Assembly: GCA_002897775.1 (NCBI GenBank)
Contig: BDTR01000030.1
Location: 128,070 to 192,069, forward strand
Direction of reading: 5' to 3'
DNA length: 64,000 bases
From: a bacterium BMS3Bbin08
GTDB taxonomy: Bacteria; Nitrospirota; Thermodesulfovibrionia; UBA6902; BMS3Bbin08
Shown: one piece after another, positions 1 through 64,000 of the stretch
How positions within the stretch are numbered: position 1 is the stretch's first letter
Layout: each line of letters begins with the position of its first letter
Position numbers and translations under genes: made by a program
The notes under the pieces: generated by a model
What the model was told of the DNA's origin: nothing
Databases searched by the model: none
Seen by the model: the letters and a program-made list of their open reading frames with translations, nothing else

Positions 1-524
1 ACATATTCGACAAGGTCCTGCTCTGTGAACGTTGCGATGATATCTTCACTGCCCAGTACCGGGTGAGCCAGTCCGCTGTCTTTCCAGGCGGTTTCATTGA
101 ACAGGTCGTGTATATAGTCCTCAGGGGTGTCTTCTACTGATTTTATTTCCTCGGATATTACACCCTTTTCTTTCCGTATCTCGTTCCCGGGAAAAACAGA
201 GTTCATGAAGATATCAGTAAGAAGTTCAATGGCCTTTTCAATATGTTCGTCAAGGACCTTTATAAAGAAGGCCGTGTTCTCGCGTGATGTAAAGGCATTC
301 AGTTCTCCGCCCAGGGAGTCTATCTCAACAGCGATATCCTTTGCCGATCTCTTATCGGTTCCTTTAAAGAACATGTGTTCGAGGAAGTGCGCTATGCCGA
401 ACTTTTTTGATGTCTCATTCCTGGAACCGGTCTTTACCCATATCCCCATACATAGGGAACGCGTATCGCGGGTAAGGTCCATAACTACGGGGATGTTGTT
501 TTCAAGGATTACTTTTTTATACAT
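1..524 (-). CDS. M16 family (pitrilysin-like) zinc peptidase, N-terminal part; the gene runs off the window
   Basis: Reverse-strand translation from the ATG at 522-524 gives MYKKVILENNIPVVMDLTRDTRSLCMGIWVKTGSRNETSKKFGIAHFLEHMFFKGT. It contains the inverted zinc-binding motif HxxEH (HFLEH). This peptidase classically sits downstream of pnp. The six-frame track misses it because it is partial. Confidence 0.8.
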   Translation of the reverse strand, partial: MYKKVILENNIPVVMDLTRDTRSLCMGIWVKTGSRNETSKKFGIAHFLEHMFFKGTDKRSAKDIAVEIDSLGGELNAFTSRENTAFFIKVLDEHIEKAIELLTDIFMNSVFPGNEIRKEKGVISEEIKSVEDTPEDYIHDLFNETAWKDSGLAHPVLGSEDIIATFTEQDLVEY

Positions 525-647
525 GACACTTGAACGCCCGAATGTGCCGGGCGAAAAAGTATAAGCGCCCGGGATATTGAAATGTTCGGTATTGGGATCT
601 TCTCTGGAATCAGTTTGCGCGCGCCCGGTTTTAAGGGCCTTCAGGGT

Positions 648-2741
648 TCAGGACTTTACAGGCGCCTGTTCTTTTATGGCTTCTTTTCGGCTCAGGCGTA
701 TCCTGCCTGTCTTGTCTATCTCGATGACCTTTACAAGGATCTCCTGACCTTCCTTGAGCACATCGGTAACTTTTGCTATTCTCTCTTCCGCGATCTGGGA
801 TATGTGAAGAAGTCCCTCAGTGCCCGGCAGTATCTCGACGAACGCCCCGAAATCCATTATCCTCTTTATTTTGCCCATATAGAGTTTTCCGAGCTCGGCC
901 TCAGCCACGATTCCCTTTATGATGTCCATGGCCTTTTGAGCGGATGCCTCATCCGCTGAAGCGATATTAATATTGCCGTCGTCATCAACATTGATCTTTA
1001 CGCCTGTTTCCTCAACAATACCCCTTATGACCTTTCCACCGGGGCCGATCACGTCCCTTATCTTATCTGGTTTTATCTGCATGGTAAATATCCGCGGGGC
1101 ATACGTTGCCAGTGTATCTCTGGGCGCGGAGAGCTCTTCTGACATTTTGTCAAGAATATGCAGTCTTCCAAGCCTTGCCCGCTCCAGGGCCTTTCCCATT
1201 ATCTCTTTGCTGACGCCGCTTATTTTGACGTCCATCTGAAAAGCGGTTATCCCCTCTTTTGTGCCTGTGACCTTGAAATCCATATCTCCAAGGTGGTCTT
1301 CAAGTCCGAGTATATCGGTGAGGATAACTGTCCTGTCCCCCTCCTTGATCAGTCCCATGGCAATACCCGCGACCGCTGACCTTATCGGTACACCGGCATC
1401 CATCAGTGCAAGGGTACCGCCGCATACAGTTGCCATGGAAGATGAGCCGTTTGATTCAAGTATGTCGGCAACTATTCTTATGGTGTAGGGAAAATCAGAC
1501 CTCAGGGGCAGTATAGCTTTAAGAGCCCTTTCGGCCAGTATTCCGTGGCCGATTTCCCGCCTTCCCGGACCCCTCATGGGCCTGACCTCTCCAACACTGA
1601 ACGAAGGGAAATTATAATGCAGCATGAACGCCTTTTTGAACTCCCCTTCAAGCGAGTCTATCCTTTGTTCATCTTCAACCGTGCCCAGTGTAACCACTGC
1701 CAGGCACTGTGTCTCGCCCCTTGTGAAAAGGGCTGAACCGTGGGTCCTTGGCAGGATCCCGGCCTCTGAGGTGATCTTTCTTATATCTTCAGGTTTGCGG
1801 CCGTCCACCCTGACATTTTTGTCCAGGATCATGCCGCGCACAAGCTTTTTCTCTATGTTGTTAAATACCTCGGATATCTCCCTTGATATGTCTGTCTCCC
1901 CGGTATTCAGCTCGTCAATAACGCCTTCCAGGATCTTGTCCAGGGTGTCCTGCCTCACTAATTTATCAGAGATCCTGATGGCGTCTTTTATTTTTTCCAG
2001 ACAGAGGTCTGAAACGGTTTTTATTATCTCTTCGTCTATTTGAGGCGGCGTAACCTCGCGTTTGCTCTTACCGGCTTTCCCTATGAAGTCTTTTTGAACA
2101 TCCACAATACGCTTTATTTCTCCGTGCGCTATGTCTATAGCCTCGATCAGTGTTGACTCCGGGATCTCAAGCCCTCCGCCTTCTACCATAAGGACCGCCT
2201 CGTCAGAGCCTGCCACGACAAGGGTAAAATCACACTCTTCTGATTCCTTGAGATCAGGGTTTACAACCAATGAACCTTCGATTATTCCTATTCTTACGGC
2301 GCCTATAGGGCCTTCAAACGGGATATCGGATATACCGAGCGCGGCGGATGCGCCAATGACTCCAAGGACATCAGCCATGTTTTCTTCGCCGAATGAGAGA
2401 ACAGACACGATCACCTGTGTCTCGCAATAAAAACCCTCCGGGAAAAGAGGTCTTATCGGTCTGTCGATCAGACGGGAAGTGAGAACTTCCTTTTCAGTAG
2501 GACGGCCTTCTCTTTTAAAAAACCCGCCGGGTATTTTGCCGGCAGCGTAGGTCTTTTCCTGATAGGCTACCGTAAGAGGGAAAAAATCAAGACCTACCCG
2601 GGCCTGCTTTGCCGCGACAGCCGTAGCCAGTACAACAGTGTCTCCATATCGTATGATTACAGATCCGTCAGCCTGCTTTGCGAATCGTCCGGTCTCAATA
2701 GAAAGGGGCTTCCCTTTAACTTCAAGTTCGATTGATGTCAT
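648..2741 (-). CDS. pnp: polynucleotide phosphorylase (polyribonucleotide nucleotidyltransferase)
   Basis: 697 aa. Two RNase PH-like domains, then a KH domain (GKVIRGIVEETGVKINVDD) and a C-terminal S1 domain. Sits in the conserved rpsO-pnp arrangement. Confidence 0.95.
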   Translation of the reverse strand: MTSIELEVKGKPLSIETGRFAKQADGSVIIRYGDTVVLATAVAAKQARVGLDFFPLTVAYQEKTYAAGKIPGGFFKREGRPTEKEVLTSRLIDRPIRPLFPEGFYCETQVIVSVLSFGEENMADVLGVIGASAALGISDIPFEGPIGAVRIGIIEGSLVVNPDLKESEECDFTLVVAGSDEAVLMVEGGGLEIPESTLIEAIDIAHGEIKRIVDVQKDFIGKAGKSKREVTPPQIDEEIIKTVSDLCLEKIKDAIRISDKLVRQDTLDKILEGVIDELNTGETDISREISEVFNNIEKKLVRGMILDKNVRVDGRKPEDIRKITSEAGILPRTHGSALFTRGETQCLAVVTLGTVEDEQRIDSLEGEFKKAFMLHYNFPSFSVGEVRPMRGPGRREIGHGILAERALKAILPLRSDFPYTIRIVADILESNGSSSMATVCGGTLALMDAGVPIRSAVAGIAMGLIKEGDRTVILTDILGLEDHLGDMDFKVTGTKEGITAFQMDVKISGVSKEIMGKALERARLGRLHILDKMSEELSAPRDTLATYAPRIFTMQIKPDKIRDVIGPGGKVIRGIVEETGVKINVDDDGNINIASADEASAQKAMDIIKGIVAEAELGKLYMGKIKRIMDFGAFVEILPGTEGLLHISQIAEERIAKVTDVLKEGQEILVKVIEIDKTGRIRLSRKEAIKEQAPVKS

Positions 2742-2744
2742 CTG

Positions 2745-3014
2745 CTATTTTCTTATGCCGAGCTGCCCGATGATCTTCTCGTAGCGTGCCTTTTCCTCTT
2801 TTTTTAGATAGTCCAGGTGACGCCGCCTCTGCCCGACGAGTTTTAGCAGACCCCTTCTGGAATGGTGATCTTTTTTATGTGTCTGAAAGTGCTCTGAAAG
2901 CGTTTTCAGGCGTTCGCTTATAAGAGCTATCTGAACCTCTGGAGAACCCGTGTCAGTATTGTGGACCTTGTATTTGATAATTATCTCTTCTTTCTTTTGC
3001 TTGTCTAAAGCCAT
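2745..3014 (-). CDS. rpsO: 30S ribosomal protein S15
   Basis: 89 aa with the typical S15 sequence ([21 protein letters not shown]...[20 protein letters not shown]). Lies immediately upstream of pnp. Confidence 0.95.
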
Positions 3015-3144
3015 AACGTAACCTTTTTGTATAGGATATTAACTAAAGATTAGCACACAGGAAAACTGTCTGTAAACCCCGTTACAAGTTCTTATATCAC
3101 TTCTTTTCTTACGGGGCGGACTCTCATAAAACCACACGCCTTAT

Positions 3145-4029
3145 TTAATGGGGCGGGGTATTAGGGGTCTCCGGAGTTTTCTTGAACGTTATATCCTTAA
3201 GCGCTTCTTCGTAAGTTTCTACCTTGTTTTTCTTTTTCAGCTCTTCAATGTATGAATCAAAGGCATTTTTCTGTTTCTCTACAGCAAGCCGTCTCTGGAT
3301 GGAGTTTTTTACTTCTTCAAAACCGCGCAATGTGCCTTCTTTTTTCTCCATAACCTCTATAATGTGAAAACCAAACTGTGTCTTGACAGGCGAGCTTGGC
3401 TCCCCGGGCTTGAGGTTAAAGGCAACGTGCTCAAATTCCGGTACCATCCTGCCGCGGCCAAAGAACCCCAGATCACCGCCGTTTACCGCAGAACCTTTAT
3501 CTTTGGAGTATTTTTTTGCCAGTTCGGCAAAGTCCGCGCCTTTTTTGAGTTTTCCAAGTATGTCATTTGCTTCTTCTTCAGTATCAACCAGGATATGTCG
3601 CGCCTTTACCTGCAGGTCTGCGGTGAATTCTTCGGGGTGCGTGTCATAAAAGTTTCTTATCTCCTGCTCATCGACCCTGGAATTGTTCTCTATCTCTTTT
3701 TTAAGAAGAGCGGACAGCAGTGTCATTTTCTTGAATTCCTTGACCTTTTCAATAAAATCCTTGTCCTTGTTAAGGCCCTGTTTTTTGGCCTCCTGATAAA
3801 GAAGCTCTTCCTTGACCATTTCGTTAAGAAGCTCTTTTTTGCCTTCCTCGCTCTGGAACCTGGCCCTTGCCCATTCAGGAATAACCTCCAGCTTATTCAG
3901 GAAAGCTTCTTTTGTTATTGTCGTGCTATTGATTTTTGCCAGGTTTTTGCCTGTGCCGGCGCCTTGTTTTGCGGTATTGCATCCTGTGATGATCATTACC
4001 GCGAATATCAAAATAAGCAGTTTTTTCAT
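3145..4029 (-). CDS. parvulin-type peptidyl-prolyl cis-trans isomerase lipoprotein (SurA/PrsA-like)
   Basis: Lipoprotein signal (LILIFAVMIITGC). C-terminal PpiC/parvulin domain (ARHILVD...FGFHIIEV). Confidence 0.8.
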   Translation of the reverse strand: MKKLLILIFAVMIITGCNTAKQGAGTGKNLAKINSTTITKEAFLNKLEVIPEWARARFQSEEGKKELLNEMVKEELLYQEAKKQGLNKDKDFIEKVKEFKKMTLLSALLKKEIENNSRVDEQEIRNFYDTHPEEFTADLQVKARHILVDTEEEANDILGKLKKGADFAELAKKYSKDKGSAVNGGDLGFFGRGRMVPEFEHVAFNLKPGEPSSPVKTQFGFHIIEVMEKKEGTLRGFEEVKNSIQRRLAVEKQKNAFDSYIEELKKKNKVETYEEALKDITFKKTPETPNTPPH

Positions 4030-4108
4030 TTAAAACACTCCTTTTTTATGTACTAAATTGGTAACTCCAGATAGATTTTATAACATATTCTATTTATTTT
4101 TACAACTA

Positions 4109-7100
4109 TCAGGGGACCAGTTCTATCAGAAGGTTTTTTAATACCCTGAAAATTCCAGGCCATTTTTCCCCCGCGAGGTCGATTTCAAAACCGCCCTGTG
4201 GAATAAATTTGACCGGTAGTTTTCTTTTTCGCGAAATTTTCAGGATCTCCTGAGGGGTTACAGATGCTTCAGGCATAAAGAGTATCTTTATCCTGCCGCG
4301 GGAATTCTGTATCCTGGTAATGGCAAGTTTTTTTGCCAGCACCTTGAGCTCCATTATCTGGAGCAGTCTGCGTGTCTCCTCAGGGGGTGTGCCGAACCTG
4401 TCCCCGAGCTCTTCAACAAGCTCTTTGAGATCCCGGCTGTCCTTTGCCAGGGCGATCTTTCTGTAGATACTTAGTCTGAGGTCAGGGTTCTCAATATACG
4501 CCTCCGGGATAATAGCCGTTGTTCTGAGTTCAAGCACAGGCTCGACCCTTGGCGGTATTTTTTCTCCCTTGAGTTCCGCCACTGCCTGTTCGAGCGTCTC
4601 AACGTACAGGTCAAAGCCAATTGCCAGTATGTGGCCTGATTGTTCAGCGCCAAGCAGGTTGCCGGCTCCCCTGATCTCAAGGTCCCTGAGCGCCAGCCTG
4701 AACCCGGCGCCCAGGTAGCCAAGTTCCTGGATCGCCTGAAGTTTTTTCCTTGCCTGCGCTGTGATCACGTCATCTCCAGGTATAAGAAAATAAGAATACG
4801 CCCTGACATTGGACCGGCCCACCCTTCCCCTCAGCTGATACAGGTCTGCCAGCCCGAACTTATCAGCCCGGTCAATGATTATTGTATTTGCGCTGGGAAT
4901 ATCAAGGCCTGAACCTATGATGGCGGTTGATACCAGTATATTGGTCTCTTTCCTGAAAAAAGACCTCATTATCTGTTCAAGTTCTTTTTCTCTCATCTGC
5001 CCGTGTGCCACAGCTACCCTGGCCCCGGGCACCAGTTCCCTTATGTAATTTGCTACACTGTAGATGTCCTGAACGCGGTTATGCACAAAGAAGGCCTGTC
5101 CGTCGCGGTCCAGTTCTTTCTGAAGTGCCTGCTCAATGATCCCCGGATCGAACCTCGCGACAAAGCTCCTGACAGCGAGCCTGTCCTCAGGCGGGGTCTC
5201 TATCACGCTCATCGCCCTTATTCCGGAGAGGGCCATGTGGAGCGTCCTTGGAATGGGTGTCGCGGAAAGCGTGATTATATCGACAGCGCTCCTGAGTGAT
5301 TTAATTTTTTCTTTATGTGTCACTCCGAACCTGTGTTCCTCGTCTATGACAAGCAGCCCCAGGTCGTAAAAACCTACGTCTTTTGCAAGGAGCCTGTGGG
5401 TTCCGATAATAATGTCTATATCTCCGTTGGCAAGGGCTCTGAGGGTCTGCTTTTGCTCTGCCCTGTTCTTAAAACGGCTGATGAAGTCGATCTTTACGGG
5501 AAAGGCTGAAAATCTTGAGGTGAACGTATCAAAATGCTGTTCAGCCAGTATTGTTGTCGGTACGAGCACAGCTGCCTGTTTTGAGTCATAAACCGCCTTA
5601 AAACACGCCCTCATTATCACCTCTGTCTTGCCGTATCCGACATCCCCGCATAACAGGGTATCCATGGGAGTCAGGCTTTCCATGCTGCGCTTTATCTCAT
5701 TTATTGCGGTTAACTGGTCAGGGGTCTCTTCATAAAGAAAAAACCCGTCAAACTCTCTGTGCAGTTCAGTGTCTTTTGAAAAGGCATGTCCTTTTGCTGT
5801 TGTGCGCCTGGCATATATGGCCAGTAGTTTCCGGGCCATGTCCTTTATCTTCTGTCTGATCTTGCGCCTTGTTCTCTGCCATGTCTTTCCCCCAAGTTTG
5901 TCCATTTTCGGCCTTACACTTTCAGGGGCGTGGTATTTCTGAACATGGTCGATGCGCTCAAGAGGGACATAGAGCCTGTCGCCGCCAAGATACTCCATAA
6001 CGATGAAGTCGCCTTCGTGGTCTTCTATTGCCTGCTTTTTAAGGCCGATGAACTTACCTATGCCGTGTTCCATGTGCACAAGATAATCACCCTCATTAAA
6101 ATCCTCTATTGATGAGATAAGCCTGGAAACCCTTGACCTCTTTATGGATTTAAACACCGGTTTTTTACCGAAGATATCTCTTTCAGCAAGAACGATGGAG
6201 TTCTGACAGACAAAGCCCCTTCCTGCTTTACCAATGGCGATTACCGGGCTTCGCGGGTGGCTGACAGCCGCCGCGCCGCTGAGGACAGGCACTTCAAGTT
6301 CCGCCTCTGAGAACAGTTCTTTCAGCCTCTTTGCCTGGCCCTCTGACGAGCAGACCATCAATATAAAATACAGTTTCCAAAGTTCCCCGACTCTTTTTAT
6401 AAAGTCTTCCAGCGAGCGTCTTTCTTCCTGCAAAAGCCCGAATCCGGCTGTGCTTCTTATATTGAGATCAAAACCTTCTCCCTTCAGGGGAAGAGAGGTA
6501 ATGTAAAAGGGCTCTTTATCCTGCAGCATGGCAGACAGGTCAGGGAACTGCCTTTTTATATCATCAGGCTCGTTTAATATCAGGGTGCTCCGGTCAAGGA
6601 CATCTATCAGGTTTGGTCCCTGATCCGGTTCAACAGCAGGGCCTATTGACACATCTTCCAACTTCTTTACTGTCCGCTGTGTATCTGTATCAAAAACCCT
6701 TAAAGACTCGATCTCATCACCAAAGAACTCCATTCTTACCGGGAGCTCCTGTTCAGGCGGGAATACATCGAGGATACCCCCCCTTATGCTCATTTCGCCC
6801 GGGCCTGATACAAGCGGGACCTGAAGATAACCATAGCTTTCAAGGGTACTGATGACAGAGTCCCTGTCAGCGGCAGAGCGGTTCATTACTTTTAACAAAG
6901 GGAACTTATCTCCTGGCCATATTGGAGACAACGCGGCCTCAACAGACGCGATGAACGCGATCTTCCCGCTGTACAGGCGCCGGAGATTTGCCAGGCGCAG
7001 AGGATCACCTTCAGGCGGTATCAGTACAGGTTCGTCACTGCCAAGCGCTTTGGACCAGAAGACCGCGTCAGAATAAAGTTCACCGGCAGCGGCCTCAGCG

Positions 7101-7240
7101 CTGCACAGCAGCAGGCAGGGACCTTTGACCATTGAGAAGAACAGGGCCTTTGACGAACCTGAGAGCGAGGTGTACGAGCGGATCTTTCCGTGTTCAACGG
7201 CTCTGGCGGCTTTTTCAAAAAAGGAAAGGTCTATCGGCAT
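4109..7240 (-). CDS. mfd: transcription-repair coupling factor Mfd
   Basis: 1043 aa. Superfamily 2 helicase motifs (GDVGYGKTEV, DEEHRFGV). RNA polymerase interaction domain and C-terminal TRCF domain architecture. Confidence 0.92.
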   Translation of the reverse strand: MPIDLSFFEKAARAVEHGKIRSYTSLSGSSKALFFSMVKGPCLLLCSAEAAAGELYSDAVFWSKALGSDEPVLIPPEGDPLRLANLRRLYSGKIAFIASVEAALSPIWPGDKFPLLKVMNRSAADRDSVISTLESYGYLQVPLVSGPGEMSIRGGILDVFPPEQELPVRMEFFGDEIESLRVFDTDTQRTVKKLEDVSIGPAVEPDQGPNLIDVLDRSTLILNEPDDIKRQFPDLSAMLQDKEPFYITSLPLKGEGFDLNIRSTAGFGLLQEERRSLEDFIKRVGELWKLYFILMVCSSEGQAKRLKELFSEAELEVPVLSGAAAVSHPRSPVIAIGKAGRGFVCQNSIVLAERDIFGKKPVFKSIKRSRVSRLISSIEDFNEGDYLVHMEHGIGKFIGLKKQAIEDHEGDFIVMEYLGGDRLYVPLERIDHVQKYHAPESVRPKMDKLGGKTWQRTRRKIRQKIKDMARKLLAIYARRTTAKGHAFSKDTELHREFDGFFLYEETPDQLTAINEIKRSMESLTPMDTLLCGDVGYGKTEVIMRACFKAVYDSKQAAVLVPTTILAEQHFDTFTSRFSAFPVKIDFISRFKNRAEQKQTLRALANGDIDIIIGTHRLLAKDVGFYDLGLLVIDEEHRFGVTHKEKIKSLRSAVDIITLSATPIPRTLHMALSGIRAMSVIETPPEDRLAVRSFVARFDPGIIEQALQKELDRDGQAFFVHNRVQDIYSVANYIRELVPGARVAVAHGQMREKELEQIMRSFFRKETNILVSTAIIGSGLDIPSANTIIIDRADKFGLADLYQLRGRVGRSNVRAYSYFLIPGDDVITAQARKKLQAIQELGYLGAGFRLALRDLEIRGAGNLLGAEQSGHILAIGFDLYVETLEQAVAELKGEKIPPRVEPVLELRTTAIIPEAYIENPDLRLSIYRKIALAKDSRDLKELVEELGDRFGTPPEETRRLLQIMELKVLAKKLAITRIQNSRGRIKILFMPEASVTPQEILKISRKRKLPVKFIPQGGFEIDLAGEKWPGIFRVLKNLLIELVP

Positions 7241-7334
7241 GGTTAAAGATCCAAATCACAAGCCTGCCTGCCGGTAGGCAGGCACCAACTCCCAATTTAC
7301 GAACGTTTGGAATTTCGTTATTGGATATTGGAGC

Positions 7335-7829
7335 TTATTTGGGATCTGGGATTTGGTTATTGGAATCTTGAATTTTTTGTATTTTTTTTATGATCTCACT
7401 TGTGGATATTCCCTGAACAAAGGGGATGGTGCGCACCTCTTTGGCAATGTCCCTGCCCACGATATCCTCTTCTTTCCAGTCCGCTCCTTTTACAAGTATA
7501 TCAGGACCTATTTCCTTTATGAGCTCATAAGGGGTCTCTTCATCAAAGACCGTGATATAGTCCACCGCATTGAGCGCGGAAAGGATCTCAGCCCTCTGCG
7601 CCTCGGGAGTGACAGGCCTTTCGGGTTTGATCCCTGAAACGGAATTGTCCGAGTTCAGCCCGATTATAAGTACATCACCCATGCCCCTGGCCTCTTCAAG
7701 GTAACGGACGTGACCTATGTGCAGGATATCAAAACAGCCGTTGGTAAAAACGATCTTTTTGTCCCGTTCCTTTAATTCACGGACAGTATCTTTAAGCGCG
7801 TCCCTGTTTAAAATTTTATTCCCGGTCAT
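7335..7829 (-). CDS. cytidylyltransferase-fold protein resembling RfaE domain II (D-beta-D-heptose 1-phosphate adenylyltransferase)
   Basis: 164 aa with a (H/T)xGH nucleotidyltransferase motif ([20 protein letters not shown]...LIIGLNSD). Confidence 0.65.
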
Positions 7830-7912
7830 CTATCAATGCCTGTCCTGAAATGTTCGGATTTTTTATATTAAAGCTTTTAAGGCTCCTTGCACAAGACCTG
7901 AGCGCTGGTGCT

Positions 7913-9103
7913 TTATCCTGAAGCGCGCGAGATCTCCTGCCAGAAACTTCTTCCTGAGAGGTCCGTGGTTTCAGGTCTTTTTATTGATAATGCCTCCAGT
8001 ACGGTAGCACCGACATCAGAAAAGCCCTGCCTTATTCCAAGGTTCACCCCTGCCTTAAGAGACGGACCGTAAACCAGCAGGGGCACGTATTCCCTTGAGT
8101 GGTCTGTGCCTGTGGTGGTTGGGTCACAGCCGTGGTCTGCTGTTATAATCAACATGGAGTCCTCATTAATAATATCAAGCACTTCAGACAATCTGCTGTC
8201 AAAGGCCGCTAATGCCCGCGCGTATCCCTCAGCGTTATTTCTGTGGCCGTACAGCGTATCAAAATCCACCAGCGTCTCAAACACAAGCCCTTTTTTAAGG
8301 GCTTTAAAAGAAGCCAGGGTCTTTGACAGGGAGTCGTCATTTTCCGACACGGATATGGCATGAGTGAAGCCTTTGCCCGCGAATATGTCTGTTACCTTTC
8401 CGATACTGATCACATCCATGCCGGCTTCCGCGACATATTCAAGGACTGTTTTATTCAAAGGCGGGATACTGTAATCTTTTCTCCCGGCGGTCCTTGTAAA
8501 AGAGCCGCTTTTGCCGATGAAAGGCCTGGCAATGACCCTGCCCACATTATGAGGATAGCGGAGGATATCCCTTGCTGTCCCGCACATCCTGTAAAGTTCC
8601 CGAAGAGGGACCACTTCTTCGTGGGCTGCTATCTGGAACACGCTGTCAGCAGATGTATAGACAATGGGGCTTCCTGTCCTGATGTGTTCCGGGCCGAGCT
8701 CTTTTATGATCTCTGTGCCTGAAGCCGGTTTATTGCCCAGTATCTTTTTGCCGATGGCGGTCTCGAACGCATTGATCACTTCAGGGGGAAACCCATCGGG
8801 ATAGACCGGGAACGGCTCAACAACAGGCGCTCCCATCATTTCCCAGTGGCCGGAGGTGCTGTCTTTGCCATTTGATATCTCTGACATTCTTCCAAAACAT
8901 CCAATGACATTAGCGGGTCTTTCGATCCCTTTGAAATCACCCAGGAAACCAAGCCCAAGTGCTTGCAGATTAGGCAGTTTCAGGCCGTTGACAAATCTGG
9001 TTATGTTGCCAAGGGTATTGCTCCCCGTGTCTCCGTATTCACCGGCGTCAGGCAGTTCCCCTATACCAAGTCCGTCCACAACGATCAGTAAGATCTTCCG
9101 CAT
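7913..9103 (-). CDS. deoB: phosphopentomutase
   Basis: 396 aa. The N-terminus ILLIVVDGLGIGELPDAGEYGDTGSNTLGNI and the segment TADHGCDPTTTGTDHSREYVPLLVYG match conserved DeoB metal-binding segments. Confidence 0.8.
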   Translation of the reverse strand: MRKILLIVVDGLGIGELPDAGEYGDTGSNTLGNITRFVNGLKLPNLQALGLGFLGDFKGIERPANVIGCFGRMSEISNGKDSTSGHWEMMGAPVVEPFPVYPDGFPPEVINAFETAIGKKILGNKPASGTEIIKELGPEHIRTGSPIVYTSADSVFQIAAHEEVVPLRELYRMCGTARDILRYPHNVGRVIARPFIGKSGSFTRTAGRKDYSIPPLNKTVLEYVAEAGMDVISIGKVTDIFAGKGFTHAISVSENDDSLSKTLASFKALKKGLVFETLVDFDTLYGHRNNAEGYARALAAFDSRLSEVLDIINEDSMLIITADHGCDPTTTGTDHSREYVPLLVYGPSLKAGVNLGIRQGFSDVGATVLEALSIKRPETTDLSGRSFWQEISRASG

Positions 9104-9123
9104 TTACGCGCCCTGTCTTTAAG

Positions 9124-9651
9124 TTAGAACTCTATTCCCTTTCTTGCCTTGATCCCTTTTTTATAGGGATGCTTGACCAGCCGCATTTCTGTCACGTAGT
9201 CAGCGATCCTTATCAGTTCCTCAGGCGCGTTCCTGCCGGTAAACACCAGCTCAATGCCTTCAGGCCTTGCCTTTATTATCTTCCTGACGTCTGACATGGT
9301 CGCGTATTTGCCGCTGAAGAGGTTATTGAACTCGTCCATTATTACCAGGTCGTAGCGGCTGCTTTTGATCGTATCAATGGAAAGGGCTATTGCCTCTTTA
9401 ACAGATCTCTTAAGCTCGGACAGCTTGACCCCGGGGTCAAATAGCGGTGGAGTCTGTCCCTTGAACTTTATTATTTTTATCCCGTATTTTTTGGCGGTAT
9501 TGATCTCGCCGGAATTCCTGGCGCCGCTTTTAAGAAATTGCAGGATAAGGACCTTTTTGTCATGTCCTGCCGCCCTCATGGCAAGTCCCATTGCCGCCGT
9601 TGTCTTGCCTTTGCCTTCCCCTGTATATACGTGTATGAGCTTTTTGGTCAT
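9124..9651 (-). CDS. cobO: cob(I)yrinic acid a,c-diamide adenosyltransferase (CobO/BtuR family)
   Basis: 175 aa. P-loop (YTGEGKGKTTAAMGLAMRAAGH) and family-typical layout. Confidence 0.85.
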   Translation of the reverse strand: MTKKLIHVYTGEGKGKTTAAMGLAMRAAGHDKKVLILQFLKSGARNSGEINTAKKYGIKIIKFKGQTPPLFDPGVKLSELKRSVKEAIALSIDTIKSSRYDLVIMDEFNNLFSGKYATMSDVRKIIKARPEGIELVFTGRNAPEELIRIADYVTEMRLVKHPYKKGIKARKGIEF

Positions 9652-9741
9652 AATCTAAAATAAGTGAGAAATGAAAAATAGGAGTGAAGAAGGTAAAGAA
9701 TTTTTTTTCTTATTTCTCAGTTCCTATTTCTTAGTTATTTT

Positions 9742-9816
9742 TGGAGCGGGCGACGGGATTCGAACCCGCGACCTTCAGCTTGGGAAGCTAACACTCTACC
9801 ACTGAGTTACGCCCGC
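9742..9816 (-). tRNA. tRNA-Gly (anticodon CCC)
   Basis: The reverse complement folds as a cloverleaf: GCGGGCGTAACTCAGTGGTAGAGTGTTAGCTTCCCAAGCTGAAGGTCGCGGGTTCGAATCCCGTCGCCCGCTCCA. It has a 7-bp acceptor stem, anticodon loop TTCCCAA, a T-loop TTCGAAT and an encoded CCA. Confidence 0.9.
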
Positions 9817-9925
9817 TGACGCAATAATAAGTATTGTATATTGACGGCAAGAGTATTTCAAGCAGCCATTATCCCTGTTAAGGGCGCCTGTTTTAAGGCC
9901 GGGTATTTTGCTATAATAAAAGACT

Positions 9926-12604
9926 ATGTTCGGGATCCTGGCAAAAATAATCGGTACCAAGAACGAGAGGGAGCTCAAAAAGCTGTGGCCTGTTGTCGAG
10001 CAGATCAATTCCCTTGAGCCCTCCATGACGTCTCTTGATGATGCCGCGCTTAGGGCAAAAACAGATGATTTCCGGGGCCGGCTGCAGGGCGGTGAGAGCC
10101 TTGATGATATCCTGCCTGAGGCGTTCGCGGTTGTCAGAGAGGTTTCGCTCAGGATCCTTAACATGCGGCATTTTGATGTCCAGCTTATCGGCGGCATTAT
10201 ACTTCACAACGGCACCATAGCTGAGATGAAGACAGGTGAAGGCAAGACCCTTGCCGCTACCCTTTCAGTATACCTGAACGCTCTGGACGGCCATGGTGTT
10301 CACATTGTTACTGTAAATGATTATCTTGCCAAAAGGGACGCCCGGTGGATGGGGCCGATATACCACTTTCTCGGACTGTCGATCGGTATTATCCAGCATG
10401 ACACCTCGTTTATCTACGATACATCTTATCATTCCGATGACAAGAGGCTTCTGCATTTAAGGCCGGCTGAAAGGCAGGACGCCTACATGGCTGATATTAC
10501 GTACGGAACGAACAATGAATTCGGATTTGATTATCTCAGGGATAACATGAGGTACGACATAAAGGATTATGTCCAGAGAGAACTGAACTACGCGATCGTT
10601 GACGAAGTGGACAGCATTTTGATCGACGAGGCAAGGACACCACTTATAATCTCCGGACCTGCGGAGGAATCAACGGACAAGTACTACAAGATAGACAAGC
10701 TTGTGCCGAGATTAAAGCAAGAGACCGATTTTACGATCGATGAGAAGGCAAGGACAGTGGCGCTGACAGAAGACGGCAGTGAGAAGGCTGAAAAAATGCT
10801 GGCAGTGGGTAATCTCTATGATCCGTCCAACATTGAACTTGTGCATCATATCAATCAGGCATTAAGGGCGCACACGCTGTTTAAACGCGATGTGGATTAT
10901 ATCGTAAAGGACAACGAGGTTGTAATTGTCGATGAGTTCACAGGCCGTCTTATGCCGGGAAGGCGCTGGTCAGACGGCCTGCACCAGGCCATTGAGGCAA
11001 AGGAGGGGGTCAAGATCGCAAGCGAGAACCAGACCCTTGCCACCATCACGTTCCAGAATTATTTCAGGATGTACAACAAGCTCGCGGGCATGACCGGAAC
11101 CGCTGACACAGAGGCAGAGGAGTTCGCGAAGATATACAACCTTGACGTGTTAATTATTCCTACGAACAAACCGATGATAAGGATCGATAATTCGGATGTG
11201 ATATACAAAAATGAAAAGGCCAAGTTCAGGGCTGTTATCAAGGACATTGAAGATTGCTATAAAGGGGGACAGCCGGTTTTAGTTGGTACTATATCAATAG
11301 AAAAATCAGAACTGCTCAGTTCAATGCTGAAAAAGAAGAAGATACCCCACTCGGTCCTGAACGCGAAATACCATGAACAGGAGGCCGAGATAATCGCGCA
11401 GGCAGGCAAAAGTCAATCAGTTACGTTGGCAACGAACATGGCCGGCAGGGGAACGGATATAGTTCTTGGAGGAAATGCCGAAGGACTCGCAAAAGACATT
11501 CTTAAAAACAAGAAAGAGTACACAGAACAGGAATATGAGGACGCCCTGAACAAGGCCAGGGAGCTTTGTAAAGAAGACCGCGACAGGGTTCTGTCATCAG
11601 GCGGTCTCCACATACTGGGTACTGAAAGGCATGATGCAAGAAGAATAGATAATCAGCTCAGGGGCCGCTCCGGCCGTCAGGGGGATGCCGGCACATCAAG
11701 GTTTTATCTTTCCCTGGAAGACGACCTTATGAGGATATTCGGTTCTGAAAGGATATCCGGACTTATGGGAAGACTCGGGATGGACGAATCCCAGCCTATT
11801 GAGCATAAGTGGGTATCAAAGGCAATTGAAAATGCTCAAACAAAGGTTGAGGCTCATAATTTTGACATCAGAAAGCACCTCCTTGATTACGATGATGTCA
11901 TGAACAAGCAGAGAATAGAGATCTACTCGTTCAGGAGGGAGATACTTACCGGAGAAGGCCTGAAGGGAAAAGTCCTTGAAATGGCGATGGACGCGCTGGA
12001 TGAACTCCTGTCCATCTACTGTCCTGAAGACAGGCATGCAGAGGAATGGGACATGGATGGTCTGAAAGAGGGCCTTTTCAGGCAGTTCTCAATTGACGGG
12101 CCTGTGGAAAAAACCGGAGACATTGAAGATCTCAGGCAGAGGCTTTCAGACGACATAGAAAAGGCGTATGAAAGCAAGGAAAAAGAGGTCGGTGACGAGG
12201 CGATGAGGTACCTTGAAAAGGTTGTGATGCTGCAGGTCGTTGATTCCCAGTGGAAAGACCATCTCCTGGGCATGGACCATCTGAAGGAGGGGATCGGATT
12301 AAGGGGCTACGGCCAGAGAGATCCCCTTGTTGAATATAAAAAAGAGGCGTTTGATACCTTTTCCGATATGAGTGTGAGAATAGCTTCTGAAGTGGTGAAC
12401 AGGCTGTTCAGGATACAGATCGCAAGAGGTGAGGAGGCTCACAAGAAAATAACGCTAAGACCTGCTAAAATACGCTACAATACTGGGAGAGGGGGAGAAA
12501 AACCCCAGACCGTTGTAAAAAGCAGAAAGATAGGCAGGAATGACCCCTGCCCCTGCGGAAGCGGCAAAAAATATAAAAAATGCTGCGGTATGGTCCGGGC
12601 ATAA
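9926..12604 (+). CDS. secA: preprotein translocase ATPase SecA
   Basis: 892 aa. DEAD-like motor domains. C-terminal zinc-binding tail [14 protein letters not shown]. Confidence 0.97.
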
Positions 12605-12626
12605 CCGGGTCGTATAAAGATATAGA

Positions 12627-14036
12627 ATGAACAACATCCTTGTCATAGACAAAGGCAGTTCTTCGATCCACAACTTCAGCAACATCCTCAAAAATAAAGA
12701 TTTTTCCATCACAAAAGTAAAAGGTCTTAAAGAGGCCCTGCCGTACCTTAAGAGAGATACTGTGGATCTGATCGTGATTGACAAGGCCTTTTCCTCAACC
12801 TCTGCCAGCTTCAGGAATTTCGTCAAACTTATAAGCGGAATCCCCAAGTTGATCCTTATATATGACCGGAGCTTTAGAGGCATGGGTGTATGGCTTAAGG
12901 ACAGGCTTGCAGTGCCTGTTCACGAGCCGGTCTCTTACAGGGAATTTGAGTACCACATAGAAAGACTTTTAAAAGATAAAAAAACATTAAAAGAGAATAA
13001 GACACTGGATATTGCGCTTCGGGCCAAACGAAAAGAACTCGGCTTTTTCGAAGACATCACCAGGATCCTTATCTCATCCCTGAGCATGAAGAAGATCCTG
13101 GCCATGATAATGAGAAAGACAAAGGCCATGATAGGGGCTGAGGCCTGGTCCATACTTTTGCTTGATGAAGAGGGGGAAGAGCTTTATTTTGAAAGGGTGC
13201 AGGGGAAGGAGACCAAAAAAGTTAAGAAGTTCAGGATCAAGGTAGGGGAAGGTATCGCGGGCTGGGTCGCCAAGGAAGGAGTTCCGGTAATAGTGCCTGA
13301 TGTCGGCTGTGACGCCCGTTTCTCAGGCAAGATAGATAAACTGCTCGATTTTAAGACCAGGTCCCTGATGTGCATTCCCATAAAGATCGAAGACAAGGTC
13401 ATAGGGGTGTTGGAGATCGTTAACAAGGTGACAGGAGAACCTTTTACAAAGGATGACCTGGACCTGATCCTGAAGTTCGTAAACCACGCGGCCATGGCGA
13501 TCGAACGCGCCTCTTTATATCTGAAAATGGAAGAACTGACCCTTACCGATGATGTTACGAACCTGTTTAACACCAGATATTTAAACCGTGCCATAGAAAT
13601 AGAGATAGAACGCTCCGACAGGTATGGGTCGCCTTTTACAGTAATATTTATGGATATTGATTCATTTAAGAAGGTTAATGACCAGCACGGGCATCTTGTC
13701 GGCGGGAAAGTGCTTAGAGAAATGTCGCAGCTTTTGCTTAACAGCCTGAGGACCGTTGACATAGTTGCCAGATACGGCGGGGATGAATTTGTTGTTGTTC
13801 TGCCCCAGACAACGCCAAAGGCTGGTTTTTATGTGGGTGAAAGGCTCAGGAAGGCGGTAGAACAACACGTATTCCTGAAGAACGAAGGATATCACCTTAG
13901 GATAACCGCCAGTTTTGGCGTGGCTTCTTATCCTGAGAACGCGAAGAGTAAGGAAGAACTTTTCCGCATTGCTGATGAAGCGATGTATAAAGGTAAGTTC
14001 TCAACGAAAAACATAGTATATGCCGCAGTCAAATAA
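12627..14036 (+). CDS. diguanylate cyclase with an N-terminal receiver-like domain and a GAF domain (REC-like-GAF-GGDEF)
   Basis: GAF segment (GIAGWVAKEGVPVIVPDV). Intact GGDEF active site (RYGGDEFVVVL). Confidence 0.85.
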   Translation: MNNILVIDKGSSSIHNFSNILKNKDFSITKVKGLKEALPYLKRDTVDLIVIDKAFSSTSASFRNFVKLISGIPKLILIYDRSFRGMGVWLKDRLAVPVHEPVSYREFEYHIERLLKDKKTLKENKTLDIALRAKRKELGFFEDITRILISSLSMKKILAMIMRKTKAMIGAEAWSILLLDEEGEELYFERVQGKETKKVKKFRIKVGEGIAGWVAKEGVPVIVPDVGCDARFSGKIDKLLDFKTRSLMCIPIKIEDKVIGVLEIVNKVTGEPFTKDDLDLILKFVNHAAMAIERASLYLKMEELTLTDDVTNLFNTRYLNRAIEIEIERSDRYGSPFTVIFMDIDSFKKVNDQHGHLVGGKVLREMSQLLLNSLRTVDIVARYGGDEFVVVLPQTTPKAGFYVGERLRKAVEQHVFLKNEGYHLRITASFGVASYPENAKSKEELFRIADEAMYKGKFSTKNIVYAAVK

Positions 14037-14104
14037 ATTCCCGGCATTACTTTCCTTTCTCCTGATGCGGGGGGAAAAGCGCAGGAGGGCATAATACAAA
14101 GAAT

Positions 14105-15721
14105 ATGATAAGCTGGCAGCGGAGGAATGCCCTCCGCATCCTGAACAACATTGCCGAAGGCGTATATTTTGTGGATCCGGACAGGAAAATACGGTTCTGG
14201 AACAACCGGGCTGAATCCCTGACCGGGTTTAACGCGGCTGAGATGCTGGGCAAACCGTTTGACCGCTCGAATATCGGGTATCAGGACAGCAGGGGGGACG
14301 AATTGCAGCAGTACGAGTATCCGGTGGCTCTGTGCTTTCAGGAAAAAAAGCCTGTGAGCAGGAATTTTTTTATACAGAAAAAGGACGGCGGATTAATACC
14401 TGTAGAGGAAAAAGCAGTGCCGCTGTACAAAAACAGCGATGTAGCCGGGGTGATAGCCTCGTTCAGGGATGTTTCCGGCTGTATTCAGAGGGTGGAATCC
14501 AGGCTGAGAGACGAGAGAAAAGAACGGCTTATACCCATATGCGGCTGGTGCAAGAAGATAAAGAGTGATGATAATTACTGGGAACAGCTTGAGGTCTATC
14601 TCACAAATGAGGGGTTTGGCGTGTTCACTCACGGGATGTGTCCTTCATGCGCGGACAAGATCTTCGAGAAAAAAGTGTATCTTGAAAGCTATCAGAATAT
14701 ATGCAAGTCAATAAGCGCGAGTATTTCCGTTGATGAAGTGCTGCAGTTGATCGTTACCAATGTTGTTAAGGTAATGAACGTGAAGGCCAGTCTGCTGAGG
14801 CTCCTTAACAGGGACACGCAGGAACTGGAGCTGGCGGCCTATTACGGCCTGAGCGAAAAATACGCCGATAAGGGAACCGTATCGTATGACGCGAGCATTG
14901 ACGACGCCATGGCCGGCAAATCCGTGTCAGTTTATGATATCGCGGAACATAAGGATTCAAAGTATTACAAGGAAGCTCAGGAAGAAGGCATCAGGAGTAT
15001 TCTTTCCATACCCATGCGTTTCCAGAAAGAAGTGATTGGTGTGCTGAGGATGTATACCACCGAGCCGGTCAAGTATACCGAGGAGGACCTTAACTTCATA
15101 TCCGCCATTGCCGAGCAGGGGGCAATAGCGATCGTGAACGCGAGGCGCTTTGAAAAGGCGGTATCAAGGGAGAAAGAATACCTCAGGGTCTTTGAGGAGA
15201 TCACAAAGGCAGTGAGTTCCACCCTCAACGTAAAAGAAGTGCTGGACATGATCGTAATAAAGATACCCGAGGTCATGGGTGTAAAGGCCGCTACTATACG
15301 CCTCCTGGACCATACCGGCAAAAAGCTTAAGCTCAGCGCGGCCTTTGGACTCAGCGAAAAATATCTGAACAGGGGGCCGGTTGACGCCGAAGAGAATATT
15401 ATCGAGGCCCTGAATGAAAAGCCCGTTGCCATTTATGACGTTACCACTGACAGCAGGATCAAATATCAGAAAGAAGCGGCAGAAGAAGGTATAAAAAGCC
15501 TGCTTTCCCTGCCTATAATCGCAAAGGGCAAGGTGCTCGGAGTCCTGAGGCTTCTTACCGGAAGCCCTAAGGATTTTACGAAGCAGGAAGTGGATTTTGC
15601 CGCTTCCCTGGCAGAACAGTGCGGCACCGCGATCGAAAACGCTACCATGTATGAAAAAGTCAAGAAGGATTACAATGATATCATGAGATATCTGGACGGT
15701 GCGGTGCTGGAAAAGGAGTAA
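14105..15721 (+). CDS. PAS-GAF-GAF sensor protein with an internal Cys/His-rich motif
   Basis: N-terminal PAS domain (FVDPDRKIRFWNNRAESLTGF). Motif CGWCKKIK...HGMCPSCADK. Two GAF domains. No recognisable output domain. Confidence 0.75.
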   Translation: MISWQRRNALRILNNIAEGVYFVDPDRKIRFWNNRAESLTGFNAAEMLGKPFDRSNIGYQDSRGDELQQYEYPVALCFQEKKPVSRNFFIQKKDGGLIPVEEKAVPLYKNSDVAGVIASFRDVSGCIQRVESRLRDERKERLIPICGWCKKIKSDDNYWEQLEVYLTNEGFGVFTHGMCPSCADKIFEKKVYLESYQNICKSISASISVDEVLQLIVTNVVKVMNVKASLLRLLNRDTQELELAAYYGLSEKYADKGTVSYDASIDDAMAGKSVSVYDIAEHKDSKYYKEAQEEGIRSILSIPMRFQKEVIGVLRMYTTEPVKYTEEDLNFISAIAEQGAIAIVNARRFEKAVSREKEYLRVFEEITKAVSSTLNVKEVLDMIVIKIPEVMGVKAATIRLLDHTGKKLKLSAAFGLSEKYLNRGPVDAEENIIEALNEKPVAIYDVTTDSRIKYQKEAAEEGIKSLLSLPIIAKGKVLGVLRLLTGSPKDFTKQEVDFAASLAEQCGTAIENATMYEKVKKDYNDIMRYLDGAVLEKE

Positions 15722-15792
15722 CAGGCTGAGGTTTCGGCCGCCTGCCCCGAAACTTGAATAGGACAGGATTTTATAGTATCCTATAAGATGTT

Positions 15793-16773
15793 ATGGCGCT
15801 TTTTAATTATACAGCCAAAGAGATCACCCTTAAACTGGTCTACTACGGCCCCGGCTTTTCCGGAAAAACAACGAACCTTCAGCTCCTGCATTCCATGTTG
15901 CCCGGCAAATCAAGGGGAAAGCTCATATCCCTGACCACTGAGGCCGACCGTACTCTGTTCTTTGATTTTCTGCCGGTTGATATCGGCAAGGTCAAGGAAT
16001 TCAATATAAGGTTTCAGCTCTATACTGTTCCGGGCCAGGTAAGGTACAACGCTACCAGACGCCTTGTGCTTAGAGGGGCAGACGCAGTGGTTTTTGTCGC
16101 TGATTCACAGAAAGAGATGAAAGCCCAGAATATCGAAAGCTTCAACAATATGAGAGAAAATCTGACCGTGAACAACATAGACCCTGATGATATTCCGGTC
16201 CTGCTTCAATATAACAAAAGGGACGTTCCCAATGTAATGGATATCGCGGAACTCAACAAGGACCTGAACAAGCACAACGCGCCTTTTTTCGAGGCGGTTG
16301 CCACCGAAGGTAAAGGCGTTAAGGAGATGTTTGATAAGGCAACCGAGGTCCTGATCAGGCACATAGCAAAAAAACATAAGGTTGATATAGAGGCCCCTGT
16401 TGAAGTTGTTGCTCCAGGCGCTGCCCCTGCCGCACCGGCGCCCGAGGCAGCTGCTCCGCAGTCCCGGTCTGTTCAGTCGATGAAGCCCGATGTTGCTCCT
16501 GTTGCGCCGCAGATCGAGCCTACTTCGCATACTGAGGCCCCGCCGGTCCTTCCCATGCCGCAAAAAACAATTGTACAGCAGGCCCCTGTCTCAATAGATA
16601 TATCAGAACTGGTTTCTTCGATCGGCGACCTGAGGGATGTATTGTCAGAAATAAGCGGCACGTTCAAAGAGATGCAGAAGAAACAGATCAAAATGTCAAA
16701 TGACCTTGCCGAGTTGAAGCAGATATTTTCAGAGGCCAGAAAATCAAAAGGCCTCAGAAGGCTGTTTGGGTAA
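15793..16773 (+). CDS. MglA-like Ras-family small GTPase with an Ala/Pro-rich linker and a C-terminal coiled-coil extension
   Basis: The N-terminal ~190 aa align closely with MglA (KLVYYGPGFSGKTTNLQLL...KLISLTTEADRTLFFDFLPVD...QLYTVPGQVRYNATRRLVLRGADAVVFVADSQ). MglA itself is about 195 aa; this protein is 326 aa. Confidence 0.85.
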   Translation: MALFNYTAKEITLKLVYYGPGFSGKTTNLQLLHSMLPGKSRGKLISLTTEADRTLFFDFLPVDIGKVKEFNIRFQLYTVPGQVRYNATRRLVLRGADAVVFVADSQKEMKAQNIESFNNMRENLTVNNIDPDDIPVLLQYNKRDVPNVMDIAELNKDLNKHNAPFFEAVATEGKGVKEMFDKATEVLIRHIAKKHKVDIEAPVEVVAPGAAPAAPAPEAAAPQSRSVQSMKPDVAPVAPQIEPTSHTEAPPVLPMPQKTIVQQAPVSIDISELVSSIGDLRDVLSEISGTFKEMQKKQIKMSNDLAELKQIFSEARKSKGLRRLFG

Positions 16774-16798
16774 CCGTCCAGTTACCCAAAATTTTTGA

Positions 16799-16910
16799 TT
16801 TAGTGGTTGCCCTTCGGGCCATGTACCGTTCTGGTGCACGGCGGGCAAGCACAATGTAAGGATCTATTCATCATAACATTCGCTCACTAACCACTCGCTG
16901 TGCATTCATA
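16799..16910 (+). repeat. dispersed ~110-nt intergenic repeat, copy A
   Basis: Shares conserved blocks with copies at 38005-38130 and 50286-50398: TTAGTGGTyGCCC, CGGCGGGyAAGCACAATGTA, ATTCGCTCAC and CATTCAT. Begins with a GCCC-TTCG-GGC tetraloop hairpin. Confidence 0.7.
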
Positions 16911-16991
16911 GATTTGAGAAACTCCCATAATTCCATAATAGATTGATTGTTCCTTTACAATTCTCTATTCCCGATTCACTGTTCACGGTAG

Positions 16992-18521
16992 TTAAAGCAT
17001 TTCCAGGGTCTTTATAAGCGCTTCTGCTTTTTTCAGGGTCTCGCCATATTCCTTTTTCGGATCAGAATCCGCCACGATCCCGGCCCCGGCCTGCACATAG
17101 GCAATACCGTTTTTAATGACAAAGGTCCTGATGATGATATTCATGTCCATTGAACCGGTAAGGCTGATGTAACCCAGAGAGCCGGTGTACGGCCCCCTTG
17201 TTACAGTTTCAAGTTCATCGATTATTTCCATGCACCGCACCTTGGGAACCCCTGTTATTGTGCCGCCCGGGAAGGTCGCCCTTATGGCGTCAAAGCAGTC
17301 CTTGCCCTTTGCCGCTGTGCCTTTAATATTCGATACAATATGGATGACATGGGAATAGTCCTCGGTTATCATTAGTTCATCAACTGTTACAGAGCCGTAA
17401 TCAGAGATCTTTCCCAGGTCGTTGCGCTCCAGGTCTATTAACATGAGGTGTTCCGCGCGTTCCTTTTCATTTATCAGGAGGTCTGCTCTCATCTTCCGGT
17501 CTGCTTTGGCATTTCTTCCTCTTGGCCTGGTTCCTGCGATCGGACGTGTCTCCACCGTGTTACCGCTGAATTTTACCAGGCGTTCCGGAGAAGAGCTTAC
17601 TATCTGATAATCTCCCATATCAAGATACACTGCGAACGGTGAGGGGTTTATCCTGCTCAGCGTTTTGTATATATCCCACGGACCTGTGCGGCTGATATCA
17701 GCTGATACCCTTTGAGAGAGATTTGCCTGAAAGATATCCCCTGCCTTTATATAGTCTTTTGCTCTTTTTACCATTTCGATGTAATCATTTTCACCTGTCG
17801 CATGCTGTATCCTGATCCGCTTTTCAGGTTTTCCTGAACTTTTCAGATCAGCATTGTTTTTTGAAGATATCTTTTTATAAAGGCTGTTGATCTTGTCGCA
17901 TGCGGACTCGTAATAAGTCCCGGGATCGCGGTCAACCGGTCCAAAGGAAAAGCCCGTCTCTTCCGCGGCGGAACAGGAAATAATAAAGGTTTTTTTGGAT
18001 TTATGGTCAAAGGCGGCAACAGTATCGACCAGCAGGAAATGCGCGTCAGGTATTCGGAGGTCGTCTGTTGTTGTCCTCGGGAGCCGTTCGAAATAATGGA
18101 CAAAATCATAACTGAACATGCCGACAGCCCCGCCCACAAAAGGAGGAAAGTTCCCCGGGAAACCGTTGGCTCCAGAGGTAACCCCGATCTTGTACTGGCC
18201 GAGCATTTCTTTCAATTTTTTCAGGGGCGTCCCTGAAGTCGATACTGCTGGATTCCGGGTCACGACCCTTTTCCCCCTGAATTCTGTTTCAACAGAGCCG
18301 TTCTTTACCTTAAACACCAAAAAGGGGTCTGTTCCTGCGAATGAATACCGGGCTATCTTCTCAGGGCCTTTTATGCTTTCAAACAGGAAACTGTAAGGGC
18401 CTTTGATGGATTCATAAGCCTGCCGGGGTGAAATGAAAGGCAGTTCAGCGTAAACAGGGGATATCCGCCCTTTCTTAACGTTTTCTATGAAATTTTCTCT
18501 GGAAGGAAAAATGTTAAGCAT
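16992..18521 (-). CDS. chorismate-binding enzyme, anthranilate synthase / aminodeoxychorismate synthase component I family
   Basis: 509 aa. C-terminal chorismate-binding signature (GGTITGVPKVRCMEIIDELE...RGPYTGSLGYIS). No adjacent glutamine amidotransferase subunit. Confidence 0.8.
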   Translation of the reverse strand: MLNIFPSRENFIENVKKGRISPVYAELPFISPRQAYESIKGPYSFLFESIKGPEKIARYSFAGTDPFLVFKVKNGSVETEFRGKRVVTRNPAVSTSGTPLKKLKEMLGQYKIGVTSGANGFPGNFPPFVGGAVGMFSYDFVHYFERLPRTTTDDLRIPDAHFLLVDTVAAFDHKSKKTFIISCSAAEETGFSFGPVDRDPGTYYESACDKINSLYKKISSKNNADLKSSGKPEKRIRIQHATGENDYIEMVKRAKDYIKAGDIFQANLSQRVSADISRTGPWDIYKTLSRINPSPFAVYLDMGDYQIVSSSPERLVKFSGNTVETRPIAGTRPRGRNAKADRKMRADLLINEKERAEHLMLIDLERNDLGKISDYGSVTVDELMITEDYSHVIHIVSNIKGTAAKGKDCFDAIRATFPGGTITGVPKVRCMEIIDELETVTRGPYTGSLGYISLTGSMDMNIIIRTFVIKNGIAYVQAGAGIVADSDPKKEYGETLKKAEALIKTLEML

Positions 18522-18532
18522 CAGATCAATAA

Positions 18533-18633
18533 GTAGCGAGCCCCGTTAGATTCTGCACCCACAGTTTTGCTCACACAAAACTGGACGCGGGCGCTATAAC
18601 AAGAATCTGGACAACGGGGCAGGTAGCTAGTGG
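18533..18633 (+). repeat. intergenic repeat: GTAGCGA heptads plus a GCCCCG...AGATTCT/GAATCTGG...CGGGG hairpin (second family)
   Basis: Related copies at 51382-51437 (compact), 38942-39004 (partial) and 37628-37665 (heptads only). Confidence 0.55.
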
Positions 18634-18654
18634 CCCTGTAACGCCCGCCAGGGC

Positions 18655-19377
18655 TTATCCGGCTTTTTCGATTTCTTTCAATATAAGCTCCAGCGCTTTT
18701 ATTGGGCTGGGCTGGGCTGTTACGGACCTGCCGATCACAAGATAATCAGCGCCTCTTGCGATCGCCTGTTTTGGCGTCATGGTCCTTTTCTGGTCATCCG
18801 GAGGCGCCCATGACGGCCTGATGCCCGGGGTAACGATAAGAAAGCCACTGCCGCAGCGCGACCTGATCATCTCTATATCCTGAGGCGACGCGACCACTCC
18901 GTCCAGCCCCGCGTCTAAAGCAAGCTTTGCAAGATGTTTAACCTGGGTTGCCATACGATGCTGAATGCCTATTTCATCCCTGAGGATATCCTGATCAATG
19001 CTTGTCAGGACCGTTACGCCCAGTAATTTGGGCCTCTTGATATTTTTTTTAAGTGACGCTTTGACAAGTCCCTGTGCGGCCTGCTTCATCATCTCAAGTC
19101 CGCCCATAGTGTGTACATTGAACATGAACACCCCAAGTTCCGCTGCCGCGTGAGCTGACCTTGATACTGTATTGGGGATGTCGTGGAATTTAAGGTCAAG
19201 AAAGACCTTTTTGCCCATGGCGTTTATATCCTGTATTATTTTCGGGCCGGCAGATGTGAACAGTTCAGAGCCTACCTTGAATGTATCAATATGATCTTTG
19301 AACTGTTTGACTATGTCCAGTGCCCCTTCATGACCAGAGACATCAAGGGCAAGGATGATGCGTTCTTTTGGTTCCAT
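18655..19377 (-). CDS. pyrF: orotidine 5'-phosphate decarboxylase
   Basis: 240 aa with the conserved ILALDV...KVGSELF...FLDLKFHDIPNTV motifs. Confidence 0.9.
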   Translation of the reverse strand: MEPKERIILALDVSGHEGALDIVKQFKDHIDTFKVGSELFTSAGPKIIQDINAMGKKVFLDLKFHDIPNTVSRSAHAAAELGVFMFNVHTMGGLEMMKQAAQGLVKASLKKNIKRPKLLGVTVLTSIDQDILRDEIGIQHRMATQVKHLAKLALDAGLDGVVASPQDIEMIRSRCGSGFLIVTPGIRPSWAPPDDQKRTMTPKQAIARGADYLVIGRSVTAQPSPIKALELILKEIEKAG

Positions 19378-19382
19378 GGTTT

Positions 19383-19937
19383 TTAATTGTCAATTTTAGG
19401 CAGTGTTATATCCTTTTGTGCCTGGTATTTGCCTTTTTTGTCCGCGTAGGAACGTATGCACAGTTCATCAGCGCCCAGAAATATGATCTGCGCTATTCCT
19501 TCGTTTGCGTAGAGTTTGACGGGCCGCGGAGAGGTGTTTGAGATCTCTATTGTTACATGGCCTTCCCATTCAGGTTCAAGCGGGGTTACATTGACCACTA
19601 CACCGCATCTGGCATATGTAGATTTTCCCAGGCAGATCACGATCACGTCCCTTGGAAGCTTGAAATATTCCACTGATGCGGCAAGCACAAACGAGTTGGC
19701 GGGTATTACGCAGACATCACCTTTGAAGTCAGTAAAACTCTTGGGATCAAACCCCTTGGGATCAACAACCTCACTGCCTGAGTTGCTGAATATCTTGAAC
19801 CTGTCGGATATCCTCATGTCGTATCCGTAGGAACTGACGCCGTAAGAGATGGCCCCTTCCCTTACCTGGTTTTCAGCAAAGGGTGTGATCATCCCTTTTT
19901 CAGCCATTTCCTTTATCCAGCGGTCGTTTTTTACCAT
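19383..19937 (-). CDS. dcd: dCTP deaminase
   Basis: 184 aa with the typical Dcd/dUTPase-fold sequence. Confidence 0.88.
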
Positions 19938-20100
19938 AATTTTCTCTTGTTAATTAAGATAAAAGTGCGGTCTTTGAAAGGTTAACATAAAGGTTTATTC
20001 CTTTACAACAACATGCCTGCCCCCCCTGTCTGAATTTGATAGCTTCTTTCCGGTCTAACTAAACAGAGGTTTAAAGGGCGCAAAAAGGTCGCAGAAACGA

Positions 20101-20142
20101 TGAAATTTTACGCGCATAGTCTTGAAGGAAAGCCGCATTGAG
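20101..20142 (+). pseudogene. relic of the cas3 5' end (first ~13 codons)
   Basis: ATGAAATTTTACGCGCATAGTCTTGAAGGAAAGCCGCATTGA translates to MKFYAHSLEGKPH*. It is nearly identical to the start of cas3 at 22315 (MTEYYAHSLEGRPP). Confidence 0.75.
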
Positions 20143-20345
20143 ACAGAATTTACAAAATGCTTGAATATTCTTATCTATAGTGGCAGAATTAGAATTAATT
20201 ATGGCATATTATTTTAAACAGGCAGAGAGGTTGATCTATGATGCCTGAGAATGAGCCTGTCATGGCCATATCTGCAGCATAGTGAGTGCTTTCGAAAGGT
20301 GCGCGCCGGATCGACTGGGAACATTGGGATTAAAGGGGGACGGAA

Positions 20346-20662
20346 TGACGGGTAAAGCATATATTGAAATACCGGAAGAAAAAATAGCCCGGTTCTGCGG
20401 GAAATGGAAGATACGTGAATTCGCGCTCTTCGGTTCTGTCCTGAGGGATGATTTCAGACCTGACAGCGACATTGACGCGCTGGTTACTTTTGATGAGGAT
20501 GCTCAACACTCCCTGTTTGACCTTGTTAATATGGAAGATGAACTCAGGGAGATTTTTGGGCGCAATGTGGACCTGGTAAGCCGCAAAGGCATTGAAGCAA
20601 GCAGAAATTATATACGAAGAAACGCAATATTGAACTCCGCAGAGGCGGTATATGCAGCGTGA
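20346..20662 (+). CDS. nucleotidyltransferase (MNT/MntA-type antitoxin)
   Basis: Polymerase beta-type nucleotidyltransferase motif GS...D.D (FALFGSVLRDDFRPDSDIDALVTF). Overlaps the downstream DUF86 gene. Shine-Dalgarno-like AAGGGGGA lies upstream of the ATG at 20346. Confidence 0.8.
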
Positions 20663-20996
20663 CCGTGAGTTTTTCCTCGACATATTGGAGGCGGCAAAAC
20701 TCGCTGTCTCTTATGTCGGTGAAAAGTCTAAGGAAGATTTTTTAAAAGACCCTCAGTGTCAGGACGCTGTTATCAGACGGCTTGAGATAATAGGTGAAGC
20801 ATCCCGACGGATTTCTGCGGAGACACAGGCGGATTTTCCTGATTTGCCGTGGGGTGAAATGATCGGAATGCGGAATGTGATGATCCATAAGTATGACGAC
20901 GTGGACCCCGGTATAGTCTGGAAGACAGTAAAAAGTAACCTCCCAAAACTTATTACATCATTTAAAACGATACTCGAAGCGCCTGATAAAGAGTAA
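20652..20996 (+). CDS. HepT-like (DUF86, HEPN superfamily) toxin
   Basis: 114 aa with the DUF86 layout (RLEIIGEASRRIS...MRNVMIHKYDDVD). Overlaps the upstream MNT gene by 11 nt. Confidence 0.8.
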   Translation: MQRDREFFLDILEAAKLAVSYVGEKSKEDFLKDPQCQDAVIRRLEIIGEASRRISAETQADFPDLPWGEMIGMRNVMIHKYDDVDPGIVWKTVKSNLPKLITSFKTILEAPDKE

Positions 20997-21112
20997 CCAT
21001 CATTATTGACCACTTATTGTTCTTCCCGTGGAGAACAGGAAAACTTCCGGAGTAATGCACCAAGGAAATTATATAAAAGTCCAAAAGGGTAATAATTGCG
21101 TAAATATTACGC

Positions 21113-21285
21113 GCATAGGCTTGATGAAAAGCCGCCCGATGAATGGCATCTGCTTGTCAAAAACTCGCAGAGAGGAACATTTATTGAATGTAGCAAAACT
21201 GGCGGAAAAATTTACAGATGAATTTGGCTCCGGGGAATGGGCGTATCTGGCGGGGCTGTGGCATAGGCTAAGAAAATTATAATAG
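21113..21285 (+). pseudogene. diverged relic of the cas3 5' end (~55 codons)
   Basis: In-frame similarity to cas3 codons 4-60. YYAHRLDEKPPDEWHLL aligns with YYAHSLEGRPPDEWHLL. KFTDEFGSGEWAYLAGLWHRL aligns with EFANYFGAKTWGELAGANHDL. Confidence 0.7.
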
Positions 21286-21304
21286 AATGTGAAGGAGGAC
21301 AAAT

Positions 21305-22138
21305 TTGGAAACAAGTATAGCAGTTTTTAAGGGTAAGCAGATCAGAAAAACTATTCATAACAACGAATGGTGGTTTTCAATTATCGATGTAATTGAGGTG
21401 CTCACCGGAACTGAGCGACCACGAAAGTACTGGAATGATTTAAAGAAAAAGCTGGCGGATGAAGGATATGACGAGTTGTCCGAAAAAATCGGACAACTGA
21501 AAATACAGTCGGCAGACGGGAAATACTATAAGACAGACTGTTCAAATACAGAGACAATGTTCAGGCTTATCCAGTCCATTCCATCTCCCAAAGCTGAACC
21601 TTTCAAGCGCTGGCTGGCAAAGGTTGGCTACGACCGTGTCCAGGAAATTGAAGACCCTGAACTCGGCACGAAAAGGACAAGGGCTTTATACAAGGCGAAG
21701 GGCTATTCGGACGACTGGATTGAAAAGCGCATGCGCGGTATTGCCATTCGTGAAGAGCTTACAGATGAGTGGAAAAAGAGGGAAGTGAAAGAGAAAAGGG
21801 AATACGAGATTCTCACTGCCGAGATTGCAAAAGCGGCATTCGGCATAACACCCGGCCAACACAAAAAACTTAAGGGACTGAAACGTCAAAACCTTCGTGA
21901 CCACATGAACGATCTCGAGTTAATTTTCTCAATGCTTGGCGAAGCGGCAACAACTGAGATAACGCGTGTTGATGATGCAAAAGGATTTAGTGAAAACAAA
22001 AAGTCAGCCCGTAAGGGTGGCGGCGTTGCAGGTAAGGCTCGGAAAGACCTTGAAAAAAAGACCAGGAAGAAGGTTGTTTCCCGTGAGAACTACCTGACCG
22101 AACCGGAGAGCCGGAAGAAGTTGGCAAGAAAGAAGTAA
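21305..22138 (+). CDS. Bro-N domain protein, DinD-like (DNA-damage-inducible protein D family)
   Basis: N-terminal Bro-N (FKGKQIRKTIHNNEWWFSIIDVIEVL). The central region resembles E. coli DinD (LKGLKRQNLRDHMNDLELIFSMLGEA). Lys/Arg-rich C-terminus. Confidence 0.7.
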   Translation: METSIAVFKGKQIRKTIHNNEWWFSIIDVIEVLTGTERPRKYWNDLKKKLADEGYDELSEKIGQLKIQSADGKYYKTDCSNTETMFRLIQSIPSPKAEPFKRWLAKVGYDRVQEIEDPELGTKRTRALYKAKGYSDDWIEKRMRGIAIREELTDEWKKREVKEKREYEILTAEIAKAAFGITPGQHKKLKGLKRQNLRDHMNDLELIFSMLGEAATTEITRVDDAKGFSENKKSARKGGGVAGKARKDLEKKTRKKVVSRENYLTEPESRKKLARKK

Positions 22139-22156
22139 AAAACGGGAGGGGTTGCA

Positions 22157-22306
22157 ATGGGACATGAAGCAAAGAAAACCGAACATTCCGGCGCCAAGAA
22201 AGGCTCTGGCGCATACTGGGGCAGAAAGGTTGCGGCGAAGAAGGAGTCGAACAGGAAAAGACGGGAGAATGATAAGGGAAGTGTGAGGGAGCAGAAGGAT
22301 CGGTAA
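22157..22306 (+). CDS. small basic hypothetical protein (49 aa)
   Basis: ATG preceded by GGGAGG. Translates to MGHEAKKTEHSGAKKGSGAYWGRKVAAKKESNRKRRENDKGSVREQKDR. Absent from the ORF track because it is under 60 aa. Confidence 0.3.
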   Translation: MGHEAKKTEHSGAKKGSGAYWGRKVAAKKESNRKRRENDKGSVREQKDR

Positions 22307-22314
22307 GGTTCAAG

Positions 22315-24492
22315 ATGACAGAATATTATGCGCATAGTCTTGAAGGAAGGCCGCCGGATGAATGGCATCTCCTGGATGAGCACTTGGAGAATGTTGCAAG
22401 AATGGCCGCTGAATTCGCTAACTATTTTGGCGCCAAAACATGGGGTGAATTAGCGGGGGCAAATCATGACCTTGGCAAAGGCACACGGCCTTGGCAGGCA
22501 TACCTTCGGAAATCAAATGATATTATTGACGAATTTGCCAAGTATTATAAAGGACATCCGAATCATGCTGCTGTAGGTGCGCAATGGCTTAATAACAACT
22601 CAAGGGAAGCTGGAAAATTGTTGGCATACTGTATCGCAGGACACCATGGGGGTCTGCCTAGTTGGAGCGATTCTCCTGTTGCCTCATTGGAGATGAAGCT
22701 TCAACAACCGTTTCCTGAAGTTGCTGTGCCTTGTACAGTCTCGGAATTTCCAACCACCCTGCCTTTTCCCATTGATTCGGATCGTTTTGGGTTTCAGTTG
22801 CAATTTTTTGTTCGAATGCTTTTTTCCTGTCTTGTAGATGCGGATTTTCTTGATACGGAAGCATCTCTGGACAAAAAGAGGTCCGGCTGGCGTTCTACCT
22901 ATCCTGGAATCAGCGAACTTCATGAGAGATTCTGGGCAAATTTCAATGTGTTGCGTGAAGGAGCTGATCAAACCTTAAATGTGAACCGGCAACGGGAACT
23001 GGTTCTTGAAGACTGCTTGCGGGCAGCGGCGTTGGAACCAGGATTGTTTTCACTGACGGTTCCAACCGGCGGCGGTAAGACTCTGGCCTCGCTGGCCTTG
23101 GCACTGAATCATGCGATAAATAAAGAAAAGAGAAGAATTATTTACGTCATTCCTTTTACCAGCATCATTGAGCAGAATGCCAAGGTTTTCCGTGATATGC
23201 TGGGTGAAAATGCTGTTCTGGAACACCATTGCAATTTTCTACCTGACGATTCGAATTGGCAAACCAGGCTTGCAACTGAAAATTGGGACGCCCCTGTAGT
23301 AGTAACGACCAATGTCCAGTTTTTCAATTCTTTTTATGCCAATAAGACATCGAAGTGCCGGAAGCTGCATAATGTGGTTGAGAGTATCATTATCTTTGAT
23401 GAAGTTCAGGCCATACCGGTTGAAAAGTTGAAGCCATGCCTGGAAGTCATCAAGGAGTTGTCACTGAACTATGGTGTTACCTCGATTTTATGCACGGCCA
23501 CGCAACCTGCCATTGAGTTTTCTGACCAATTCACTACCGGACTGCAGAATGTCACGGAAATTATTCAGGATGTCCCATCGCTCTTTACAGCCTTGAAACG
23601 AACGGAGGAGGCTTTTATTGGTGAACTCAGTGAGCAGGATATTGCAGAACGGTTGCTGGAACATGAACAGGTCCTGTGCATCGTGAATACTCGGCAGCAG
23701 GCACTGGATATCTTTAATGCCTTGCCTGAGTCCGATGCAAATTTTCATCTGAGCGCCTTGATGCACCCAGTCCACCGGACGAAAAAATTGAATGAAATCA
23801 GAAACAGATTGTCGCCCGCAAACAAATTGCCGTGTCGGGTGATCAGCACACAGTTGATTGAAGCAGGTGTTGATGTGGATTTTCCCTGTGTATTTCGGGC
23901 AGTTGCCGGAATCGACAGTATTGCCCAGGCTGCAGGGCGATGTAATCGGAACGGCCTGAGCAAGGTACCATGCAAAGTGTATGTGTTTGAGTTTTCGAAA
24001 GATGGTGTTTGCTCTTTCTTTCGTCATGCTGCACAATCAGCCGCGAAGCTCTTTGAACCATTTGCCGGAAAACTTACAGATCCTGAATGTGTCCGTGAGT
24101 ATTTCGCAGATTTTTTTTGGAAAAATGAACAACGAATGGATGAGGACGGTATCATCGAAAATTACTGTCAACCGGCGCAATCAGGTAATATTCAATTTCG
24201 TGACATTGCAGAATTCCAGATGATTAAATCAGCTACCAAGCCAGTAGTCATTGCTTTGGAAGAAAATGCTATCGAACTGGTGAGTTCGCTCGAATTTGCA
24301 GAGCACAAAGGAGGAATTCTTCGGAAGCTCCAGCAGTTCAGTGTTCAAATTTACCCGTATCAATTAGAAGAAATAAAGAATTGGCTGGAAAGTCCGGTGC
24401 CGGGCGTCTGGGTCTTGCGTTCGCAAGAGCTCTACTCCGAGACTACCGGGCTCAGGTGTAAGCCACCTGAAGGACAAGCATTTTTTGGTTAA
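22315..24492 (+). CDS. cas3: CRISPR-associated helicase/nuclease Cas3 (HD domain plus SF2 helicase), type I
   Basis: 725 aa. N-terminal HD nuclease (YAHSL...HDLGK...AGHHGG). DExH helicase motifs (VPTGGGKT, IFDEVQ). Confidence 0.93.
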   Translation: MTEYYAHSLEGRPPDEWHLLDEHLENVARMAAEFANYFGAKTWGELAGANHDLGKGTRPWQAYLRKSNDIIDEFAKYYKGHPNHAAVGAQWLNNNSREAGKLLAYCIAGHHGGLPSWSDSPVASLEMKLQQPFPEVAVPCTVSEFPTTLPFPIDSDRFGFQLQFFVRMLFSCLVDADFLDTEASLDKKRSGWRSTYPGISELHERFWANFNVLREGADQTLNVNRQRELVLEDCLRAAALEPGLFSLTVPTGGGKTLASLALALNHAINKEKRRIIYVIPFTSIIEQNAKVFRDMLGENAVLEHHCNFLPDDSNWQTRLATENWDAPVVVTTNVQFFNSFYANKTSKCRKLHNVVESIIIFDEVQAIPVEKLKPCLEVIKELSLNYGVTSILCTATQPAIEFSDQFTTGLQNVTEIIQDVPSLFTALKRTEEAFIGELSEQDIAERLLEHEQVLCIVNTRQQALDIFNALPESDANFHLSALMHPVHRTKKLNEIRNRLSPANKLPCRVISTQLIEAGVDVDFPCVFRAVAGIDSIAQAAGRCNRNGLSKVPCKVYVFEFSKDGVCSFFRHAAQSAAKLFEPFAGKLTDPECVREYFADFFWKNEQRMDEDGIIENYCQPAQSGNIQFRDIAEFQMIKSATKPVVIALEENAIELVSSLEFAEHKGGILRKLQQFSVQIYPYQLEEIKNWLESPVPGVWVLRSQELYSETTGLRCKPPEGQAFFG

Positions 24493-24495
24493 TAA

Positions 24496-26821
<2,326 letters not shown>

Positions 26822-26822
<1 letters not shown>

Positions 26823-27688
26823 TGAGTGATACGATCAAAAACCGCTATGAGTTTGTCCTGTTGTTTGACGTAAAAAATGGAAATCCGAATGGTGACCCGG
26901 ACGGAGGGAATCTTCCCCGGATCGATCCCGAGACCGGGCATGGAATCACAACGGATGTCTGCCTGAAGCGTAAGATTCGAAATTACGTGGAGTTGGTTAA
27001 GGATAATAAGACACCGTTTAATATTTACGTTAAGGAAAAAGCGATTCTTACAGAACGTCGGCAGCCAGCCTATGAGGCAGTGGCAGACGAAAAAGATAAA
27101 TCTGCAAAAATCAGCAAAGCACGAGCCTGGATGTGCAAAAACTTTTTCGATGTTCGGACTTTCGGCGCTGTCATGTCGGTAAAAGAAAACAACTGCGGCC
27201 AAGTGCGAGGTCCGGTGCAGTTTGCCTTTTCGCAAAGTATCGATCCAGTCGTCCCACTGGAAGCAAGTATTACCCGAATGGCTGTAGAGACCAAAAAGGA
27301 ATCATACGCCCAGGATGGAGACAACCGGACCATGGGCCGGAAGACTTATATCCCCTACGGCCTGTATCGTGTTCACGGTTTTATCTCAGCACCACTTGCC
27401 AAACAGACCGGTTTCTCCGAAGAGGACCTTGAATTGTTCTGGAATTCCCTGCAAAACATGTTCGATCACGACCGGTCCGCGGCCCGTGGCGAAATGGCGG
27501 CTAGGAATTTGATCGTCTTCAAGCACGACAGCGAACTTGGCAACGTCCCGGCCCATAAGCTCTTTGATTTAGTAAAAGTATCGCGTTCAAATGACAGCAA
27601 CGGGCCTGCACGGGTATTTTCAGACTATGAGGTGAAAGTTGACAGCGCAAATGTTCCGGGAGGCGTAACTCTAGAGGAGAAGTTTTGA
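26822..27688 (+). CDS. cas7: Cas7c (Csd2) backbone subunit, type I-C
   Basis: [27 protein letters not shown] is the Csd2/DevR family N-terminus. Confidence 0.9.
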
Positions 27689-28258
27689 ATGACTGAAAAG
27701 AAACAATCACCCCAACTAATCCCCCCGCACGGCGGTTACCAGGAACTCCAGTCCTACAAGATGTCGGAGATCGTGTATGACGCTACAGTAGTATTCTGCA
27801 ACCGCTTCATCAACATCCGCTCCCGCACTCATGACCAGATGGTGCAGGCGGCGCGAAGCGGGAAGCAGAATATCGCTGAGGGCAGCATGGCATCGGGCAC
27901 TTCAAAGAAGTTCGAGCTTAAGCTCGTCAGTGTGGCGCGGGCAAGCCTTGAAGAAGTGCTTCTGGATTTTAAGGACTATCTGAGGCAGAAGGGGCTTGTG
28001 CTTTGGACAAAGGATCATCCAAAGGCCGGTGAAGTGAGAAAACTCTGCTATCAAAAGAATAGGTCTTATACGACTTATAAGACCTATCTTGAGCAGTCGC
28101 CACCGGAGGTGGCGGCCAATACCATGATCTGTCTGATTCACCAGACAAACTATCTGCTGGACAAGCAGTTAAGGGCCCTTGAACAAGCCTTTCTGAAAGA
28201 AGGCGGCTTTACTGAAAGACTCTACCATGCGCGATCAGGGTCGCGCAAAAAGAAATAG
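27689..28258 (+). CDS. four-helix-bundle protein (23S rRNA intervening-sequence / Avd-like family) with a ~70-aa C-terminal extension, embedded in the cas operon
   Basis: LQSYKMSEIVYDATVVF...QMVQAARSGKQNIAEGSMASGTSKKFELKLVSVARASLEEV matches the family pattern (Y.L...NIAEG.....KEF......A.GSL.E). Its start overlaps the cas7 stop (TGAATG). cas4 starts 9 nt after its stop. Confidence 0.65.
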   Translation: MTEKKQSPQLIPPHGGYQELQSYKMSEIVYDATVVFCNRFINIRSRTHDQMVQAARSGKQNIAEGSMASGTSKKFELKLVSVARASLEEVLLDFKDYLRQKGLVLWTKDHPKAGEVRKLCYQKNRSYTTYKTYLEQSPPEVAANTMICLIHQTNYLLDKQLRALEQAFLKEGGFTERLYHARSGSRKKK

Positions 28259-28266
28259 GTCATATA

Positions 28267-28940
28267 TGAGTTATAAGCCCTATAAAGAAGATGATCTTGT
28301 TCAGCTTTCAGCCTTACAGCATTTTGCTTTCTGTGAGCGGCAGTGCGCGCTGATTCACATTGAACAGATATGGAGCGAGAATATGTTCACTGCTGAAGGA
28401 AAGATCATGCATGAAAGGGTGGATACTTCAAAGTCTGAATCACGGGGAGCAGTCCGCATGGAATTCAGTGTGCCTTTGCGTTCACTCAGACTCGGACTGA
28501 CCGGCAAGGCTGATGTTGTTGAATATCACAGGCAGGATGATGGGACATGGTTGCCCTTCCCCGTGGAATACAAACGCGGTAAACCAAAGGCGGATGATTG
28601 CGACAAGGTCCAGCTCTGCGCGCAGGCAATGTGCCTTGAAGAGATGATGAGTGTTGAAATACCGAAAGGAGCTTTGTTTTACGGTCGGATCAGGCGGAGA
28701 GAAGATGTGATCTTTGACAATGCATTACGAAAGGAAACAGAAAATACTGCGAAAAAGGTTCACGAGCTTATTGAATCACAAAAAACTCCTGGACCTGAAT
28801 ATTCAAAAAGATGCAAATCCTGTTCATTGTTTCAGCAGTGCATGCCTGAGCTGTGCTCGAAAAAGAATAAAGCAAGCAGATATCTGTCAAATATTTTAAA
28901 ACAACTGGATGCTGAGGTCTCGAATAATGGGACAGGCTGA
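28267..28940 (+). CDS. cas4: Cas4 (RecB-like nuclease with a 4-Cys cluster)
   Basis: MSYKPYKEDDLVQLSALQHFAFCERQCALIH begins with a Cys. C-terminal cysteines CKSCSLFQQC. Canonical position before cas1. Confidence 0.88.
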
Positions 28941-28962
28941 GTCAGGCGTGACAGGTTAAATC

Positions 28963-29994
28963 ATGAAAAAACATCTTAACACATTATTCGTCACCACCCA
29001 GGGGGCATATCTTTCCAAGGATGGGGAAACCGTGTCAGTTAAGGTTGATGATGAAATCCGCTTGCGTATTCCAATTCACACAATTGGCGGTATTGTATGT
29101 TTCGGTCAGGTAAGCTGCAGTCCTTTTTTAATGGGGTTTTGCGCTAAAAATAACGTTGCTGTATCATTCCTGACTGAATACGGACGCTTTCTGGCAAAGG
29201 TTCAGGGGCCGGTATCCGGGAATGTGCTGTTACGAAGGGAACAATACCGGCTTGCTGATGATGAGACTGTTTCTTTAAATATTTCCAAATCAGTTATTAC
29301 AGGCAAACTTGTTAATACCAGAACAGTATTGCAGAGGTTTTTGAGAGACCACGCCGATAAACCAAATGCAGATGCAGTGAAACAGGCGTCAAAACTTATA
29401 AGCTCAACATTAAGACGGGTATATAACGAAACCTCGCTTGACGTGATAAGAGGATTTGAAGGAGATTCGGCTCGTATCTATTTCAGTGTTTTCGATAATC
29501 TTATCACTGCCAGTAAGAAAGAATTCTTTTTCAGGGAACGTAACAGGAGGCCTCCTTTGGATAGGGTGAACTGTCTGTTGTCATTTCTGTATACGATTGT
29601 AATGCATGATGTACGCTCTGCGCTTGAGACAGCAGGGCTTGATCCGGCGGTAGGGTTCCTCCACAAAGACCGGCCGGGCAGGTATGGACTCGCGCTGGAT
29701 ATGATGGAGGAATTCAGGCCGTTTCTTGCTGACAGGCTGGTTCTTTCTCTGATAAATCTCAGTCAGGTCAATGCAAAGGGATTTGAAGAAAAAGAAAATG
29801 AAGCTGTGCTAATGGATGATGATACAAGAAAGGCTGTCCTTGTTGCATATCAGAACCGGAAACAGGATGAGATTATGCATCCATTTCTTAATGAAAAAGT
29901 GACGATTGGATTGCTTTTTCATACGCAGGCATTATTGCTTGCAAGATATTTGCGCGGCGATTTGGATGCTTATCCGCCCTTTATCTGGAAGTGA
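28963..29994 (+). CDS. cas1: Cas1 integrase, type I-C
   Basis: 343 aa with the typical Cas1 sequence. Confidence 0.92.
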   Translation: MKKHLNTLFVTTQGAYLSKDGETVSVKVDDEIRLRIPIHTIGGIVCFGQVSCSPFLMGFCAKNNVAVSFLTEYGRFLAKVQGPVSGNVLLRREQYRLADDETVSLNISKSVITGKLVNTRTVLQRFLRDHADKPNADAVKQASKLISSTLRRVYNETSLDVIRGFEGDSARIYFSVFDNLITASKKEFFFRERNRRPPLDRVNCLLSFLYTIVMHDVRSALETAGLDPAVGFLHKDRPGRYGLALDMMEEFRPFLADRLVLSLINLSQVNAKGFEEKENEAVLMDDDTRKAVLVAYQNRKQDEIMHPFLNEKVTIGLLFHTQALLLARYLRGDLDAYPPFIWK

Positions 29995-30003
29995 GGATGA
30001 AAT

Positions 30004-30291
30004 ATGTTTGTTATAGTGAGCTATGATGTTTCAACTGAAGACGGCGGACAGCGGCGCCTGAGAAGGGTCGCCAGGGCATGTCAGGATTATGGACAGAGAG
30101 TTCAGTATTCTATTTTTGAATGTATGATTAATCCGGCGCAATGGACTTTTTTAAAAGAACGATTGATCAGTGAAATTGATCCTGAAAAAGACAGTCTGAG
30201 ATTTTATTACCTCGGCTCTAACTGGAAGCGCCGCGTGGAACATGTAGGGGTCCGGAAATCGCCTGATCAGGACGGTCCGTTGATCGTGTAA
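30004..30291 (+). CDS. cas2: Cas2
   Basis: 95 aa (MFVIVSYDVSTEDGGQRRLRRVARACQDYGQRVQYSIFEC). Confidence 0.92.
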   Translation: MFVIVSYDVSTEDGGQRRLRRVARACQDYGQRVQYSIFECMINPAQWTFLKERLISEIDPEKDSLRFYYLGSNWKRRVEHVGVRKSPDQDGPLIV

Positions 30292-30474
30292 GAAGGAGTG
30301 CGAACCGTAAGTTCACATTAAGTTGCCGTAAGGTTCGCACAGGGGAAAACTGCTTATTATTCTTAATGTTAGCAGTTATGTTCTTTGACAATTGAAAGTC
30401 AGTTGCTCTTGAAAGAGGGGCTTCGCAAAAATTGTCTTTTAAGGGCAGTAAAAACAACAACTTATAAAGTAAGA

Positions 30475-31536
30475 GTCGCCCCCCATGCGGGGGCGTGGAT
30501 TGAAACCATATTAATTTGTATGGGCACGCCTGAAGGTTCGTCGCCCCCCATGCGGGGGCGTGGATTGAAACTTGCTAATACACTTTCATTTGAGATAGCG
30601 CATGGTGTCGCCCCCCATGCGGGGGCGTGGATTGAAACGCTTACCATCAATACAAACTGCTGAATATGCGTGTCGCCCCCCATGCGGGGGCGTGGATTGA
30701 AACTAGATAATCGCTGTTGGATACGCCAAGCAGTAAGTCGCCCCCCATGCGGGGGCGTGGATTGAAACTTGATAGCACTGATGGAGATACAGAAGAAACT
30801 GCGTCGCCCCCCATGCGGGGGCGTGGATTGAAACCTGTTAATATTGCAGGGATGGGTCAAATAGAAGTGGTCGCCCCCCATGCGGGGGCGTGGATTGAAA
30901 CTTAAAGAAAGTAACATATTCAAAAGAAAAAACAAGTCGCCCCCCATGCGGGGGCGTGGATTGAAACTAAAGTGTTCACGGCGTTGGCTTCACTGGACAC
31001 TAGTCGCCCCCCATGCGGGGGCGTGGATTGAAACAAATTAGTTTAACTAATGGAGGTGGCGGCATGGAAGTCGCCCCCCATGCGGGGGCGTGGATTGAAA
31101 CCCCGATTCAGGCAGAGGATTTTATCTTCGAGGCCGTCGCCCCCCATGCGGGGGCGTGGATTGAAACTATCTTCTTAGGATCATAGGTAACGCTTACACG
31201 TGTCGCCCCCCATGCGGGGGCGTGGATTGAAACAGTTTTGGGTTTTATAATTATTGATTCCATAGTCGTCGCCCCCCATGCGGGGGCGTGGATTGAAACT
31301 TGATAGCCATAGGTTTTTCGCACAATAAATAATGTCGCCCCCCATGCGGGGGCGTGGATTGAAACTGTCAATAATGTAACCAGCAATATCGGAGGTAACA
31401 TGTCGCCCCCCATGCGGGGGCGTGGATTGAAACGGCGCAAAGCTGTTCTATGTATACGACAGGACGTTGTCGCCCCCCATGCGGGGGCGTGCCTGTCTGC
31501 CGGTCTACGACTCGTATAGTAGGCAGGGATTGAAAC
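30475..31536 (+). CRISPR. CRISPR array: 16 repeats of the type I-C 32-bp repeat GTCGCCCCCCATGCGGGGGCGTGGATTGAAAC and 15 spacers of 33-35 bp. The last repeat carries a 36-bp insertion. A ~180-bp AT-rich leader lies between cas2 and repeat 1.
   Basis: Repeat starts at 30475, 30540, 30607, 30672, 30737, 30803, 30870, 30936, 31003, 31070, 31136, 31202, 31268, 31334, 31403 and 31469. Repeat 16 is split as GTCGCCCCCCATGCGGGGGCGTG, then 36 bp, then GATTGAAAC. Confidence 0.97.
31492..31527. mobile_element. 36-bp palindromic insertion (CCTGTCTGCCGGTCTACGACTCGTATAGTAGGCAGG) inside CRISPR repeat 16, between GCGTG and GATTGAAAC
   Basis: The repeat is otherwise intact on both sides. The termini CCTGyCTGCC/GGCAGG are inverted. 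The same left junction recurs at 35094. Confidence 0.7.
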
Positions 31537-31601
31537 TGAAGAAGGCAATATATTTAGCAAAAGAAGTCATAAATATTGTTATTATATAAATCAAGGAAAA
31601 G

Positions 31602-31922
31602 ATGATGAATAAAATCGACCTGGAAATCGTTGAAAGATTTAGAGAGCTTGTATCACAGAAAGTAAAAGTACATGAACTCAGAGTGTTCGGCTCCCGCGCC
31701 AGAGGTGACGCTACTGCAGAGTCGGACCTTGATGTACTAATTGTTGTAGAACATCTTGACCATTCCATTGAAAGATATATAAGCGATTGCGCGTGGGAAG
31801 CAGGCTTCCCTGCTGATGTTGTAGTTGTTCCGATCCCCATAAGTATCGATGCTATCAAGAACAGCCCAATACGCGAATCCATCTTCATCAAGAATGTCTA
31901 TAATGAGGGAATTGCTGTATGA
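31602..31922 (+). CDS. minimal nucleotidyltransferase (MNT) of a HEPN/MNT toxin-antitoxin pair
   Basis: VFGSRARGDATAESDLDVLIVVE is the polymerase beta-type nucleotidyltransferase motif. Overlaps the HEPN gene by 4 nt. Confidence 0.8.
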   Translation: MMNKIDLEIVERFRELVSQKVKVHELRVFGSRARGDATAESDLDVLIVVEHLDHSIERYISDCAWEAGFPADVVVVPIPISIDAIKNSPIRESIFIKNVYNEGIAV

Positions 31923-32314
31923 CTGATTTGATGGCTCTGATACAATACCGGCTGAATGAGGCGGATGATTCCATAAAAGAAGCTGATGTTCTTCTAAGAG
32001 AAGGTATGAGCATGCGTGCCGTAATGAACAGGTTATATTATGCAATGTTTTACGCCGTATTGGCCCTTTTACAGAAAAAGCAAATTGCCACTTCAAAACA
32101 TTCAGGCGTAATTTCTCACTTTGATAAGGAATTTATAAAAAAAGGAATATTTGATAAAGAGCTATCTAAAGCATTGCATCGCGCGTTTGATCTCAGGCAG
32201 AAGGGTGATTATATGGAAGATGCAGAAGTAACGAAAGAAGATGTGGATGAGATGATCCCCAAAGTAGCCGATTTTGTTAGCAAAGTAAAAGATCACCTGC
32301 TTGGCAGTCATTAA
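31919..32314 (+). CDS. HEPN domain protein (partner of the MNT gene)
   Basis: 131 aa, all-alpha, with an R-x(4-6)-H-like motif (RAFDLRQKGDY). Classic MNT-HEPN operon organisation. Confidence 0.7.
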   Translation: MTDLMALIQYRLNEADDSIKEADVLLREGMSMRAVMNRLYYAMFYAVLALLQKKQIATSKHSGVISHFDKEFIKKGIFDKELSKALHRAFDLRQKGDYMEDAEVTKEDVDEMIPKVADFVSKVKDHLLGSH

Positions 32315-32403
32315 GTAAGATAATAAATCACAATTGTCAGCTATATTGTTCTTTAGGGCCTAAAAGTACAATATGGGAATCTGCAATATACTTTCTTGGG
32401 ATT

Positions 32404-32493
32404 ATGAGCCCTGCACAAATCGTCCAAAAACTATGGAATTACTGCAATGTCCTTCGCTCTGACCGAATCCCAAGGCCGGGTGCTCAGAAGTAA
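32404..32493 (+). pseudogene. relic 5' fragment of a type I restriction-modification hsdM gene (29 codons)
   Basis: MSPAQIVQKLWNYCNVLRSDRIPRPGAQK* is the HsdM N-terminal signature (LW..C..LR). Almost identical at DNA level to the fragment at 34900. Confidence 0.7.
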
Positions 32494-32592
32494 TTTTTAC
32501 TCTACCGTTATCGTAGTATATTAAGTACGTAATATTTCAGCTATTTGATGAAATCAAGCACTTCCAATGTATCATTTTCCTTGACAATAGGT

Positions 32593-32633
32593 ATAGTATA
32601 TATGCTATATTTCATCTATTAAATGAAATATAG
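32593..32633. promoter_or_regulatory. perfect 14-bp inverted repeat, a candidate AbiEi autoregulatory operator
   Basis: ATGCTATATTTCAT-ctattaa-ATGAAATATAGCAT lies directly upstream of the abiEi start at 32649. Confidence 0.45.
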
Positions 32634-32648
32634 CATGTTAAATGTACT

Positions 32649-33455
32649 ATGGAAAAAATAACAGGCTTAGGAACAATTGACAGGGAGCGGTTAACCGCAT
32701 TAATTCGCGGTACAAAAGGCACTATTTCAGTTGCCGAGTCAGCGGATATTTTAAAGGTATCTTCAGTTAGCGCAGCGAAGATGCTTGCTCGCTGGGCGAA
32801 AAAAGGGTGGCTGTCACGTGTGCGCCGCAGTATATATATATCCATTCCTCTTGAATCCCGCACAACCGATGTTCCTCTTGAAGACCCGTGGCTTGTTGCT
32901 GATCGTTTATTCAGCCCGTGTTATATCGGGGGATGGAGCGCGGCTGAGTACTGGAATCTCACTGAACAAATCTTTCGCACTATAGCAGTAATGACAGTAC
33001 AAAAACCAAGAAATCGTACCCCTAATATCAGAGGAACAAATTTTCTGCTTCGCACTGTTCCGGAAAGAACCATGTTTGGGCTAAAATCTGCCTGGAGGGG
33101 ACAGGTGAAAGTATCAGTATCTGACGCAACCAGGACAATTCTTGATATGCTCAATGATCCGGGACTCGGTGGCGGAATACGGTCGACTGCCGATATGTTT
33201 AAAGATTATTTAAAATCGGAAAACAAAAATCTGGACATGCTCATCGACTATTCCACGCGTTTTGGAAATGGCGCGGTCTTTAAACGTCTTGGTTTTATGC
33301 TGGAGCGTTTTTCTCCGGACGAAAACACTATCATTGAAAAGTGCAAATCGCAATTAACCAAAGGGAACTCTAAACTTGATCCAAAACTCGGGGCGGACAA
33401 GCTCGTTACACGCTGGAAGTTATGGATTCCAAAAAATTGGGTAAAGGAGCAATGA
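32649..33455 (+). CDS. AbiEi-type antitoxin (type IV toxin-antitoxin; winged-HTH regulator)
   Basis: 268 aa with an N-terminal wHTH (LTALIRGTKGTISVAESADILKVSSVSAAKMLARWAKKGWLSRVRRSIY). Gene pair with the AbiEii gene downstream. Confidence 0.75.
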   Translation: MEKITGLGTIDRERLTALIRGTKGTISVAESADILKVSSVSAAKMLARWAKKGWLSRVRRSIYISIPLESRTTDVPLEDPWLVADRLFSPCYIGGWSAAEYWNLTEQIFRTIAVMTVQKPRNRTPNIRGTNFLLRTVPERTMFGLKSAWRGQVKVSVSDATRTILDMLNDPGLGGGIRSTADMFKDYLKSENKNLDMLIDYSTRFGNGAVFKRLGFMLERFSPDENTIIEKCKSQLTKGNSKLDPKLGADKLVTRWKLWIPKNWVKEQ

Positions 33456-33456
33456 C

Positions 33457-34890
33457 GTGATTGATCGCCGGGAGATCATGGAGTTTTCCAGAGAGTGGGG
33501 ACTGACTGCAAATGTCATTGAAAAAGATTATGTGCTTGGATGGGTATTGGCCGGGATTGCCGGTCATGATAAGCTGGGTTCTGAATGGGTGTTTAAAGGA
33601 GGGACCTGTTTAAAGAAGTGTTACTTTGAAACATATCGCTTTTCCGAAGACCTGGATTTTACCGTAGTGAATGCTGAGCATTTGAACGAAGAATATCTTC
33701 TGTCTTCATTTCGTGATGTCGCCGGATGGATATACGAATCTACCGGCATAGAAATCCCGGCAGATACGATCCGTTTTGAAATCTATACAAATCCACGCGG
33801 CGCAACATCTGTTCAGGGAAGGATTGGTTACCGGGGACCAATGCAGCCTGGCGGGGCCCTTCCCCGGATAAAACTGGATTTAACAAATGATGAAATATTA
33901 GTTCTTGATCCCGCTGTACGGGAAGTCCATCATCCTTATTCCGACAGACCGGAAGACGGCATCTCCGCAAGGTGCTATTCTTTCGAAGAAGTGTATGCGG
34001 AAAAAGTCAGGGCATTGGCGGAACGTGAAAGACCGCGCGATCTTTATGACGTTATACATCTTCATCGTCATGACAGTTTAAGAACTAATCGTGAGTTAAT
34101 AATGAGCACGCTTGAAAAGAAGTGTGAATTTAAAGGGATATCCGTACCGACTATAGAAGCACTGGAAAATAAACCCGAGCGTGCCGAACTGGAAGCTGAA
34201 TGGGAGAATATGCTGGCACACCAATTGCCTGTTTTACCGCCGTTTGGACAATTCTGGCAGGAACTTCCTGAGGTGTTTGAATGGTTATATCGCGCAGTTG
34301 AAAAAGTTGCGGCTCTTCCGATATCTTCCGGACGTTATGAGGTTGATGAAACATGGCATGCCCCTGCAATGGCACAAGCCTGGTATGCTAATGCACCGCT
34401 TGAAATAATACGTTTTGCAGCAGCTAACCGTTTATGTGTGAATTTAAAATATAATGGTACAAATCGTGTCATAGAGCCATATTCCCTGCGCAGGACAAAA
34501 GATGGAAATTTGTTATTATATGCCGTCAAACACAATACACACGAGGACAGATCCTATAGAATTGACAGGATACAGGGAGCAGAAGCGACCAAGACGCCAT
34601 TTACGCCTCGTTATGTAGTCGAACTGACTGCTGCCGGACCGATTTCGGCACCTCCAACAGAACGGACATCATCCGGATATGGATTAACCAATACCAGAAA
34701 ATCAAGAATCGGTCGGGGTAGGTCTATAAGCCGTTCAATGAGTTTTGGGCCTAAATATATAATCGAATGTACTTATTGCGGTAAGAAATTCAATCGAAAA
34801 AGCTATACTACCAGTCTAAATGCTCACAAGGATAAAAGCGGATATCCTTGCCCGGGAAGGATTGGGTATATGGTAGATACGAAGTATTAG
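33457..34890 (+). CDS. AbiEii/AbiGii-family nucleotidyltransferase toxin fused to a C-terminal WYL-like domain and a zinc ribbon
   Basis: N-terminus: DUF1814/AbiEii motifs (WVFKGGTCLKKCYFETYRFSEDLDFTVV). Residues ~310-375: LKYNGTNRVIEPYSLRRTKDGNLLLYAVKHNTHEDRSYRIDRI matches the WYL-domain pattern. C-terminus: CTYCGKKF...CPGRIGY. GTG start at 33457 with AAGGAG 7 nt upstream. Confidence 0.7.
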   Translation: MIDRREIMEFSREWGLTANVIEKDYVLGWVLAGIAGHDKLGSEWVFKGGTCLKKCYFETYRFSEDLDFTVVNAEHLNEEYLLSSFRDVAGWIYESTGIEIPADTIRFEIYTNPRGATSVQGRIGYRGPMQPGGALPRIKLDLTNDEILVLDPAVREVHHPYSDRPEDGISARCYSFEEVYAEKVRALAERERPRDLYDVIHLHRHDSLRTNRELIMSTLEKKCEFKGISVPTIEALENKPERAELEAEWENMLAHQLPVLPPFGQFWQELPEVFEWLYRAVEKVAALPISSGRYEVDETWHAPAMAQAWYANAPLEIIRFAAANRLCVNLKYNGTNRVIEPYSLRRTKDGNLLLYAVKHNTHEDRSYRIDRIQGAEATKTPFTPRYVVELTAAGPISAPPTERTSSGYGLTNTRKSRIGRGRSISRSMSFGPKYIIECTYCGKKFNRKSYTTSLNAHKDKSGYPCPGRIGYMVDTKY

Positions 34891-34899
34891 AACAATAAA

Positions 34900-35060
34900 A
34901 TGAGCCCAGCACAAATCGTCCAAAAACTCTGAAATTACTGCAACGTCCTTCGTGACGACGGAATGAGCTGCGGAGATTATGTGGAACAGCTTACGTATCT
35001 GCTGTTTCTCAAGATGGCTGATGAGAGGGCTAAACCGCCATATAATCAACCGACTCAGTA
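34900..35060 (+). pseudogene. second relic hsdM 5' fragment (~53 codons) with a premature stop (TGG to TGA at codon 11), cut off by a CRISPR repeat remnant
   Basis: MSPAQIVQKL*NYCNVLRDDGMSCGDYVEQLTYLLFLKMADERAKPPYNQPTQ* has the HsdM N-terminal domain signature. No intact hsdM follows. Confidence 0.7.
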
Positions 35061-35070
35061 AATAGATTTA

Positions 35071-35093
35071 GTTGCCCCCCATGCGGGGGCGTG
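35071..35093 (+). repeat. CRISPR repeat 5' portion (GTTGCCCCCCATGCGGGGGCGTG) joined directly to CCTGCCTGCCAGTCTACGACT...
   Basis: 23 of 23 positions match the repeat with one mismatch. It breaks at the same position as repeat 16, and the adjoining sequence matches the left end of the 36-bp insertion. Confidence 0.75.
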
Positions 35094-35316
35094 CCTGCCT
35101 GCCAGTCTACGACTGAGAAAAATCCCGCCTTCAGAAGATAATGCTGTGAGATCGATAAATAAAGCTGAACACTGGTTAAAAACAAAGCAATGGTGCCGGT
35201 AACTGATGTGGACTACTGACACATATAAAAGAGAGGGTATTTGTTAATTTTGACAAACTATAATAATTAAGTTATACTTTAATTAAGAAGTAAAACAAAT
35301 TTATGGAGGTAAAACT

Positions 35317-35604
35317 ATGCCTACAGTAACTGTATCATCAAAAGGGCAGATTGTCATGCCAAAAAAGATACGGGATGCCCTTGGCATAAAGCCGAAACAG
35401 AAGGTATTTTTGAAAGTTGTACAAGATCATGCTGAAATTATACCGCTGCCGGAAAATCCTGCTCAGGCATTCTGCGGTATTTTCAAAAAAGGTTCATCAC
35501 TGACAAAATCACTGCTGAAGGATCGAAAGGAGGAAGCAAAACTTGAAGAGAAAAATATTGCTCGATTCTTACGCGCTTCTGGCATATCTAAAAAAAGAAG
35601 ATAA
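35317..35604 (+). CDS. vapB: AbrB/MazE/SpoVT-family antitoxin (VapB-like)
   Basis: MPTVTVSSKGQIVMPKKIRDALGIKPKQKVFL is the swapped-hairpin AbrB-type DNA-binding domain. Lies upstream of the PIN gene and overlaps it in another frame. Confidence 0.7.
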   Translation: MPTVTVSSKGQIVMPKKIRDALGIKPKQKVFLKVVQDHAEIIPLPENPAQAFCGIFKKGSSLTKSLLKDRKEEAKLEEKNIARFLRASGISKKRR

Positions 35605-35944
35605 CTACAGGAAAGTGATGGAATTATTAAATTCGGCGCCTGAAGATTGTTCTATTATAATGAATGAAATCAATGCGGGAGAAAGTTACTATATTATTGC
35701 CAGAGAAAGAGGAATCAGGCAAGCCGATTATTTCATTGAAACCATTCTTCCTAACCTTCCTATAGACATTATATCCAATTCATTCGACCAGATCATAGAT
35801 GCTTCCAGAATCAAAGTTGACCATTCCATTTCTTATGCTGACTGTTTTGTTGTCGCTACAGCCGTCCGTGAAAAAGCCGTGATTGTTACAGGCGATCCTG
35901 ATTTTAAGCGAGTTAAAGATATTGTGGATGTAGAATGGATATAG
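35543..35944 (+). CDS. vapC: PIN-domain ribonuclease toxin (VapC-like)
   Basis: KILLDSYALLAY near the N-terminus carries the first acidic PIN residue. CFVVATAVREKAVIVTGDPDF carries the later one. The start assignment is uncertain; this one overlaps vapB by about 60 nt. Confidence 0.7.
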   Translation: MKRKILLDSYALLAYLKKEDNYRKVMELLNSAPEDCSIIMNEINAGESYYIIARERGIRQADYFIETILPNLPIDIISNSFDQIIDASRIKVDHSISYADCFVVATAVREKAVIVTGDPDFKRVKDIVDVEWI

Positions 35945-35979
35945 ATTTAAAAATTAATACATAAACAGATATTTTTCTA

Positions 35980-36019
35980 TGCCCCCCCCATGCGGTGGCG
36001 TGCCTGCGGGGATTGAAAC
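35980..36019 (+). repeat. degenerate CRISPR repeat carrying an 8-bp insertion (CCTGCGGG) at the same GCGTG^GATTGAAAC position
   Basis: GCCCCCCCCATGCGGTGGCGTG-cctgcggg-GATTGAAAC. This is either a degenerate terminal repeat or a footprint of the palindromic element. Confidence 0.6.
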
Positions 36020-36136
36020 TGCTTTATTTCAGTGCCTTCAGTGTTCTCAGTGGTTGTATGAGAGAATATTCAATTACCCAGGACTGAAGCTGCTCTATTG
36101 ACTACTCCATTTATTCGGAGGTATACTTAAAAATAT

Positions 36137-36250
36137 CCTGGGGGAGGCGCAGACCTGTGGAACTACGGGTCAGGCCTGAGAGTTTTCCCGAATATTCGGG
36201 GAGAGACCCCTTGAACCTGAACTGGGTAATACCAGCGGAGGAAAAGGAGG
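36137..36250 (+). ncRNA. TPP (THI-box) riboswitch
   Basis: Conserved CTGAGA (36176-36181) and ...GACCCCTTGAACCTGAACTGGGTAATACCAGCGGAGGAA fit the THI element consensus. Located upstream of the thiamine operon. Confidence 0.8.
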
Positions 36251-36265
36251 AATAAAAAAATTATA

Positions 36266-36314
36266 CCGCATTCTTCAGGGTAAGAACCTCTGGAAATGCG
36301 GTTTTTATTTTTTT
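36266..36314 (+). terminator. riboswitch expression-platform terminator
   Basis: CCGCATT...AATGCGG stem followed by TTTTTATTTTTTT, then the thiH ATG at 36317. Confidence 0.55.
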
Positions 36315-36316
36315 AA

Positions 36317-37624
36317 ATGAAGAACTCTATCACAAAAAATACCCGAAACATAAGGGATATCCTTGCAAAGGCCCTTAAACCGGAGATATTAAGTCTTGAT
36401 GAGGTCTCCAGTCTGATAAACCTGCGTGACAGGGAATTGTGGGAAGAGGTCTTTGATGCCGCCCGTCAGCTGAAGGAAAAGATCTACGGCAGCAGGATCG
36501 TGCTGTTCGCGCCGCTTTATCTGTCGAACGAGTGCGTAAATAACTGCGGATATTGCGGCTTTAGAAAAGGCAATGGAAAGGCCAGGAGAAAGACCCTGAG
36601 CGTGGACGAAGCAGTGGAAGAGGCGGGGATGCTTGCTGACAGAGGGTATAAAAGGCTTCTTCTCGTGACGAGCGAACATCCTAAGCTGGCTGGTGTGGAT
36701 TATCTTGAAGAGGTTATCACAGAGATATATAAGAGGACGGATATAAGGATCCTGCACCTGAACGCGGCTCCCATGAGCGTGGAGGATTTCAGGAGACTAA
36801 AAACATGCGGTATCGGCGTGTACCAATGTTTTCAGGAAACATATCACTTCCCGACATATAAGAAGATGCATCCTTCCGGTCCAAAGGCGGATTATGGATG
36901 GAGGCTGGGGGTCATGGACAGGGCAATAGAAGCTGGTTTTGAAGACATAGGAATGGGTGTGCTGCTTGGTCTGTACGACTGGAGATGGGATGTATGGGCG
37001 GTAATAGCGCACAGCCACAGGCTTATAAGGAAATACGGTTTCGGGCCGCATACCCTGTCCGTTCCAAGGCTTCAGCCTGCACAGGGTTTTAAACCGGGAA
37101 AAACAAACAGGGTTTCTGATGATGATTTCAGAAAAATAGTCGCCATTTACCGCCTGGCCCTGCCTTATGTCGGCGTGGTGATCTCAACAAGGGAACCGTC
37201 AGAGCTAAGGGACGAGCTGCTTTCGATGGGCGCTTCGCAGGTGTCAGCCGGTTCAAAGACAAGCCCCTGGGGTTATGTTGAGGACGGCGACACAGAACAG
37301 TTTGAAACGGGTGACAAACGGAGCCTTGAGGAGGTCATTGAGAAAATAGCGGGCATGGGACTTATTCCAAGTTTGTGTACTGCCTGCTACAGGGAAGGCA
37401 GAAGCGGTGAAAAGTTCAGGCAGATCGCTCAGCAGGGAAATATCAAAAAGTTCTGCCATGAAAACGCGCTGTTAAGTCTTAAAGAGTATATTGAGGACCA
37501 CGCGCCGGACAATATAAAAGAGCATCTGGTAAAAAGGCTGAAACAGGAAAGCGCAAAAAGCTCTAACGGTCTTTTTGACAAGTTCAAACTTATAGAGCAG
37601 GGGAAAAGGGATGTACACATATAG
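36317..37624 (+). CDS. thiH: radical SAM 2-iminoacetate synthase ThiH-like (ThiH/HydG family)
   Basis: 435 aa. Radical SAM cluster motif CVNNCGYCGF. Sits downstream of the TPP riboswitch and upstream of thiS/thiG. The C-terminal CTAC-x22-C motif is unusual for ThiH. Confidence 0.75.
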   Translation: MKNSITKNTRNIRDILAKALKPEILSLDEVSSLINLRDRELWEEVFDAARQLKEKIYGSRIVLFAPLYLSNECVNNCGYCGFRKGNGKARRKTLSVDEAVEEAGMLADRGYKRLLLVTSEHPKLAGVDYLEEVITEIYKRTDIRILHLNAAPMSVEDFRRLKTCGIGVYQCFQETYHFPTYKKMHPSGPKADYGWRLGVMDRAIEAGFEDIGMGVLLGLYDWRWDVWAVIAHSHRLIRKYGFGPHTLSVPRLQPAQGFKPGKTNRVSDDDFRKIVAIYRLALPYVGVVISTREPSELRDELLSMGASQVSAGSKTSPWGYVEDGDTEQFETGDKRSLEEVIEKIAGMGLIPSLCTACYREGRSGEKFRQIAQQGNIKKFCHENALLSLKEYIEDHAPDNIKEHLVKRLKQESAKSSNGLFDKFKLIEQGKRDVHI

Positions 37625-37798
37625 CGAATAGCTCGTAGCTCATAGTTCATAGCTGATAGTACAGACCACAGACTATTCCGTAACGTCCCGACGCTTCGGG
37701 ACAAACAGTTTAAGCCCCTGTACCACAAGGGTGCATGGCAGGCGTTCAAAACGGATAACGAATAACGATTAACAAATAACGTATAACGGTTTTTTTAG

Positions 37799-37999
37799 AT
37801 GAAACTTAAATTAAACGGAGACACTGCGGAGTTTCAGGACGGCCTTACTGTTGCGGGCCTTCTTGAAAACCTCAAGATAGAGCCCGGAAGGGTTGCCGTA
37901 GAGGTTAATATGGAAATTGTGAAAAAACAGGATTATCAGAAAGTGGTCGTTAAACAGGGTGATTCAATAGAGATCGTGAATTTTGTAGGTGGAGGGTAA
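37799..37999 (+). CDS. thiS: sulfur-carrier protein ThiS
   Basis: 66 aa, beta-grasp fold, ends in GG. Confidence 0.88.
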   Translation: MKLKLNGDTAEFQDGLTVAGLLENLKIEPGRVAVEVNMEIVKKQDYQKVVVKQGDSIEIVNFVGGG

Positions 38000-38004
38000 T
38001 AAAT

Positions 38005-38130
38005 TTAGTGGTCGCCCTTCGGGCAAGCCCTCCAAAATAACCGGCGGGCAAGCACAATGTAATGATTTTCTTATTAACATATTCGCTCACTACGCCTGCC
38101 TGCCGGCAGGCAGATTCACTGAGCATTCAT
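38005..38130 (+). repeat. dispersed ~110-nt intergenic repeat, copy B (includes the CTGCCTGCCGGCAGGCAG palindrome)
   Basis: Same conserved blocks as copies A and C. The UUCG-tetraloop hairpin GCCCTTCGGGC is present. Confidence 0.7.
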
Positions 38131-38165
38131 AAATTGTAAATTGCAAATTGAAAAAGGAGAGATTT

Positions 38166-38936
38166 ATGGATGATAAGCTGGTAATAAAAGGAATTGAGTT
38201 CAGGTCCAGGCTGTGGGTGGGAACAGGCAAGTACAAGGACTTTGAGGAGACCAGAAAGGCTGTAGAGGCGTCCGGCACTGATGTTGTTACTGTTGCCGTT
38301 AGAAGGGTGAACATAACCGACAGAAAATCAGAGAACCTGCTTGACTATATTGATCCGAAAAAATACAGGATCCTTCCAAATACAGCCGGGTGTTACACAG
38401 TAGAGGACGCGTTAAGATATTCCAGGCTTGCGAGAGAGGCAGGTATTTCAGACCTTGTAAAACTTGAGGTCATAGGTGATGAAAAAACTTTGTTCCCTGA
38501 CACGTGCGGACTGCTAAAGGCAACCGGGATACTGGCAAAAGAAGGCTTTATAGTTCTTCCATATACGAATGACGACCCTGTCATGGCCCGGCGGCTTGTT
38601 GACGCGGGGGCTGCTGCCGTGATGCCGCTTGCAGCGCCCATAGGGTCGGGACTTGGGATCAGGAATCCTTATAACATAAAAATAATACTGGAACAGGCCA
38701 AAGTCCCTGTGATAGTTGACGCCGGGGTCGGCACTGCGTCTGATGTTGCGATCGCAATGGAACTGGGGTGCGACGGTGTTCTGCTTAATACAGCCATAGC
38801 AGGCGCAAAAGACCCTGTCTCAATGGCAGAGGCAATGAAGTACGGTGTTTTGGCCGGACGCCTGGCATATAAGGCGGGCAGGATCGCCAGAAAGCTGCAC
38901 GCGGCAGCAAGCAGTCCTATAGAGGGAATGCTTTAA
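38166..38936 (+). CDS. thiG: thiazole synthase ThiG
   Basis: [23 protein letters not shown] is the ThiG N-terminus. AAGGAGAG lies upstream of the ATG at 38166. Confidence 0.9.
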
Positions 38937-39015
38937 AAGAAGTAGCGAGTATCAAGTAGAGAGTAGAGAGAAATAAGTAAACTGATGTTGTAACGGCGGG
39001 GCAGAAGGACGAAGG

Positions 39016-39705
39016 ATGAACGACGAGGGACGAAAGTCAAAAAGAATAAATTTCAAACTTTATTTGATAACTGACAGGAAGATCTTCCATCGTCCATCCC
39101 GTAAAGGGACGTTGTCCCCACGGGACTTTACGTCGTCTATCGTCAATGCTGTTGAAAAGGCTTTAAAGGGTGGTGTAAAGGCGGTCCAGCTCAGGGAAAA
39201 GGATCTAAGTACTAGACAGTTATTAAAACTGGCTTACAGAATGAGAGAGTTGACGGAAAAATTTGACGCGAAACTTTTTATCAATGACAGGCTTGATATC
39301 GCTCTTGCGGTTAGCGCTGACGGTGTTCACCTCACGCAGAACAGCATGCCCGCGGACGCAGTGAGAAGGGTCGTTAAAAAGGCCTTTTTGATCGGTGTTT
39401 CAACACATTCATTAAAAGAGGCAAGGCAGGCTGAAGAGGCAGGGGCTGATTTTGTAACCTTTGGGCCGGTATACAGGACATCGTCAAAATTAAGATATGG
39501 CAGGCCCCTTGGACTTAATGTGCTGAAAAGGATTGTCAAAAAGATAAAAGCGCCGGTCTTTGCGATCGGCGGTATAAAGAGCGGCAGGATCAAAGATGTG
39601 AAAAAGGCGGGCGCCAGTGGTGTTGCCATGATATCAGAGATATTTAAGGCGGCGGGCATACAGAATAAAGCAAATGAAATCATTAATTTATTAGAAGATA
39701 GATAG
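39016..39705 (+). CDS. thiE: thiamine-phosphate synthase ThiE
   Basis: LYLITDR...VQLREKD...INDRLDIALAVSADGVHL are ThiE motifs. Confidence 0.88.
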   Translation: MNDEGRKSKRINFKLYLITDRKIFHRPSRKGTLSPRDFTSSIVNAVEKALKGGVKAVQLREKDLSTRQLLKLAYRMRELTEKFDAKLFINDRLDIALAVSADGVHLTQNSMPADAVRRVVKKAFLIGVSTHSLKEARQAEEAGADFVTFGPVYRTSSKLRYGRPLGLNVLKRIVKKIKAPVFAIGGIKSGRIKDVKKAGASGVAMISEIFKAAGIQNKANEIINLLEDR

Positions 39706-39743
39706 GAGAATATCCTGCGTATTATAAAATATAGGAGAAAAAA

Positions 39744-41042
39744 ATGAACGATCTGAAAGAGACAAGAATCGAGACCGCAAGAAAAGGAATAATCACTGAC
39801 GAGGTAAGACAGGTCGCGCTTGCTGAAGGGGTACAGCCTGAGCAGCTCTCACAGGATATCGCGTCAGGCCTGACGGTCATATCAAGGAATGTAAACCATG
39901 ATATCAAGCCGCTTGGCATAGGAAAAGGCCTGAAGACAAAGATCAATGCCAATATCGGTACGTCAAAGGACAGGGTATCGCTTGATGAGGAGATGCAGAA
40001 GCTTGATATCCTGGTCAAATACGGAGCCGACGCGGTAATGGACCTTTCGACCGGCGGCCCGATAAAGGAGATCAGAAAACTTCTTATTGAAAAATCACCG
40101 ATATCAGTCGGGACTGTTCCCATATATGAGGCTGTTGTAAGAACGGTTGAGGAAAAGGGATCTATTTCAAAGATGAGCGCTGACACGCTTTTTAATATTA
40201 TTGAAGAACATGCCAAAGAAGGGGTTGATTTTGTAACAGTTCATTCAGGCCTCACACTGAAGACCATAGAGACTCTCCGGGAAGACGGAAGGATACTCGA
40301 TATTGTAAGCCGGGGCGGGGCGTTCCTTGTCGAGTGGATGATATACAATGACAGGGAAAACCCTCTTTACGAATATTATGACAGGCTTCTTGGTCTGGCA
40401 AAGAAATTCGACCTGACATTAAGTCTCGGTGACGGCGCCCGGCCCGGATGCCTGGCTGACGCCACTGACAGGACCCAGATACAGGAACTTCTGACACTGG
40501 GAGAGTTAAGAGACAGAGCGGTTGAAGCCGGTGTGCAGGTGATAATAGAGGGGCCGGGCCATGTGCCTCTTGACCAGGTGGAACTTAACATTAAGATGCA
40601 GAAAGAGATATGCAAGGGAGCGCCTTTTTACGTGCTGGGGCCTCTTGTGACAGACATAGCAATGGGCTATGACCATATTTCTTCGGCTATAGGAGGCGCT
40701 GTTGCCTGCGCGGCTGGAGCTGACTTTCTGTGTTATGTTACTCCCTCTGAACATATAAGACTGCCGAACCTTGAAGATGTAAAAGAGGGCGTTATCGCTT
40801 CAAAGATAGCGGCCCACGCGGGAGATATCGCAAAGGGTGTTAAAGGCGCTATTGATATGGACATAGCAATGGCAAAGAGGAGAAAGGCGCTTGACTGGAA
40901 CGGTCAGATAGCGCTTAGCCTTAACCCTGAACTGGTAAAAAAATGGCGCGCAGAAGTGCCGCCGTCAGAATCTGAGGTATGCAGTATGTGCGGGGAGTTC
41001 TGCGCCATCAGGACGGTTGAAGCGGCGTTGAAGAAGAAGTAG
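39744..41042 (+). CDS. thiC: phosphomethylpyrimidine synthase ThiC
   Basis: 432 aa. ANIGTSKD. C-terminal CSMCGEFCA iron-sulfur motif. Confidence 0.93.
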   Translation: MNDLKETRIETARKGIITDEVRQVALAEGVQPEQLSQDIASGLTVISRNVNHDIKPLGIGKGLKTKINANIGTSKDRVSLDEEMQKLDILVKYGADAVMDLSTGGPIKEIRKLLIEKSPISVGTVPIYEAVVRTVEEKGSISKMSADTLFNIIEEHAKEGVDFVTVHSGLTLKTIETLREDGRILDIVSRGGAFLVEWMIYNDRENPLYEYYDRLLGLAKKFDLTLSLGDGARPGCLADATDRTQIQELLTLGELRDRAVEAGVQVIIEGPGHVPLDQVELNIKMQKEICKGAPFYVLGPLVTDIAMGYDHISSAIGGAVACAAGADFLCYVTPSEHIRLPNLEDVKEGVIASKIAAHAGDIAKGVKGAIDMDIAMAKRRKALDWNGQIALSLNPELVKKWRAEVPPSESEVCSMCGEFCAIRTVEAALKKK

Positions 41043-41319
41043 CAGCAGGCTTTCTTCCGGCAGTGAGCCTGAACATGAATGGATATATTATTCCTGTTAT
41101 GACCGCGGCCAAAAAAAGGGAACCCTTTACGTCGTTCGTTATAAGCCCCATCTTCTCCCCAAGCGTACCTGCCGCAACCATCAGTGAAAGATGGGCGGAC
41201 AGGATCAGGGACATTCCCATGGCGTCAATGCATACGATCTCAAAATCCCTTGAGAGCTTGCCCAGAAGCTCCTGAGCGATATTACCAAGTCCTACAATGA
41301 CAAATCTGTTGCGTTTCAT
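41008..41319 (-). CDS. short TrkA-N/Rossmann-like ORF, possibly a gene remnant
   Basis: MKRNRFVIVGLGNIAQELLGKLSRDFEIVCID resembles a TrkA-N start. The rest is hydrophobic and low-complexity. Overlaps the thiC 3' end by 35 nt. Confidence 0.3.
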   Translation of the reverse strand: MKRNRFVIVGLGNIAQELLGKLSRDFEIVCIDAMGMSLILSAHLSLMVAAGTLGEKMGLITNDVKGSLFLAAVITGIIYPFMFRLTAGRKPAATSSSTPLQPS

Positions 41320-41377
41320 CCGAAATACCTGTTATGCATAAAAATTTCTTTCACAAATTTTTAGCAGAATATGAAGT

Positions 41378-42373
41378 TCATTTATTATTATTCCGTTTCC
41401 TGCAGACAGCAAGAACAAAATCGCTGTTTAAGTCCCCAGCTTTTAAAAGACCATCTTCAATTTCAAAGCAGAGACGTATGAAATTTTGAGTCTCGCTGTC
41501 TTCCGATAAGAAATTATATGCAATTTCACTGAATAATAAATTTAAAATGGTTCCGCCGTACTCTCTTATTTCAATTATCTCAAATATTTCGTTCAGTAAC
41601 GGCAGGATCCTGGAAGATTCTACGGCTTCCGAAGGGTCACTTAATATCATACTCAGTCGGCCCGGTCTGAAGACCTTCGTTTTAACAGAACCGTTATTCC
41701 ACCGCAGCCTGTATTTTTCAGGTAAAAGGGACAAAAGACCGTTGACCACTTCCAGTTGTCTATCAGTCCATTGGAACCTTGTTGGACCAACAAATTCATT
41801 GACGATAAAATATCCGTTTGGTTTAAGAAAGCCATTGATTCTAAGCAAGATTTTTTTTAGTGGGGAGAAGTGATGTAATGATTGTTCTGCCAATACAGCG
41901 TCATAATAACATTCGCGCATTTCTATATTATAAACATCAGCAACGTGATAATTAATAATTGAACCATAACCTCTCTCTCTGGCTTTGTTCCTTGCATATT
42001 CTATCCTTGCTTCCGATAGATCATAAGCGTCAATGCTCCTGAAACCGCTGAGTTCAGCCCATCGAATCTCCCTATGACCTGTTCCACACGCAAGTGACAT
42101 GGCATTTAAAGATGTCATACCAGAAAGGAACCTGCGAAATACGTATTCGTGGTAGTCAATTTTAGCGTCTCCGGAAATCAGGTAGTTCCATCGTTCCCTG
42201 ACTGTGGGGATATCCCACCAGTTTGTAGGGGGATTCTGCACATGTTCCCAGGATTTTTTTATTTTTTCCTGTTTGCCGCTTATCAGTTTTGATAAGACCG
42301 GCTTCAACGACCCTTGTTTTATTTTTTCCGCTAATTTTAAAAAGTCATGAATGTTTATCAGATTCTTAAACAT
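41378..42373 (-). CDS. class I SAM-dependent methyltransferase
   Basis: LACGTGHREIRWAE is methyltransferase motif I. Confidence 0.7.
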   Translation of the reverse strand: MFKNLINIHDFLKLAEKIKQGSLKPVLSKLISGKQEKIKKSWEHVQNPPTNWWDIPTVRERWNYLISGDAKIDYHEYVFRRFLSGMTSLNAMSLACGTGHREIRWAELSGFRSIDAYDLSEARIEYARNKARERGYGSIINYHVADVYNIEMRECYYDAVLAEQSLHHFSPLKKILLRINGFLKPNGYFIVNEFVGPTRFQWTDRQLEVVNGLLSLLPEKYRLRWNNGSVKTKVFRPGRLSMILSDPSEAVESSRILPLLNEIFEIIEIREYGGTILNLLFSEIAYNFLSEDSETQNFIRLCFEIEDGLLKAGDLNSDFVLAVCRKRNNNK

Positions 42374-42402
42374 TGTTTTAAAGTTTATACCACATCAACG
42401 AT

Positions 42403-42789
42403 TTACTCCAAACGTACAGTCTTCAAGGGTTCACCGTCCATCTGAAGAGCTGTTATTTTCCAGTTGCTGAAAGTCGCATCGAACCTGAACTTTTTTTTCA
42501 GATCCGGTATGTCCGGCAGTTTAAAGACCGCCCGTGAAAGCGGCGGTGATTTATCCGCTTTGCCGATCAGGACCGTGACCTCGTTCTCAGCAAGAAGGAT
42601 ATTGACCAGCAGTTTAAATACCGGCTCATTCACAATAGTACTGATTATGGGACTTATCCTGGCCATAGCGTCAGGTTCCAGGACTGTTATGAATGTTCCT
42701 GTGCCCAGGTTATTCTCATCAGGGATATGGATCTCTGAATGATCGATCCCCGGTACCGGGTTTTGTTCGCGGCTTTTTATTTCTGCCAT
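42403..42789 (-). CDS. hypothetical protein (128 aa)
   Basis: ORF with no recognised family. Confidence 0.4.
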   Translation of the reverse strand: MAEIKSREQNPVPGIDHSEIHIPDENNLGTGTFITVLEPDAMARISPIISTIVNEPVFKLLVNILLAENEVTVLIGKADKSPPLSRAVFKLPDIPDLKKKFRFDATFSNWKITALQMDGEPLKTVRLE

Positions 42790-42884
42790 TTTTACCTCCT
42801 GAATATGATTATACTGATGGGAAAGATAATTACAAAGAATTTTACCATAACGGTAGAGTTGTTGTAGAAAACCCTATGAGGAAA

Positions 42885-43445
42885 TTATTTACTGGTGTTA
42901 TCCTGGACCCGGCTAAAAGAATCAGCAAAACGGGGTTTTTCTTCGGCCTCATCAAATATTGACAGCCAGTTTCTGATATAGCCTGTGTCCATATCAGGAT
43001 TTTTCAGGATCATATTTCGCACGTCTTCAATATCTCTCGGCCGCCCGGCAAAGATCTTATGGATTATAACATCTTCAACAGAAGCGAAATTAACAGAAGT
43101 ATTTTCGATTTTTACTTCTTTGCCCCTTTTTATCGCCTGTTGTTCATACCGGGTAAAAGAAAATATGAAATCCACCCTAATGCCCGATACCTTATCCTTT
43201 GCAGGCAGAACAAAGGTTTTACTTACGAAATCAAGGTAGTCATCGGGAATAATACTTAACTCTGCCGAACGGCAGATATTAACAACATCTGAAATATTGT
43301 CTGTTGAGATCCCCAGGGTTATGTCAATATCCTTTGTGAGCCTGGGAACACCATGAAGAAGTACAGCCTGTCCCCCGATAATCATATAAGGTATTTTGTT
43401 TTTTGAAAGCAGACGGCTGAGACTGGCAATGAGTTTCTCAAACAT
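42885..43445 (-). CDS. nucleotidyltransferase-fold protein (MNT/AbiEii-like superfamily)
   Basis: IPYMIIGGQAVLLHGVPRLTKDIDITL resembles a nucleotidyltransferase-fold start. The gene overlaps the small ORF upstream. Confidence 0.55.
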   Translation of the reverse strand: MFEKLIASLSRLLSKNKIPYMIIGGQAVLLHGVPRLTKDIDITLGISTDNISDVVNICRSAELSIIPDDYLDFVSKTFVLPAKDKVSGIRVDFIFSFTRYEQQAIKRGKEVKIENTSVNFASVEDVIIHKIFAGRPRDIEDVRNMILKNPDMDTGYIRNWLSIFDEAEEKPRFADSFSRVQDNTSK

Positions 43446-43677
43446 TTTGAGAGTTGAGTATACGGGCGATCCTTATATCGGTTTCTATATCCTCAAGGGG
43501 ATCTTTCATAGGAAGAGTGCCGAGTGTTATACCTTCATGCCACAGGGACTCAAATACCTCAAGTGACTTGAAATAATCAGGTTTTTCTTTCCTGACCTCC
43601 TCTTTTCCAAGATCTTCAAGGGCTTTAGCATTTTTTATCATATTAAAATATATTATAGCATCTGCGTCAGTAATCAT
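43438..43677 (-). CDS. small hypothetical protein (79 aa), possibly the cognate partner of the nucleotidyltransferase-fold protein
   Basis: 8-nt overlap with the downstream gene suggests a toxin-antitoxin-like bicistron. Confidence 0.45.
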   Translation of the reverse strand: MITDADAIIYFNMIKNAKALEDLGKEEVRKEKPDYFKSLEVFESLWHEGITLGTLPMKDPLEDIETDIRIARILNSQNV

Positions 43678-43743
43678 GGAGAATTTTACCCCGTTAGAAG
43701 ACCTTTGCCCTTCTAACGGGGTTCACCCGGGATCATATTGTTT

Positions 43744-44166
43744 TTATTTCGGTATCCATTCTTTCCCCTTGTCAATTATATGGATCACTTGCCATCCCCT
43801 TTTCTTCAGGGCCATGGCAATGAATCGCCTGTGGCATTTCCAGGGGAAGTGTTCGGCGCATATGATCACTGATGTTATGTCAGAAGCCAGTTCCTCCAGC
43901 CTGTCTATACCCTGTTCAAATTCTTTTGTCCGTGTGTATTTTTCATATCCGCCTTTTCTGAAGCCCCCGAGCTCTCTGCCGAGGAAATGATATTCAAACA
44001 TCTCATTTTTGAGAGAGGACTCAAGAGACGCTCTTTTGAAATGGTCAAGCTTGCTTGTCGGAAAGCTCCTTACATCAATAACGGACCCGATGCCGTAGCC
44101 TGTTATTATCTCTGTAAAATCCTCCAGACTGCGTAGCCCGGTGCCAAGAGTGTAAATGTGTTTCAT
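43744..44166 (-). CDS. DUF488 family protein
   Basis: IYTLGTGLRSLEDFTEIITGYGIGSVIDVRSFPTSK...FLGRELGG matches the DUF488 consensus. Confidence 0.7.
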   Translation of the reverse strand: MKHIYTLGTGLRSLEDFTEIITGYGIGSVIDVRSFPTSKLDHFKRASLESSLKNEMFEYHFLGRELGGFRKGGYEKYTRTKEFEQGIDRLEELASDITSVIICAEHFPWKCHRRFIAMALKKRGWQVIHIIDKGKEWIPK

Positions 44167-44191
44167 TATCTTGAATAAACGGGTGTTTTGC

Positions 44192-44860
44192 TTAATGTTC
44201 CCGTCGGGTCCTTAAAAACATAAAGAATGCCGCCGCATAGAGAAGCTCACCAATAATAAGGAACTCATACATATAAGCCACGGGCGTCTGCTGATGAAAC
44301 GCGGCGCCTGTATCATGCATAAAAGAAAAGAGTATGAACGCTGTTCCCGCCAGAGCGAGCGCAAAAGTCAGCAGTGTAAGCCTGAGATCATAACCCTTAT
44401 GGCCCTGGTAGATAATAAGGACTCCGAAGGTGATCAACAGCAGGGATATGGACACAGGCGCAATAACTGGCGCTATCCACGGCAAAGGTATCAGGAACAG
44501 AATATCCCATTCAAAGATCGAGGAAGGCCAGTTGATCAGGGCCTTCAGCCAGACGTAGTAAAAAATATCCCACAGACCAAAGCAGAACAGGAACCATGCA
44601 CTACGCTCCACGGGCTTTCTAGCCGCAAGTACTGCCAGGGATACCAGTATTATCAGGGTCGCCAGTTCCCGGAACAACTCAAAAATAATGATATTGTCAG
44701 CAAAGGGTTTTAAGGGAAAGGCGAAACCTTCAGGGAAATAGATCGCCCGGAGATATACAACAACGGCTGATTCAACATATGCCATGGAGATACTGAAAGC
44801 CGCTAACCAGGATATTTTCTTTAGGATCGCAGTTTTAGGAAGAGATGGTTGGAGCGTCAT
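44192..44860 (-). CDS. polytopic membrane protein, function unknown
   Basis: About six hydrophobic segments. Confidence 0.55.
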   Translation of the reverse strand: MTLQPSLPKTAILKKISWLAAFSISMAYVESAVVVYLRAIYFPEGFAFPLKPFADNIIIFELFRELATLIILVSLAVLAARKPVERSAWFLFCFGLWDIFYYVWLKALINWPSSIFEWDILFLIPLPWIAPVIAPVSISLLLITFGVLIIYQGHKGYDLRLTLLTFALALAGTAFILFSFMHDTGAAFHQQTPVAYMYEFLIIGELLYAAAFFMFLRTRREH

Positions 44861-44951
44861 TGAAAATGCGCTAAGCCCTTTTCAGGGTTTTATTTTTCTT
44901 CCGGGGAATTCTTTATGATAAAGAATCAGCAAATTAACATGGATTATTGTT

Positions 44952-45191
44952 TTATTGCCCATTTTTAAAGAGCCTCTCCAGAACCATATCAATCTGATCA
45001 GGCGTAATCCAGCCTTTTTCAAAAAGGATCCTTCCAATAAGCCTGTGCGGCATGTCGGAAACATCGTCATCTATTTGTTCGTTCAAGGCTGCTTTTAACT
45101 GTTCCGCGGTAATGATGTTCAGTTCTACCGCGATCTGGCCGAACCTGGGACAGTATTTTTCTGAAAGTTTTTTTTCAAAATCACTGCCCAT
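44952..45191 (-). CDS. small standalone MshEN / T2SS-E N-terminal-like domain protein (candidate c-di-GMP binder), paralog 1
   Basis: RFGQIAVELNIITAEQLKAALNEQ...RLIGRILFEKGWITPDQIDMVLERL fits the tandem MshEN half-motifs (RLGxxLLxxGLLxxxxLxxALxxQ). Confidence 0.55.
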   Translation of the reverse strand: MGSDFEKKLSEKYCPRFGQIAVELNIITAEQLKAALNEQIDDDVSDMPHRLIGRILFEKGWITPDQIDMVLERLFKNGQ

Positions 45192-45331
45192 ATTTTCCCC
45201 CGATGAAATTAAAGCGTATTATCCTAAAGTCTATCAATATTAAAGGAACGTTAACGGTCCTGTATTTTATTTTTTTGACACCGGCTATCCAAAAGAGATC
45301 ATCTGGAGCGGGATAAAGCAGTTCATAGACT

Positions 45332-45580
45332 TTACGTGAGTCCTTTCTCATACTTGAAAAGTTCCATCAGAACTGTTTCGATCTGTTCGGAACTCATCCA
45401 GCCTTTTTCAAAAAGGATTATTCCCAGGACCCTGGGGGGCTTATTGGAAACTTCATCCTCAACCTGTTCGGCAAGGGCCTCTTTCAGCTGTTCCGGGGTT
45501 ATAAATCTCCTTTCTATCGCGATACAGCCAAACCTTGTGCAGTATTTTTTTGAGATCTCTCTGGCAAGATCATTATCCAT
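45332..45580 (-). CDS. small standalone MshEN-like domain protein, paralog 2
   Basis: RFGCIAIERRFITPEQLKEALAEQ...RVLGIILFEKGWMSSEQIETVLMEL. About 50% identical to paralog 1. Confidence 0.55.
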   Translation of the reverse strand: MDNDLAREISKKYCTRFGCIAIERRFITPEQLKEALAEQVEDEVSNKPPRVLGIILFEKGWMSSEQIETVLMELFKYEKGLT

Positions 45581-45716
45581 ATTTAATTCCTTTTGTTTAT
45601 TTTAAAGGATTTTTATCTTAAACTACAAGTGCCTGTTCAGTGCCGGATTTTTTTTGCGGCTCTTGCCGGCAGGACGCGGATAAAATGTTATAATAAAAAA
45701 TCAGCAGAGTTTAAAG

Positions 45717-46382
45717 ATGCCCGGGACAATTCCTCTGAAAGACATAAATTTTGTACTGCTTGACATGGATGGGACCCTTCTGGACCTGTATTTTGATTAT
45801 TATTTTTGGTCGCATCTTGTGCCTGAGAAATATGCCGAAAAACACAAGATGACCTTTGGCGCTGCAAAGGACTTCCTGTTTTTAAAGTACAAGTCGCGTG
45901 AAAAAACGCTCAACTGGACCGACCTTGATTTCTGGTCAAGAGAACTGCACCTTGATATTCCGGCGCTTACCGAGCAGGTAAGGCATCTTATAGAAGTTCA
46001 CCCGCATGTTATGGATTTCCTGAAAATGCTGAAAAGACGCAGGAAAAAGGTCGTGCTCGCGACAAACGCCCATTACAAGGCGATCAATATCAAGCTGAAA
46101 AAAACACAGATAGGAAAATATTTTGATTCTGTGCTGTGCTCATTTGATGTCGGTTATCCGAAAGAGAGCATAGAGTTCTGGCACAGGGCGCAGAAAAAAT
46201 TGAAGTTCGACAGGGAAAAGACGCTTTTTATCGATGACACTGAAGATGTGCTCAGAACGGCAAAAGAATACGGGATCAAATACCTGCTTTACAAGGCAAG
46301 GGCCAATTCAAAGGCTAAAGAACTCCCGACGTCGAATGAATTTTTGGTTATAAACGATTTCAGACAACTTATGCAGAAGTAA
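45717..46382 (+). CDS. HAD-superfamily hydrolase (subfamily IA-like)
   Basis: VLLDMDGTLLD is motif I. KVVLATNA is motif II. FIDD is motif IV. Confidence 0.75.
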   Translation: MPGTIPLKDINFVLLDMDGTLLDLYFDYYFWSHLVPEKYAEKHKMTFGAAKDFLFLKYKSREKTLNWTDLDFWSRELHLDIPALTEQVRHLIEVHPHVMDFLKMLKRRRKKVVLATNAHYKAINIKLKKTQIGKYFDSVLCSFDVGYPKESIEFWHRAQKKLKFDREKTLFIDDTEDVLRTAKEYGIKYLLYKARANSKAKELPTSNEFLVINDFRQLMQK

Positions 46383-46461
46383 AGACCGTTAATCGTTGAT
46401 CTGTTAATTGTTAACCGGATAACTAATAACGAATAACCAATAACTGAAGCGGCAAAGCCGC

Positions 46462-47775
46462 TTATTTATTCATCATATCAAGGAATTCCTTGTTGTTCTT
46501 TGTGCCGATGAGCTTTCCAAGCAGGAATTCCATGCTTTCAACAGTGCTCAGGGAATGCAGCACCTTTCTGAGGATCCACATCCTGCTGAGGACATCTTTT
46601 TCCACAAGCAGTTCTTCTTTTCTGGTGCCGGAAGCGTTAATGTCAATGCTCGGGAATGTTCTCTTGTCCACGAGTTTTCTGTCGAGGTGAAGTTCCATGT
46701 TGCCGGTGCCTTTGAATTCCTCAAAGATGACATCATCCATCCTGCTGCCCGTATCAACAAGGGCGGTTGCAAGGATCGTCAGGCTTCCGCCGTCTTCTAT
46801 GTTCCTCGCGGTCCCGAAAAACCTCTTTGGCCTTTGAAGCGCGTTCGAATCAAGGCCTCCTGACAGCACTTTGCCGCTTGCCGGAATAACCGCGTTATAT
46901 GCCCTGGCAAGCCTGGTAATGGAGTCAAGAAGGATCACAACGTTTCTTTGTGTTTCAACAAGTCTTTTTGCCCTCTCAATGACCATTTCAGCGACCTGGC
47001 AATGTCTCTGCGGTGGCTCATCAAAGGTGGAACTTATTATCTCGGCGGAAGGTACCTGCCTTTTCCAGTCAGTAACCTCCTCAGGTCTTTCGTCTATAAG
47101 GAGTATCATAAGATGAATGTCAGGATGGCTTGTCTTCACGGCCTTTGCTATGGATTGCAGCAGCATGGTCTTTCCTGTCCTGGGCGCGGCAACGATCATC
47201 CCCCTCTGCCCCATTCCTATGGGAGAGGTAAGGTCCATGACCCTTGTAGAATAGTCATCCTTCCGGTAGTCGAGGTTGATCTTTTCCGTCGGGTAATACG
47301 GGATCAGGTTATCAAAAAGCGGCCTTTCAATGTTCTCATCCGGTGATTCATGATTTATGGCCTCGACCTTTAAAAGGGCGAAATAACGTTCGCTTTCTTT
47401 CGGCGGCCTTATCTGTCCTGTGACCAGGTCGCCTGTTCTGAGGTTGAATCTCCTGATCTGTGAAGGCGATACGTATATATCGTCAGGGCCCGGCAGGTAA
47501 CTGTAATCGGATGAACGCAGGAAACCAAAACCATCAGGCAGGATCTCAAGCACCCCTTCCCCAAAGATAAGGCCTGTCTTCTCGGTCTGGGCCTGAAGTA
47601 TCGCGAAGATGAGGTCCTGTTTCCTCAGTCCCCTTACGTCTTCAACATTAAGGCTTTTGGCTGTCTTTGTAAGTTCATCAATGTTCTTTTCCTTTAGCTC
47701 GGTGATGTTCATCCCATCGGTCGATGGTTTAGCGGCTTTACTCATGGTGACTCCTTGGTTTCTGGTTTTGCTCAT
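46462..47775 (-). CDS. rho: transcription termination factor Rho
   Basis: 437 aa. N-terminal RNA-binding domain. ATPase P-loop ([14 protein letters not shown]). Confidence 0.95.
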
Positions 47776-48047
47776 TGTAGAAATGCAAATTTTTATTTGC
47801 GGGAATGTATATTTAAGGAAAATTTACTTTAGAAAAAACTTTTTTTATTTTTTTCTGGAGGTTCTGCCTTCCAAAATAAAAAGGGATTTACGAGGATGCT
47901 TTCTGAATGCCCCGTCTTTGGCGGGGATGAAAGCAAGCTATCTTAATAAATTTTTTTTATTCCTTACCCGGAAGTCCCGACTTTAGTCAGGGAACTTCAA
48001 AAGAAGAACTATACTAATAATATCACAATACTAAAATAGTCCGGTGT

Positions 48048-50267
48048 TTGTCAATAGCAAAATGGCAGGCCCTTTATTATTGGAGATTTCTGGTAAAATC
48101 TGGCATATTACAGGGGTCTCCGCAGCGGCTTCCGATGATCTCAGGGAGTTTTAACAATATAAAAATGAAACAGCAATTTGAGAGGATCATCAGATATATA
48201 GCAGACCCCGGCAAAGGTGCCGGATCAGGCCTGAAGATAAATATCAGGGAACAGTTCCAGCCTGATGAACAGGACAGCCATTCTGTAGCAAGGAACCTTA
48301 ACGCCGCTTTCCTGATAGCCTTATCAGGGGAATCACATTATTTGTATGATAAGGCACTGGGATATCTGAACGGACATGAGGGCCATACTTCATGGGGCAG
48401 GACAGCAGGATTTTATAAGGACGGACTCAGGCTCGTACTTTCAGAGATATCAGGCAGATGTTCTGCTGATGAGGACCTCAAAAAAGGCCTGACAGATCTT
48501 TATTCATGGATCAGAGGCCAGGAGGCCGGTCACAACCCTGAAAAGACGGTTGAAATGTTCCATCAGGTCTTCTTTCCAGAGGGGGTATCTTTACTGGACG
48601 AGCAAAACAGGAAAGAAAAGATCAACTCCCTCAGAGAACAAAGAAAGATCAGGATCTCGAAGCTGAACCCCTCACCAATCAATGATCCGGCCAAAGAGGT
48701 CCTGTTTACGTCAAATATACTTGTTACAGTTCCTCCGGCGTCAGATGATATCCAGGGTCTTTCTGTAAGCGGCCATCTCAAGCAGATGCTAAAAGATATA
48801 AGCCGGGAAGATCAGGCCTTTTGGTATGACCATCCCATACCCATCGGGGTCTCACCCTGGCATAATGAGGCCTTATACGGCCTTGAAGGTCTGGACGAGG
48901 CGGTGTCGTTTGAAAAGCAGAGGGGAACGCTTGACAGTGATAGCAGGCTCACATGTGTTCTTTCAGCCTCTGCGACCCATAAGGGACTCCAGGGGATAGT
49001 AAAGGAGTATCTTGAGGACGAGTTCAAAAAAGAAAAGAACATCCGCCATCTTGATGTCTATGTTTTTACTGAGGCCGACACCCTGGAACTTGTGAACGAG
49101 ATCCTTATTCCGGCGGCTGAAACGTATCTTGGCGCCGGAGAACACGGCATACTTTATGAAATTGTAGGTGTTGACGGAGAGTATGGCAGGCATTATAGTT
49201 TTCTAAGGGCTGTATCAGCGTTCTGGCAGGTCCTTATCGCTCCTGAGATCAAAGGAACCTTTAAGATCGATCTTGACCAGGTCTTTCCCCAAAAAGAGCT
49301 CCGGGAGCAGACAGGTATGTCAGCGTTCGGGCATTTTAAGACGCCTCTGTGGGGCGCGGAAGGTATCGATATCCGGGACAACAAGGTGGAGCTCGGTATG
49401 ATCGCAGGCGCGCTTGTGAACCAGGAGGATATTGATAAATCCCTGTTCTATCCTGATGTCCGTTTCCCTGACAGGGGAATTAACGCGGATGAATTTGTGT
49501 TTTTCAGCACGCTTCCACAGGCCCTGTCCACAGAAGCGGAGATGATGACGCGTTACACGGATAATATGTTTGACGGTAAAAAGCAGTGTATCCAGCGTAT
49601 GCATGTTACAGGCGGGACCAGCGGCATACTTGTGGACTCGTTAAGGAAATATCATCCCTTTACACCGACTTTCATAGGCCGGGCGGAAGACCAGGCATAT
49701 ATAATGTCCGTACTGTTCACTGACCCGCAAAAAAATTTACGCTATGTACATAAAGACGGCCTGATAATGAGGCATGACAAAGAGGCCTTTGCAAAAGAGG
49801 CGATAAAAATGGCCGCAGCCGGAAAACTTACCGGAGATTACATACGGATCCTCATTTTTTCATATTATGTAAATGCCCTGCCCTGGCCGTTCGAGGACAT
49901 CAAGAAAACAATTGGCCCGTTCACAGGCTGTTTTGTATCAAAGATCCCGCTTACAGTTGTATATTTAAGGTTTGCACTGAAAATAGCCTCTTTTTTTGAT
50001 AATGAAACACAGGAACACAGAAGCCAGGGCTTTGAACTTCTGAAAACAGGCAGTAAACGCCTGCATGAAACCATTAAAAAACTGGTTGAAGCCCCGGACC
50101 TTTTGAATGAGCAGTTTCATAAAGAGAAAAAGGGGTGGAAGCTTTTTTATGATATACTGGATACCGTGGAGAAAAAACTTGGACAGAATGATAAGTTCGC
50201 GCTTGATCTGAAGAAAAAAGCAGAAGCACTGGTTAGAGGATGCAGGATAAATTTTGAAGTAAAGTGA
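48048..50267 (+). CDS. large hypothetical protein (about 700-739 aa; start may be the internal Met at 48166)
   Basis: Long ORF with no recognisable motifs. Confidence 0.55.
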   Translation: MSIAKWQALYYWRFLVKSGILQGSPQRLPMISGSFNNIKMKQQFERIIRYIADPGKGAGSGLKINIREQFQPDEQDSHSVARNLNAAFLIALSGESHYLYDKALGYLNGHEGHTSWGRTAGFYKDGLRLVLSEISGRCSADEDLKKGLTDLYSWIRGQEAGHNPEKTVEMFHQVFFPEGVSLLDEQNRKEKINSLREQRKIRISKLNPSPINDPAKEVLFTSNILVTVPPASDDIQGLSVSGHLKQMLKDISREDQAFWYDHPIPIGVSPWHNEALYGLEGLDEAVSFEKQRGTLDSDSRLTCVLSASATHKGLQGIVKEYLEDEFKKEKNIRHLDVYVFTEADTLELVNEILIPAAETYLGAGEHGILYEIVGVDGEYGRHYSFLRAVSAFWQVLIAPEIKGTFKIDLDQVFPQKELREQTGMSAFGHFKTPLWGAEGIDIRDNKVELGMIAGALVNQEDIDKSLFYPDVRFPDRGINADEFVFFSTLPQALSTEAEMMTRYTDNMFDGKKQCIQRMHVTGGTSGILVDSLRKYHPFTPTFIGRAEDQAYIMSVLFTDPQKNLRYVHKDGLIMRHDKEAFAKEAIKMAAAGKLTGDYIRILIFSYYVNALPWPFEDIKKTIGPFTGCFVSKIPLTVVYLRFALKIASFFDNETQEHRSQGFELLKTGSKRLHETIKKLVEAPDLLNEQFHKEKKGWKLFYDILDTVEKKLGQNDKFALDLKKKAEALVRGCRINFEVK

Positions 50268-50285
50268 GTTTTTTTCAATTGACAA

Positions 50286-50398
50286 TTAGTGGTCACCCGC
50301 CAAAAATATCGGCGGGTAAGCACAATGTATGGAATTGATATTATTACATTTGCTCACGAACACCTGCCTTTGGCAGGCTACGCTCGCTGTACATTCAT
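50286..50398 (+). repeat. dispersed ~110-nt intergenic repeat, copy C
   Basis: TTAGTGGTCACCCGCC...CGGCGGGTAAGCACAATGTA...TTTGCTCAC...CCTGCCTTTGGCAGG...CATTCAT. Confidence 0.7.
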
Positions 50399-50423
50399 CA
50401 ATTAACAATTATCAATCGAAAAC

Positions 50424-50837
50424 ATGTTCGCTGTAAGCCCTGAAAAAGAAAAGGCCCTTAAGGCAAAGCTTTCAAGCCTGGGCATTTATGAAAAAGACAT
50501 CAGGGAATCGTTCATACGTTCCCGGGGACGGGGCGGCCAGAATGTCAACAAGACCTCCACATGCGTTTACCTTAAGCACAGACCAACGGGTATTGAGGTC
50601 AAATGCCGGAAGACGCGCTCGCAGGGGCTGAACCGCTATCACGCGAGGCTGCTGCTGTATACAAAAATAGAACGCCTGATCAAAGGGAAAAAGAGCGAAG
50701 AAGAACAGCGCCTCGCGAAATTGAGGCGTCAGAAGAGAAAACGATCAAAGCGGGCCAAGGAAAAGATGCTGGCCGAAAAGAAACTGCATTCTAAAAAGAA
50801 AAAAGAGCGTTCCCTTAAGGTCAGCGCCGAAGAATAA
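50424..50837 (+). CDS. arfB: alternative ribosome-rescue factor ArfB (peptidyl-tRNA hydrolase, RF-1 domain)
   Basis: 137 aa. GGQ motif (SRGRGGQNVNKTSTCV). Lys/Arg-rich C-terminal tail. Confidence 0.85.
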   Translation: MFAVSPEKEKALKAKLSSLGIYEKDIRESFIRSRGRGGQNVNKTSTCVYLKHRPTGIEVKCRKTRSQGLNRYHARLLLYTKIERLIKGKKSEEEQRLAKLRRQKRKRSKRAKEKMLAEKKLHSKKKKERSLKVSAEE

Positions 50838-50938
50838 ATGATATTTTTGCATAAAGGGGTTTTTCCTGATAATATTCGTAGTATTGCTGTAAAAGGAGGT
50901 GACTCATTCTTGAGATAGACATTCTTAGTTTTGGGACC

Positions 50939-51376
50939 GTGAAACTGAAGCATCTGGTCTCGGACTTTACCGGTACCCTGTCGGTGGGCGGAAAGCTCCT
51001 GCCCGGCGTGAAGGAAAGATTGAACAAACTGTCTGAGCTTTTAGAGGTTCATGTACTGACATCTGATACCTTTGGAAAGGCAAAGGCCGAGCTCAAGGAC
51101 GTACACTGCCAGACACACATATTAAAGGGCGATTATCATGATATTCAGAAGGAAGAATATGTTCTGAACCTCGGGGCCTCGTCTGTTATCGCGTTCGGTA
51201 ACGGAAATAACGACAGGAAACTGCTGAGGATCGCGCGCGTAGGCATAGCGGTTACCGAAGGTGAAGGCTGTTCAATTGATACAATGATGTCCGCTGACAT
51301 ACACGTTGCAGGCATAAAGAACGGACTGGACCTTCTTCTTCATCCCAAAAGGTTTAAGGCAACGCTACGTTATTAA
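50939..51376 (+). CDS. small HAD-like hydrolase (soluble P-type-ATPase-like family)
   Basis: LVSDFTGTL is motif I. AFGNGNNDRKLLRIARVGIA is motifs III/IV. A TTG start further upstream is possible. Confidence 0.6.
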   Translation: MKLKHLVSDFTGTLSVGGKLLPGVKERLNKLSELLEVHVLTSDTFGKAKAELKDVHCQTHILKGDYHDIQKEEYVLNLGASSVIAFGNGNNDRKLLRIARVGIAVTEGEGCSIDTMMSADIHVAGIKNGLDLLLHPKRFKATLRY

Positions 51377-51381
51377 AAAAA

Positions 51382-51437
51382 GTAGCTAGTAGCGGGTAGA
51401 GAGCCCCGCCAGATTCTATCGAATCTGGACAGCGGGG
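51382..51437 (+). repeat. GTAG-heptad plus hairpin repeat (second family, compact copy)
   Basis: GTAGCTAGTAGCGGGTAGAGAGCCCCGCCAGATTCTATCGAATCTGGACAGCGGGG. Confidence 0.55.
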
Positions 51438-51477
51438 TAAAAACAATCGGTGTAATCAATTATTTCGGAGAAATAAT

Positions 51478-52449
51478 TTGGATATTCTGAAGGTTTTTTT
51501 TCCTGCATCCGGGGTTGAAACATATATATTTATCCCTCCTGTTGTCGCGTTTATTATTTCATTTTTCACTTCCATGAGCGGTGTTTCAGGCGCTTTTCTT
51601 CTGCTTCCTTTTCAGATGAGTTTTTTAAATTTTACCAGCCCTTCTGTCAGCTCCACCAATTTTGTTTTCAATATTGTTGCCATTCCAAGCGGTGTCTACC
51701 GCTATATTAAAGAAAAACGCATGGCATGGCCTCTGGTGTGGGTAATTATCATCGGAACGCTTCCGGGTGTGCTTTTCGGGTACTACATAAGGGCCCTGTA
51801 TATGCCTGACCCCGGGGTGTTTAAATTCTTTGTAGGCTGCGTACTGTTTTATATCAGCATCCGCCTTCTGCTTGATGCCACGAAAAAAACAGGGCAGAAG
51901 AACGCTGGAGTGAATGCCATTGATGATAAATTCCGTGAAAATGTCAAAAAATATAAGGCAGAACAAAGACGCGGTCCTGCTTCAGGCATACCTTCCTCCG
52001 CGGTTATAAAGACCATTTCTTTCACGCTGACCAGGACCGAGTACGAGTTCTGGGGAGAAAAATTTTCTTTTAATACATCTGGCGTATTCCTGTTCGCGTT
52101 TTTTGTGGGAATTATCGGGGGTACTTATGGTATTGGCGGCGGGGCGATCATAGCTCCATTTCTGGTTACGTTCTTTCACCTTCCTGTTTATACCATCGCA
52201 GGCGCGACATTAATGAGCACACTTTTAACCTCTGTTTCAGGAGTTGCCTTCTACAGTTTTCTTCCGGTTAAAGGCGGTGTGACCGCTCCTCCTGACTGGC
52301 TGTTGGGGCTTCTTTTCGGAGCAGGAGGATTTCTTGGGATGTACCTTGGAGCCCGTTGCCAGAAATTCGTCCCTCAGAAACTTATAAAAGCGCTTTTAGG
52401 CCTGTTGATCGTGTTCGTGGCGGTAAAATATATTTATCAGTATTTTTGA
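51478..52449 (+). CDS. TauE/SafE (DUF81) family anion exporter
   Basis: 323 aa. Duplicated 4-TM halves with GxGGG-type motifs (SGVSGAFLLLP, GIGGGAIIAP). Confidence 0.75.
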   Translation: MDILKVFFPASGVETYIFIPPVVAFIISFFTSMSGVSGAFLLLPFQMSFLNFTSPSVSSTNFVFNIVAIPSGVYRYIKEKRMAWPLVWVIIIGTLPGVLFGYYIRALYMPDPGVFKFFVGCVLFYISIRLLLDATKKTGQKNAGVNAIDDKFRENVKKYKAEQRRGPASGIPSSAVIKTISFTLTRTEYEFWGEKFSFNTSGVFLFAFFVGIIGGTYGIGGGAIIAPFLVTFFHLPVYTIAGATLMSTLLTSVSGVAFYSFLPVKGGVTAPPDWLLGLLFGAGGFLGMYLGARCQKFVPQKLIKALLGLLIVFVAVKYIYQYF

Positions 52450-52485
52450 CGTTATAACATAACGTCTGATTTCACCGATATAAAT

Positions 52486-53373
52486 ATGGATTACACAGAT
52501 AAAAACTGCTATCATTGTGCCGGGAGGATCCAATTGAATAGCAGGATATTTTCTTTTCTTTTTATTTTGTTCTTTTTAGTTGTTTTTCTGTCTCAGGCAT
52601 CTGCTGAGACTCTGGATTGGGCCGTACCTACGAGGATACGCTGCGCTTCAACTACAAGCACACAAAACTCAGGATTGCTTGATTATATCTTGCCGGTGTT
52701 TGAGAAAAAGGCCGGTATCAGGGTCGATGTGGTTGCTGTTGGAACAGGCGCCGCGATCGAGATCGGCAAAAGGGGTGACGCGGACGTTGTTCTTGTGCAC
52801 GCAAAGGAACTGGAACTGGAAGCTGTGCGGCAGGGATATTTTATTGACCGTTATGATGTTATGTACAATGATTTTGTTATTATCGGCCCTCCTGACGACC
52901 CGGCAGGCATAAAAGGCATGGAGTCTGCGGCCGAGGCTTTCAGAAATATTGCGAACAGAAATCTGTTTGTTTCAAGGGGAGATAAGTCAGGCACCCATAT
53001 GAAGGAACTGTCAATCTGGGACAAGGCGGGTTTAGATCCCGCTGGAAATAAATGGTATTTGGAAGTCGGCCAGGGGATGGCAAAGGCCCAGAGGATAGCC
53101 AATGAAAAAAGGGCGTATACCCTGACTGACAGGGGCACATGGCTTGCTTTAAAGGACAAAGACAGGCTGGAAATGGCGGTTCTGCTTGAAGGAGACCCCA
53201 TGTTGTTCAATCAATACGGGGTAATGGCTGTTAATCCATCAAGGCATCCTCATGTTAAGTATGATGATGCGAAGAAATTTATAAACTGGCTTGTGTCAAA
53301 AGAAGGTCAGGACGCGATCGCGTCATTCAAAGATAAAAACGGCAATCAGTTGTTTATACCGAATGCGGAGTAA
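52486..53373 (+). CDS. periplasmic substrate-binding protein, tungstate/molybdate-type (TupA/WtpA-like)
   Basis: Signal peptide. STTSTQNSGLLDYILPVFEKKAGIRVDVVAVGTGAAIEIGKRGDADVV resembles TupA-like oxyanion-binding proteins. No permease or ATPase genes adjacent. Confidence 0.5.
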   Translation: MDYTDKNCYHCAGRIQLNSRIFSFLFILFFLVVFLSQASAETLDWAVPTRIRCASTTSTQNSGLLDYILPVFEKKAGIRVDVVAVGTGAAIEIGKRGDADVVLVHAKELELEAVRQGYFIDRYDVMYNDFVIIGPPDDPAGIKGMESAAEAFRNIANRNLFVSRGDKSGTHMKELSIWDKAGLDPAGNKWYLEVGQGMAKAQRIANEKRAYTLTDRGTWLALKDKDRLEMAVLLEGDPMLFNQYGVMAVNPSRHPHVKYDDAKKFINWLVSKEGQDAIASFKDKNGNQLFIPNAE

Positions 53374-53458
53374 AACAGAGAAGTGCAGAACGAAAAATTA
53401 ACCGATGCGAGACAGCCGAAGCTGGTTCGCATTCGTTTGAATAACAGGTTAGGTTTTT

Positions 53459-53686
53459 TTATATGAGTTTCTTGAACTCATCAACAGATAAATTTGCCTG
53501 TTTTAAGATATGTGATAAGGTTGACCTCTTGATGGGTTTGTGTGCTGGAACTGTGAGTTTTAAGGTCTTTTCTGAGGTGTGCTTATGTAACCTGATATGA
53601 CTGCCTTTTTGTCGAACCACGACCCATCCATTACGGCGTAGAGCTTTAACGATCTGTTCATAATTTAAGCTCGGAACCTTTGTCAT
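53459..53686 (-). CDS. hicA: HicA-family mRNA interferase toxin
   Basis: 75 aa. GWVVVRQKGSHIRLHK is the YcfA/HicA motif. Confidence 0.75.
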   Translation of the reverse strand: MTKVPSLNYEQIVKALRRNGWVVVRQKGSHIRLHKHTSEKTLKLTVPAHKPIKRSTLSHILKQANLSVDEFKKLI

Positions 53687-53904
53687 ACAGTGACTTCAAG
53701 AACTCGCGCTTCTGGATTAAATTCAATATCGTCTTCGATTGGCTCAAGATACAATTCAATAGCTTCTCGAATGTGGCTTAGTGCTTCTTCCTGTGTATCA
53801 CCTTCACTAATACAGCCTGGAAGTGACGGAACAATAGCCGTGAATCCTCCTTCATCGCTCGGCTCTAAAATTACTTTAAGTTTCATCTTTAAACCTCCAA
53901 CCAT
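53683..53904 (-). CDS. hicB: HicB-family antitoxin (UPF0150)
   Basis: 73 aa. EGGFTAIVPSLPGCISEGDTQEEALSHIREAIELYLE. Overlaps hicA by 4 nt. Confidence 0.75.
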   Translation of the reverse strand: MVGGLKMKLKVILEPSDEGGFTAIVPSLPGCISEGDTQEEALSHIREAIELYLEPIEDDIEFNPEARVLEVTV

Positions 53905-53980
53905 TGGTTACTTAACAACTTCTTAATCGCAGAATAACTCATCCTTCTAACATCTAAATTATACCAGAATAGAGAAGAAA

Positions 53981-54187
53981 TTAAGAAAAATTCCATTCGT
54001 ACACATAGTCTTCACTTTGAAAAGCAGTTTTTATTTTCTCAGCACATTCATAACTGCAAGTAATAATAGCAATATCTTTTTCATCATCTTTGAACGGAAT
54101 TATAAAAACAGGAATTTCTTTATATCGAGTCTCGTTTCCATAATCTTCGAAATGGGGAACAGAAGGGATTTCCTCTTTTATCGTCAT
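53981..54187 (-). CDS. small hypothetical protein (68 aa)
   Basis: ORF only. Confidence 0.35.
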   Translation of the reverse strand: MTIKEEIPSVPHFEDYGNETRYKEIPVFIIPFKDDEKDIAIITCSYECAEKIKTAFQSEDYVYEWNFS

Positions 54188-54206
54188 ACAGGAGTGATCG
54201 CTGTTC

Positions 54207-54407
54207 TTACTCTTTTTCCAGTTTTAAAATGCAGTGCCTGGTGAAATCCGAGGCCTCGTTAGCTGTCCAGTCTCCTTTGGGCTTTTCTTTTATCTTTTTG
54301 CACCAGGCATCACTGCCCACCTCAGGAGAACAGCCCGCAAATAAAAAAATACAGCACGCAAGCACAACAGCTTTACATAAAATCCTCATTTCACTCTCCT
54401 TTTTCAC
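54207..54407 (-). CDS. small lipoprotein (probable start at the MRIL Met)
   Basis: Lipobox LFAGC. Confidence 0.45.
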   Translation of the reverse strand: MKKESEMRILCKAVVLACCIFLFAGCSPEVGSDAWCKKIKEKPKGDWTANEASDFTRHCILKLEKE

Positions 54408-54879
54408 TAAACTCTTTTTTTATAGCCGGCCTGATCAATACTATAATCAGCAATAAACTTAATGCGGCGTAAATATATGGCGGCCATACATTTATGACAC
54501 TAACTACGGGGATACCGTCAGGCAGTTCCTGCATAGGAAGATTTTTTGTCAGATATTCAATGAAGACAAAGCTTATTGCTTTAATAACATTGGCGGATAA
54601 CATAATGAACGAAACAATAAGTGCCCATCTCCAACCCCACCCTTTAAACCTGACAAGCCCGCAGCCGGCCGCAATTGCCAGGACCGGGACCAGCAGGTTG
54701 AAAAATATCACTGATCCGTCCAGATACACTATGTTAGCCAATGAGTCACGCAAACCTGGGGTGAAGAAGGTAGAGATTGAAGAATAAATATCATTGGCTT
54801 TAAAGAATATACTGGATATCCCTGATACGATCAGGATGGTGCCGATAACTTTTATTATCGCTTTATTGTTTAAAACCAT
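54391..54879 (-). CDS. membrane protein (4 TM), function unknown
   Basis: Hydrophobic segments. Confidence 0.45.
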   Translation of the reverse strand: MVLNNKAIIKVIGTILIVSGISSIFFKANDIYSSISTFFTPGLRDSLANIVYLDGSVIFFNLLVPVLAIAAGCGLVRFKGWGWRWALIVSFIMLSANVIKAISFVFIEYLTKNLPMQELPDGIPVVSVINVWPPYIYAALSLLLIIVLIRPAIKKEFSEKGE

Positions 54880-54900
54880 ATATTGATGTTTATCAACAGG

Positions 54901-56022
54901 TCAGCCCGCCGCCTTTTTCTCCTTTTCTTTTTTCTCAGTCACGCAGTATATGCCGCCTTCTTCAAGCCCGGGCTTAAAACAGCTGTTGCATGATATGCAC
55001 TTTGCCGGACTGTGGTCGCCTTCTTTCCAGCGGTTCGGCAGGTTCGGCTCGCGGATAAACGGCCTGGCCATTGATATATAGTCTACACTGCCGCTGCTTA
55101 CTGCTTTTTCAGCTACATAATATGACCTGAACCCTCCCACTGCCATTACAGGACAGCTGACCGCCTGTTTGATTCTGCGCGCCAGGTCCAGGTTATACGC
55201 CTCTTTTTCAGGCATGTTTATCTGCGTACGCGCAGGGCTTTCATCGCCTGACGACTGGGTGCCCGCGGAGACCTCTATGGCGTCAATGCCGTCATCTGAA
55301 AGTTTTTTTGCGGCATAGACCGCGTCGTCGATCTCCAGGCCGCCTTTAAGGTTGTCCGCGGCATTGAGCTTGATAAGCACAGGATAATCCTCGCCAACTG
55401 TCTGCCGCACCTTTAGATACACCTGCAGAAGAAACCGGCTGCGGTTTTCAATACTGCCGCCGTATTCATCAGTGCGCCGGTTTGTAAGAGGGGAAAGGAA
55501 CTGGTTGATAAGATAGCCGTGCGCGCCGTGCAGTTCGACCGCGTCAAAGCCCCATGCCTTTGCCCGGCGGGCTCCGTCCGCGAACGCCGTAGCAATATCA
55601 TATATCTCATCTTTTGTAAGTTCAGCAGGTGTCTCAGGGAACTGGTCGACCTTGATAGCTGAAGGCGCAAGGGGCTGGCGTCCGGCGGTTGCTGAATCGG
55701 TCTGTCCGCCGGCATGGACCAGCTGGACGGCGATCTTGCCGCCTGCCTCATGCACAGCAGTGGTCATTTTTCTGAAGTCGTCGGAAAAATCATCTGTATG
55801 TATGCCCATTTTAGCGGGAAGCCCTTTTCCCTCCGGCCTTACAAAAGTATAGCCTGTAATGATCAGGCCTACACCGCCCTGTGCCAGATCACGGTAACAG
55901 TTGATCAGTTTTTCAGTGGGCCTTCCGTCCTGTTCGCACATGCCTTCCCATGTAGCGGACCTTACGAGCCTGTTCCTCAGGGTCATACCTTTAATTTCAG
56001 TTTCTTCAAATAATGCAGCCAT
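54901..56022 (-). CDS. Old Yellow Enzyme family NADH:flavin oxidoreductase
   Basis: LRNRLVRSATWEG...HGAHGYLINQFLSP...AVGGF are OYE TIM-barrel motifs. Confidence 0.85.
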   Translation of the reverse strand: MAALFEETEIKGMTLRNRLVRSATWEGMCEQDGRPTEKLINCYRDLAQGGVGLIITGYTFVRPEGKGLPAKMGIHTDDFSDDFRKMTTAVHEAGGKIAVQLVHAGGQTDSATAGRQPLAPSAIKVDQFPETPAELTKDEIYDIATAFADGARRAKAWGFDAVELHGAHGYLINQFLSPLTNRRTDEYGGSIENRSRFLLQVYLKVRQTVGEDYPVLIKLNAADNLKGGLEIDDAVYAAKKLSDDGIDAIEVSAGTQSSGDESPARTQINMPEKEAYNLDLARRIKQAVSCPVMAVGGFRSYYVAEKAVSSGSVDYISMARPFIREPNLPNRWKEGDHSPAKCISCNSCFKPGLEEGGIYCVTEKKEKEKKAAG

Positions 56023-56301
56023 ATAATGCCTCCTCTTCTCCGGCTTTAAAAAATTAAGAATTAACTTTGAGCCTGGACACTATTTTATCAGCAAACATTT
56101 ATTTTATGCTTTTTTCGTTGTGGACTTCCAGAAGGGCGTCGAGGAGCACTTTTGGGTCAGACGGACCGCCCCGGCCTCAATAAGCAGTTCTCCGGGTCTT
56201 TTTTTGTTCTCCGGCATGATCGCCTCTGTAAATCCGGTACCAGGTTATATGGTTTAACTCATTTATATCAAAAGCCCTTTCCCCTGTCAACACGCACATA
56301 A

Positions 56302-56332
56302 AAAAGGGGTCTGGAATTTCCAGACCCCTTTT
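56302..56332 (-). terminator. intrinsic terminator for the minus-strand cytochrome operon
   Basis: GGGGTCTGGAA-TTT-CCAGACCCC hairpin, followed on the minus strand by TTTTTTAT. Confidence 0.6.
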
Positions 56333-56360
56333 GAGATTTATGCTGATTGAATGTTAGTTC

Positions 56361-56951
56361 TTATTTTTTTATATATTTTAAAGGAAAGTGCTTGTGAGTT
56401 TTTTTGAGCCTCTCTTTAAAATTAAACTTGTACTTGGCATCGAGCTTCTCGTTAAACGGGCTGTCACCGCCGTGACATACCAGGCAGGTCTTTTCATCTT
56501 CTGATGGAATTATAAGGCCTACTGACTTGAGTTCGTCCGAAGTATATCCATTCTCTTTCCATGTTTTTTTGTTCTTTTTCATAACTTTTTTGTAATTACT
56601 GCCCGGGCCGTGACACGCTTCACACTGCACGTTTGCCAGCTTTGGCGTCTCTTCCATGTTTTTGAATCCGCCCGGTTTGTCATAGCCTGTTGTGTGGCAT
56701 TTCAGACACTTGGCATCGGTTGTGTAGTCTTTGGCAGGATCCAGACCTGCTTTTTTCTTTTCTTCTACCTTTACATTGGGGTTGAGGTTCTCAAAGCTGT
56801 TTGCCATTGATGTTTTTTCCCAGGCCTTATACTGCTTTATATGGCATGCCTTGCATTTTTTCCCTCCGATGTAGTCAGCAGCGCCTGCTGTGCTTCCAAG
56901 GGCCATTAACAGTATCAACGAGAGAAGCACGGGGATTGTCCTCTTCATCAT
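56361..56951 (-). CDS. periplasmic tetraheme c-type cytochrome
   Basis: Signal peptide. Four CxxCH motifs (CKACH, CLKCH, CEACH, CLVCH). Confidence 0.85.
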   Translation of the reverse strand: MMKRTIPVLLSLILLMALGSTAGAADYIGGKKCKACHIKQYKAWEKTSMANSFENLNPNVKVEEKKKAGLDPAKDYTTDAKCLKCHTTGYDKPGGFKNMEETPKLANVQCEACHGPGSNYKKVMKKNKKTWKENGYTSDELKSVGLIIPSEDEKTCLVCHGGDSPFNEKLDAKYKFNFKERLKKTHKHFPLKYIKK

Positions 56952-57044
56952 TCTACGTCCTCCTTAGATAGAAAATTTGTAAAGTGAGCGGTATGTTTAC
57001 AATTCTTATTTTAAATAAAAATGTCTTACGGTGTCAATGAGAAA

Positions 57045-59315
57045 TTATTTTTCAGTCCGTGGCCCGAGGGGCCGTTTGTTGCGCGGTACACGCTCTATGG
57101 GATCATGGAAATACTTGTACCTGAAGAGCGCGTCAAGGCCGTGGCAGTCTATGCATATAGTGTTATAACTGATATTTCGCAGAAAACTGTTGGTTACATG
57201 ACCTTCCAGATTTTTGCCCACGCCCTTTTTTCTTTCCAGCGGGCTCCACTGGTGCGCGTTGTGGCATGATGGACAGGAAATATTGCCTACGTTTATCTCC
57301 CGGCCTTGATTATCATAAATCGGAGTATAGTCTATGGCCAGTCTGTTACAGTGCATGATATTATTGATCAGCCTGCCTTTTGGATGGGTCGCGATAAGCG
57401 GTATCTTGTTCTCCGCGACATTGCCTTTGGAATGACAGCTCAGGCACAGGGAATCCATAAAGGTTTGCTCGGCAGTATAGCTTCCGTAGGGCCTTGCCCA
57501 GAGCTTAATCTTATTGGGGCTGTTGTGGACAAGGTGACAGACACCGCACTGTCCGGACTGTTTCGGGGTCTGGCCAAGCAGGTTTTTGGCCTCAGGCGCA
57601 GTGACATTAAGGTCGTGGTCTGTGCCGTCGATATATGCCTTGTCAGCGTGGCAGCTTTCGCAGAGATCTGAAGAGGGTGAACTCGGCTTCCTGAGGAAGC
57701 TGTTCGAGGCATCGCCTTCTATATTCCTGTATTCATAGTTCTCTATTGGTTTTGCCGGGTCCCACACATGCGGGTCATGGCAGGTGATACAGACCATTTT
57801 ACCATTTGGTATTCTGTAGCCATCACTGTCATACAAAGGCAGGGTCGTTGTTATCTTGAACTTATCAAGGGTTACGTCAACCGGATGATAGATATCCCCT
57901 ATCAATTTTGCCTTTGCGGCGCCGTTCTTGTTATGGCACCCTGAGCATAACTGTGTTACAAAGTCCTTGTCTCCGGTAAGTTCTTTTGCCCACATATGGT
58001 CAGCTGCCGCGTTGTGAGGAATGTGGCACGCCCCGCATGGGCCCGACGCCTTTACAGTAAATCCCTGTATGTTCTTCTCAAGCGGAGCCGTGATATCAAG
58101 ATTATGGTCAGACATCGGCAGCTGTCTTTTGTCTATATGGCATTCCAGGCACAGTCCTGAGTCAGAGCTGTTGGGCAGCCTTAAAAAACTGTTCGATGAA
58201 TCGCCCTCAACATCCTTGCCGCCTTTGTTCGTGGGAGAGCTCGGGTCCCACCTGTGAATATTATGGCAGGTAAAGCACTGTACCTTGCCCTCGGGATTTG
58301 TCGCGCCGTCCGCTGAAAATAACGGAAGAACACCGGGTATTGTTGTTTCAGCGACCGGCTTCATGTTAATGGGATGTGAGTACTTGCCGATACGTTTTGC
58401 TTTGTATCCTGTGTCGTCTCCGTGACATGTAAGGCACATCTGCGAGGCGGGATTGCCCTGTTTAAGCGGCCTTGCCCAGAGTTTTTTGCCCGCTGCCCTG
58501 TGCGGTGTGTGGCATGCCCCGCAAGGGCCTGTTTCAGATAACTTCCTGCCTTTTATGTTCTTTTCATCCGGCATGGTCAGACGCAGATCATGCTTTGTAT
58601 CTATCAGGTCTCTTTGTTTTACATGGCAGGTCCTGCAAAGTTTTGAATCTTTATTGTCGATTACCAGTATTTTTTTCCCTCTGGCGCCGTGCACTTTGTG
58701 ACAGCTTTGACAGATCACCTTGTTCCTTTTGCTTGCCCTTTTGCCTCCCATCCTGAACAGCTCGTCAGGCAGTTCAAGGGCTGTGGAATCAAGAGGATGC
58801 CCGTTTGAACGCTTGTAGTCAGCCTCTTTCCTGTGGCACATCTTGCAAAGGCTTGAGTCCACGTTTTTTTCCCTGATGACCGAGGTCCGTCCCATCGGAT
58901 CGTCGTGCGGCGCGGCTCCCTTGCCGTGCGCGGAATGACAGGTCCCGCAGTATATCTCGCCTTTTACACTTAAAGGAAGATTTTCAGGGACCTGGATGTT
59001 CTTTGAGGGCTTTACAAAAGTCGGATGCCTGTTGTACTTCCAGGCAACGGCGCGGGAATCCAGCACATAGCCGTCATGACAGGTGTAACATATCGCTTCG
59101 GAACTGACAACGCCCTGCGTGTCTTTCATAAGCACATTACCCGGTTTCCATTCGATCAGGGTCTCTTTGTCGGTCCTGAAGTCGTCCATCCACATGACAT
59201 GGCAGACAACACAATCCCTTTTTGAGGATATCTCAAGGGCATGGGCAGGCAAAGAGAAAGCAAAGCATAGAAGAAAAGCCAGTAAATATATTGTTATTCT
59301 GGGCATAGTGAACAT
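57045..59315 (-). CDS. large multiheme c-type cytochrome (18 CxxCH motifs)
   Basis: 756 aa. Signal peptide. 18 CxxCH haem-binding sites. Confidence 0.88.
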   Translation of the reverse strand: MFTMPRITIYLLAFLLCFAFSLPAHALEISSKRDCVVCHVMWMDDFRTDKETLIEWKPGNVLMKDTQGVVSSEAICYTCHDGYVLDSRAVAWKYNRHPTFVKPSKNIQVPENLPLSVKGEIYCGTCHSAHGKGAAPHDDPMGRTSVIREKNVDSSLCKMCHRKEADYKRSNGHPLDSTALELPDELFRMGGKRASKRNKVICQSCHKVHGARGKKILVIDNKDSKLCRTCHVKQRDLIDTKHDLRLTMPDEKNIKGRKLSETGPCGACHTPHRAAGKKLWARPLKQGNPASQMCLTCHGDDTGYKAKRIGKYSHPINMKPVAETTIPGVLPLFSADGATNPEGKVQCFTCHNIHRWDPSSPTNKGGKDVEGDSSNSFLRLPNSSDSGLCLECHIDKRQLPMSDHNLDITAPLEKNIQGFTVKASGPCGACHIPHNAAADHMWAKELTGDKDFVTQLCSGCHNKNGAAKAKLIGDIYHPVDVTLDKFKITTTLPLYDSDGYRIPNGKMVCITCHDPHVWDPAKPIENYEYRNIEGDASNSFLRKPSSPSSDLCESCHADKAYIDGTDHDLNVTAPEAKNLLGQTPKQSGQCGVCHLVHNSPNKIKLWARPYGSYTAEQTFMDSLCLSCHSKGNVAENKIPLIATHPKGRLINNIMHCNRLAIDYTPIYDNQGREINVGNISCPSCHNAHQWSPLERKKGVGKNLEGHVTNSFLRNISYNTICIDCHGLDALFRYKYFHDPIERVPRNKRPLGPRTEK

Positions 59316-59328
59316 GTGACCCGTTTTT

Positions 59329-60258
59329 TTAATCCAGTATTTTCAATACAGTTATTTTATTGCTTCTCATCTCCACTACAAGCAGTTTATTATTATCTAT
59401 GAACATTCCCACAGGTGTATTAAATTTTCTTAACGTTCCCTTTTTGCACAGGGCCCCGATAAAACGTCCCATGTCAGTGAAGACCTGTATGACCCCCATA
59501 TAGCTGTCGCTGATGAATACCCTGCTTTTGCCGTCCACTGCCACCCCTTTTGGTCTGAAAAGATTACCTGGGAGAACACCCCATGAACCTATATCAGCTA
59601 TGAATTTTCCAAAAGGGTCGAATTTCTGAACCCGGGTGTTAAGCACATCAACAACGAATATTTCATTGAACTGGTTTATTGCCAGAATGCCCGGATAACG
59701 GAACTCCCCGTATTGCTCTCCCTGTTTTCCCCATTCAAACTCAAAAGTTCCGTTCTGCTTATATACCTTAATTTTGTGATTGTCATTGTCAGAGATATAG
59801 AGGTAATTTTTGAGTTTGGATACGAGGACGTCAACGGGGTCGGACGGCCGTTCACCCTTACCGCTATTGACAGTGAACATATATAGGAAATTCCCCTTTG
59901 GATCGAAGACCTGAACCCTGTGGTTCCCGGTATCAGCTATGAACACTTTCCCGTTATCGGATATGTCTATTCCAACGGGCTGTTTGAACTGTCCTTTTCC
60001 CGTGCCCCATCTGCCAAATGAGAATTTCCATTTCCCCCTTTTGTTGACAACTATTATCCTGTTGTTCACTCCGTCAACCAGATATATGTCGCCGTTAGGC
60101 CCTATAGCCAGATCGCTCGGCTGGTCAGCGTTGGGTTTGATCTCAAAAAGGGATCTTGTGTTTATGCATTCAACAGCTGGAGATACACTCGGAGCAAACA
60201 GGACGGAAAGGATCGCTATAAGAAAAAAAAAGCCAGAGATGAATCTTTTCTTAATCAA
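59329..60258 (-). CDS. NHL-repeat (six-bladed beta-propeller) periplasmic protein
   Basis: Signal peptide. Repeated YVVD/FVAD-type NHL blades (NNRIIVVN, NHRVQVFD, NHKIKVYK, NTRVQKFD). Confidence 0.75.
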   Translation of the reverse strand: MIKKRFISGFFFLIAILSVLFAPSVSPAVECINTRSLFEIKPNADQPSDLAIGPNGDIYLVDGVNNRIIVVNKRGKWKFSFGRWGTGKGQFKQPVGIDISDNGKVFIADTGNHRVQVFDPKGNFLYMFTVNSGKGERPSDPVDVLVSKLKNYLYISDNDNHKIKVYKQNGTFEFEWGKQGEQYGEFRYPGILAINQFNEIFVVDVLNTRVQKFDPFGKFIADIGSWGVLPGNLFRPKGVAVDGKSRVFISDSYMGVIQVFTDMGRFIGALCKKGTLRKFNTPVGMFIDNNKLLVVEMRSNKITVLKILD

Positions 60259-60353
60259 GCAAATAACTATCCCTTCAAATACAAATAGCCTTTCCGGCCA
60301 AAAAAGCAGGATGTTTTTTTTTATACATTATATATTTTATACCCGAACCTCTA

Positions 60354-61181
60354 CTATTTGAAGAGGTTCGGTATATAAAATTTCTCATATTTGGTAATCA
60401 TACCGGCGATATTCAACTGTTCAAGGTCGACTATCCTGTTTTCAGCAAAACCGAGTTTCCTGAAATCGAGAAGACCTTTCTTGGAATGGCAAACCTTGCA
60501 TTCATGTCCCTTGGGCTTGGTAGAAACATGGAACTTCTTTTTAACATTTTCTCTCTGCACAGGGGTAAGCTGGTCCCTGACTCTCATATAATCCTGCGCC
60601 AGGTCGGATTCCTGATGCTGGATGGCAGACAAAAGAGTATCTCCTGATTTGAAGTAAGGAGCTATTCTGGAGAACTGGTCTTTGACCGGCACAAGGTTTC
60701 CTGTTTCAGGGTCATAGCTGGTTCCGAAAAACGGGCCTTTTGGCTCTTTTTCAAGAGGGTTATACCATTTATAAACAATTTCATACCCTTTCTTTTCCTG
60801 AATGTGGCATGTCTCGCATACAAAGAACTGGGTATGCATGTTCAAAAGCGCCCTGACCTTTTTGTTCTTGCTGTGAGGATAATCAGAGTGGCATATAAAA
60901 CATACCGTGAGTTCCTTCCCGGGAAGCGTCGGGTATTCAACAACATTATGGAAATGCCTGTGTTTTTCATATTCTTCCTGGCGCTTGACGTCTTCCAGGA
61001 TAGCGGACCTTTTCTTCTCCTCCATCTTTTTCTGAAACGGCACCAGGATGGCGGGACCATGATGAGAAAATGTGAGATGGTACAGCACGGCGCCCAGCAC
61101 GGCAAGCGTGATGATTATGAAGACAAAGGCTATCAGAAGGACTATTTTCGGGTGGTCTAATCTTTTTGGTTCTCCTGGCAC
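60354..61181 (-). CDS. membrane-anchored triheme c-type cytochrome
   Basis: N-terminal TM helix. CFICH, CETCH, CKVCH. Confidence 0.8.
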   Translation of the reverse strand: MPGEPKRLDHPKIVLLIAFVFIIITLAVLGAVLYHLTFSHHGPAILVPFQKKMEEKKRSAILEDVKRQEEYEKHRHFHNVVEYPTLPGKELTVCFICHSDYPHSKNKKVRALLNMHTQFFVCETCHIQEKKGYEIVYKWYNPLEKEPKGPFFGTSYDPETGNLVPVKDQFSRIAPYFKSGDTLLSAIQHQESDLAQDYMRVRDQLTPVQRENVKKKFHVSTKPKGHECKVCHSKKGLLDFRKLGFAENRIVDLEQLNIAGMITKYEKFYIPNLFK

Positions 61182-62069
61182 TTAAAGGTCACCTCCTTTA
61201 GACTCAAATCCTTTTTCTTTTAATATCTTTTTCATATATTCTCTTTCTTCGGGTATCTCTTTAAGGTTGTTCAGATATTCAAGAAAGTGTTCTTCTATCT
61301 GGTGCTCTCTTGTTATTTTGCCTGTCAGGAACGTCCACTGCAGAGGGAACCTGCCCGGCACAACGTGGACATTTGACCAGTGCCAGAAAACTATGACCGT
61401 AATGGCCATGATCGCCTCGTCAGCGTGCATTAACCTCGCGAGGTCCTGGAAAAAAGCGGGATTCGGCCAGATAGTTGCCATCATCTCGGGGAATAACAGG
61501 GTTATACCAGCGCTTATAAGCACAAACGTTCCCCATAAGATAGCAAGGTAATGGAGCTTCTGCTTGTACATGAATTTTTCCATTTTGGGACGGAACTGTT
61601 CACGTCCGAAAAAGTATTTTATATCATGAACCAGGTCGTGAAGGTCTTTGAGTCTTGGGATCTGGGTCTTTTTAATGTCAAACTGTTTTTTCATGACCTT
61701 GTGGAGAGTGCCGCCAATAATCGTGAGAAGATGGTATATGCTTGCCGCGACCATTACAGCAGCGGCCATTTTATGCACTAACCGCGCGTTGTCAGTGCCG
61801 CCAAAGAGAAATGTGATCTGACGCGCCCACCACAGGTCACTGAAATGAAGCGACAGGCCTGTTGCTGCCAGTATGAGAAAAGCCACAAAAGTCAGAAAGT
61901 GCTGGATCACTATATGTATCGAGTACCTCGGCAGGTCGCCCAGGGGATCGGACTTTACATGTTTATATATGTCCCGGGGAATGGCCCCGACACCTTCGAC
62001 ATGGGTATAATATGATTCAGCTGTTTCTTCATCACCCATGGTCTCGATATTTTCAGCAGAAGTAGACAT
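61182..62069 (-). CDS. integral-membrane b-type cytochrome (FdnI/HydC-like dihaem cytochrome b family)
   Basis: Four or five TM helices with conserved His residues (HADEAIMA, HKMAAAVM). Confidence 0.65.
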   Translation of the reverse strand: MSTSAENIETMGDEETAESYYTHVEGVGAIPRDIYKHVKSDPLGDLPRYSIHIVIQHFLTFVAFLILAATGLSLHFSDLWWARQITFLFGGTDNARLVHKMAAAVMVAASIYHLLTIIGGTLHKVMKKQFDIKKTQIPRLKDLHDLVHDIKYFFGREQFRPKMEKFMYKQKLHYLAILWGTFVLISAGITLLFPEMMATIWPNPAFFQDLARLMHADEAIMAITVIVFWHWSNVHVVPGRFPLQWTFLTGKITREHQIEEHFLEYLNNLKEIPEEREYMKKILKEKGFESKGGDL

Positions 62070-62086
62070 AATCCCTCCAATATTTA

Positions 62087-63166
62087 TTAATTTTTAGGCT
62101 CGCGTTTTGATTTCCCGCGCCATGTTGTGCCGCCTTTTATCTGCCACTTGATGCCGTCCCTCTTCCTGCCGATCGTTTCGATCAGCGCGAGGAACATCAG
62201 GCCGAAAATAGTGCTGTAAAGCGCTCCTCTTAAACCCAGGTTCATAAAAAACAAGATTGGCTTTTTATTATTGATACTGGAATGAACATCGATCTGGATA
62301 AACCTTTCATTAACCTTCCTATGACATTGTCGACAGATCTTGGCACGGTTAGCCGGGTTGATCGTGGCTTTTTGGTTGTCTTTTTTATAGATATCATGTA
62401 TCGCGCTTGTCGCATGGCAGCTTATACAGTCAGCGGTTTGCTGGGAACCAAGCGCCACTGCCTTGCCGTGAATTGATTCGTTATAGGTCTCGACCGCCTC
62501 CACGCTTTCTTTTGAGACATTGAATTTTTTCATCTTCTCCACATCTTCATGACAGTTCTTGGAGCATAATTGTACGATTTCCTGGGGTGAGCGTGAAGTT
62601 TTGTGAGCAAGCCTGTGAGTAACATGCTTATACGCCTGGGTAACGCCTTTTTTCTCATGGCAGTTAAAACATCTGGCCAGGGTTTTTTCATAAGAAATAC
62701 GCTTTTCGGAAACCCTCGTGTAGATAGGGTTCAGATGACAGTATTTACAATACGGCTTAGCCAGTTTCAGGTCAGGCGAGTCATTCTCTTTTATAGCGTG
62801 GACGCTCTTGTTATAAATATTTATGATCTTCCTGTGAGAAAAGTTCTCCTTCGCGAACGGCGGCTTGATGTGGCATTCGTTAGCGCAGCTTACCTCTTCG
62901 GTCACAGGGTCGTGCGGGAGCCTGGTGATATACGTGTGACAGTCCCTGCAGGGAACGTTCCTGTGGACGGTGTTCGCGTAGATATTTTCATTCACATTGT
63001 AATTCTTTTTTCTGCCCTGTTCGTCGATCCTTCCAAGCTGCCTGTACTTATGGCACATTAGGCAGTTTTCCTTGTCCGCGGCCTCTGCCCGGAAGCCAAA
63101 GGATAACACCATAAGCAACATCAGGAAGTATAAAGAAGGTTTTATGAAAATTTTTGATAACTTCAA
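62087..63166 (-). CDS. multiheme c-type cytochrome (8 sites, two of CxxxCH type) with a C-terminal TM anchor
   Basis: CLMCH, CRDCH, CANECH, CKYCH, CFNCH, CSKNCH, CISCH, CRQCH. Confidence 0.85.
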   Translation of the reverse strand: MKLSKIFIKPSLYFLMLLMVLSFGFRAEAADKENCLMCHKYRQLGRIDEQGRKKNYNVNENIYANTVHRNVPCRDCHTYITRLPHDPVTEEVSCANECHIKPPFAKENFSHRKIINIYNKSVHAIKENDSPDLKLAKPYCKYCHLNPIYTRVSEKRISYEKTLARCFNCHEKKGVTQAYKHVTHRLAHKTSRSPQEIVQLCSKNCHEDVEKMKKFNVSKESVEAVETYNESIHGKAVALGSQQTADCISCHATSAIHDIYKKDNQKATINPANRAKICRQCHRKVNERFIQIDVHSSINNKKPILFFMNLGLRGALYSTIFGLMFLALIETIGRKRDGIKWQIKGGTTWRGKSKREPKN

Positions 63167-63194
63167 ATCTTGCCCCTCCTTATTATATATTTAT

Positions 63195-63995
63195 CTATTT
63201 TTGATGACACGCCATGCACATTCGGCCCGGCAGACGAAGCCTGTATTTTTCATCGGCGCCTTTTGCCCCTTTCCGGGCGGCGGGTATCACGCCTTTTTCA
63301 TGGGGGTTATGACAGGTAACACAGGTGATCTTTCCATTATCAAGAGGAAGAACTATGTTGAACTGTTTCTCACCCTGTTTCATTACTTTTAAGGTCATGG
63401 CAGAGGGCTTGCGCAGGTGGTCCGCGTTTGCCGGGTGATCCCGCTCGCCATGACACCTCTGGCACAGTACCTCCAGGTTGCCGACAAGTTTCACATCCTT
63501 AAAGCGCGCGTGTTTTTCGTCAGGCTTTTCCACGTGACAGTACAGGCACTTTTCTACGACTATATCTCCGTTCTTGGTCAGCTGGTTATGAGGGTCAAGC
63601 ATCTTGTACTTGCGTTCATCATGGCACCTGAAACATAAGTCAGTCCTTTTTGCGAACGGAGCCCCCCTTAAAAACCTTTTATTCAGAACTTTTAAACGAT
63701 CTTTCCCCTCGCACTGCATAGAAATATCATGACATGTTAAACATGTGAGCTTTCCGTCTTCAAGAGGAAGGTCCTTGGGGATCACCTTCTTTTTTTCATC
63801 GGACGGCACAATGTTCACAGGATGGATATAGGTGCCCGGCGTATAGCCGTGGCACCTGCACAGCTGGGTGTAGTCACCTGCGAACTTCAAAAACTTCTTC
63901 CCGCCTTTTTTAGGGACCTTTTCATGACATTCCGGGCAGTACTTGCCCGTGTAATGCACATCAGTGGTTTCCGGCAAAGTCTCTACGGCTGTCAC
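63195..63995 (-). CDS. multiheme c-type cytochrome (at least 7 CxxCH); the N-terminus probably runs off the window
   Basis: CPECH, CLTCH, CFRCH, CLYCH, CQRCH, CVTCH, CMACH. No signal peptide within the window. Confidence 0.75.
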   Translation of the reverse strand: MTAVETLPETTDVHYTGKYCPECHEKVPKKGGKKFLKFAGDYTQLCRCHGYTPGTYIHPVNIVPSDEKKKVIPKDLPLEDGKLTCLTCHDISMQCEGKDRLKVLNKRFLRGAPFAKRTDLCFRCHDERKYKMLDPHNQLTKNGDIVVEKCLYCHVEKPDEKHARFKDVKLVGNLEVLCQRCHGERDHPANADHLRKPSAMTLKVMKQGEKQFNIVLPLDNGKITCVTCHNPHEKGVIPAARKGAKGADEKYRLRLPGRMCMACHQK

Positions 63996-64000
63996 TGGTT

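Follow-up and report, generated by a model that had tools for sequence, protein, structure and literature searches.

Small dispersed repeats (SDR) of Nostocaceae have been presented as "very small mobile repeated elements" (Elhai et al. 2008, Genome Res 18:1484, as cited in PMC5861425 and PMC4390886), and SDR5 is inserted between nucleotides 3 and 4 of HIP1 (PMC4390886). Among the HIP1-enriched cyanobacterial genomes surveyed, SDR-like repeats were reported absent outside Nostocaceae (PMC5861425). In REP elements, the defining tag is a GTAG or CGTC end tetranucleotide (PMC3733652), and for REPIN-RAYT systems inheritance is reported to be mostly vertical (10.1101/2022.05.22.493013). Larger mobile DNA also reaches CRISPR-Cas loci, with insertion sequences transposing into cas genes (PMC10359306). 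The type I-C repeat itself has 32 nt, with a 7-bp stem, a 5-nt loop, 2-nt 5' and 11-nt 3' overhangs and the end ATTGAAAC; Cas5c cuts it after nt 21, the recognition by the Bacillus halodurans enzyme being centred on U22-G23-G24 (PMC8524198). Here, a type I-C array is described in which the three oldest repeats are broken at one bond by a palindromic element of which we could not find an earlier description.

The array lies in a window of 64,000 nucleotides, which is the whole stretch of DNA that was analysed, and its host is a marine Nitrospirota bacterium (Table 1). On a contig identical to the window, the Pfam families Cas3, Cas5d, Csd1 (cas8c), Cas7, Cas4, Cas1 and Cas2 were matched, and no called gene matched a Cas6 family. 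A second MNT/HepT pair is found upstream of cas3. The intact repeat, GTCGCCCCCCATGCGGGGGCGTGGATTGAAAC (15 copies at 30475-31433), folds as expected for type I-C, including the lengths of stem, loop and overhangs and the terminal ATTGAAAC. Three sister contigs have a common leader and differ in their first spacers, as is the case when adaptation is active at the leader end. Spacer content varies between strains, so the array is under renewal.

Table 1. Features of the CRISPR locus, its trailer and the short hairpin copies, in window coordinates.
Feature	Position	Strand	Description
Short family member CCTGCCTGCCGGTAGGCAGG	7263..7282	.	Between mfd and a cytidylyltransferase gene
Type I-C cas operon	22315..30291	+	cas3, cas5c, cas8c, cas7, inserted 189-aa ORF, cas4, cas1, cas2 (Pfam on the identical contig L001 and ORF list)
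Array leader	30292..30474	+	Between cas2 and first repeat; retained in sister contigs L002, L003 and L004
Active array	30475..31468	+	32-nt repeats, 15 of them, all intact, with 15 spacers (33-36 nt)
Broken repeat A	31469..31536	+	Repeat nt 1-23 (31469-31491), 36-bp hairpin (31492-31527), repeat nt 24-32 (31528-31536)
MNT-HEPN cassette	31539..32314	+	MNT 31605-31922, HEPN 31919-32314 (Pfam NTP_transf_2 with HEPN)
HsdM N-terminal gene fragment, copy 1	32404..32468	+	86% direct repeat of 34900-34964
AbiEi and AbiEii	32649..34890	+	AbiEi 32649-33455, AbiEii with WYL and zf-BED-like tail 33457-34890 (Pfam AbiEi_4, AbiEii)
HsdM N-terminal pseudogene fragment, copy 2	34900..35062	+	In-frame stop (Pfam HsdM_N, E=9e-10)
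Broken repeat B	35071..35114	+	35071-35093, repeat nt 1-23 (one mismatch); 35094-35114, left 21 nt of hairpin
VapBC cassette	35250..35944	+	Promoter 35250-35278 (promoter scan), AbrB/MazE-type vapB 35317-35604, PIN vapC 35543-35944 (Pfam)
35-nt stretch, PIN stop to repeat C	35945..35979	+	Spacer length (spacers here 33-36 nt); outside the VapBC cassette when delimited from L246
Broken repeat C, degenerate trailer repeat	35980..36019	+	Repeat nt 1-23 (four mismatches), followed at 36003-36010 by the 8-bp stub CCTGCGGG and then by GATTGAAAC; identical in L002 and L018
TPP riboswitch	36130..36261	+	5' of thiH (Rfam RF00059, 61.7 bits); limit of the CRISPR trailer
Short family member CTGCCTGCCGGCAGGCAG	38095..38113	.	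Between thiS and thiG
Short family member CCTGCCTTTGGCAGG	50363..50377	.	Within a related intergenic repeat, about 150 nt long

The three oldest repeats, A, B and C, terminate the array, and in all of them the breakpoint lies between G23 and G24. Repeat A carries the complete 36-bp insert, CCTGTCTGCCGGTCTACGACTCGTATAGTAGGCAGG. In B, only CCTGCCTGCCAGTCTACGACT is left, followed by unrelated DNA; this copy is cut at the hairpin tip, as it stops at the consensus 3-nt apical loop ACT (element nt 19-21). No further repeat or hairpin relics were found when the whole interval between A and C was scanned. A previous inspection of the window (hereafter the sequence-only reading) had reported three repeats interrupted at one position, and all its coordinates for them hold. 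The same structure was obtained by four assembly routes (SPAdes, MEGAHIT, Logan contigs and GCA_002897755.1), which rules out an assembly artefact. Under random insertion into a 66-bp repeat-spacer unit, the chance that two further insertions strike the same phosphodiester bond is about 2e-4. Hence, the common breakpoint is not coincidental and reflects either common descent or site specificity.

Sister strains indicate the age of the event. Repeat A, the current terminal repeat of the active array, is the same in nine sister contigs despite three different abutting last spacers. More generally, A, B, C and all downstream DNA do not vary between strains, the last spacer next to A being of at least three kinds, while the insert is present in 0 of about 45-50 younger repeats, all of which are intact. 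This invariance of the trailer, together with the untouched younger repeats, points to an old insertion event that does not recur. An ancestral locus devoid of the insertion was not found. Besides, A and B do not have a common derived substitution that would prove their common descent, A having T5 and B having A11. As intact repeats adjoin the broken ones, the empty and the filled site of this very small palindromic element can be compared directly, GCGTG/GATTG becoming GCGTG-[36 bp]-GATTG. The comparison sets the limits of the element (36 bp) and demonstrates insertion with no target duplication. Since the insertion interrupts the U22-G23-G24 signal, repeat A would be disabled at the exact trinucleotide read by Cas5c; it is left with no intact 5' handle, and a guide RNA beyond A is not expected.

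The insert of repeat A belongs to a dispersed family, CCTGCCTGCC…GGCAGGCAGG, with members in Nitrospirota, Ignavibacteriota, Bacteroidota and Patescibacteria MAGs and in viral contigs. The earlier view of it as a small palindromic repeated element is supported. The consensus of the 36-bp form, CCTGCCTGCCGGTCTACGACTCGTAGAGCAGGCAGG, has a folding energy of -23.1 kcal/mol (z = -5.4), and the window copy, with three substitutions relative to it, folds at -14.6. The 21-mer common to A and B was retrieved at 11 loci of GTDB MAGs, in four or five phyla and at unrelated intergenic sites; the hairpin has 36 bp in most of these loci and is longer or has an extra base in L007, L011 and L012. In viral contigs, the 20-bp core palindrome occurs 62 times. 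Other hairpin copies are located between housekeeping genes, and one family copy forms an extra arm of a tRNA-Met. Nested forms were observed at four loci and some copies are embedded in tandem heptamers. This is illustrated by a lag of 7 being the strongest periodicity in the flanks, with only a subset of copies showing the heptamer pattern (flanks identical at 6 or more of 7 positions in 8.9% of copies vs 0.4% in the null).

The palindromes that had been noticed elsewhere in the window are real and match the termini of the insert; their limits are given in Table 1. The flanks of the one next to mfd align with those of 36-bp copies at two other loci, save for a 16-nt inner indel. Among related copies, the inner 16 nt of the hairpin are indeed gained or lost in place, which makes a collapse to the stub seen in C plausible. 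No longer form extending from the left end of B was found in GTDB, no transposase was found near any of the copies examined, and no parent insertion sequence was seen for the hairpin. The qualification "MITE-like" from the sequence-only reading fits poorly, as the comparison of intact and broken repeats reveals no target-site duplication and the hairpin has 36 bp instead of roughly 50-500 bp. Nor was a parent insertion sequence found with which its ends would match, as the terminal inverted repeats of a MITE do.

The DNA separating the broken repeats had been described as toxin-antitoxin (TA) modules with no spacers. The modules were correctly labelled (MNT, HEPN, AbiEi, AbiEii with WYL, AbrB/MazE-type antitoxin and PIN toxin), the predicted HEPN-MNT, AbiE and VapBC modules each being an adjacent gene pair with the defining domains; PADLOC gave E=3.7e-113 for AbiEi and E=6.5e-191 for AbiEii. 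Two HsdM N-terminal fragments have to be added between A and B, and the absence of spacers is less certain, as the 35-nt stretch upstream of C may be a relic spacer. The MNT-HEPN cassette has its own upstream region, which begins 2-3 nt past repeat A; homology with L186 and L187 starts at AAGAAGGCAAT, and a microhomology, ATT-GAAA, exists between the repeat end and the native flank of the cassette. The homology of VapBC with Dissulfurispira thermophila is confined to the segment from the -35 box through the stop codon, and 35115-35249 lies outside the cassette. In D. thermophila, the VapBC ortholog adjoins a cas1 remnant. Both the MNT-HEPN and VapBC cassettes are found elsewhere with neither hairpin nor repeats, so that these cassettes are independent of both. 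Given this, and the hairpins residing among housekeeping genes, the proposal that the element delivers or nucleates TA cargo is not supported.

The locus is probably, if by no means certainly, the product of one old insertion, the marked repeat having later been duplicated within the array and the fossil trailer having then gained cassettes by illegitimate recombination. According to this scenario, a very small GC-rich palindromic mobile element would have entered one trailer-end repeat, once and long ago, between G23 and G24. The marked repeat would then have been copied by ordinary array dynamics, candidate routes being unequal recombination that doubles repeat-spacer units, gene conversion from one repeat to its neighbour, and the repeat duplication that accompanies spacer uptake. 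Copying of one marked repeat would lead to three neighbouring old repeats with exactly one breakpoint. During decay of the trailer, the hairpin in C would have shrunk to 8 bp and B would have lost all DNA to the right of the hairpin tip, while the old spacer slots would have been filled, via illegitimate recombination, by independently mobile MNT-HEPN, AbiE and VapBC cassettes and hsdM scraps. Repeat A now stands fixed at the end of the array, where it would still recombine with intact repeats through its first 23 nt. This single-insertion scenario is in line with the related array L047, in which a duplicated spacer shows that repeat-spacer duplication occurs, and with the end of B at the hairpin tip, where palindromes are known to break. 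Two cassette junctions, between A and the MNT cassette and between the PIN stop and the 35-nt stretch, are no more than about 3 nt away from a repeat-spacer boundary; this argues against plain illegitimate recombination, which does not predict them.

A less likely explanation, although one to be taken seriously, is that of the sequence-only reading, site-specific re-insertion. Here the element would recognize ...GCGTG^GATTGAAAC, by its sequence or by its structure, immediately past the 3' side of the repeat stem-loop, and would have hit three repeats independently. The identical breakpoints of A, B and C and the lack of common derived mutations in A and B would be accounted for, and SDR5 in HIP1 provides a precedent for exact targeting by a very small element (PMC4390886). 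In addition, family members lie 3-10 nt past another GC-rich hairpin at three loci (L010, L030 and L208), and at least 10 metagenomic loci have a member directly 5' of GATTGAAA, many of them within GATTG-type heptamer tracts. The latter result is biased, however, because the search pattern itself demanded GATTGAAA, and in a flank-blind sample (11 other 36-bp copies and 56 non-redundant 20-bp copies) no common target and no likeness to the CRISPR repeat were found. Moreover, the younger repeats offer an identical target and are untouched in all strains, and the closest other I-C arrays, L045 and L047, carry no insert. Scans for the junctions detected no other broken CRISPR repeat, either in JGI metagenomes, where the right junction was sought behind inserts of about 25-55 bp, or in IMG/VR, where both junctions were sought, coverage of the hairpin variants not being complete for every collection. 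Hence, there is no evidence here that the element homes to CRISPR repeats, and the specificity once attributed to it is not upheld.

It is improbable that the cassettes are "giant spacers", the marked repeat having been doubled as the adaptation machinery, or another boundary activity, joined long DNA. A and B would flank the 3.5-kb MNT-HEPN/AbiE block, and B and C the VapBC block, with a second attack misplaced at the hairpin tip. The start of the MNT cassette so close to the last base of A, and the arrest of VapBC homology at its stop codon, followed by a spacer-length stretch and then C, would fit such a process; a truncated upstream copy (B) and a full downstream one (C) would be expected from a misplaced second attack. 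However, Cas1-Cas2 is not known to take up kilobase-sized DNA in vivo. Furthermore, the right end of the 3.5-kb block can be placed to 18 nt at best, its two hsdM fragments make it a mosaic, which implies several recombination events, and the ATT-GAAA microhomology is a simpler cause of the left junction. The related idea that the hairpin acts as a natural barcode, A, B and C being copies of one repeat doubled at each joining of a kilobase-sized TA cassette at repeat boundaries, appears slightly more doubtful still. If true, an adaptation-type integrase or another repeat-boundary-specific activity could install giant spacers, and a cruciform-prone hairpin would have misdirected one attack to its tip. 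Finally, a functional module, with the hairpin repeats kept as decoys, as an array/TA insulator or as a CreA-like degenerate mini-array regulating the adjacent toxins, is very hard to credit. CreA-like units consist of a pseudo-spacer between two pseudo-repeats, the pseudo-spacer partly matching the promoter that it represses. In favour of a function, A, B and C are completely conserved among strains and A is directly upstream of the MNT promoter region. However, conservation is just as complete in the rest of the trailer, the strains compared being closely related, the hairpin copies are in decay (A has three substitutions and C retains a stub), and none of the hairpins had a predicted terminator-like or promoter-like site.

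Under the single-insertion scenario, the locus would exemplify the fossilisation of an array trailer, in which a disabled repeat becomes the fixed terminal repeat and dead spacer slots come to hold TA cassettes. As in known defence islands, HEPN-MNT, AbiE and VapBC modules stand beside cas genes and arrays, but in this locus they alternate with relics of repeats, at former spacer positions. CRISPR-Cas loci are also known to be partly disrupted by IS or MITE insertions; in contrast to these, the present element has 36 bp, no transposase and no target duplication, it sits inside repeats instead of cas genes, and the system upstream of it stays active.

The family resembles REP/REPIN elements in consisting of imperfect extragenic palindromes of 20-40 bp, present in several copies per genome between genes, and insertion free of a target duplication is what single-strand transposition by HUH enzymes, such as the Y1 transposases (RAYT) that mobilise REPIN, would give. 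It differs from them by its CCTG/CAGG ends, which carry no GTAG/CGTC tag (a CGTAG is found beside the apical loop instead), by copies that are near-identical across phyla, and by the absence, in the genome portions examined, of a RAYT gene, which in REPIN-RAYT systems is present once and has the repeats on either side. With SDR, it has in common a size of tens of bases, a central palindrome and precise insertion, illustrated by the empty and filled CRISPR repeats and by the extra arm of a tRNA-Met. SDR reportedly also nest and sit in tandem heptamer repeats, as Elhai and colleagues are said to have described in 2008, and both habits recur in the present family. Yet its sequence is probably unrelated to that of SDR, no single preferred target was found for it, and its hosts are Nitrospirota, Ignavibacteriota, Bacteroidota, Patescibacteria and viral contigs instead of cyanobacteria. 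Given a family that spans distant phyla, viral contigs and a tRNA gene, mobile palindromes of the SDR/REP type may extend beyond the known cyanobacterial and proteobacterial cases.

The three broken CRISPR repeats at the trailer end of the type I-C array (A, B and C) were re-examined in the window sequence, and the coordinates assigned to them by the sequence-only reading were all correct. The array lies downstream of the cas operon, where a leader is followed by 15 intact 32-nt repeats (GTCGCCCCCCATGCGGGGGCGTGGATTGAAAC), and it ends in A. From A to C, the order is MNT-HEPN, an HsdM N-terminal fragment, AbiEi and AbiEii-WYL, a second HsdM fragment, B, a further 135 nt, AbrB-type VapB with PIN VapC, and 35 nt of spacer length. 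A search between A, B and C found no further repeat or insert relic. On the 3' side of C, a TPP riboswitch precedes thiH.

Coordinates of the broken repeats and of other features of the I-C loci (window positions unless a relative's contig is named)
Feature	Position	Content
MNT/HepT and Bro-N genes	20282-20996 and 21305-22138	second MNT/HepT pair and Bro-N protein, just upstream of cas3
Type I-C cas operon	22315-30291	cas3, cas5c, cas8c, cas7, extra 189-aa ORF, cas4, cas1, cas2
Extra gene, cas7-cas4 slot	27689-28258	23S_rRNA_IVP-like four-helix protein
Same slot, contig L044	4174-4758	23S_rRNA_IVP-like four-helix protein
Same slot, contig L045	8321-9382	RhuM-family protein
Same slot, contig L047	8446-9312	HEAT-repeat protein
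A	31469-31536	repeat nt 1-23, 36 bp, repeat nt 24-32
hsdM 5'-end copy	32404-32468	
AbiEii	33457-34890	477 aa; fused to WYL domain and weak zf-BED-like tail
Second hsdM fragment	34900-35062	in-frame stop
B	35071-35114	repeat nt 1-23 (1 mismatch), first 21 nt of A's 36-bp sequence (2 differences), unrelated DNA
C	35980-36019	degenerate repeat nt 1-23 (4 mismatches), CCTGCGGG, GATTGAAAC
Paired intergenic stretches	37990-38150 and 50270-50420	about 150 nt each; one in the thiS-thiG gap, the other ahead of an RF-1-domain gene

Exact-protein look-up retrieved the locus from GCA_002897755.1 as well as from several metagenome assemblies for which different assemblers had been used. An assembly artefact was ruled out, the same structure being present in SPAdes, MEGAHIT, Logan and NCBI assemblies. 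Since A, B, C and the cassettes do not vary among the contigs recovered, the breaks are older than the divergence of the strains. In 9 contigs, the sequence between the break in A and the MNT start codon (113 nt) shows no difference. The spacers upstream of A vary between contigs, at least three different last spacers adjoining it, and because they differ while A stays the same, the array is active. A is thus its fixed terminal repeat, and its first 23 nt still take part in repeat-repeat deletions. A comparison with an uninterrupted locus in sister strains had been proposed, but neither a sister nor an ancestral locus of this kind was found, as A, B and C occur in every contig of the species examined. 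In the next-closest relatives by Cas1 (83-85% identity), both the repeat and the genomic context are different; the nearest Cas1 and VapC relatives belong to Nitrospirae/Thermodesulfovibrionales.

The insert truly belongs to a family of very small palindromic mobile elements (CCTGCC…GGCAGG) that is widespread and for which no published description was found by sequence search of the literature. In one scan of GTDB species representatives, queried only with the 21-mer of the 36-bp subfamily that is common to A and B, 11 loci were retrieved from MAGs of Nitrospirales, Nitrospirota, Thermodesulfovibrionia, Ignavibacteriae/Ignavibacteria, Bacteroidota and Patescibacteria. Most carry the 36-bp hairpin CCTGCCTGCCGGTCTACGACTCRTRGAGCAGGCAGG, and at three (L007, L011, L012) the form is longer or somewhat irregular, with nesting in two. 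These copies sit between ordinary genes, for instance between two putative purine-synthesis-like genes (L008) or beside a putative glutamine-synthetase-like gene (L009), both guessed from N-terminal residues. Folding of the consensus gives a 15-bp stem interrupted by a bulge of 3 nt (-23.1 kcal/mol, z = -5.4), and the hairpin in A, with three substitutions, folds at -14.6. When viral contigs were scanned with the outer stems and free flanks, 62 copies were found in very different contexts, mostly as the perfect 20-bp palindrome CCTGCCTGCCGGCAGGCAGG. In one of them (L226, 2239-2330) the palindrome forms an extra variable arm of a tRNA-Met that ARAGORN still calls as a tRNA; at L238 (about 498-545) it lies within the D-loop of a tRNA 5' fragment. 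No significant match to the hairpin was obtained in cultured phages and plasmids, nor to the broken repeat in plasmids. A known RNA family was ruled out, Rfam giving no match to the hairpin and detecting only a tRNA and the TPP riboswitch.

The short palindromes of the window (7263, 38095, 50363) belong to the same family; their match to the insert's termini had been noted in the sequence-only reading. Compared with the 36-bp copies in L015 and L005, the copy at 7263 has about 15 + 6 nt of flank in common and is set apart by an inner indel of 16 nt, so hairpin length changes in place. Besides, TCTACGAGTCGTAGA, which is the inner palindrome of the 36-bp form, was seen once alone, without the CCTGCC outer stems (L247, 290-320), a hint that two small palindromes are combined in that form by nesting. 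The two paired intergenic stretches are related (…CGGCGGGYAAGCACAATGTA…GCTCAC-hairpin-…CATTCAT…), each with a short CCTGCC…GGCAGG hairpin at its middle, and could represent a larger repeat unit or a small RNA.

With the intact repeats as an empty-site control, the insertion adds exactly 36 bp and duplicates no target, an outcome that would be expected of single-strand HUH-type transposition. As proposed, the element is small and palindromic, but with a length of 36 bp and no target-site duplication at the CRISPR repeat it fits a MITE poorly. About 13% of unbiased copies lie in phase within tandem heptamer repeats, and flank identity of at least 6/7 was found for 8.9% of copies versus 0.4% in the null. 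Examples are L204 8396, L225 897, L228 3452, L220 3391, L191 10596 and 11254, and many metagenomic loci, with units such as GTGAAAG, TCTCGTC or GATTGCA/AAATCTA tracts and 7 nt nearly identical on either side. The association may reflect either a target preference or tracts grown by repeated insertion and excision. A 7-bp target duplication was rejected for the family, being confined to this subset and absent at the CRISPR site. A mis-integrated ordinary spacer, suggested by the 36-bp length, was also ruled out: both ends are the boundaries of the dispersed element, and the sequence recurs in B.

An identical breakpoint in three repeats has a chance of about 2e-4; it is not coincidental and calls for either common descent or targeting. 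Common descent, with or without the help of an integrase, is the probable explanation. One old insertion would have hit a repeat of the array, and the marked repeat would then have been propagated within it; the evidence favours such a single, propagated hit. Duplication of a repeat-spacer unit does happen in a related array, where the spacer TTGGGTTCGCTCTTAATACTTTTACCGATTTGCAC occurs twice in tandem (L047, 13152-13285). Independent insertion of the hairpin into each repeat at the same site appears unlikely. It would agree with the lack of a derived mutation common to A and B, and a very small element with an exact target has precedent. In addition, one JGI metagenome scan for the hairpin followed by GATTGAAA (covering inserts about 25-55 bp long that end in GCAGG) returned 24 loci, in many of which the hairpin lies directly 5' of GATTGAAA in GATTG-type heptamer tracts, a biased sample since the search pattern demanded that flank. 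However, 0/24 is a CRISPR repeat, and IMG/VR scans for both junctions gave chance matches only. Among unbiased copies, no flank resembles GCGTG^GATTGAAAC or has anything in common with the target. Moreover, the I-C arrays nearest to this one (33 and 66 regular repeats) lack the insert, and in sister strains about 45-50 younger repeats with the same target sequence are intact. Hence, the proposed specificity for CRISPR repeats is unsupported. The junction and 21-mer searches recovered the element elsewhere but no other broken repeat.

Duplication of the marked repeat through integrase-type insertions, the intervening DNA being a giant spacer, has a low probability. It was considered because two junctions match a repeat-spacer boundary, A with the MNT cassette and the PIN stop codon with the 35-nt stretch, which is mildly surprising. 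Against it, the microhomology ATT-GAAA at the A-MNT junction and the mosaic 3.5-kb block with two hsdM fragments favour ordinary illegitimate recombination. B ends at the hairpin tip, where palindromes would tend to break, which may account for its cut there. A reading of B as one terminus (the left) of a longer element with cargo was ruled out, since 11/11 GTDB copies go on as the palindrome and none goes on in the manner of B.

The toxin-antitoxin genes had been proposed as cargo of the hairpin, which is contradicted by their distribution. MNT-HEPN homologs (84-98% protein identity) occur in unrelated contexts (L186, L187 and Scalindua loci) where both hairpin and repeat are absent, and no toxin-antitoxin gene was found near the GTDB hairpin copies examined. 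The cassettes are therefore mobile on their own rather than hairpin-delivered. The upstream region common to the MNT-HEPN homologs starts at AAGAAGGCAAT, in the window 2-3 nt past the last base of A, so the old spacer is gone there. The window MNT ORF has 106 aa, the gene being called from the second ATG. VapBC has an 89% ortholog in Dissulfurispira thermophila, with homology confined to the stretch between the -35 box and the stop codon. There (L246, 9268-11640), it is flanked by an rve_3 transposase fragment and by a cas1 truncated at 143 aa, and trpE-pyrF is about 8 kb away; trpE and pyrF also flank the window's locus. The cas1 truncation point is an inverted repeat of GGGGATT/GGGAATT heptamers. 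The two hsdM 5'-end copies flank the AbiE pair (86% identical over 65 nt) and suggest that a type I restriction-modification defence island was the source of the 3.5-kb block's assembly.

Cleavage by Cas5c falls after nt 21, and recognition by the Bacillus halodurans enzyme is centred on U22-G23-G24, with an 11-nt handle downstream (PMC8524198). The hairpin, between G23 and G24, splits this trinucleotide and displaces the handle by 36 nt. Hence, A is probably unable to start a guide RNA and may be poor at 3'-end processing of the last guide, a defect that would cost little as A is terminal. An intrinsic terminator was rejected, the scan predicting no terminator-like or promoter-like site at any hairpin.

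Other features were observed at these I-C loci. The differing content of the cas7-cas4 slot looks like a variable accessory-gene slot in Nitrospirota I-C operons. For the window Bro-N protein, PADLOC gives a match to its candidate defence family PDC-S13 (E=2e-118), and L047 likewise has a Bro-N gene upstream of cas3. The array of L045 ends with 2-3 units of a different repeat (…TTTTAATCGAACCAATTGTGGAATTGAAAC; 13727-13870), a second array type abutting the first. In L058 (about 140-198), an Illumina adapter (…ACACTCTTTCCCTACACGACGCTCTTCCGATCT) is joined to the array at the contig start, an assembly artefact in a public contig.

Among described elements, the nearest counterparts are the REP elements and, in Nostocaceae, the very small mobile SDR elements. 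The latter reportedly show nesting and an association with heptamers. REP elements are characterized by a terminal GTAG/CGTC tag (PMC3733652), whereas the hairpin family has no such tag. As for SDR5, it is precisely inserted inside HIP1 (PMC4390886).

Follow-up and report, generated by a model that had tools for sequence, protein, structure and literature searches.

A block of defence genes at the trailer end of a type I-C CRISPR array is probably (about 0.65, in our estimate) a decapitated fragment of a type I restriction-modification (R-M) accessory-cassette array, built by homology-anchored recombination. The block lies between CRISPR repeat sequences in a 64-kb stretch of bacterial DNA, the whole of which we analysed and call the window. 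It carries two stubs, F1 and F2, of the type I methylase gene hsdM; one follows a pair of genes of the MNT-HEPN type, the other an AbiE module. The structure exemplifies a kind of stub-and-cassette array that is widespread upstream of hsdM. Such stubs are present in roughly a quarter of related loci and in several bacterial phyla.

Defence islands turn over fast, and the movement of small toxin-antitoxin (TA) and abortive infection (Abi) modules without mobility genes is poorly understood. The stubs provide a readable record of module moves. The features of the block and its flanks are listed below by window coordinates and strand.

31469-31536, plus strand: terminal degenerate CRISPR repeat, in which a 36-nt palindromic insert (31492-31527) separates left half GTCGCCCCCCATGCGGGGGCGTG from right half GATTGAAAC; DNA fold z=-2.4; left border of the block
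31602-31922, plus strand: MNT-type nucleotidyltransferase (NTP_transf_2, E=1e-11), antitoxin-like partner of the HEPN protein
31919-32314, plus strand: HEPN-domain protein (HEPN, E=7e-16), toxin-like partner of MNT
32315-32403, plus strand: native hsdM leader, untranslated, 89 nt
32404-32456, plus strand: F1, hsdM stub from nt +1 to +53, beyond which some residual similarity extends as far as +65 (32468); remnant of hsdM after MNT-HEPN, as it appears
32457-32507, no strand: junction filler, 51 nt
32508-32648, plus strand: AbiE promoter/operator region (predicted), its left edge being the left edge of the AbiE module common to L010, L012 and L097
32649-33455, plus strand: AbiEi, antitoxin and predicted autorepressor
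33457-34890, plus strand: AbiEii, a nucleotidyltransferase toxin that has a WYL domain at its C-terminus and a Cys-rich, zinc-ribbon-like tail
34900-35058, plus strand: F2, hsdM stub from nt +1 to +159, starting 9 nt past the AbiEii stop and carrying a TGG to TGA change
35071-35114, plus strand: partial CRISPR repeat at the right border of the block, comprising the left half and 21 nt from the left side of the palindromic insert; 41 of its 44 nt match 31469-31512
35317-35944, plus strand: MazE/AbrB-PIN toxin-antitoxin pair, flanked by the partial repeat on one side and the next degenerate one on the other (context)
35980-36019, plus strand: third degenerate repeat, GCCCCCCCCATGCGGTGGCGTG + CCTGCGG + GGATTGAAAC, with the thi-operon promoter and TPP riboswitch after it (context)

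Identity of the two hsdM fragments

F1 and F2 form a direct repeat (32404-32468 and 34900-34964; repeat family D8) that is 86% identical across 65 nt. In the opening 53 nt, 49 positions are identical; 4 scrambled nucleotides follow, and 7 of the next 8 match. A tblastn search of the 64-kb window with the intact HsdM of locus L011 finds 34900-35055 (E=3e-24, aa 1-52), 32404-32463 (E=1e-7, aa 1-20) and no further HsdM similarity. With its TGA taken as W, F2 also matches Pfam HsdM_N (E=9.1e-10; 39.7 bits against a cut-off of 24.5). F1 and F2 are thus confirmed as two copies, in the same orientation, of the start of a type I methylase gene, which bears out the first-pass annotation of two HsdM N-termini. 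That annotation was also right about a mutated tryptophan codon in the second copy: codon 11 of F2 is TGA (34930-34932), whereas every intact homologue has TGG.

The limits of the first fragment required revision. It had been drawn at 32404-32493; it is an open 29-codon ORF in which only 32404-32456(68) is hsdM-derived, and the rest is unrelated junction DNA. The second had been described as cut off by a CRISPR-repeat junction; its homology to hsdM stops at 35058, 12 nt (TAAATAGATTTA) follow, and a repeat piece begins at 35071. The claim that the hsdM gene is missing agrees with our searches: apart from the two fragments the 64-kb window contains no HsdM, neither the catalytic N6_Mtase domain nor a full-length ORF of ~490 aa, and HsdR and HsdS give no match at E<=0.01. 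In a terminator and promoter scan, neither F1 nor F2 was followed by a terminator, and the promoter-like matches were all weak. F1 and F2 are themselves non-functional scars.

The MNT-HEPN unit and its hsdM leader

Locus L175, found by protein search and context look-up, has the uninterrupted order MNT-HEPN-leader-intact hsdM, and its hsdM start can be aligned with F1 and F2 alike. From MNT through HEPN and the leader to nt +53 of hsdM, window positions 31602-32456 run collinear with L175 at 83.8% identity, and collinearity is lost at hsdM +53/54. The HEPN protein is 88% identical to the one that comes before the intact hsdM of L175; the leader is collinear with L175 1311-1398 and with the leader of an intact hsdM in L012 (8371-8431). 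In the MNT promoter region, homology to L176 begins at 31539, 2-3 nt past the repeat end. This collinearity suggests that F1 and its 89-nt leader are the stub of an hsdM that once followed MNT-HEPN. The 80 hsdM loci sampled (see below) contain no relatives of the MNT/HEPN pair of the window.

Nucleotide identity was uninformative for assigning F1 and F2 to the MNT-HEPN or the AbiE lineage, as the first 53 nt match all lineages at 48-50 of 53 positions. The filler (32457-32507) and the surroundings at 35059-35316 were compared with all fetched loci, and only CRISPR repeat pieces matched. At the F1 junction we found no significant hairpin or palindrome; its fold is no better than that of shuffled sequences (z=0.35).

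The AbiE module

The AbiE module appears intact and self-contained. The AbiEi and AbiEii genes are 1 nt apart (33455/33457). AbiEi matches AbiEi_4 (31.6 bits; cut-off 25), and its C-terminal AbiEi_1 domain scores 15.2 bits, under its cut-off; AbiEii matches PF08843 at 140.4 bits (cut-off 22.5) and WYL at 27 bits. Inverted repeats in the promoter region (32514-32560/32603-32649 and 32591-32618/32620-32647) form a putative operator for autoregulation. The module is unremarkable within its large family: AbiEii has >7800 homologues, and among the matches listed all 120 are 455-494 aa long.

Spacing from the AbiEii stop to the hsdM ATG is 7-13 nt and is conserved across many genomes; AbiE therefore travels with an hsdM start. 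F2 would be the start of the hsdM that followed AbiEi-AbiEii. A type I R-M origin for the cassette had been proposed at first pass, with synteny in relatives as the check, and is supported by it: AbiEi-AbiEii lies directly upstream of intact hsdM in many relatives, among them L011, L096, L111, L129, L139, L151, L173, L038 and L092. AbiE followed by a truncated hsdM stub also occurs in L110, L118, L132, L155 and L150. The further idea that AbiE is bracketed by duplicated hsdM ends survives in part. Both ends are real, but there was probably no in-place duplication around AbiE; F1 belongs to the MNT-HEPN unit (intact counterpart, L175) and F2 to the AbiE unit. The likeness to a cas3-relic pattern is real; the same stub pattern exists at cas3 in the window.

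CRISPR-repeat borders

Between 31.5 and 36.3 kb, the only ORFs of at least 90 aa are MNT, HEPN, AbiEi, AbiEii, MazE and PIN, and there is no recombinase. Import of the fragment and local deletion of hsdM were the two origins raised at first pass; the exact abutment of the block to CRISPR repeat ends, together with the lack of any hsdS or hsdR trace, favours an imported fragment or one rearranged through the repeats. The CRISPR-repeat pieces that bound the block are not accounted for by the cassette-array explanation.

The palindromic element that splits the terminal CRISPR repeat is also found at hsdM +30 and +54 in stubs of different phyla, in ordinary intergenic DNA of the window (7263, 38095), and in frame within intact hsdM. 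It may be merely a dispersed REP-like element; we found no description of it in the literature.

Stub-and-cassette arrays in related loci

We surveyed 80 related, species-representative hsdM loci. The gene order hsdR-hsdS-X-hsdM is confirmed in this family, and extra hsdM starts occur in 23 of the 80 loci, upstream in 21. In these 21 loci, one to three same-strand upstream hsdM 5' stubs lie between Fic, AbiE, DarTG, Zeta and other cassettes. The extra matches are biased toward the 5' end of the gene: 31 to HsdM aa 1-50 (29 same-strand upstream, 2 downstream), 12 to aa 51-100, 6 to aa 101-150, and 0-1 to each of the other seven tiles. The cassettes are typical R-M-embedded genes (Fic, AbiE, DarTG, Zeta, Schlafen/AlbA_2, DUF4143 and YhcG), and arrays reach five co-oriented cassettes. 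L012, for example, reads SMODS-stub-gene-stub-gene-stub-AbiE-stub-Fic-intact hsdM. No recombinase was seen in the annotated arrays, and the literature searched holds no description of hsdM 5' stubs separating cassettes, or of cassettes embedded with hsdM.

Homology between stub and intact gene begins mostly within ~5 nt of the ATG and ends between +52 and +495, with ends at +52-54 recurring. Because synonymous conservation is highest in hsdM codons 1-16, the clustering at +52 may be due in part to decay of alignability. Stub length is common to related cassettes (+53-65 before AbiE in the window and L095; +133/139 in L057 and L091) and differs among AbiE clades. The stubs of L027 and L032 are 96.9% and 95.7% identical to their own intact copy, leader included, far above any other locus.

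Proposed history of the block

What the stubs are, their collinearity with intact relatives, and the spread and 5'/upstream bias of the pattern are observed directly. The route and the order of events we infer from old scars only, because no recent event (a stub that equals its neighbour, or matching empty and filled sites at >95% identity) was found. In an hsdM family laid out as hsdR-hsdS-[TA/Abi/defence cassettes]-hsdM, cassettes would pile up directly upstream of hsdM, each accretion leaving the first 50-500 nt of the earlier hsdM copy as a co-oriented stub. An AbiEi-AbiEii-hsdM unit probably recombined into an MNT-HEPN-leader-hsdM locus; its left junction at hsdM +53/54 would have created F1, and its right side, continuous with the hsdM that travelled with AbiE, would have provided F2. 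The hsdM body beyond +159, with any hsdS and hsdR, would have been lost later. Integration of such units of cassette plus hsdM start is most likely of the RecA type, anchored in the highly conserved hsdM 5' region, and could proceed by a Campbell-type single crossover of a circularised fragment (cassette plus hsdM start) or by a double crossover in which the stub serves as one arm and hsdM as the other. For each cassette lineage, the initial junction would be an illegitimate join. Counterpoints apply to this route: a homologous crossover in only ~53 nt is inefficient, and the L027 and L032 stubs fit in-place target duplication at least as well.

That alternative, insertion with long target duplication, has a bare AbiE cassette entering a resident hsdM at +53, with +1 to +53 duplicated on both sides, for example through filled staggered breaks. 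It would explain direct repeats of more than 30 bp around an insert that has no mobility gene, a repeat that covers the translation start while the target gene stays intact (a feature stated by Furuta et al., PMC2853133), and the 96-97% identity, leader included, in L027 and L032. We nevertheless regard it as unlikely. The junction of AbiEii stop and hsdM ATG (7-13 nt) is alike in many genomes, so that independent duplications must start at one base, and in several such genomes the 480 nt that precede AbiEi show no detectable stub. Between F1 and F2, 4 of 53 positions and the scrambled patch are different, and ~30 stubs include no identical repeat pair. An assembly artefact, in which a chimeric contig joins an R-M locus to a CRISPR array, is hardly credible: metagenome assemblies are classically misjoined at CRISPR repeats and duplicated gene starts, but the F2/CRISPR junction (34880-35130) is base-for-base the same in nine contigs that were assembled independently (by NCBI, ENA and Logan; four sequencing runs), as is the F1 region, and several of the nine span MNT to thiH.

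A dedicated, integron-like cassette platform seems improbable to us. The stacking of up to five cassettes in one orientation, the recurrence of stub ends at +52-54, the palindromes at hsdM +30 and +54 across phyla with the same element splitting the terminal CRISPR repeat, the stub pattern at cas3, and the peak of synonymous conservation in codons 1-16 would all suit it; neither the block nor the annotated arrays contain a recombinase, however, stub ends spread from +52 to +495, the F1 junction lacks a significant hairpin, and the palindrome, which may be REP-like, also lies in intergenic DNA and in frame in intact hsdM. A related and rather doubtful idea is that conserved hsdM and cas3 5' ends and the CRISPR repeat are attachment points of an undescribed cassette-capture system that stacks TA, Abi and defence modules into operon-like arrays, perhaps with the help of the dispersed CCTGCCTGCC...GGCAGGCAGG palindrome or of an unlinked recombinase. 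If true, it would be an integron analogue dedicated to defence loci, across Nitrospirota, Planctomycetota and Proteobacteria. It is very improbable that the stubs are functional, that is, short leader ORFs or translational-coupling elements kept to express the downstream cassette. Co-orientation of all stubs with the operon, the open 29-codon ORF of F1 and a stub ORF in L012 that ends ~14 nt ahead of the next gene start fit such a role, but the reading frame of F2 stops at codon 11, stubs differ in length and frame, many of them have frameshifts, stops or palindrome insertions, and F1 is 181 nt upstream of AbiEi, whose predicted operator and promoter are its own.

Implications

For the window alone the result is modest, as its stubs are dead scars. 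More broadly, under homology-anchored accretion, modules adjoining a highly conserved defence gene can hitch-hike on the homology of that gene, and the process repeats often enough to yield the arrays found across this hsdM family. Co-oriented 5' stubs upstream of an intact gene are a simple, searchable signature for cassette flow among R-M, CRISPR-Cas and other defence loci, and the pattern yields a concrete model of recombination that is open to laboratory testing.

Comparison with known systems

In integron cassette and pdif-module arrays, small, promoter-poor cassettes that often carry TA or defence genes are stacked in one orientation, with a repeated site between them. In contrast, no integrase or Xer-type site was identified here, and the repeated unit is a piece of coding sequence of variable length rather than a defined recombination site; an intI integrase and attC sites bounding cassettes were not found at 31.5-36.3 kb. 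Fic/DOC, AbiEii, YhcG/DUF1016, Schlafen-like and other genes are embedded in type I R-M operons, as comparative genomics of defence islands has described. The same families lie between R-M subunit genes here, but hsdM 5' stubs separate the cassettes. With AbiE type IV toxin-antitoxin/abortive infection systems, the module shares two genes, a wHTH antitoxin, a DUF1814-type nucleotidyltransferase toxin and promoter inverted repeats. Its AbiEii differs in its C-terminal WYL domain and Cys-rich tail; it represents a large subfamily that is commonly in an operon with hsdM.

The closest precedent for the stub pattern is insertion with long target duplication, in which direct repeats, tens to hundreds of bp long, lie on either side of a unit free of transposase and integrase (Nobusato et al. 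2000, Gene 259:99; Furuta, Abe & Kobayashi 2010, NAR 38:2428, PMC2853133). The repeats often span the translation start and keep the target gene intact, and the authors proposed a cycle in which units insert, are amplified through the repeats and are released (PMC2853133). Furuta 2010 looked for repeats >30 bp around inserts <20 kb without mobility genes; the window has a 53-65 nt repeat and a 2.4 kb insert with AbiEi and AbiEii only. In the published cases an R-M system was inserted once, the repeats are near-identical and a sister strain has the empty site (PMC2853133); L175, the uninterrupted counterpart here, is ~84% identical and no sister strain. The inserts here are TA, Abi and defence cassettes instead of an R-M system, and they always lie at the 5' end of hsdM (and cas3) as their target. 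Events are stacked in arrays of up to five units with repeats 78-97% identical, and the AbiE unit appears to bring its own hsdM start.

Two hsdM starts around an AbiE module

The window carries two co-oriented copies, F1 and F2, of the 5' end of hsdM, the methylase gene of type I restriction-modification (R-M) systems. Upstream of the block that holds them is a complete type I-C CRISPR-Cas locus (Cas3, Cas5d, Csd1, Cas7, a small four-helix protein, Cas4, Cas1, and Cas2). The 189-aa protein encoded between cas7 and cas4 (27689-28258) weakly resembles the 23S rRNA intervening-sequence four-helix-bundle family. From the degenerate repeat to the thi-operon promoter and TPP riboswitch, every listed feature lies on the + strand; TPP is the only Rfam family at threshold in 30000-38500.

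Features between the CRISPR array and the thi operon
30475-31433: CRISPR array, 15 repeats
31469-31536: 16th repeat, degenerate, with a 36-nt palindromic insert (31492-31527) after GCGTG
31602-31922, +: MNT
31919-32314, +: HEPN
between HEPN and F1, +: leader, 89 nt
32404-32456/68, +: F1
between F1 and the AbiE operator region: unmatched filler, 51 nt
32508-32648, +: AbiE operator region
32649-33455, +: AbiEi
33457-34890, +: AbiEii-WYL
34900-35058, +: F2
between F2 and the partial repeat: unmatched sequence, 12 nt
35071-35114, +: partial CRISPR repeat
35317-35944, +: MazE-PIN
35980-36019, +: third degenerate repeat
36130-36261: TPP riboswitch, with the thi-operon promoter

The first-pass annotation described two near-identical HsdM starts around AbiEi/AbiEii in a region devoid of an hsdM gene. 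This observation stands: F1 and F2 form a direct repeat (86% identity over 65 nt, 49/53 in the first 53 nt), F2 comfortably clears the Pfam HsdM_N cut-off and has TGA at codon 11, tblastn with intact HsdM matches the F1 and F2 sites alone in the 64 kb, and the F2/repeat junction has the same sequence in nine independent contigs. HsdR and HsdS queries gave zero matches in the 64-kb window. The interval first drawn for F1, 32404-32493, is hsdM-derived in its first part; its final third is not.

Origin of the two fragments

In the related locus L175, MNT, a HEPN protein (88% identical to that of the window), and an 88-nt leader precede an intact 493-aa HsdM. Window 31602-32456 is collinear with this locus at 83.8% identity, and the match breaks at hsdM +53/54. 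In another relative, L012, the leader found ahead of F1 precedes an intact hsdM. By these comparisons, F1 is the stub (a 5' piece without gene body) of an hsdM formerly downstream of MNT-HEPN.

F2, 9 nt downstream of the AbiEii stop, is cut at hsdM +159. The annotation had raised AbiE upstream of hsdM as an arrangement to look for in relatives, and it is present, with a 7-13-nt gap and an intact hsdM, in L011, L096, L111, L112, L129, L139, L151, L173, L038, and L092. Among metagenomic AbiE loci, an hsdM start lies within 400 nt downstream in 20 of the 75 with enough downstream sequence, and a stub also precedes AbiEi in 7 of the 63 with enough upstream sequence. In at least five more loci AbiE has, as in the window, a truncated hsdM stub alone downstream. 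The closest match, L095 (AbiEii 78% identical), shares the window's geometry: its AbiE follows an hsdM stub that stops at about +52-60, and ahead of the stub lie other genes and, before them, an hsdS remnant. As a local feature, F1/F2 is an ordinary decay product.

Both AbiEi and AbiEii are full length, with 79% identity to the nearest relatives among the matches listed, and long inverted repeats, as would be expected of an AbiEi operator, lie ahead of them. The module is probably active as a self-regulated TA/Abi system. AbiEii (33457-34890) belongs to the very large AbiEii-WYL family; its C-terminal part comprises a WYL domain and a Cys-rich tail that is zf-BED-like but below cut-off, and thousands of homologues, about 470-490 aa long, share this architecture. 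In other defence regulators WYL domains sense ligands, a likeness that suggests regulated toxin activity.

Stub-and-cassette arrays in relatives

The gene order in this hsdM family is hsdR-hsdS-[accessory genes]-hsdM. We surveyed hsdM in 80 loci that represent different GTDB species and include Nitrospirota, Scalindua, Beta- and Gammaproteobacteria, and Desulfuromonadales. Extra hsdM starts occur in 23/80, a lower bound because many contigs end near hsdM; they are upstream and on the same strand, up to 3 per locus, in 21 of those 23. With HsdM tiled in 50-aa pieces, and with more sequence available downstream than upstream of hsdM, aa 1-50 gave 31 extra matches, of which 29 were upstream on the same strand and 2 downstream; aa 51-100 gave 12, aa 101-150 gave 6, and the remaining seven tiles 0-1 each. 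Homology between a stub and its own intact copy mostly starts a few nt from the ATG and ends anywhere from +52 to +495. The stubs vary in length, carry stops, frameshifts, and palindrome insertions, and are scars.

Between stubs lie Fic/DOC, AbiE, DarT-DarG, Zeta toxin, Schlafen/AlbA_2, DUF4143 ATPase, YhcG/DUF1016, DUF3800, small TA pairs, and unknown genes. In L012 five units are stacked (SMODS, two unknown genes, AbiE, and Fic), with an hsdM start after each, intact only after the last. A 229-235-aa protein with an N-terminal motif like ...FLRP.E.V.EPDPRN recurs beside hsdS or hsdM stubs (L012 3430-4119, L035 7144-7839, L039 7763-8461, L069 7600-8307); a Pfam scan of the L012 and L039 members gave no match, and it is possibly an uncharacterised R-M-associated gene.

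The parallel drawn earlier with cas3 relics also holds: window 20101-22494 shows the same stub pattern.

Features of the cas3 region
20101-20137: cas3 stub A (cas3 +1..+37), followed by an MNT/HepT pair (20345-20996)
21096-21275: cas3 stub B (cas3 +1..~+177), frameshifted, followed by a Bro-N protein (21305-22138) and a 49-aa ORF
from 22315: intact cas3, behind the 49-aa ORF

A related MNT/HepT pair precedes an hsdM stub in L039.

A GC-rich palindromic mini-element of 20-60 nt, CCTG(C/T)CTGCC...GGCAG(G/A)CAGG, lies at 7263-7282, 38095-38114, 31492-31527, 35094-35114, and 36003-36009 (six matches in the window vs 0.04 expected) and in L012, L015, L057, L080, and L091; it is present in both Nitrospirota and Scalindua. 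It occupies intergenic DNA, splits the terminal CRISPR repeat, is found within stubs at hsdM +30 and +54, and sits in frame at +143 of an intact hsdM; a literature search gave no match. An intergenic repeat of ~110 nt (...GGCGGGCAAGCACAATGTAA...TTCGCTCAC...; 16790-16960, 37995-38165, 50262-50432) has the palindrome as an end in at least 2 of 3 copies and may be a MITE-like element.

Proposed mechanism and the CRISPR borders

The AbiEii-hsdM junction is alike in many genomes, several of them with no stub detected in the 480 nt ahead of AbiEi, which argues that AbiE moves with an hsdM start and not as a bare cassette; AbiE thus appears to have brought its own. Stub length is common to related cassettes (the window and L095; L057 and L091) and differs between AbiE clades (+53-65, +87, +123-157), and seems to be heritable. 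An illegitimate join would create a stub-cassette-hsdM unit, which could then spread by ordinary homologous recombination because it shares homology at its two ends with any hsdM of the family, either as a circular intermediate in a Campbell-type single crossover or by double crossover with stub and hsdM as arms. Synonymous conservation across 79 loci is strongest in hsdM codons 1-16 (major-codon frequency 0.76 vs 0.53-0.71 in every other 16-codon window); it would aid recombination at the hsdM start and is part of the reason many stubs seem to end near +52.

The main rival, "insertion with long target duplication" (PMC2853133) acting in place, fits two stub-bearing loci, L027 and L032, where the stub has leader sequence and 96-97% identity to its own intact copy. 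For the window it keeps some probability, because the 53 nt shared by F1 and F2 are too conserved to carry a lineage signal. A weaker rival, a dedicated site-specific system, is unlikely: no recombinase was seen in the block or in the annotated arrays, and junction positions vary.

The block holding F1, AbiE, and F2 (31537-35070) begins 2-3 nt past the end of the terminal repeat, with MNT promoter homology to the related locus L176 from 31539, and ends 12 nt ahead of a 44-nt copy of the start of the terminal repeat-plus-palindrome; it therefore sits where a 3.5-kb "spacer" would be. The MazE-PIN pair has a second spacer-like position. Two TA-bearing blocks, of 3.5 kb and 0.87 kb, thus lie between three degenerate repeats (31469-36019) at the end of the I-C array away from the leader. 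Recombination between repeat copies is a plausible route for the block, but the relatives found show no intermediate state.

Arrays of cassettes parted by hsdM 5' stubs and recurring across phyla, together with the cas3 signature in the window, seem to be undescribed in the searchable literature.

Follow-up and report, generated by a model that had tools for sequence, protein, structure and literature searches.

In a 64,000-nucleotide stretch of the bacterium BMS3Bbin08 (Nitrospirota; contig BDTR01000030.1; hereafter the window), we identified a two-gene cassette in which an AbiEii nucleotidyltransferase (NTase) toxin extends, beyond its enzymatic core, into a WYL domain, a basic linker, and a zinc finger (Table 1). 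We hold with middling confidence that this cassette is an intact AbiE toxin–antitoxin (TA)/abortive-infection module of a WYL-bearing AbiEii subfamily, in which the basic tail would be a probable nucleic-acid binder and, in the interpretation we favor, a sensor.

Table 1 Features of the abiE cassette and its immediate surroundings (coordinates in the window).
Feature	Coordinates	Strand	Evidence or description
Second hsdM 5′ fragment, preceding the abiE cassette	32404..32468	+	Repeat D4; translation MSPAQIVQKLWNYCNVLR
Distal operator-like imperfect palindrome	32516..32571	.	Core TTTCA-N9-TGAAA; upstream of abiEi
Proximal operator-like palindrome	32591..32646	.	Perfect 14-nt arms ATGCTATATTTCAT / ATGAAATATAGCAT; 3 nt before the abiEi ATG
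abiEi, antitoxin/repressor, 268 aa	32649..33455	+	Pfam AbiEi_4 wHTH; PADLOC
abiEii–WYL–zinc-finger toxin gene	33457..34890	+	477 aa; GTG 1 base past the abiEi stop
NTase (AbiEii/DUF1814) domain, residues 1–285	33457..34311	+	Pfam, Foldseek, invariant motifs
WYL domain, residues 314–385	34396..34611	+	One helix and five strands; Pfam, AlphaFold, Foldseek
Disordered basic Ser/Thr/Gly/Pro-rich linker, residues 394–430	34636..34746	+	pLDDT <50
C2HC zinc finger, residues 431–477	34747..34887	+	Predicted ligands C438, C441, H457, C465
hsdM 5′-end remnant, 50 codons, in-frame TGA	34900..35049	+	Starts 10 nt past the toxin stop

Domain architecture of the toxin

The toxin gene coincides exactly with a 477-aa, GTG-initiated frame in the ORF listing, and this start is supported both by a Shine-Dalgarno sequence (AAGGAG) 7 nt upstream, within the final abiEi codons, and by the conservation of residues 2–7 in homologs with the same start position. 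The encoded protein, identical to BMS3Abin10_01198, matched no NCBIfam model; the entry “Hypothetical protein BMS3Abin10_01198” can be re-annotated as a WYL-subfamily AbiEii toxin with AbiEi as its partner. The possibility that the long frame is an artefact, i.e., two genes fused in reading, was rejected: 98 homologs are colinear with it over 470–490 aa, and a single frame holds the complete motif in 72 of the 84 places that were compared (the window and 83 related loci).

A sequence-only reading of this gene had proposed an AbiEii toxin fused to a WYL-like domain (segment LKYNGTNRVIEPYSLRRTKDGNLLLYAVKHNTHEDRSYRIDRI, residues 330–372) and a C-terminal zinc ribbon (CTYCGKKF, residues 438–445, followed by CPG, 465–467). 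Pfam, AlphaFold, Foldseek, and the homolog alignment together bear out an AbiEii NTase, confirm the WYL fold as genuine, and place a zinc-binding motif at the C terminus. The same reading took ~300 aa as the norm for AbiEii, and this fits the PADLOC AbiEii profiles, which span 203–324 positions among the best 25 of 34 matched; the single outlier among these, with 396 positions, is the model that fits the window toxin (PDLC02317, toxin residues 1–398, E = 6.5e-191). The next-best PADLOC AbiEii model, a tail-less one of 260 positions, still fits residues 1–275 (E = 8e-73), while the matching AbiEi models are nearly equal in length (263 vs 252 positions), so that the antitoxin gained no domain. 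Judged from these profiles, the tail would be an add-on to a self-sufficient enzyme, as the tail-less model fits the core and AbiEi is roughly unchanged in length.

The enzymatic core clearly belongs to the AbiEii/DUF1814/COG2253 NTases. Pfam AbiEii (PF08843) aligns to residues 30–268 with E = 1.2e-40 (140.4 bits vs a cut-off of 22.5) and was matched in all 98 homologs. NTase motifs I–IV, defined as in PMC3985639, which includes the signature hG[GS]x15DhD, correspond to K47-G48-G49 (I), R61-x-S63-x-D65-x-D67 (II), K183/R190 (III), and D195/D198 (IV), and the signature itself is present as K47-G48-G49, 15 residues, then D65-L66-D67. Across 83 homologs, K47, G48, G49, S63, D67, K183, R190, D195, and D198 are invariant, and R61 and D65 are kept in 82. 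By fold, the toxin matched 6j7q (MenT3/TglT, E = 1e-6), 6y56 (MenT4, 3e-6), 4o8s (JHP933, 5e-6), and 8an5 (MenT1, 3e-4), with 14–18% sequence identity in the alignments to MenT-type structures; the full-length sequence profile, compared with PDB chains, yielded a weak match to MenT4 alone (E = 1e-3). The motif-based register places the invariant S63 opposite T65 of Streptococcus agalactiae AbiEii (R63-x-T65-x-D67-x-D69), and the motif II phospho-acceptors of characterized relatives are this T65 and S78 of MenT3. On alignment, S63 is the serine that matches the known autophosphorylation site.

The WYL assignment held up under profile and structure searches alike. PF13280 matched residues 315–376 (E = 4.6e-6, 27.0 bits vs a cut-off of 21.8) and, when homologs were scanned singly, all 98 of them (best E = 3e-10), so that the match in the window is not due to chance. 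The AlphaFold model shows a helix (315–323) followed by a five-stranded barrel (326–332, 335–347, 352–358, 364–368, and 372–381) at pLDDT ~90, and the 27 best Foldseek matches of this region in the PDB are all WYL proteins, led by PafBC, DriD, BrxR, and CapW (rmsd ~2 Å over 74–81 columns), with ssDNA-bound structures among them. A sequence profile of the WYL region searched against PDB chains reached no solved WYL protein, so the link between the toxin and this family is based on the Pfam HMM and the fold. In conservation, the domain is on a par with the enzyme core (mean 0.72 vs 0.70), and S343, R345, R365, R368, and R371 are each kept in ≥94% of 83 homologs.

Beyond the WYL domain, the linker is poorly conserved (mean column conservation 0.21), varies from 23 to 41 residues, and is 19% K or R. 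The finger region folds into three strands in the AlphaFold model (pLDDT 85–90). All four predicted zinc ligands are invariant in the 98 homologs, and in a second set of 83 toxins the module is kept in 74, with C438, C441, and H457 in 74/74 and C465 in 73/74. The finger is absent, however, from ~10% of the 84 places compared, from which we infer that it is an optional add-on. The proposed label of “zinc ribbon” had to be given up: the metal site reads CxxC-x15-H-x7-C, with one CxxC knuckle instead of the two needed, and Zn_ribbon profiles match 1–2 of the 98 homologs. A zf-BED profile aligns to residues 433–457 with 19.4 bits, just under its cut-off of 20.6; at E < 0.01 it matched 16 of the 98 homologs, with a best value of 7e-5. 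A Foldseek search returned no match to the finger. By its spacing, the metal site would be a C2HC finger that is weakly BED-like.

Charge is unevenly distributed along the protein. Net charges are −16 for the NTase domain, +5 for the WYL domain, and +6 each for linker and finger, i.e., +17 for the tail as a whole, and the family medians are similar (−13, +3, +5, and +6, respectively). Because it is strongly basic, the C-terminal module probably binds single-stranded nucleic acid.

The antitoxin gene and its operators

The product of abiEi matches the Pfam AbiEi_4 wHTH domain (31.6 bits vs a cut-off of 25) and, over the full profile length, the PADLOC AbiEi model PDLC02271 (E = 3.7e-113). In 84/84 places, the toxin gene is immediately preceded by a homolog of abiEi. 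The two genes, with their 1-nt gap and Shine-Dalgarno sequence, are by this layout translationally coupled.

Upstream of abiEi, the two operator-like palindromes fall within a 56-nt direct repeat (D1, spacing 75) accompanied by an inverted repeat (I1). A relaxed core, TTCA-N7–11-TGAA, is found in 29 of 77 related loci compared with 1.5% of shuffles, its sites clustering at about −112 and −38 relative to the abiEi start, and a palindrome that agrees with the proximal one in position and core occurs in related loci L004, L012, L027, L031, and L040. The exact form TTTCA-N-TGAAA was considered as a conserved operator and rejected (3 of 77 loci), conservation being that of the relaxed core.

One possibility is that the tail serves to regulate the operon: through its WYL domain and BED-like finger, the toxin would join AbiEi on the operator, or these parts would mediate oligomerization or antitoxin binding, so that transcription would be tuned and toxin activity would not. 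BED fingers are modules that bind DNA, and the finger is weakly similar to them; the two operator-like sites, 74–75 bp apart, would suit a bridging complex; and the pTM of the full-length AlphaFold model (0.76) is a hint of docking between the tail domains and the core. Yet the BED match is sub-threshold in the window toxin and confined to the minority of homologs given above, natural variants dispense with the finger, and the S. agalactiae toxin left repression unaffected, as summarized in PMC3985639. On this evidence, we regard a role in operon regulation as improbable.

Genomic surroundings

The abiE cassette of the window is located in a CRISPR/TA island, and in several related loci it sits within or beside type I restriction-modification operons. 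Fragments of hsdM lie here on both sides. The remnant that follows the toxin gene is 88% identical to the HsdM of related locus L003 (tblastn) and matches Pfam HsdM_N (29.8 bits), its first part (34900–34964) is 86% identical to the upstream fragment at 32404–32468, and the same place is taken by hsdM, whole or as a 5′ remnant, in 9 of 83 related loci (L002, L003, L006, L010, L012, L014, L015, L032, and L040).

These hsdM pieces, one of them with an in-frame stop, and a duplicated, degenerate terminal CRISPR repeat at the flank of the island could be taken to mean that the cassette is itself a decaying, non-functional relic in a scrambled island. Both ORFs are nevertheless full length and colinear with the 98 homologs, the catalytic and zinc-binding residues are all intact, and so are the Shine-Dalgarno sequence and operator palindromes, which makes a relic very improbable.

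Distribution and earlier descriptions of the fusion

At least 593 species-representative genomes, spread over many phyla, carry relatives. The search of representative clusters also gave short matches of 94–350 aa, which could be stand-alone WYL-finger proteins; since most of them start mid-domain, short contigs that yield only fragments seem to be their source. No copy of the toxin tail was found in the phage genomes searched, and the phage WYL proteins in BFVD are small and stand-alone only.

The sequence-only reading had presented the fusion as a departure from ordinary AbiEii toxins. The fusion is real, but it is at the same time a known C-terminal variant of AbiEii: WYL domains fused to AbiGII-like DUF1814 enzymes were listed in 2014 (Makarova, Anantharaman, Grishin, Koonin, and Aravind, PMC4012209), and a PADLOC subfamily model covers the WYL part, so that the architecture is not new. 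The passage in PMC4012209 suggests that WYL senses a negatively charged ligand and so regulates the Abi system, and it names the WYL-DUF1814 fusion without mention of a C-terminal finger such as the window toxin has. PDLC02317, likewise, includes the WYL part but ends short of both linker and C2HC finger. Searches of the literature on AbiEii with a WYL domain or zinc finger turned up no experiments on the fusion.

Possible roles of the basic tail

By analogy with S. agalactiae AbiEii and with MenT1, MenT3, and MenT4, the free toxin would add nucleotides to tRNA 3′ ends and thereby arrest translation. As in characterized relatives, AbiEi would induce autophosphorylation of the motif II serine, S63, and so silence the toxin, and would additionally repress the operon. 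In the interpretation we favor, the tail would act as a built-in sensor for ssDNA or ssRNA fragments arising from infection, restriction, or DNA damage, and fragment binding would either switch the toxin on or shield it from AbiEi-induced inactivation. The analogy is to the regulators CapW, BrxR, DriD, and PafBC, which are switched by ssDNA; in CapW, DriD, and PafBC, ssDNA is the signal that the WYL domain binds (PMC11662680). The charge split, the conservation of the WYL domain, the conserved S343/arginine set, and the existence of ssDNA-reading WYL regulators may all be counted in favor of nucleic-acid binding. The genomic setting, next to or within type I restriction-modification operons in several loci and in a CRISPR/TA island here, and the earlier proposal of ligand sensing for this fusion (PMC4012209) are further points for the favored interpretation as a whole. 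Conversely, the WCX domain, which completes the ligand pocket of those regulators, is absent from the toxin, and in the tested case of a WYL domain on an enzyme, the Thermotoga elfii PIF1 helicase, the domain is an accessory ssDNA-binding module (bioRxiv 10.1101/163188) rather than a switch.

In a rival interpretation, the tail would be a substrate clamp, in which the WYL domain, basic linker, and finger would bring an RNA substrate (a tRNA, with its single-stranded 3′ end, or another RNA) to the unusually acidic core and set target specificity or affinity, with no sensing of infection. Several observations agree with this: charge is divided between an acidic core and a basic tail, WYL domains are described as binding single-stranded nucleic acid (and in PIF1 as an accessory substrate-binding module), MenT and AbiEii toxins act on tRNA 3′ ends, and the WYL domain is conserved like the core, as contact with a conserved host molecule would predict. 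Against it, a closely related sister AbiEii subfamily of ~260 residues has no tail, characterized AbiEii and MenT toxins function tail-less, and the finger is missing from about a tenth of loci. Substrate recruitment of this kind fits the data about as well as ligand gating, the activity that the sequence-only reading had proposed for the fusion; taken by itself, we consider it possible but somewhat unlikely.

Sensing can also be framed in its strictest form, with the toxin itself as the infection sensor. Specifically, short ssDNA or ssRNA, such as a neighboring type I restriction system or RecBCD could produce in degrading phage DNA, would bind the tail and free the toxin from AbiEi-induced autophosphorylation, such that restriction and abortive infection would operate in series. 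We put this forward tentatively, as a rather doubtful proposal. What is at stake is the release of AbiE/MenT-type toxins during infection, the best-studied AbiE being without a phage phenotype in E. coli. If true, it would be the first demonstration of a WYL domain acting as the direct switch of an enzyme effector, as opposed to a transcription factor, and an AbiE system would gain the activation signal that has long been missing. Being very widespread, with a WYL domain borne on the toxin itself and of a type that reads ssDNA as a signal of damage or infection in CapW, DriD, and PafBC, the subfamily offers a handy test system for a direct molecular trigger.

Comparison with known systems

The cassette shares its gene order and a COG5340-type wHTH antitoxin with S. 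agalactiae AbiEi-AbiEii and Mycobacterium tuberculosis MenA-MenT, and its toxin shares with S. agalactiae AbiEii and MenT the NTase motifs I–IV and a Ser/Thr at the motif II phospho-acceptor position. In contrast to the 477 aa of the window toxin, the S. agalactiae AbiEii and MenT toxins have ~290–300 aa (MenT1 ~190) and lack the WYL domain, linker, and finger. The operators differ as well, the widely spaced pair of palindromes in the window contrasting with adjacent 23-3-23 repeats (PMC3985639). S. agalactiae AbiE gave zero protection against 32 coliphages, hence a defense role is not assured for every AbiE.

With CapW, BrxR, DriD, and PafBC, the toxin has in common the WYL barrel and the conserved R-x-[FY]-R-x-D-R-I motif with which the domain ends. 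It falls outside the wHTH-WYL-WCX family, however, sharing the WYL domain alone: an NTase stands at its N terminus, and linker and finger follow the WYL domain. Where those regulators combine an HTH and a WCX domain with DNA binding as output, the window toxin has neither domain and its output is an enzyme. In CapW and BrxR, the RWHVR arginines flank the WYL motif and contact ssDNA, whereas the equivalents in the toxin would be N351 and Y355 in a tentative register taken from the R-x-Y-R-x-D-R-I spacing; since this arginine pair is apparently replaced, the mode of ssDNA binding may differ in the toxin. WYL domains occur on other nucleic-acid enzymes too (PIF1, Cas3-WYL), but the partner enzyme differs and neither is the toxin of a TA pair. 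The Cas13d accessory protein WYL1 is a further combination of a WYL domain with a nucleic-acid enzyme, and again one distinct from a TA toxin.

Domain content, catalytic core and predicted structure of the toxin

The TGA stop of abiEi ends one base ahead of the toxin's GTG, and the final codons of abiEi hold a Shine-Dalgarno sequence, AAGGAG, 7 nt 5' of that GTG. Together with the conservation of residues 2-7 in homologs sharing the same start point, this position makes the GTG start credible. The product is identical to a protein database entry, hypothetical protein BMS3Abin10_01198 [bacterium BMS3Abin10]. The sequence-only reading had described this gene as an AbiEii toxin fused to a WYL-like domain and a zinc ribbon, and the ORF and all the strings it quoted are present. 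Scanned singly, all 98 homologs matched both AbiEii and WYL, and 16 of them matched zf-BED at E < 0.01.

Features of the abiE cassette and its surroundings (nucleotides of the window unless residues are given)
Feature	Position	Details
cas4, cas1, cas2	28227-30291	
CRISPR array	30473-31500	16 repeats
MNT/HEPN pair	31602-31922 and 31919-32314	overlapping stop/start codons
hsdM 5' fragment, upstream copy	32404-32468	65 nt, 86% identity to 34900-34964
Distal imperfect palindrome	32516-32571	upstream of abiEi; related to the proximal one, 75 nt apart
Proximal imperfect palindrome	32591-32646	upstream of abiEi; perfect 14-nt arms
abiEi	32649-33455	268 aa; AbiEi_4 wHTH profile above threshold (Pfam)
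abiEii-WYL-zinc-finger toxin ORF	33457..34890 (+)	GTG start, 477 codons
AbiEii (PF08843)	residues 30-268	Pfam, E=1.2e-40
WYL (PF13280)	residues 315-376	Pfam, E=4.6e-6, 27.0 bits (curated cut-off 21.8)
BED zinc finger	residues 433-457	Pfam, 19.4 bits, slightly under cut-off 20.6
hsdM 5' fragment, downstream copy	34900-35049	50 codons, in-frame TGA; HsdM_N 29.8 bits
MazE/AbrB-type antitoxin and PIN-domain toxin pair	35317-35604 and 35543-35944	

According to Dy et al. (PMC3985639), AbiEii toxins follow the pattern hG[G/S]x15DhD, with a K/R at motif III and a D at motif IV. In the toxin core, fifteen residues separate K47-G48-G49 from D65-L66-D67, motif III has K183 and R190, and motif IV has D195 and D198. 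R61 and D65 are each present in 82 of 83 homologs, and the other motif residues are invariant in all 83. According to two sources (bioRxiv 10.64898/2026.01.19.700257; PMC3985639), S. agalactiae AbiEii is phosphorylated at T65, within R63-x-T65-x-D67-x-D69, when AbiEi is present, and this T65 is equivalent to MenT1 T39 and MenT3 S78. The register of T65 is taken in the toxin by S63, in R61-x-S63-x-D65-x-D67, which is invariant in the 83 homologs. With intact motifs and this serine, the toxin is equipped for catalysis and for neutralisation in the known mode, and presumably undergoes both.

An alignment of 98 sequences served to build two AlphaFold2 models, one of the C-terminal fragment and one of the full-length protein (mean pLDDT 79.8, pTM 0.76). 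The fragment was predicted to consist of a helix and five strands (pLDDT about 90), a ~37-residue segment with pLDDT <50, and a final three-stranded module (pLDDT about 90); the same elements occupy residues 315-381, 394-430 and 433-476 of the full-length model. When the C-terminal model was compared with the PDB by Foldseek, the first 27 places all went to WYL proteins, namely PafBC (6sj9), DriD (7tzv/8tp8/9cu3, ssDNA-bound forms), BrxR (7qfz/7t8k) and CapW (7tb5/9c5g), at an rmsd of about 2 Å across 74-81 columns. Sm/SH3-like barrels of other kinds, Hfq and Tudor among them, stood lower in the list, and the zinc-finger part had no fold match in this search. The full model retrieved MenT3/TglT (6j7q), MenT4 (6y56), JHP933 (4o8s) and MenT1 (8an5), followed by the same WYL proteins. 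The fold matches thus run counter to the refuting outcome named in the sequence-only reading, a tail lacking any WYL or SH3-like barrel; the WYL domain is real.

The C-terminal Cys motif also stands, with invariant ligands: C438, C441, H457 and C465 are all conserved in the 98 homologs. Of 83 toxins in another set with greater divergence, 74 kept the zinc-motif part, with C438, C441 and H457 in all 74 and C465 in 73. The label "ribbon" is imprecise, however, since a ribbon has two CxxC knuckles and the spacing here is CxxC-x15-H-x7-C, a predicted C2HC finger whose sole profile similarity is weak and BED-like. The motif is complete and in frame in 72 of the 84 places compared. Eight loci (L031, L034, L035, L036, L039, L040, L055 and L068) encode toxins 394-424 aa long, in which the WYL domain is retained and the chain stops within the linker, i.e., natural finger-less forms. 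In L008 and L033 the tail looks frameshifted, in L027 the motif is kept and the C-terminal end is divergent, and the toxin gene of L054 is interrupted after 42 codons.

A widespread and catalogued fusion

The survey proposed in the sequence-only reading revealed a widespread architecture. In a 5.8-billion-protein collection, the 120 best matches to the toxin were all 455-494 aa long with 65-79% identity; nearly all carried PF08843 and PF13280 in precomputed annotation, and their source names pointed to Planctomycetes, Thermodesulfovibrionales, Spirochaetota, Deltaproteobacteria and Pseudomonadota. The C-terminal 184 residues used as query returned 884 clusters (50% identity) at E<=1e-3 and 470 at E<=1e-10, the module lying at about residues 295-477 of full-length matches. 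With each species represented by a single genome, a scan gave relatives in at least 593 genomes, the best 80 of them from Nitrospirota, Desulfobacterota, alpha-, beta- and gamma-proteobacteria, Acidobacteriota, Atribacterota, WOR-3, Elusimicrobia and Latescibacterota. The tail was also found on six plasmids, each time within a CDS annotated as AbiEii/AbiGii toxin, and a search of phage genomes yielded no copy. On Sinorhizobium mexicanum plasmid pEmeITTGR7a (locus L084, 2637-4031), a 464-aa AbiEii has a tail 29% identical to the window toxin's and a WYL domain no longer detected by Pfam; no abiEi appears upstream in the plasmid's gene table, itself incomplete. This suggests an older branch of the fusion, one that has diverged further.

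The sequence-only reading holds in part: the AbiEii-WYL architecture had been read correctly, but it is not new, and the suggested ligand gating of the toxin is a hypothesis. The relevant passage of a 2014 CARF/WYL survey lists WYL in combination with an "AbiGII-like nucleotidyltransferase (DUF1814)", and puts forward a role for WYL in sensing ligands of negative charge, by which it would regulate the AbiG abortive-infection system among others (PMC4012209). The PADLOC model PDLC02317 (396 positions) matches toxin residues 1-398 (E=6.5e-191) and therefore covers the core and the WYL domain, ending ahead of the linker and C2HC finger. These last two elements are mentioned neither in the survey's passage on the fusion nor in full-text searches. 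Full-text literature searches retrieved no experimental studies of the fusion, and recent AbiEii and MenT literature makes no mention of WYL. The architecture is thus known, catalogued and uncharacterised. The window toxin is unexceptional within a large AbiEii-WYL subfamily and is mainly useful as a tractable system for seeking the activation signal of AbiE toxins.

Genomic context of the cassette

The cassette is located in a defence and toxin-antitoxin island. Between the CRISPR array and abiE lies a further toxin-antitoxin module, an MNT (minimal nucleotidyltransferase)/HEPN pair. The last repeat of the array is degenerate, and a 44-nt stretch made up of this repeat and about 20 nt of trailer (31469-31512) recurs at 35071-35114 (93% identity). 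The two copies bracket a 3.56-kb segment with the MNT/HEPN and abiE modules, as though these toxin-antitoxin genes had entered the array's trailer end by insertion or recombination. Just past the duplicated end sits the MazE-like/PIN pair, with a strong sigma-70-like promoter match (11/12) at 35250-35278; thiamine-biosynthesis-like ORFs, recognised by translations only, follow the pair. Directly upstream of cas4, and overlapping its start, a 189-aa ORF (27689-28258) showed sub-threshold similarity to the 23S rRNA-intervening-sequence protein family (25.6 bits, cut-off 33.8).

Nine related loci have hsdM, or what is left of its 5' end, beginning at most about 50 nt past the toxin stop. A full hsdM directly follows the cassette in L003, L006, L010, L015 and L032, and a 5' remnant does so in L002, L012, L014, L040 and the window. 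Only the window has an upstream hsdM copy as well, and its two copies bracket abiE alone, inside the larger CRISPR-end bracket. These paired fragments suggest that the 5' part of an hsdM gene moved along with the cassette. In the complete type I R-M operon of L003, an unannotated 263-aa ORF (6137-6928) lies between hsdS and abiEi, and a RAMA-domain protein (10992-11714) follows hsdM.

Possible role of the tail

The tail is an add-on to a self-sufficient enzyme, since the second-best PADLOC AbiEii model (260 positions) still matches toxin residues 1-275 (E=8e-73). The corresponding AbiEi models are nearly equal in length (263 vs 252 positions), so the antitoxin has gained no counter-domain. WYL is conserved to the same degree as the core: mean top-residue frequency was 0.72 for WYL, 0.70 for the core and 0.21 for the linker, the latter being 23 to 41 residues long and not conserved in sequence. 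Net charge in the window toxin was -16 for the core, +5 for WYL, +6 for the linker and +6 for the finger (family medians -13, +3, +5 and +6). The WYL domains studied in CapW, DriD, PafBC and PIF1 bind ssDNA, and this binding is the switch in the regulators CapW, DriD and PafBC; one WYL regulator reportedly perceives c-di-GMP (PMC11880434). Taken together, the add-on nature, WYL conservation, charge split and these precedents make the tail most likely a module binding single-stranded nucleic acid.

We favour a sensor role for this module, and give the statement as a whole, its well-supported parts included, about an even chance. Specifically, ssDNA or ssRNA arising during infection, restriction or DNA damage would activate the toxin, or protect it from AbiEi-induced phosphorylation. 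Such a role fits both the original proposal in the 2014 survey's passage (PMC4012209) and the fact that in type I R-M operons the cassette is often found immediately 5' of hsdM. The PIF1 precedent and the high WYL conservation fit equally well with the main rival, a substrate clamp in which the tail brings tRNA to the acidic core, which we consider somewhat unlikely. What speaks against a CapW-like binding mode is that the arginines flanking the WYL motif in CapW/BrxR apparently correspond to N351 and Y355, in a tentative register, and that the toxin, unlike CapW/BrxR, has no WCX domain. Searching BFVD with the C-terminal model returned small stand-alone WYL proteins of phages, among them Bacillus phage G (Gp296), Rhizobium phage RHph_TM30 and Vibrio phage Vp_R1; phage WYL proteins might act as decoys for WYL ligands.

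AbiEi and its putative operator

An AbiEi homolog lies directly upstream of the toxin gene in all 84 places (83 related loci and the window), and the window's abiEi product matches the PADLOC AbiEi profile over its full length (E=3.7e-113). A relaxed core, TTCA-N7-11-TGAA, was present in 29 of 77 upstream regions of related loci, compared to 1.5% of shuffles, and the sites concentrate sharply around two points, about -38 and about -112 relative to the abiEi start. The twin palindromes carrying this core are 74-75 bp apart and look like a conserved two-site operator, likely that of AbiEi. This putative operator is consistent with the autoregulation of S. agalactiae AbiEi, although its sites lie far apart here and the repeats described in S. 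agalactiae are adjacent, in a 23-3-23 arrangement (PMC3985639).

Follow-up and report, generated by a model that had tools for sequence, protein, structure and literature searches.

The cluster of multihaem cytochrome genes at the end of this stretch raises the question of whether its products work together, in which process, and whether their arrangement is found in any characterised complex. The stretch analysed, hereafter the window, comprises 64,000 nucleotides of a Nitrospirota genome, and the cluster occupies its last part.

Organization of the cluster

The seven genes, g1 to g7, are co-directional on the minus strand, at the coordinates of the initial annotation. The cluster and its flanking signals are as follows:

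63195-64000 (63195-63995 as ORF), minus strand: g1, 7 CxxCH motifs, cut at the window end
62087-63166, minus strand: g2, 6 CxxCH and 2 CxxxCH motifs, 8 sites in all
61182-62069, minus strand: g3, cytochrome b, no Cys, four hydrophobic helices
60354-61181, minus strand: g4, 3 CxxCH motifs
59329-60258, minus strand: g5, NHL beta-propeller, PF01436
57045-59315, minus strand: g6, 18 CxxCH motifs
57008-57037, minus strand: sigma70-like promoter candidate in the g6-g7 gap, TTGACA-18-TAAAAT, a consensus match only
56361-56951, minus strand: g7, 4 CxxCH motifs, c554 family
56299-56332, minus strand: intrinsic terminator at the cluster end, 14-bp stem and U-run

Successive genes are separated, from g1 to g7, by 28, 17, 0, 95, 13 and 93 bp. 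The terminator hairpin, located about 30 nt past g7 and followed by the U-run, has a folding energy of -23.4 kcal/mol (z = -5.95 against shuffled sequences), and therefore the seven genes end as one unit. The box in the g6-g7 gap agrees with the sigma70 consensus at 11 of 12 positions and has AAGGAGG and the g7 ATG downstream; it may provide an extra promoter for g7. Beyond the terminator, a TTGACA...TATAAAT-like box is present for the next gene.

The five cytochrome c genes contain 38 CxxCH motifs in 1,857 amino acids, while none was found in the 24,975 amino acids encoded by the ORFs of 100 residues or more in positions 1-56000 of the window; hence a chance origin of the motifs is excluded. 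Signal peptides, with no other transmembrane segment, are predicted for g1, g5, g6 and g7. The operon-like minus-strand cluster of seven genes proposed in the initial annotation is thus borne out by coordinates, direction, short gaps and terminator. The motif counts agree with its cytochromes c of at least 7, 8, 3, 18 and 4 haems, its dihaem-b-like membrane subunit is recognized in g3 by four helices and matches to PF01292 and FdnI, and its NHL-repeat protein in g5 by the NHL match described below.

Membrane module

The g2 product begins with a signal peptide and carries a C-terminal hydrophobic helix (residues 311-332); its start is uncertain, being 359 amino acids long from a TTG codon in the ORF list and 344 in public gene calls. 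Its homologues from Gammaproteobacteria and Desulfobacterota also carry eight sites, as 7+1, and g2 is a predicted 8-haem cytochrome c, CbcA-like in position and architecture.

The match of g3 to PF01292 is marginal (31.0 bits, cut-off 30.1), and that to the formate dehydrogenase gamma model TIGR01583 falls below threshold (38 bits, cut-off 115.85). The top PDB match was FdnI (1kqf_C), with a sequence E-value of 0.05 and, from an AF2 model of moderate confidence (pLDDT 64), a Foldseek probability of 1.0 at 20% identity. Six histidines in the transmembrane helices, His57, His99, His113, His215, His230 and His235, are invariant across 13 diverse relatives. There are more than 120 close homologues (72-85% identity), and relatives are frequently auto-annotated as 'thiosulfate reductase cytochrome b'. 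Hence g3 is presumed to be a dihaem cytochrome b of the FdnI/HydC type harbouring a quinone/quinol site, and from this family resemblance we infer its reactivity with quinone.

The g4 GTG start abuts the g3 stop, and a transmembrane helix at residues 13-31 gives the protein an N-terminal anchor. No Pfam family matched it at cut-off, and a fold search with a poor AF2 model gave no informative match. Its 436 homologues, all 'hypothetical' apart from a few with a spurious TFIIS auto-annotation, share HRHFH, CxxCHS..PH and other motifs. The relation of g4 to its neighbours was revealed by natural fusions. Protein P0124 joins g2, g3 and g4 in the order of the cluster, its g4-like part lying at the C-terminus of the cytochrome b (29% identity, E = 1e-35), and two others, P0123 and P0137, join the c and b parts (g2 and g3); in all of them the number of transmembrane helices is topologically consistent. 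Therefore the three proteins, fused in cluster order, belong to one membrane module, of which g4, from a family that carries no name, is the predicted third subunit. Fusions, synteny and the resemblance in architecture to CbcA-CbcB uphold the earlier suggestion that the two single-helix cytochromes c and the cytochrome b form a Cbc-like membrane module.

Soluble components

The 18 CxxCH motifs of g6 are accompanied by 40 histidines, sufficient for bis-His ligation at every haem. The protein consists of three tandem tetrahaem modules of about 163 amino acids (residues 222-384, 384-547 and 547-716) plus end caps, and matches Paired_CXXCH_1 at 121 bits. No close relative was found in the PDB, and the count of 18 motifs is preserved in Nitrospirota, Desulfobacterota and Gammaproteobacteria. 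It is probably a secreted periplasmic haem wire. The g1 protein resembles the g6 modules (28% identity, E = 5e-15) and has enough histidines for all-bis-His ligation. Its reading frame is open through base 64000; in identical contigs (L001-L006) the full-length protein has 317 amino acids, and the 51 residues missing from the window constitute a signal peptide, without a further haem site.

The g7 protein, secreted and tetrahaem, has about 170 residues. It covers the whole PF13435 model (94.8 bits, cut-off 20.8) and aligns over nearly the full length of the NCBIfam model Cyt554_Nsmonas, below its cut-off (124.8 bits against 400). Just two histidines exist besides those of the four CxxCH motifs. 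Among 89 related loci g7 is confined to the lineage of the window (L001-L003), and is a lineage-specific addition that probably acts as a soluble carrier.

The g5 protein matches PF01436 at 83 bits and NHL domains of the PDB with E = 3e-48, and has a signal peptide without lipobox. Across 17 orthologues from three phyla, the invariant residues are the structural Gly, Asp, Pro, Arg and Phe of NHL blades, with no invariant Cys or His. A secreted six-bladed propeller with a non-redox scaffolding role is the probable assignment.

Conservation of the cassette

The order g2-g3-g4 is kept in nearly all of the 89 related loci compared, from Nitrospirota, Desulfobacterales and sulfur-oxidising Gammaproteobacteria. 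In the 58 loci of these groups with sufficient flanking sequence, g3-g4-g5-g6 follow in order in 49, and the haem counts of 7-8, 8, 3 and 18 are preserved across phyla. The cluster is hence not a one-off arrangement but a conserved cassette that recurs in three bacterial phyla. The initial annotation regarded the NHL propeller as an unusual partner; this view does not hold, since the propeller comes after the membrane trio in those 49 loci of three phyla, and NHL proteins beside multihaem cytochromes have been published for Desulfovibrio ferrophilus, Ca. Tenderia (UetH/UetI), Geobacter (GSU2505, Gmet_0556) and Geoalkalibacter.

The remaining parts are more variable. Immediately upstream of g2, a g1 homologue is present in 25 of 27 loci from Gammaproteobacteria, in 8 of 13 from Desulfobacterales and in 4 of 23 from Nitrospirota. 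Some loci have the membrane trio without the NHL or 18-haem protein; therefore membrane and soluble parts can be uncoupled. In 14 Nitrospirota loci five genes of the cassette are present a second time, as a divergent paralogous set beside the first, and in 16 a HAMP kinase and a sigma54-type response regulator are encoded divergently upstream. The host lineages, Thermodesulfovibrionia, Desulfobacterales and sulfur-oxidising Gammaproteobacteria, take part in sulfur cycling.

At least 11 loci of Gammaproteobacteria and 2 of Desulfobacterales have a second module beside the cassette, with the order 4-haem cytochrome, NHL lipoprotein, secreted protein of about 670 amino acids, NHL lipoprotein and 11-haem cytochrome. 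The secreted protein ends in an aromatic residue in 12 of 12 cases; it matched no known family, and looks like a putative outer-membrane barrel or porin. No outer-membrane component was found in the cluster or in the rest of the 64-kb window.

Proposed function and alternatives

The reading that we favour, with a probability of about 0.6, is that of a respiratory electron-transfer cassette in which the membrane b/c module and a soluble cytochrome chain make up that half of a quinone-linked conduit which lies in the inner membrane and the periplasm. Cytochrome b g3, with g2 and g4 at the periplasmic face held by one helix each (C-terminal in g2, N-terminal in g4), would link the menaquinone pool to the periplasm by electron exchange, in the manner of CbcBA of Geobacter but with one subunit more. 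The soluble chain would comprise the g6 wire, its 7-haem relative g1 and, in this lineage only, the carrier g7; g6 would probably be held or positioned by g5, with which it would associate. The end partners would be periplasmic or, as we infer, extracellular, such as minerals, partner cells or insoluble sulfur or iron phases, and electrons could flow outward, by quinol oxidation, or inward, by uptake into the quinone pool. Of the two functions advanced initially, the quinol-linked periplasmic or extracellular conduit is thus the best reading from topology, fusions and synteny, whereas a nitrogen or sulfur oxyanion reductase module finds no positive support, as molybdopterin and FeS subunits and NrfA- or HAO-type proteins are all absent.

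The same hardware might be committed to inward flow, donors passing electrons to g6 and g1 and on to the b/c module, with menaquinone reduced at the cytoplasmic side. The FdnI type, to which g3 belongs, reduces menaquinone on that side in the solved enzyme (formate dehydrogenase-N, PDB 1kqf). The module could moreover generate proton-motive force, as in the redox loop of that enzyme, and feed sulfate reduction. Reverse operation of CbcBA has been proposed in the syntrophic sulfate reducers Seep-SRB2, the D. ferrophilus NHL/cytochrome clusters have been linked to electron uptake from solids, and the carriers of the cassette include sulfate-reducer lineages as well as chemolithotrophic Gammaproteobacteria that are relatives of electron-uptake specialists. 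However, direction is not revealed by sequence, the related module is directed outward in Geobacter, to which the genetic evidence is confined, and dsr, qmo and other sulfate-reduction genes are absent from the window. Commitment to inward flow is for these reasons possible rather than probable.

It is unlikely that the cluster encodes a periplasmic enzyme that reduces or oxidises a soluble compound (polysulfide, thiosulfate, sulfite, nitrite, hydroxylamine or chelated Fe), with a catalytic haem in g6, g1 or g7 and the b/c module as quinol-linked supply. No catalytic subunit was found in the cluster, and a catalytic haem may lie within one of the cytochromes, for instance the His-poor g7, whose histidines are too few for four bis-His haems and whose Nitrosomonas relative in the c554 family serves hydroxylamine oxidation. 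Multihaem enzymes without other cofactors are known, such as the pentahaem polysulfide reductase MccSep, common in Thermodesulfovibrionia, and both the sulfur-cycling hosts and the lack of an outer-membrane component in the window would suit such an enzyme. Nevertheless, CxxCK or any other known catalytic haem motif is absent from all genes, and no cluster gene matched a curated equivalog at cut-off, including NrfA, HAO, MccA and octahaem tetrathionate reductase. The histidines of g6 and g1 suffice for all-bis-His ligation; g7, the sole candidate with unusual ligation, does not accompany the cassette in any other lineage; the repeated tetrahaem modules of g6 are typical of wires rather than enzymes.

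That the genes are a loose set, adjacent by chance or recent shuffling and without common function, is effectively refuted by the fusions of the membrane subunits and by gene order and haem counts kept across three phyla, together with gaps of just 0-95 bp, a single terminator after g7 and duplication of the whole unit in some loci, even if g7 is lineage-specific, possibly with its own promoter, and g1 is absent in many Nitrospirota versions.

Comparison with known systems

The quinone-linked conduit that we favour has a close parallel in Geobacter. There, the gene of CbcA, a multihaem cytochrome c anchored by its C-terminus, directly precedes that of CbcB, a dihaem cytochrome b with four transmembrane helices; CbcBA oxidises quinol in the reduction of low-potential extracellular acceptors, and the gene of BccR adjoins cbcBA. 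The cassette is likened by architecture to CbcBA (GSU0593-0594), in which an anchored multihaem c gene is likewise followed by a four-helix cytochrome b of the hydrogenase/formate dehydrogenase type. On both sides homologues often bear the 'thiosulfate reductase' label and c-b fusions are known, and the divergent sigma54-type regulator of related loci recalls BccR. However, g2 has 8 haem sites and CbcA 7, and the four histidines that are candidate ligands of the b haems all lie in g3, while CbcB is described with three, the fourth coming from CbcA. With Cbc5 (cbcEDCBA) only the A/B pair is shared: the 12-haem OmcQ/CbcC, the HAMP dihaem CbcD and the membrane protein CbcE have no counterpart here, where the NHL and 18-haem proteins come next and the trihaem g4, a third membrane subunit not described for Cbc5, is always present. 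The initial annotation would have been contradicted by a well-characterised complex that shows this gene order; none was found in the PDB, NCBIfam or the literature searched. The cassette is accordingly without characterised counterpart in the databases and literature searched, the NHL-cytochrome pairing itself being already published.

Like FdnI, g3 combines four helices, two b haems and the histidine pattern on TM1, TM2 and TM4; it differs in lacking FdnG/FdnH partners, which are replaced by cytochromes c, and in its extra N- and C-terminal cytoplasmic extensions. The g7 protein is like Nitrosomonas c554 (CycA) in being tetrahaem, secreted and covered by PF13435 and the c554 model, but its score is far below the equivalog cut-off and the partners HAO and cM552 are both missing here.

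As in MtrCAB, Geobacter Pcc/Ext and Tenderia UetA-J, a multihaem chain would lead from the quinone pool across the envelope. Those systems differ in that this window has no barrel gene; related loci resemble porin-cytochrome conduits in having a putative barrel between cytochromes, although the candidate sits between two NHL lipoproteins, unlike the Mtr/Pcc arrangement.

Finally, genes of secreted NHL propellers beside large multihaem cytochromes are common to the cassette and to clusters of D. ferrophilus IS5 (DFE_448-451, 461-465), Ca. Tenderia electrophaga (UetH/UetI with UetJ) and Geobacter (GSU2505 by omcS; Gmet_0556 by Gmet_0557/0558). Those clusters have been tied to extracellular electron exchange, with the NHL protein proposed as scaffold or stabiliser. 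In contrast to them, g5 has no lipobox and the window no porin. They are described as outer-membrane or extracellular, and the descriptions consulted mention no cytochrome b, whereas the NHL/cytochrome pair of the cassette, likened to them by description, would be coupled to a quinone-linked b/c module.

The gene cluster and its boundaries

The cluster is a head-to-tail series of seven minus-strand ORFs that runs from position 56361 to the end of the window. They are numbered g1 to g7 in the order of transcription:

63195-64000, minus strand: g1, 317 aa at full length and partial in the window; 7 CxxCH
62087-63166, minus strand: g2, 359 aa; 6 CxxCH and 2 CxxxCH, giving 8 haem sites
61182-62069, minus strand: g3, 295 aa; Cys absent
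60354-61181, minus strand: g4, 275 aa; 3 CxxCH
59329-60258, minus strand: g5, 309 aa; NHL repeats
57045-59315, minus strand: g6, 756 aa; 18 CxxCH
56361-56951, minus strand: g7, 196 aa; 4 CxxCH

The intergenic gaps, taken from g1 to g7, are 28, 17, 0, 95, 13 and 93 bp. The haem number of each gene is the one given in the initial annotation. The g1 frame stays open up to the final base of the window; contigs with identical genes supply its full length, and the 51 residues lying outside the window form the signal peptide and hold no haem site. The organism is an uncultured member of the Nitrospirota, of Thermodesulfovibrionia type. Assembly GCA_011040835.1 and several metagenomes contain identical genes, and the closest homologues are named Nitrospirae or Thermodesulfovibrionia. 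The cytochromes of the cluster contain 38 CxxCH motifs in 1,857 amino acids. In the remaining 56 kb, the ORFs of 100 aa or more add up to 24,975 amino acids and have none; hence the density of the motif in the cluster is not a matter of chance.

About 30 nt 3' of the g7 stop codon, a U-run comes after a 14-bp GC-rich hairpin with a folding energy of −23.4 kcal/mol (z = −5.95), and 3' of this terminator there is a promoter-like box that belongs to the next gene, an old-yellow-enzyme homologue. Terminator and box together delimit the cluster as a bounded unit. The old-yellow-enzyme gene (54901-56022) was considered as a further member and rejected, since both elements lie between it and g7 and since it does not recur beside the related gene sets. 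In the g6-g7 gap, a sigma70-like box agrees with the consensus at 11 of 12 positions, so that g7 may also be transcribed separately.

Hydropathy profiles indicate a cleavable signal peptide alone for g1, g5, g6 and g7, a signal peptide and a single C-terminal helix (residues 311-332) for g2, four helices for g3 and a single N-terminal helix for g4. No lipobox was found in g5.

A membrane module of one cytochrome b and two cytochromes c

The proposal of the initial annotation that the two single-helix cytochromes c and the cytochrome b constitute one Cbc-like module gains support from natural fusions. An exhaustive search among 1.84 billion representative proteins returned 1,555 relatives of g3, many of them long proteins in which the b domain is C-terminal or central. 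The cluster names of 20 distant representatives that were looked up include none of Geobacter or Cbc. P0124 (878 aa, from JGI metagenomes, in a cluster of 9) joins parts resembling g2, g3 and g4 in this order, with identities of 38%, 49% and 29%, respectively. Fusions of c and b parts are P0137 (603 aa) and, in a Desulfobacterota MAG, P0123 (626 aa, MCX8045058.1). Their topology is consistent, running from a periplasmic c domain through a helix inwards, four b helices and a helix outwards to a periplasmic trihaem domain. Moreover, in the window g4 starts immediately after the stop codon of g3. Fusions and abutment thus support a single complex, which would be a six-helix module with two b and 11 c haems. 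The three-way fusion protein is a ready target for expression and structure determination of this module, and the c-b fusions would be suitable ones too.

The cytochrome b, g3, scores 31.0 bits against PF01292, barely over the cut-off of 30.1. Formate dehydrogenase gamma models match it under their cut-offs, TIGR01583 with 38 bits against an equivalog cut-off of 115.85. The gamma subunit of Escherichia coli formate dehydrogenase-N (FdnI, 1kqf_C) is its sole sequence relative in the PDB and also the top Foldseek match (probability 1.0) to its AF2 model, which is of moderate confidence (pLDDT 64). No molybdopterin or FeS partner of the FdnG/FdnH type is present in the cluster. An alignment of 13 relatives, with identity down to 31%, keeps invariant transmembrane histidines at His57 in TM1, His99 and His113 in TM2, and His215, His230 and His235 in TM4; judged from this alignment, they are sufficient for two bis-His b haems within g3 alone. 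Several near homologues of g3 are auto-annotated as thiosulfate-reductase-like.

The trihaem subunit g4 is strongly conserved, with motifs that include HRHFH and CxxCHS..PHxK. Its family comprises 436 detected proteins, none of which carries a meaningful name, and no Pfam family exceeds its cut-off. An assignment to NapC/NirT/NrfH was considered, given the N-terminal helix, but rejected: that family is tetrahaem, and g4 has three CxxCH motifs and no PF03264 match. A precomputed PF03264 mark is found on two of the 120 g4 homologues examined. The AF2 model of g4 has a pLDDT of 55.6, and Foldseek gave meaningless matches to the PDB. Sequence searches of the PDB found no close solved relative of g2, g3, g6 or the candidate barrel of the neighbouring gene set described below; g2 weakly matches 28pb_A, over its first two haem motifs only.

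Periplasmic components

In the 18-haem protein g6, five or six haems belong to the N-terminal region; tetrahaem modules of about 163 residues follow three times in tandem (222-384, 384-547 and 547-716), and one more haem is C-terminal. Its 40 histidines are sufficient for all-bis-His ligation. A shorter relative of these modules is g1 (28% identity, E = 5e-15).

A standard six-bladed NHL propeller is encoded by g5 (E = 3e-48 to solved NHL domains), 13 bp away from g6, and the pair is kept in 49 of 58 loci. In a comparison of 17 orthologues drawn from three phyla, the positions that never vary hold the structural Gly, Asp, Pro, Arg and Phe of NHL blades, and no Cys or His is among them. Therefore, a scaffold role fits g5 and a redox or catalytic one does not.

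The tetrahaem g7 belongs to the c554 family (PF13435, 94.8 bits vs a cut-off of 20.8) and, at 124.8 bits, misses the cut-off of 400 of the NCBIfam equivalog for Nitrosomonas c554. That one of the cytochromes acts as an enzyme is unlikely, though least so for g7; neither a catalytic motif nor a family match speaks for it.

Conservation of the cassette

The set g2-g6, here called the cassette, comprises the membrane trio g2-g3-g4, the propeller and the 18-haem protein. A species-level scan (one genome per species) detected a g3 relative in 498 genomes, and the best 80 of these were inspected for the cassette. All seven proteins were then mapped onto 89 related loci.

Conservation by group: g3 identity (best 80 of 498 genomes); g3-g4-g5-g6 order (loci with at least 4.5 kb downstream); g1 homologue immediately 5' of g2
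Nitrospirota / Thermodesulfovibrionia: 72-78%, one locus 66%; 19 of 21; 4 of 23
Desulfobacterales: 61-67%; 6 of 9; 8 of 13
Gammaproteobacteria (Thiohalophilus, Thiogranum, Acidiferrobacteraceae, Arenicellales, Ectothiorhodospiraceae, Chromatiales): 47-55%; 24 of 28; 25 of 27

Adjacency and order of g2-g3-g4 are kept essentially throughout the 89 loci, and the order g3-g4-g5-g6 in 49 of the 58 with at least 4.5 kb downstream. The haem numbers, 7-8 in g1, 8 in g2, 3 in g4 and 18 in g6, are constant across phyla. Among the 89 loci, g7 is confined to the lineage of the window. Hence the membrane trio is the invariant core, to which the propeller and the 18-haem protein are usual companions, g1 a frequent one and g7 a local addition.

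Six loci have the trio without NHL and 18-haem genes following g4: L018 and L034 (complete MAG chromosomes), L047, L051, L041 and L085. The trio can thus stand alone, with the qualification that L018 retains an NHL gene and that masked sequence or rearrangement may affect some of these loci.

Fourteen Nitrospirota loci hold a tandem, divergent second copy of g2-g6, 26-48% identical to the first (L007:8883-20873; others are, for example, L010-L012, L014, L015, L022, L024, L025, L028-L030, L035 and L037). This degree of identity points to an old duplication, and since the divergent copy has all five genes, the unit would have been duplicated and retained as a whole. The lineage of the window carries one copy.

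In 16 Nitrospirota loci, e.g. L007:5682-8656, genes for a histidine kinase with a HAMP domain and for a response regulator of the sigma54 type lie just 5' of g2 and are transcribed divergently from it. Inspection of five loci revealed no −24/−12 sigma54 promoter upstream of the cassette; the region has instead a conserved, sigma70-like box resembling TTGACA-N17-TAATAAT. In the lineage of the window, g1 occupies the position of the kinase and regulator, and at L002, a locus of that lineage, g1 is preceded by tRNA-Ser, GIY-YIG genes and serS, with no divergent sigma54-type regulator beside the cassette. The segment L002:3388-4278 holds the tRNA-Ser and two near-identical small ORFs of the GIY-YIG type with tRNA-like flanks; they may be a mobile element or an integration site, present as repeats where the cassette borders on its surroundings.

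A candidate outer-membrane module

In 11 or more gammaproteobacterial loci and in two of Desulfobacterales, a second conserved gene set adjoins the cassette (L087:763-7558 and L044:15094-20086; also L048, L057, L066, L067, L069, L073, L076, L080, L085, L086 and L089). It encodes, in order, a 4-haem cytochrome, an NHL lipoprotein, a secreted protein of about 670-700 aa, another NHL lipoprotein and an 11-haem relative of g6. The secreted protein has no match in Pfam, NCBIfam or the PDB, is nearly free of Cys and has Phe or Trp as its last residue in all 12 cases examined, the usual ending being ...RRDF. From these features we infer a candidate outer-membrane barrel with its cytochromes, and the set looks like a porin-cytochrome complex of a previously undescribed kind. 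The set, including any homologue of the candidate barrel, is absent throughout the 64-kb window.

Other features of the window

A type I-C-like CRISPR-Cas locus extends over 22315-29994, with a Cas3 HD-helicase at 22315-24492 and Csd1 at 25140-26822. It is followed at 30672-31300 by a CRISPR array in which spacers of about 34 nt alternate with the 32-nt repeat GTCGCCCCCCATGCGGGGGCGTGGATTGAAAC. At 53459-53904, small ORFs of 73 and 75 aa overlap on the minus strand; the former is a HicB-like antitoxin by the public annotation of an identical contig, and the latter is HicA-like by eye. An ORF of 739 aa at 48048-50267 has no Pfam match at E <= 1e-5.

Proposed function

Both c domains of the six-helix b/c module are periplasmic, and the module is accompanied across phyla by a propeller and by multihaem proteins that are secreted. 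Transfer of electrons between the quinone pool and a periplasmic chain is the function that we favour for the cassette, with a probability of about 0.6; an extracellular end point in this organism is given about half of that. In such a route g3 would trade electrons with menaquinone, as its family does, and the 8-haem arm of g2 and the 3-haem arm of g4 would link the outer b haem with soluble partners. The 18-haem g6, placed by the propeller g5, would take electrons across the periplasm, with g1 and g7 as additional carriers, and at the far end would stand a redox partner in the periplasm or a module of the outer membrane.

Two possibilities had been offered initially, a quinol-linked conduit and a nitrogen/sulfur oxyanion reductase. 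The reductase lacks positive evidence. The conduit, which is consistent with the predicted topology and with the co-occurrence across phyla, stands and could run in either direction. A b subunit of the FdnI type, from what is known of formate dehydrogenase-N, would conserve energy when running inward. Geobacter CbcBA serves outward electron flow at very low potential, and a module of the CbcBA kind has been proposed to run inward in syntrophic sulfate reducers.

A more far-reaching picture is tentative, and we consider it rather doubtful: the cassette would be the inner half of an undescribed envelope-spanning conduit built on pairs of NHL propellers and modular multihaem wires, with g5-g6 as its soluble periplasmic pair and, at the outer membrane, a lipoprotein pair flanking a new family of about 670-aa barrels, fed by a three-subunit b/c module whose g4 defines a new family.

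To our knowledge, extracellular and periplasmic electron-transfer routes are well resolved only in Shewanella and Geobacter, and the link of the quinone pool to outside partners is mostly guesswork in sulfur-cycling Nitrospirota, Desulfobacterales and sediment Gammaproteobacteria. A cassette with constant order and haem numbers in three phyla offers a concrete, testable candidate for this link, as well as a defined setting in which to learn the role of NHL propellers beside multihaem cytochromes. If the more far-reaching picture is true, sulfate-reducing Nitrospirota and Desulfobacterales would have in common with sulfur-oxidising Gammaproteobacteria of sediments and vents a route for electron exchange with solids or partner cells, and the cassette would be a genomic marker of the trait.

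Comparison with known systems

No published account of the gene order of the cassette was found in the literature searched, and neither NCBIfam nor Pfam has a name for the cassette or the candidate barrel. MccSep (GSU2936), a selenoenzyme of sulfur respiration common in Thermodesulfovibrionia, was considered and is unrelated to the genes of the cluster. From FdnI, g3 differs by its score under the TIGR01583 cut-off and by the lack of FdnG/FdnH in the cluster. The full cbcEDCBA set of Geobacter Cbc5 is not found either: OmcQ/CbcC (12-haem), CbcD (HAMP dihaem) and CbcE (membrane protein) are absent, and what follows g3 here is the trihaem transmembrane g4, then the NHL propeller and the 18-haem g6, with no HAMP or 12-haem c7-repeat protein.

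In Geobacter CbcBA, a cytochrome c that has seven haems and is anchored at its C terminus precedes a four-helix dihaem b related to the b subunits of hydrogenases and formate dehydrogenases. Set beside this published description, g2-g3 fit in architecture, with an anchored multihaem c (g2, 8 haem sites) 17 bp upstream of a four-helix PF01292 b. By the same description, homologues often bear a thiosulfate-reductase-like annotation, and other phyla have fused forms. The sigma54 regulator BccR adjoins cbcBA; the kinase/regulator pair of 16 Nitrospirota loci resembles this arrangement, which the lineage of the window lacks. However, CbcB is said to supply only three of the four haem-ligand histidines, whereas all those for the b haems would be in g3 itself.

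The NHL propeller, initially regarded as an unusual partner, turns out to be a recurrent one in published clusters as well as in the g5-g6 pair. In Desulfovibrio ferrophilus IS5 an NHL protein has been proposed to stabilise an outer-membrane cytochrome complex for electron uptake; NHL propellers lie beside multihaem cytochromes in Ca. Tenderia (UetH/UetI), Gallionella and Geoalkalibacter, and Geobacter has GSU2505, beside omcS, and Gmet_0556. For such propellers the literature found holds proposals and no demonstrated function. The window has in common with outer-membrane conduits an NHL protein beside a large multihaem cytochrome, and differs from them in that no homologue of the candidate barrel was found in it. 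With no characterised counterpart in what was searched, the finding is a widely conserved cassette that combines a b/c module, an NHL propeller and a multihaem wire with an unnamed trihaem subunit.
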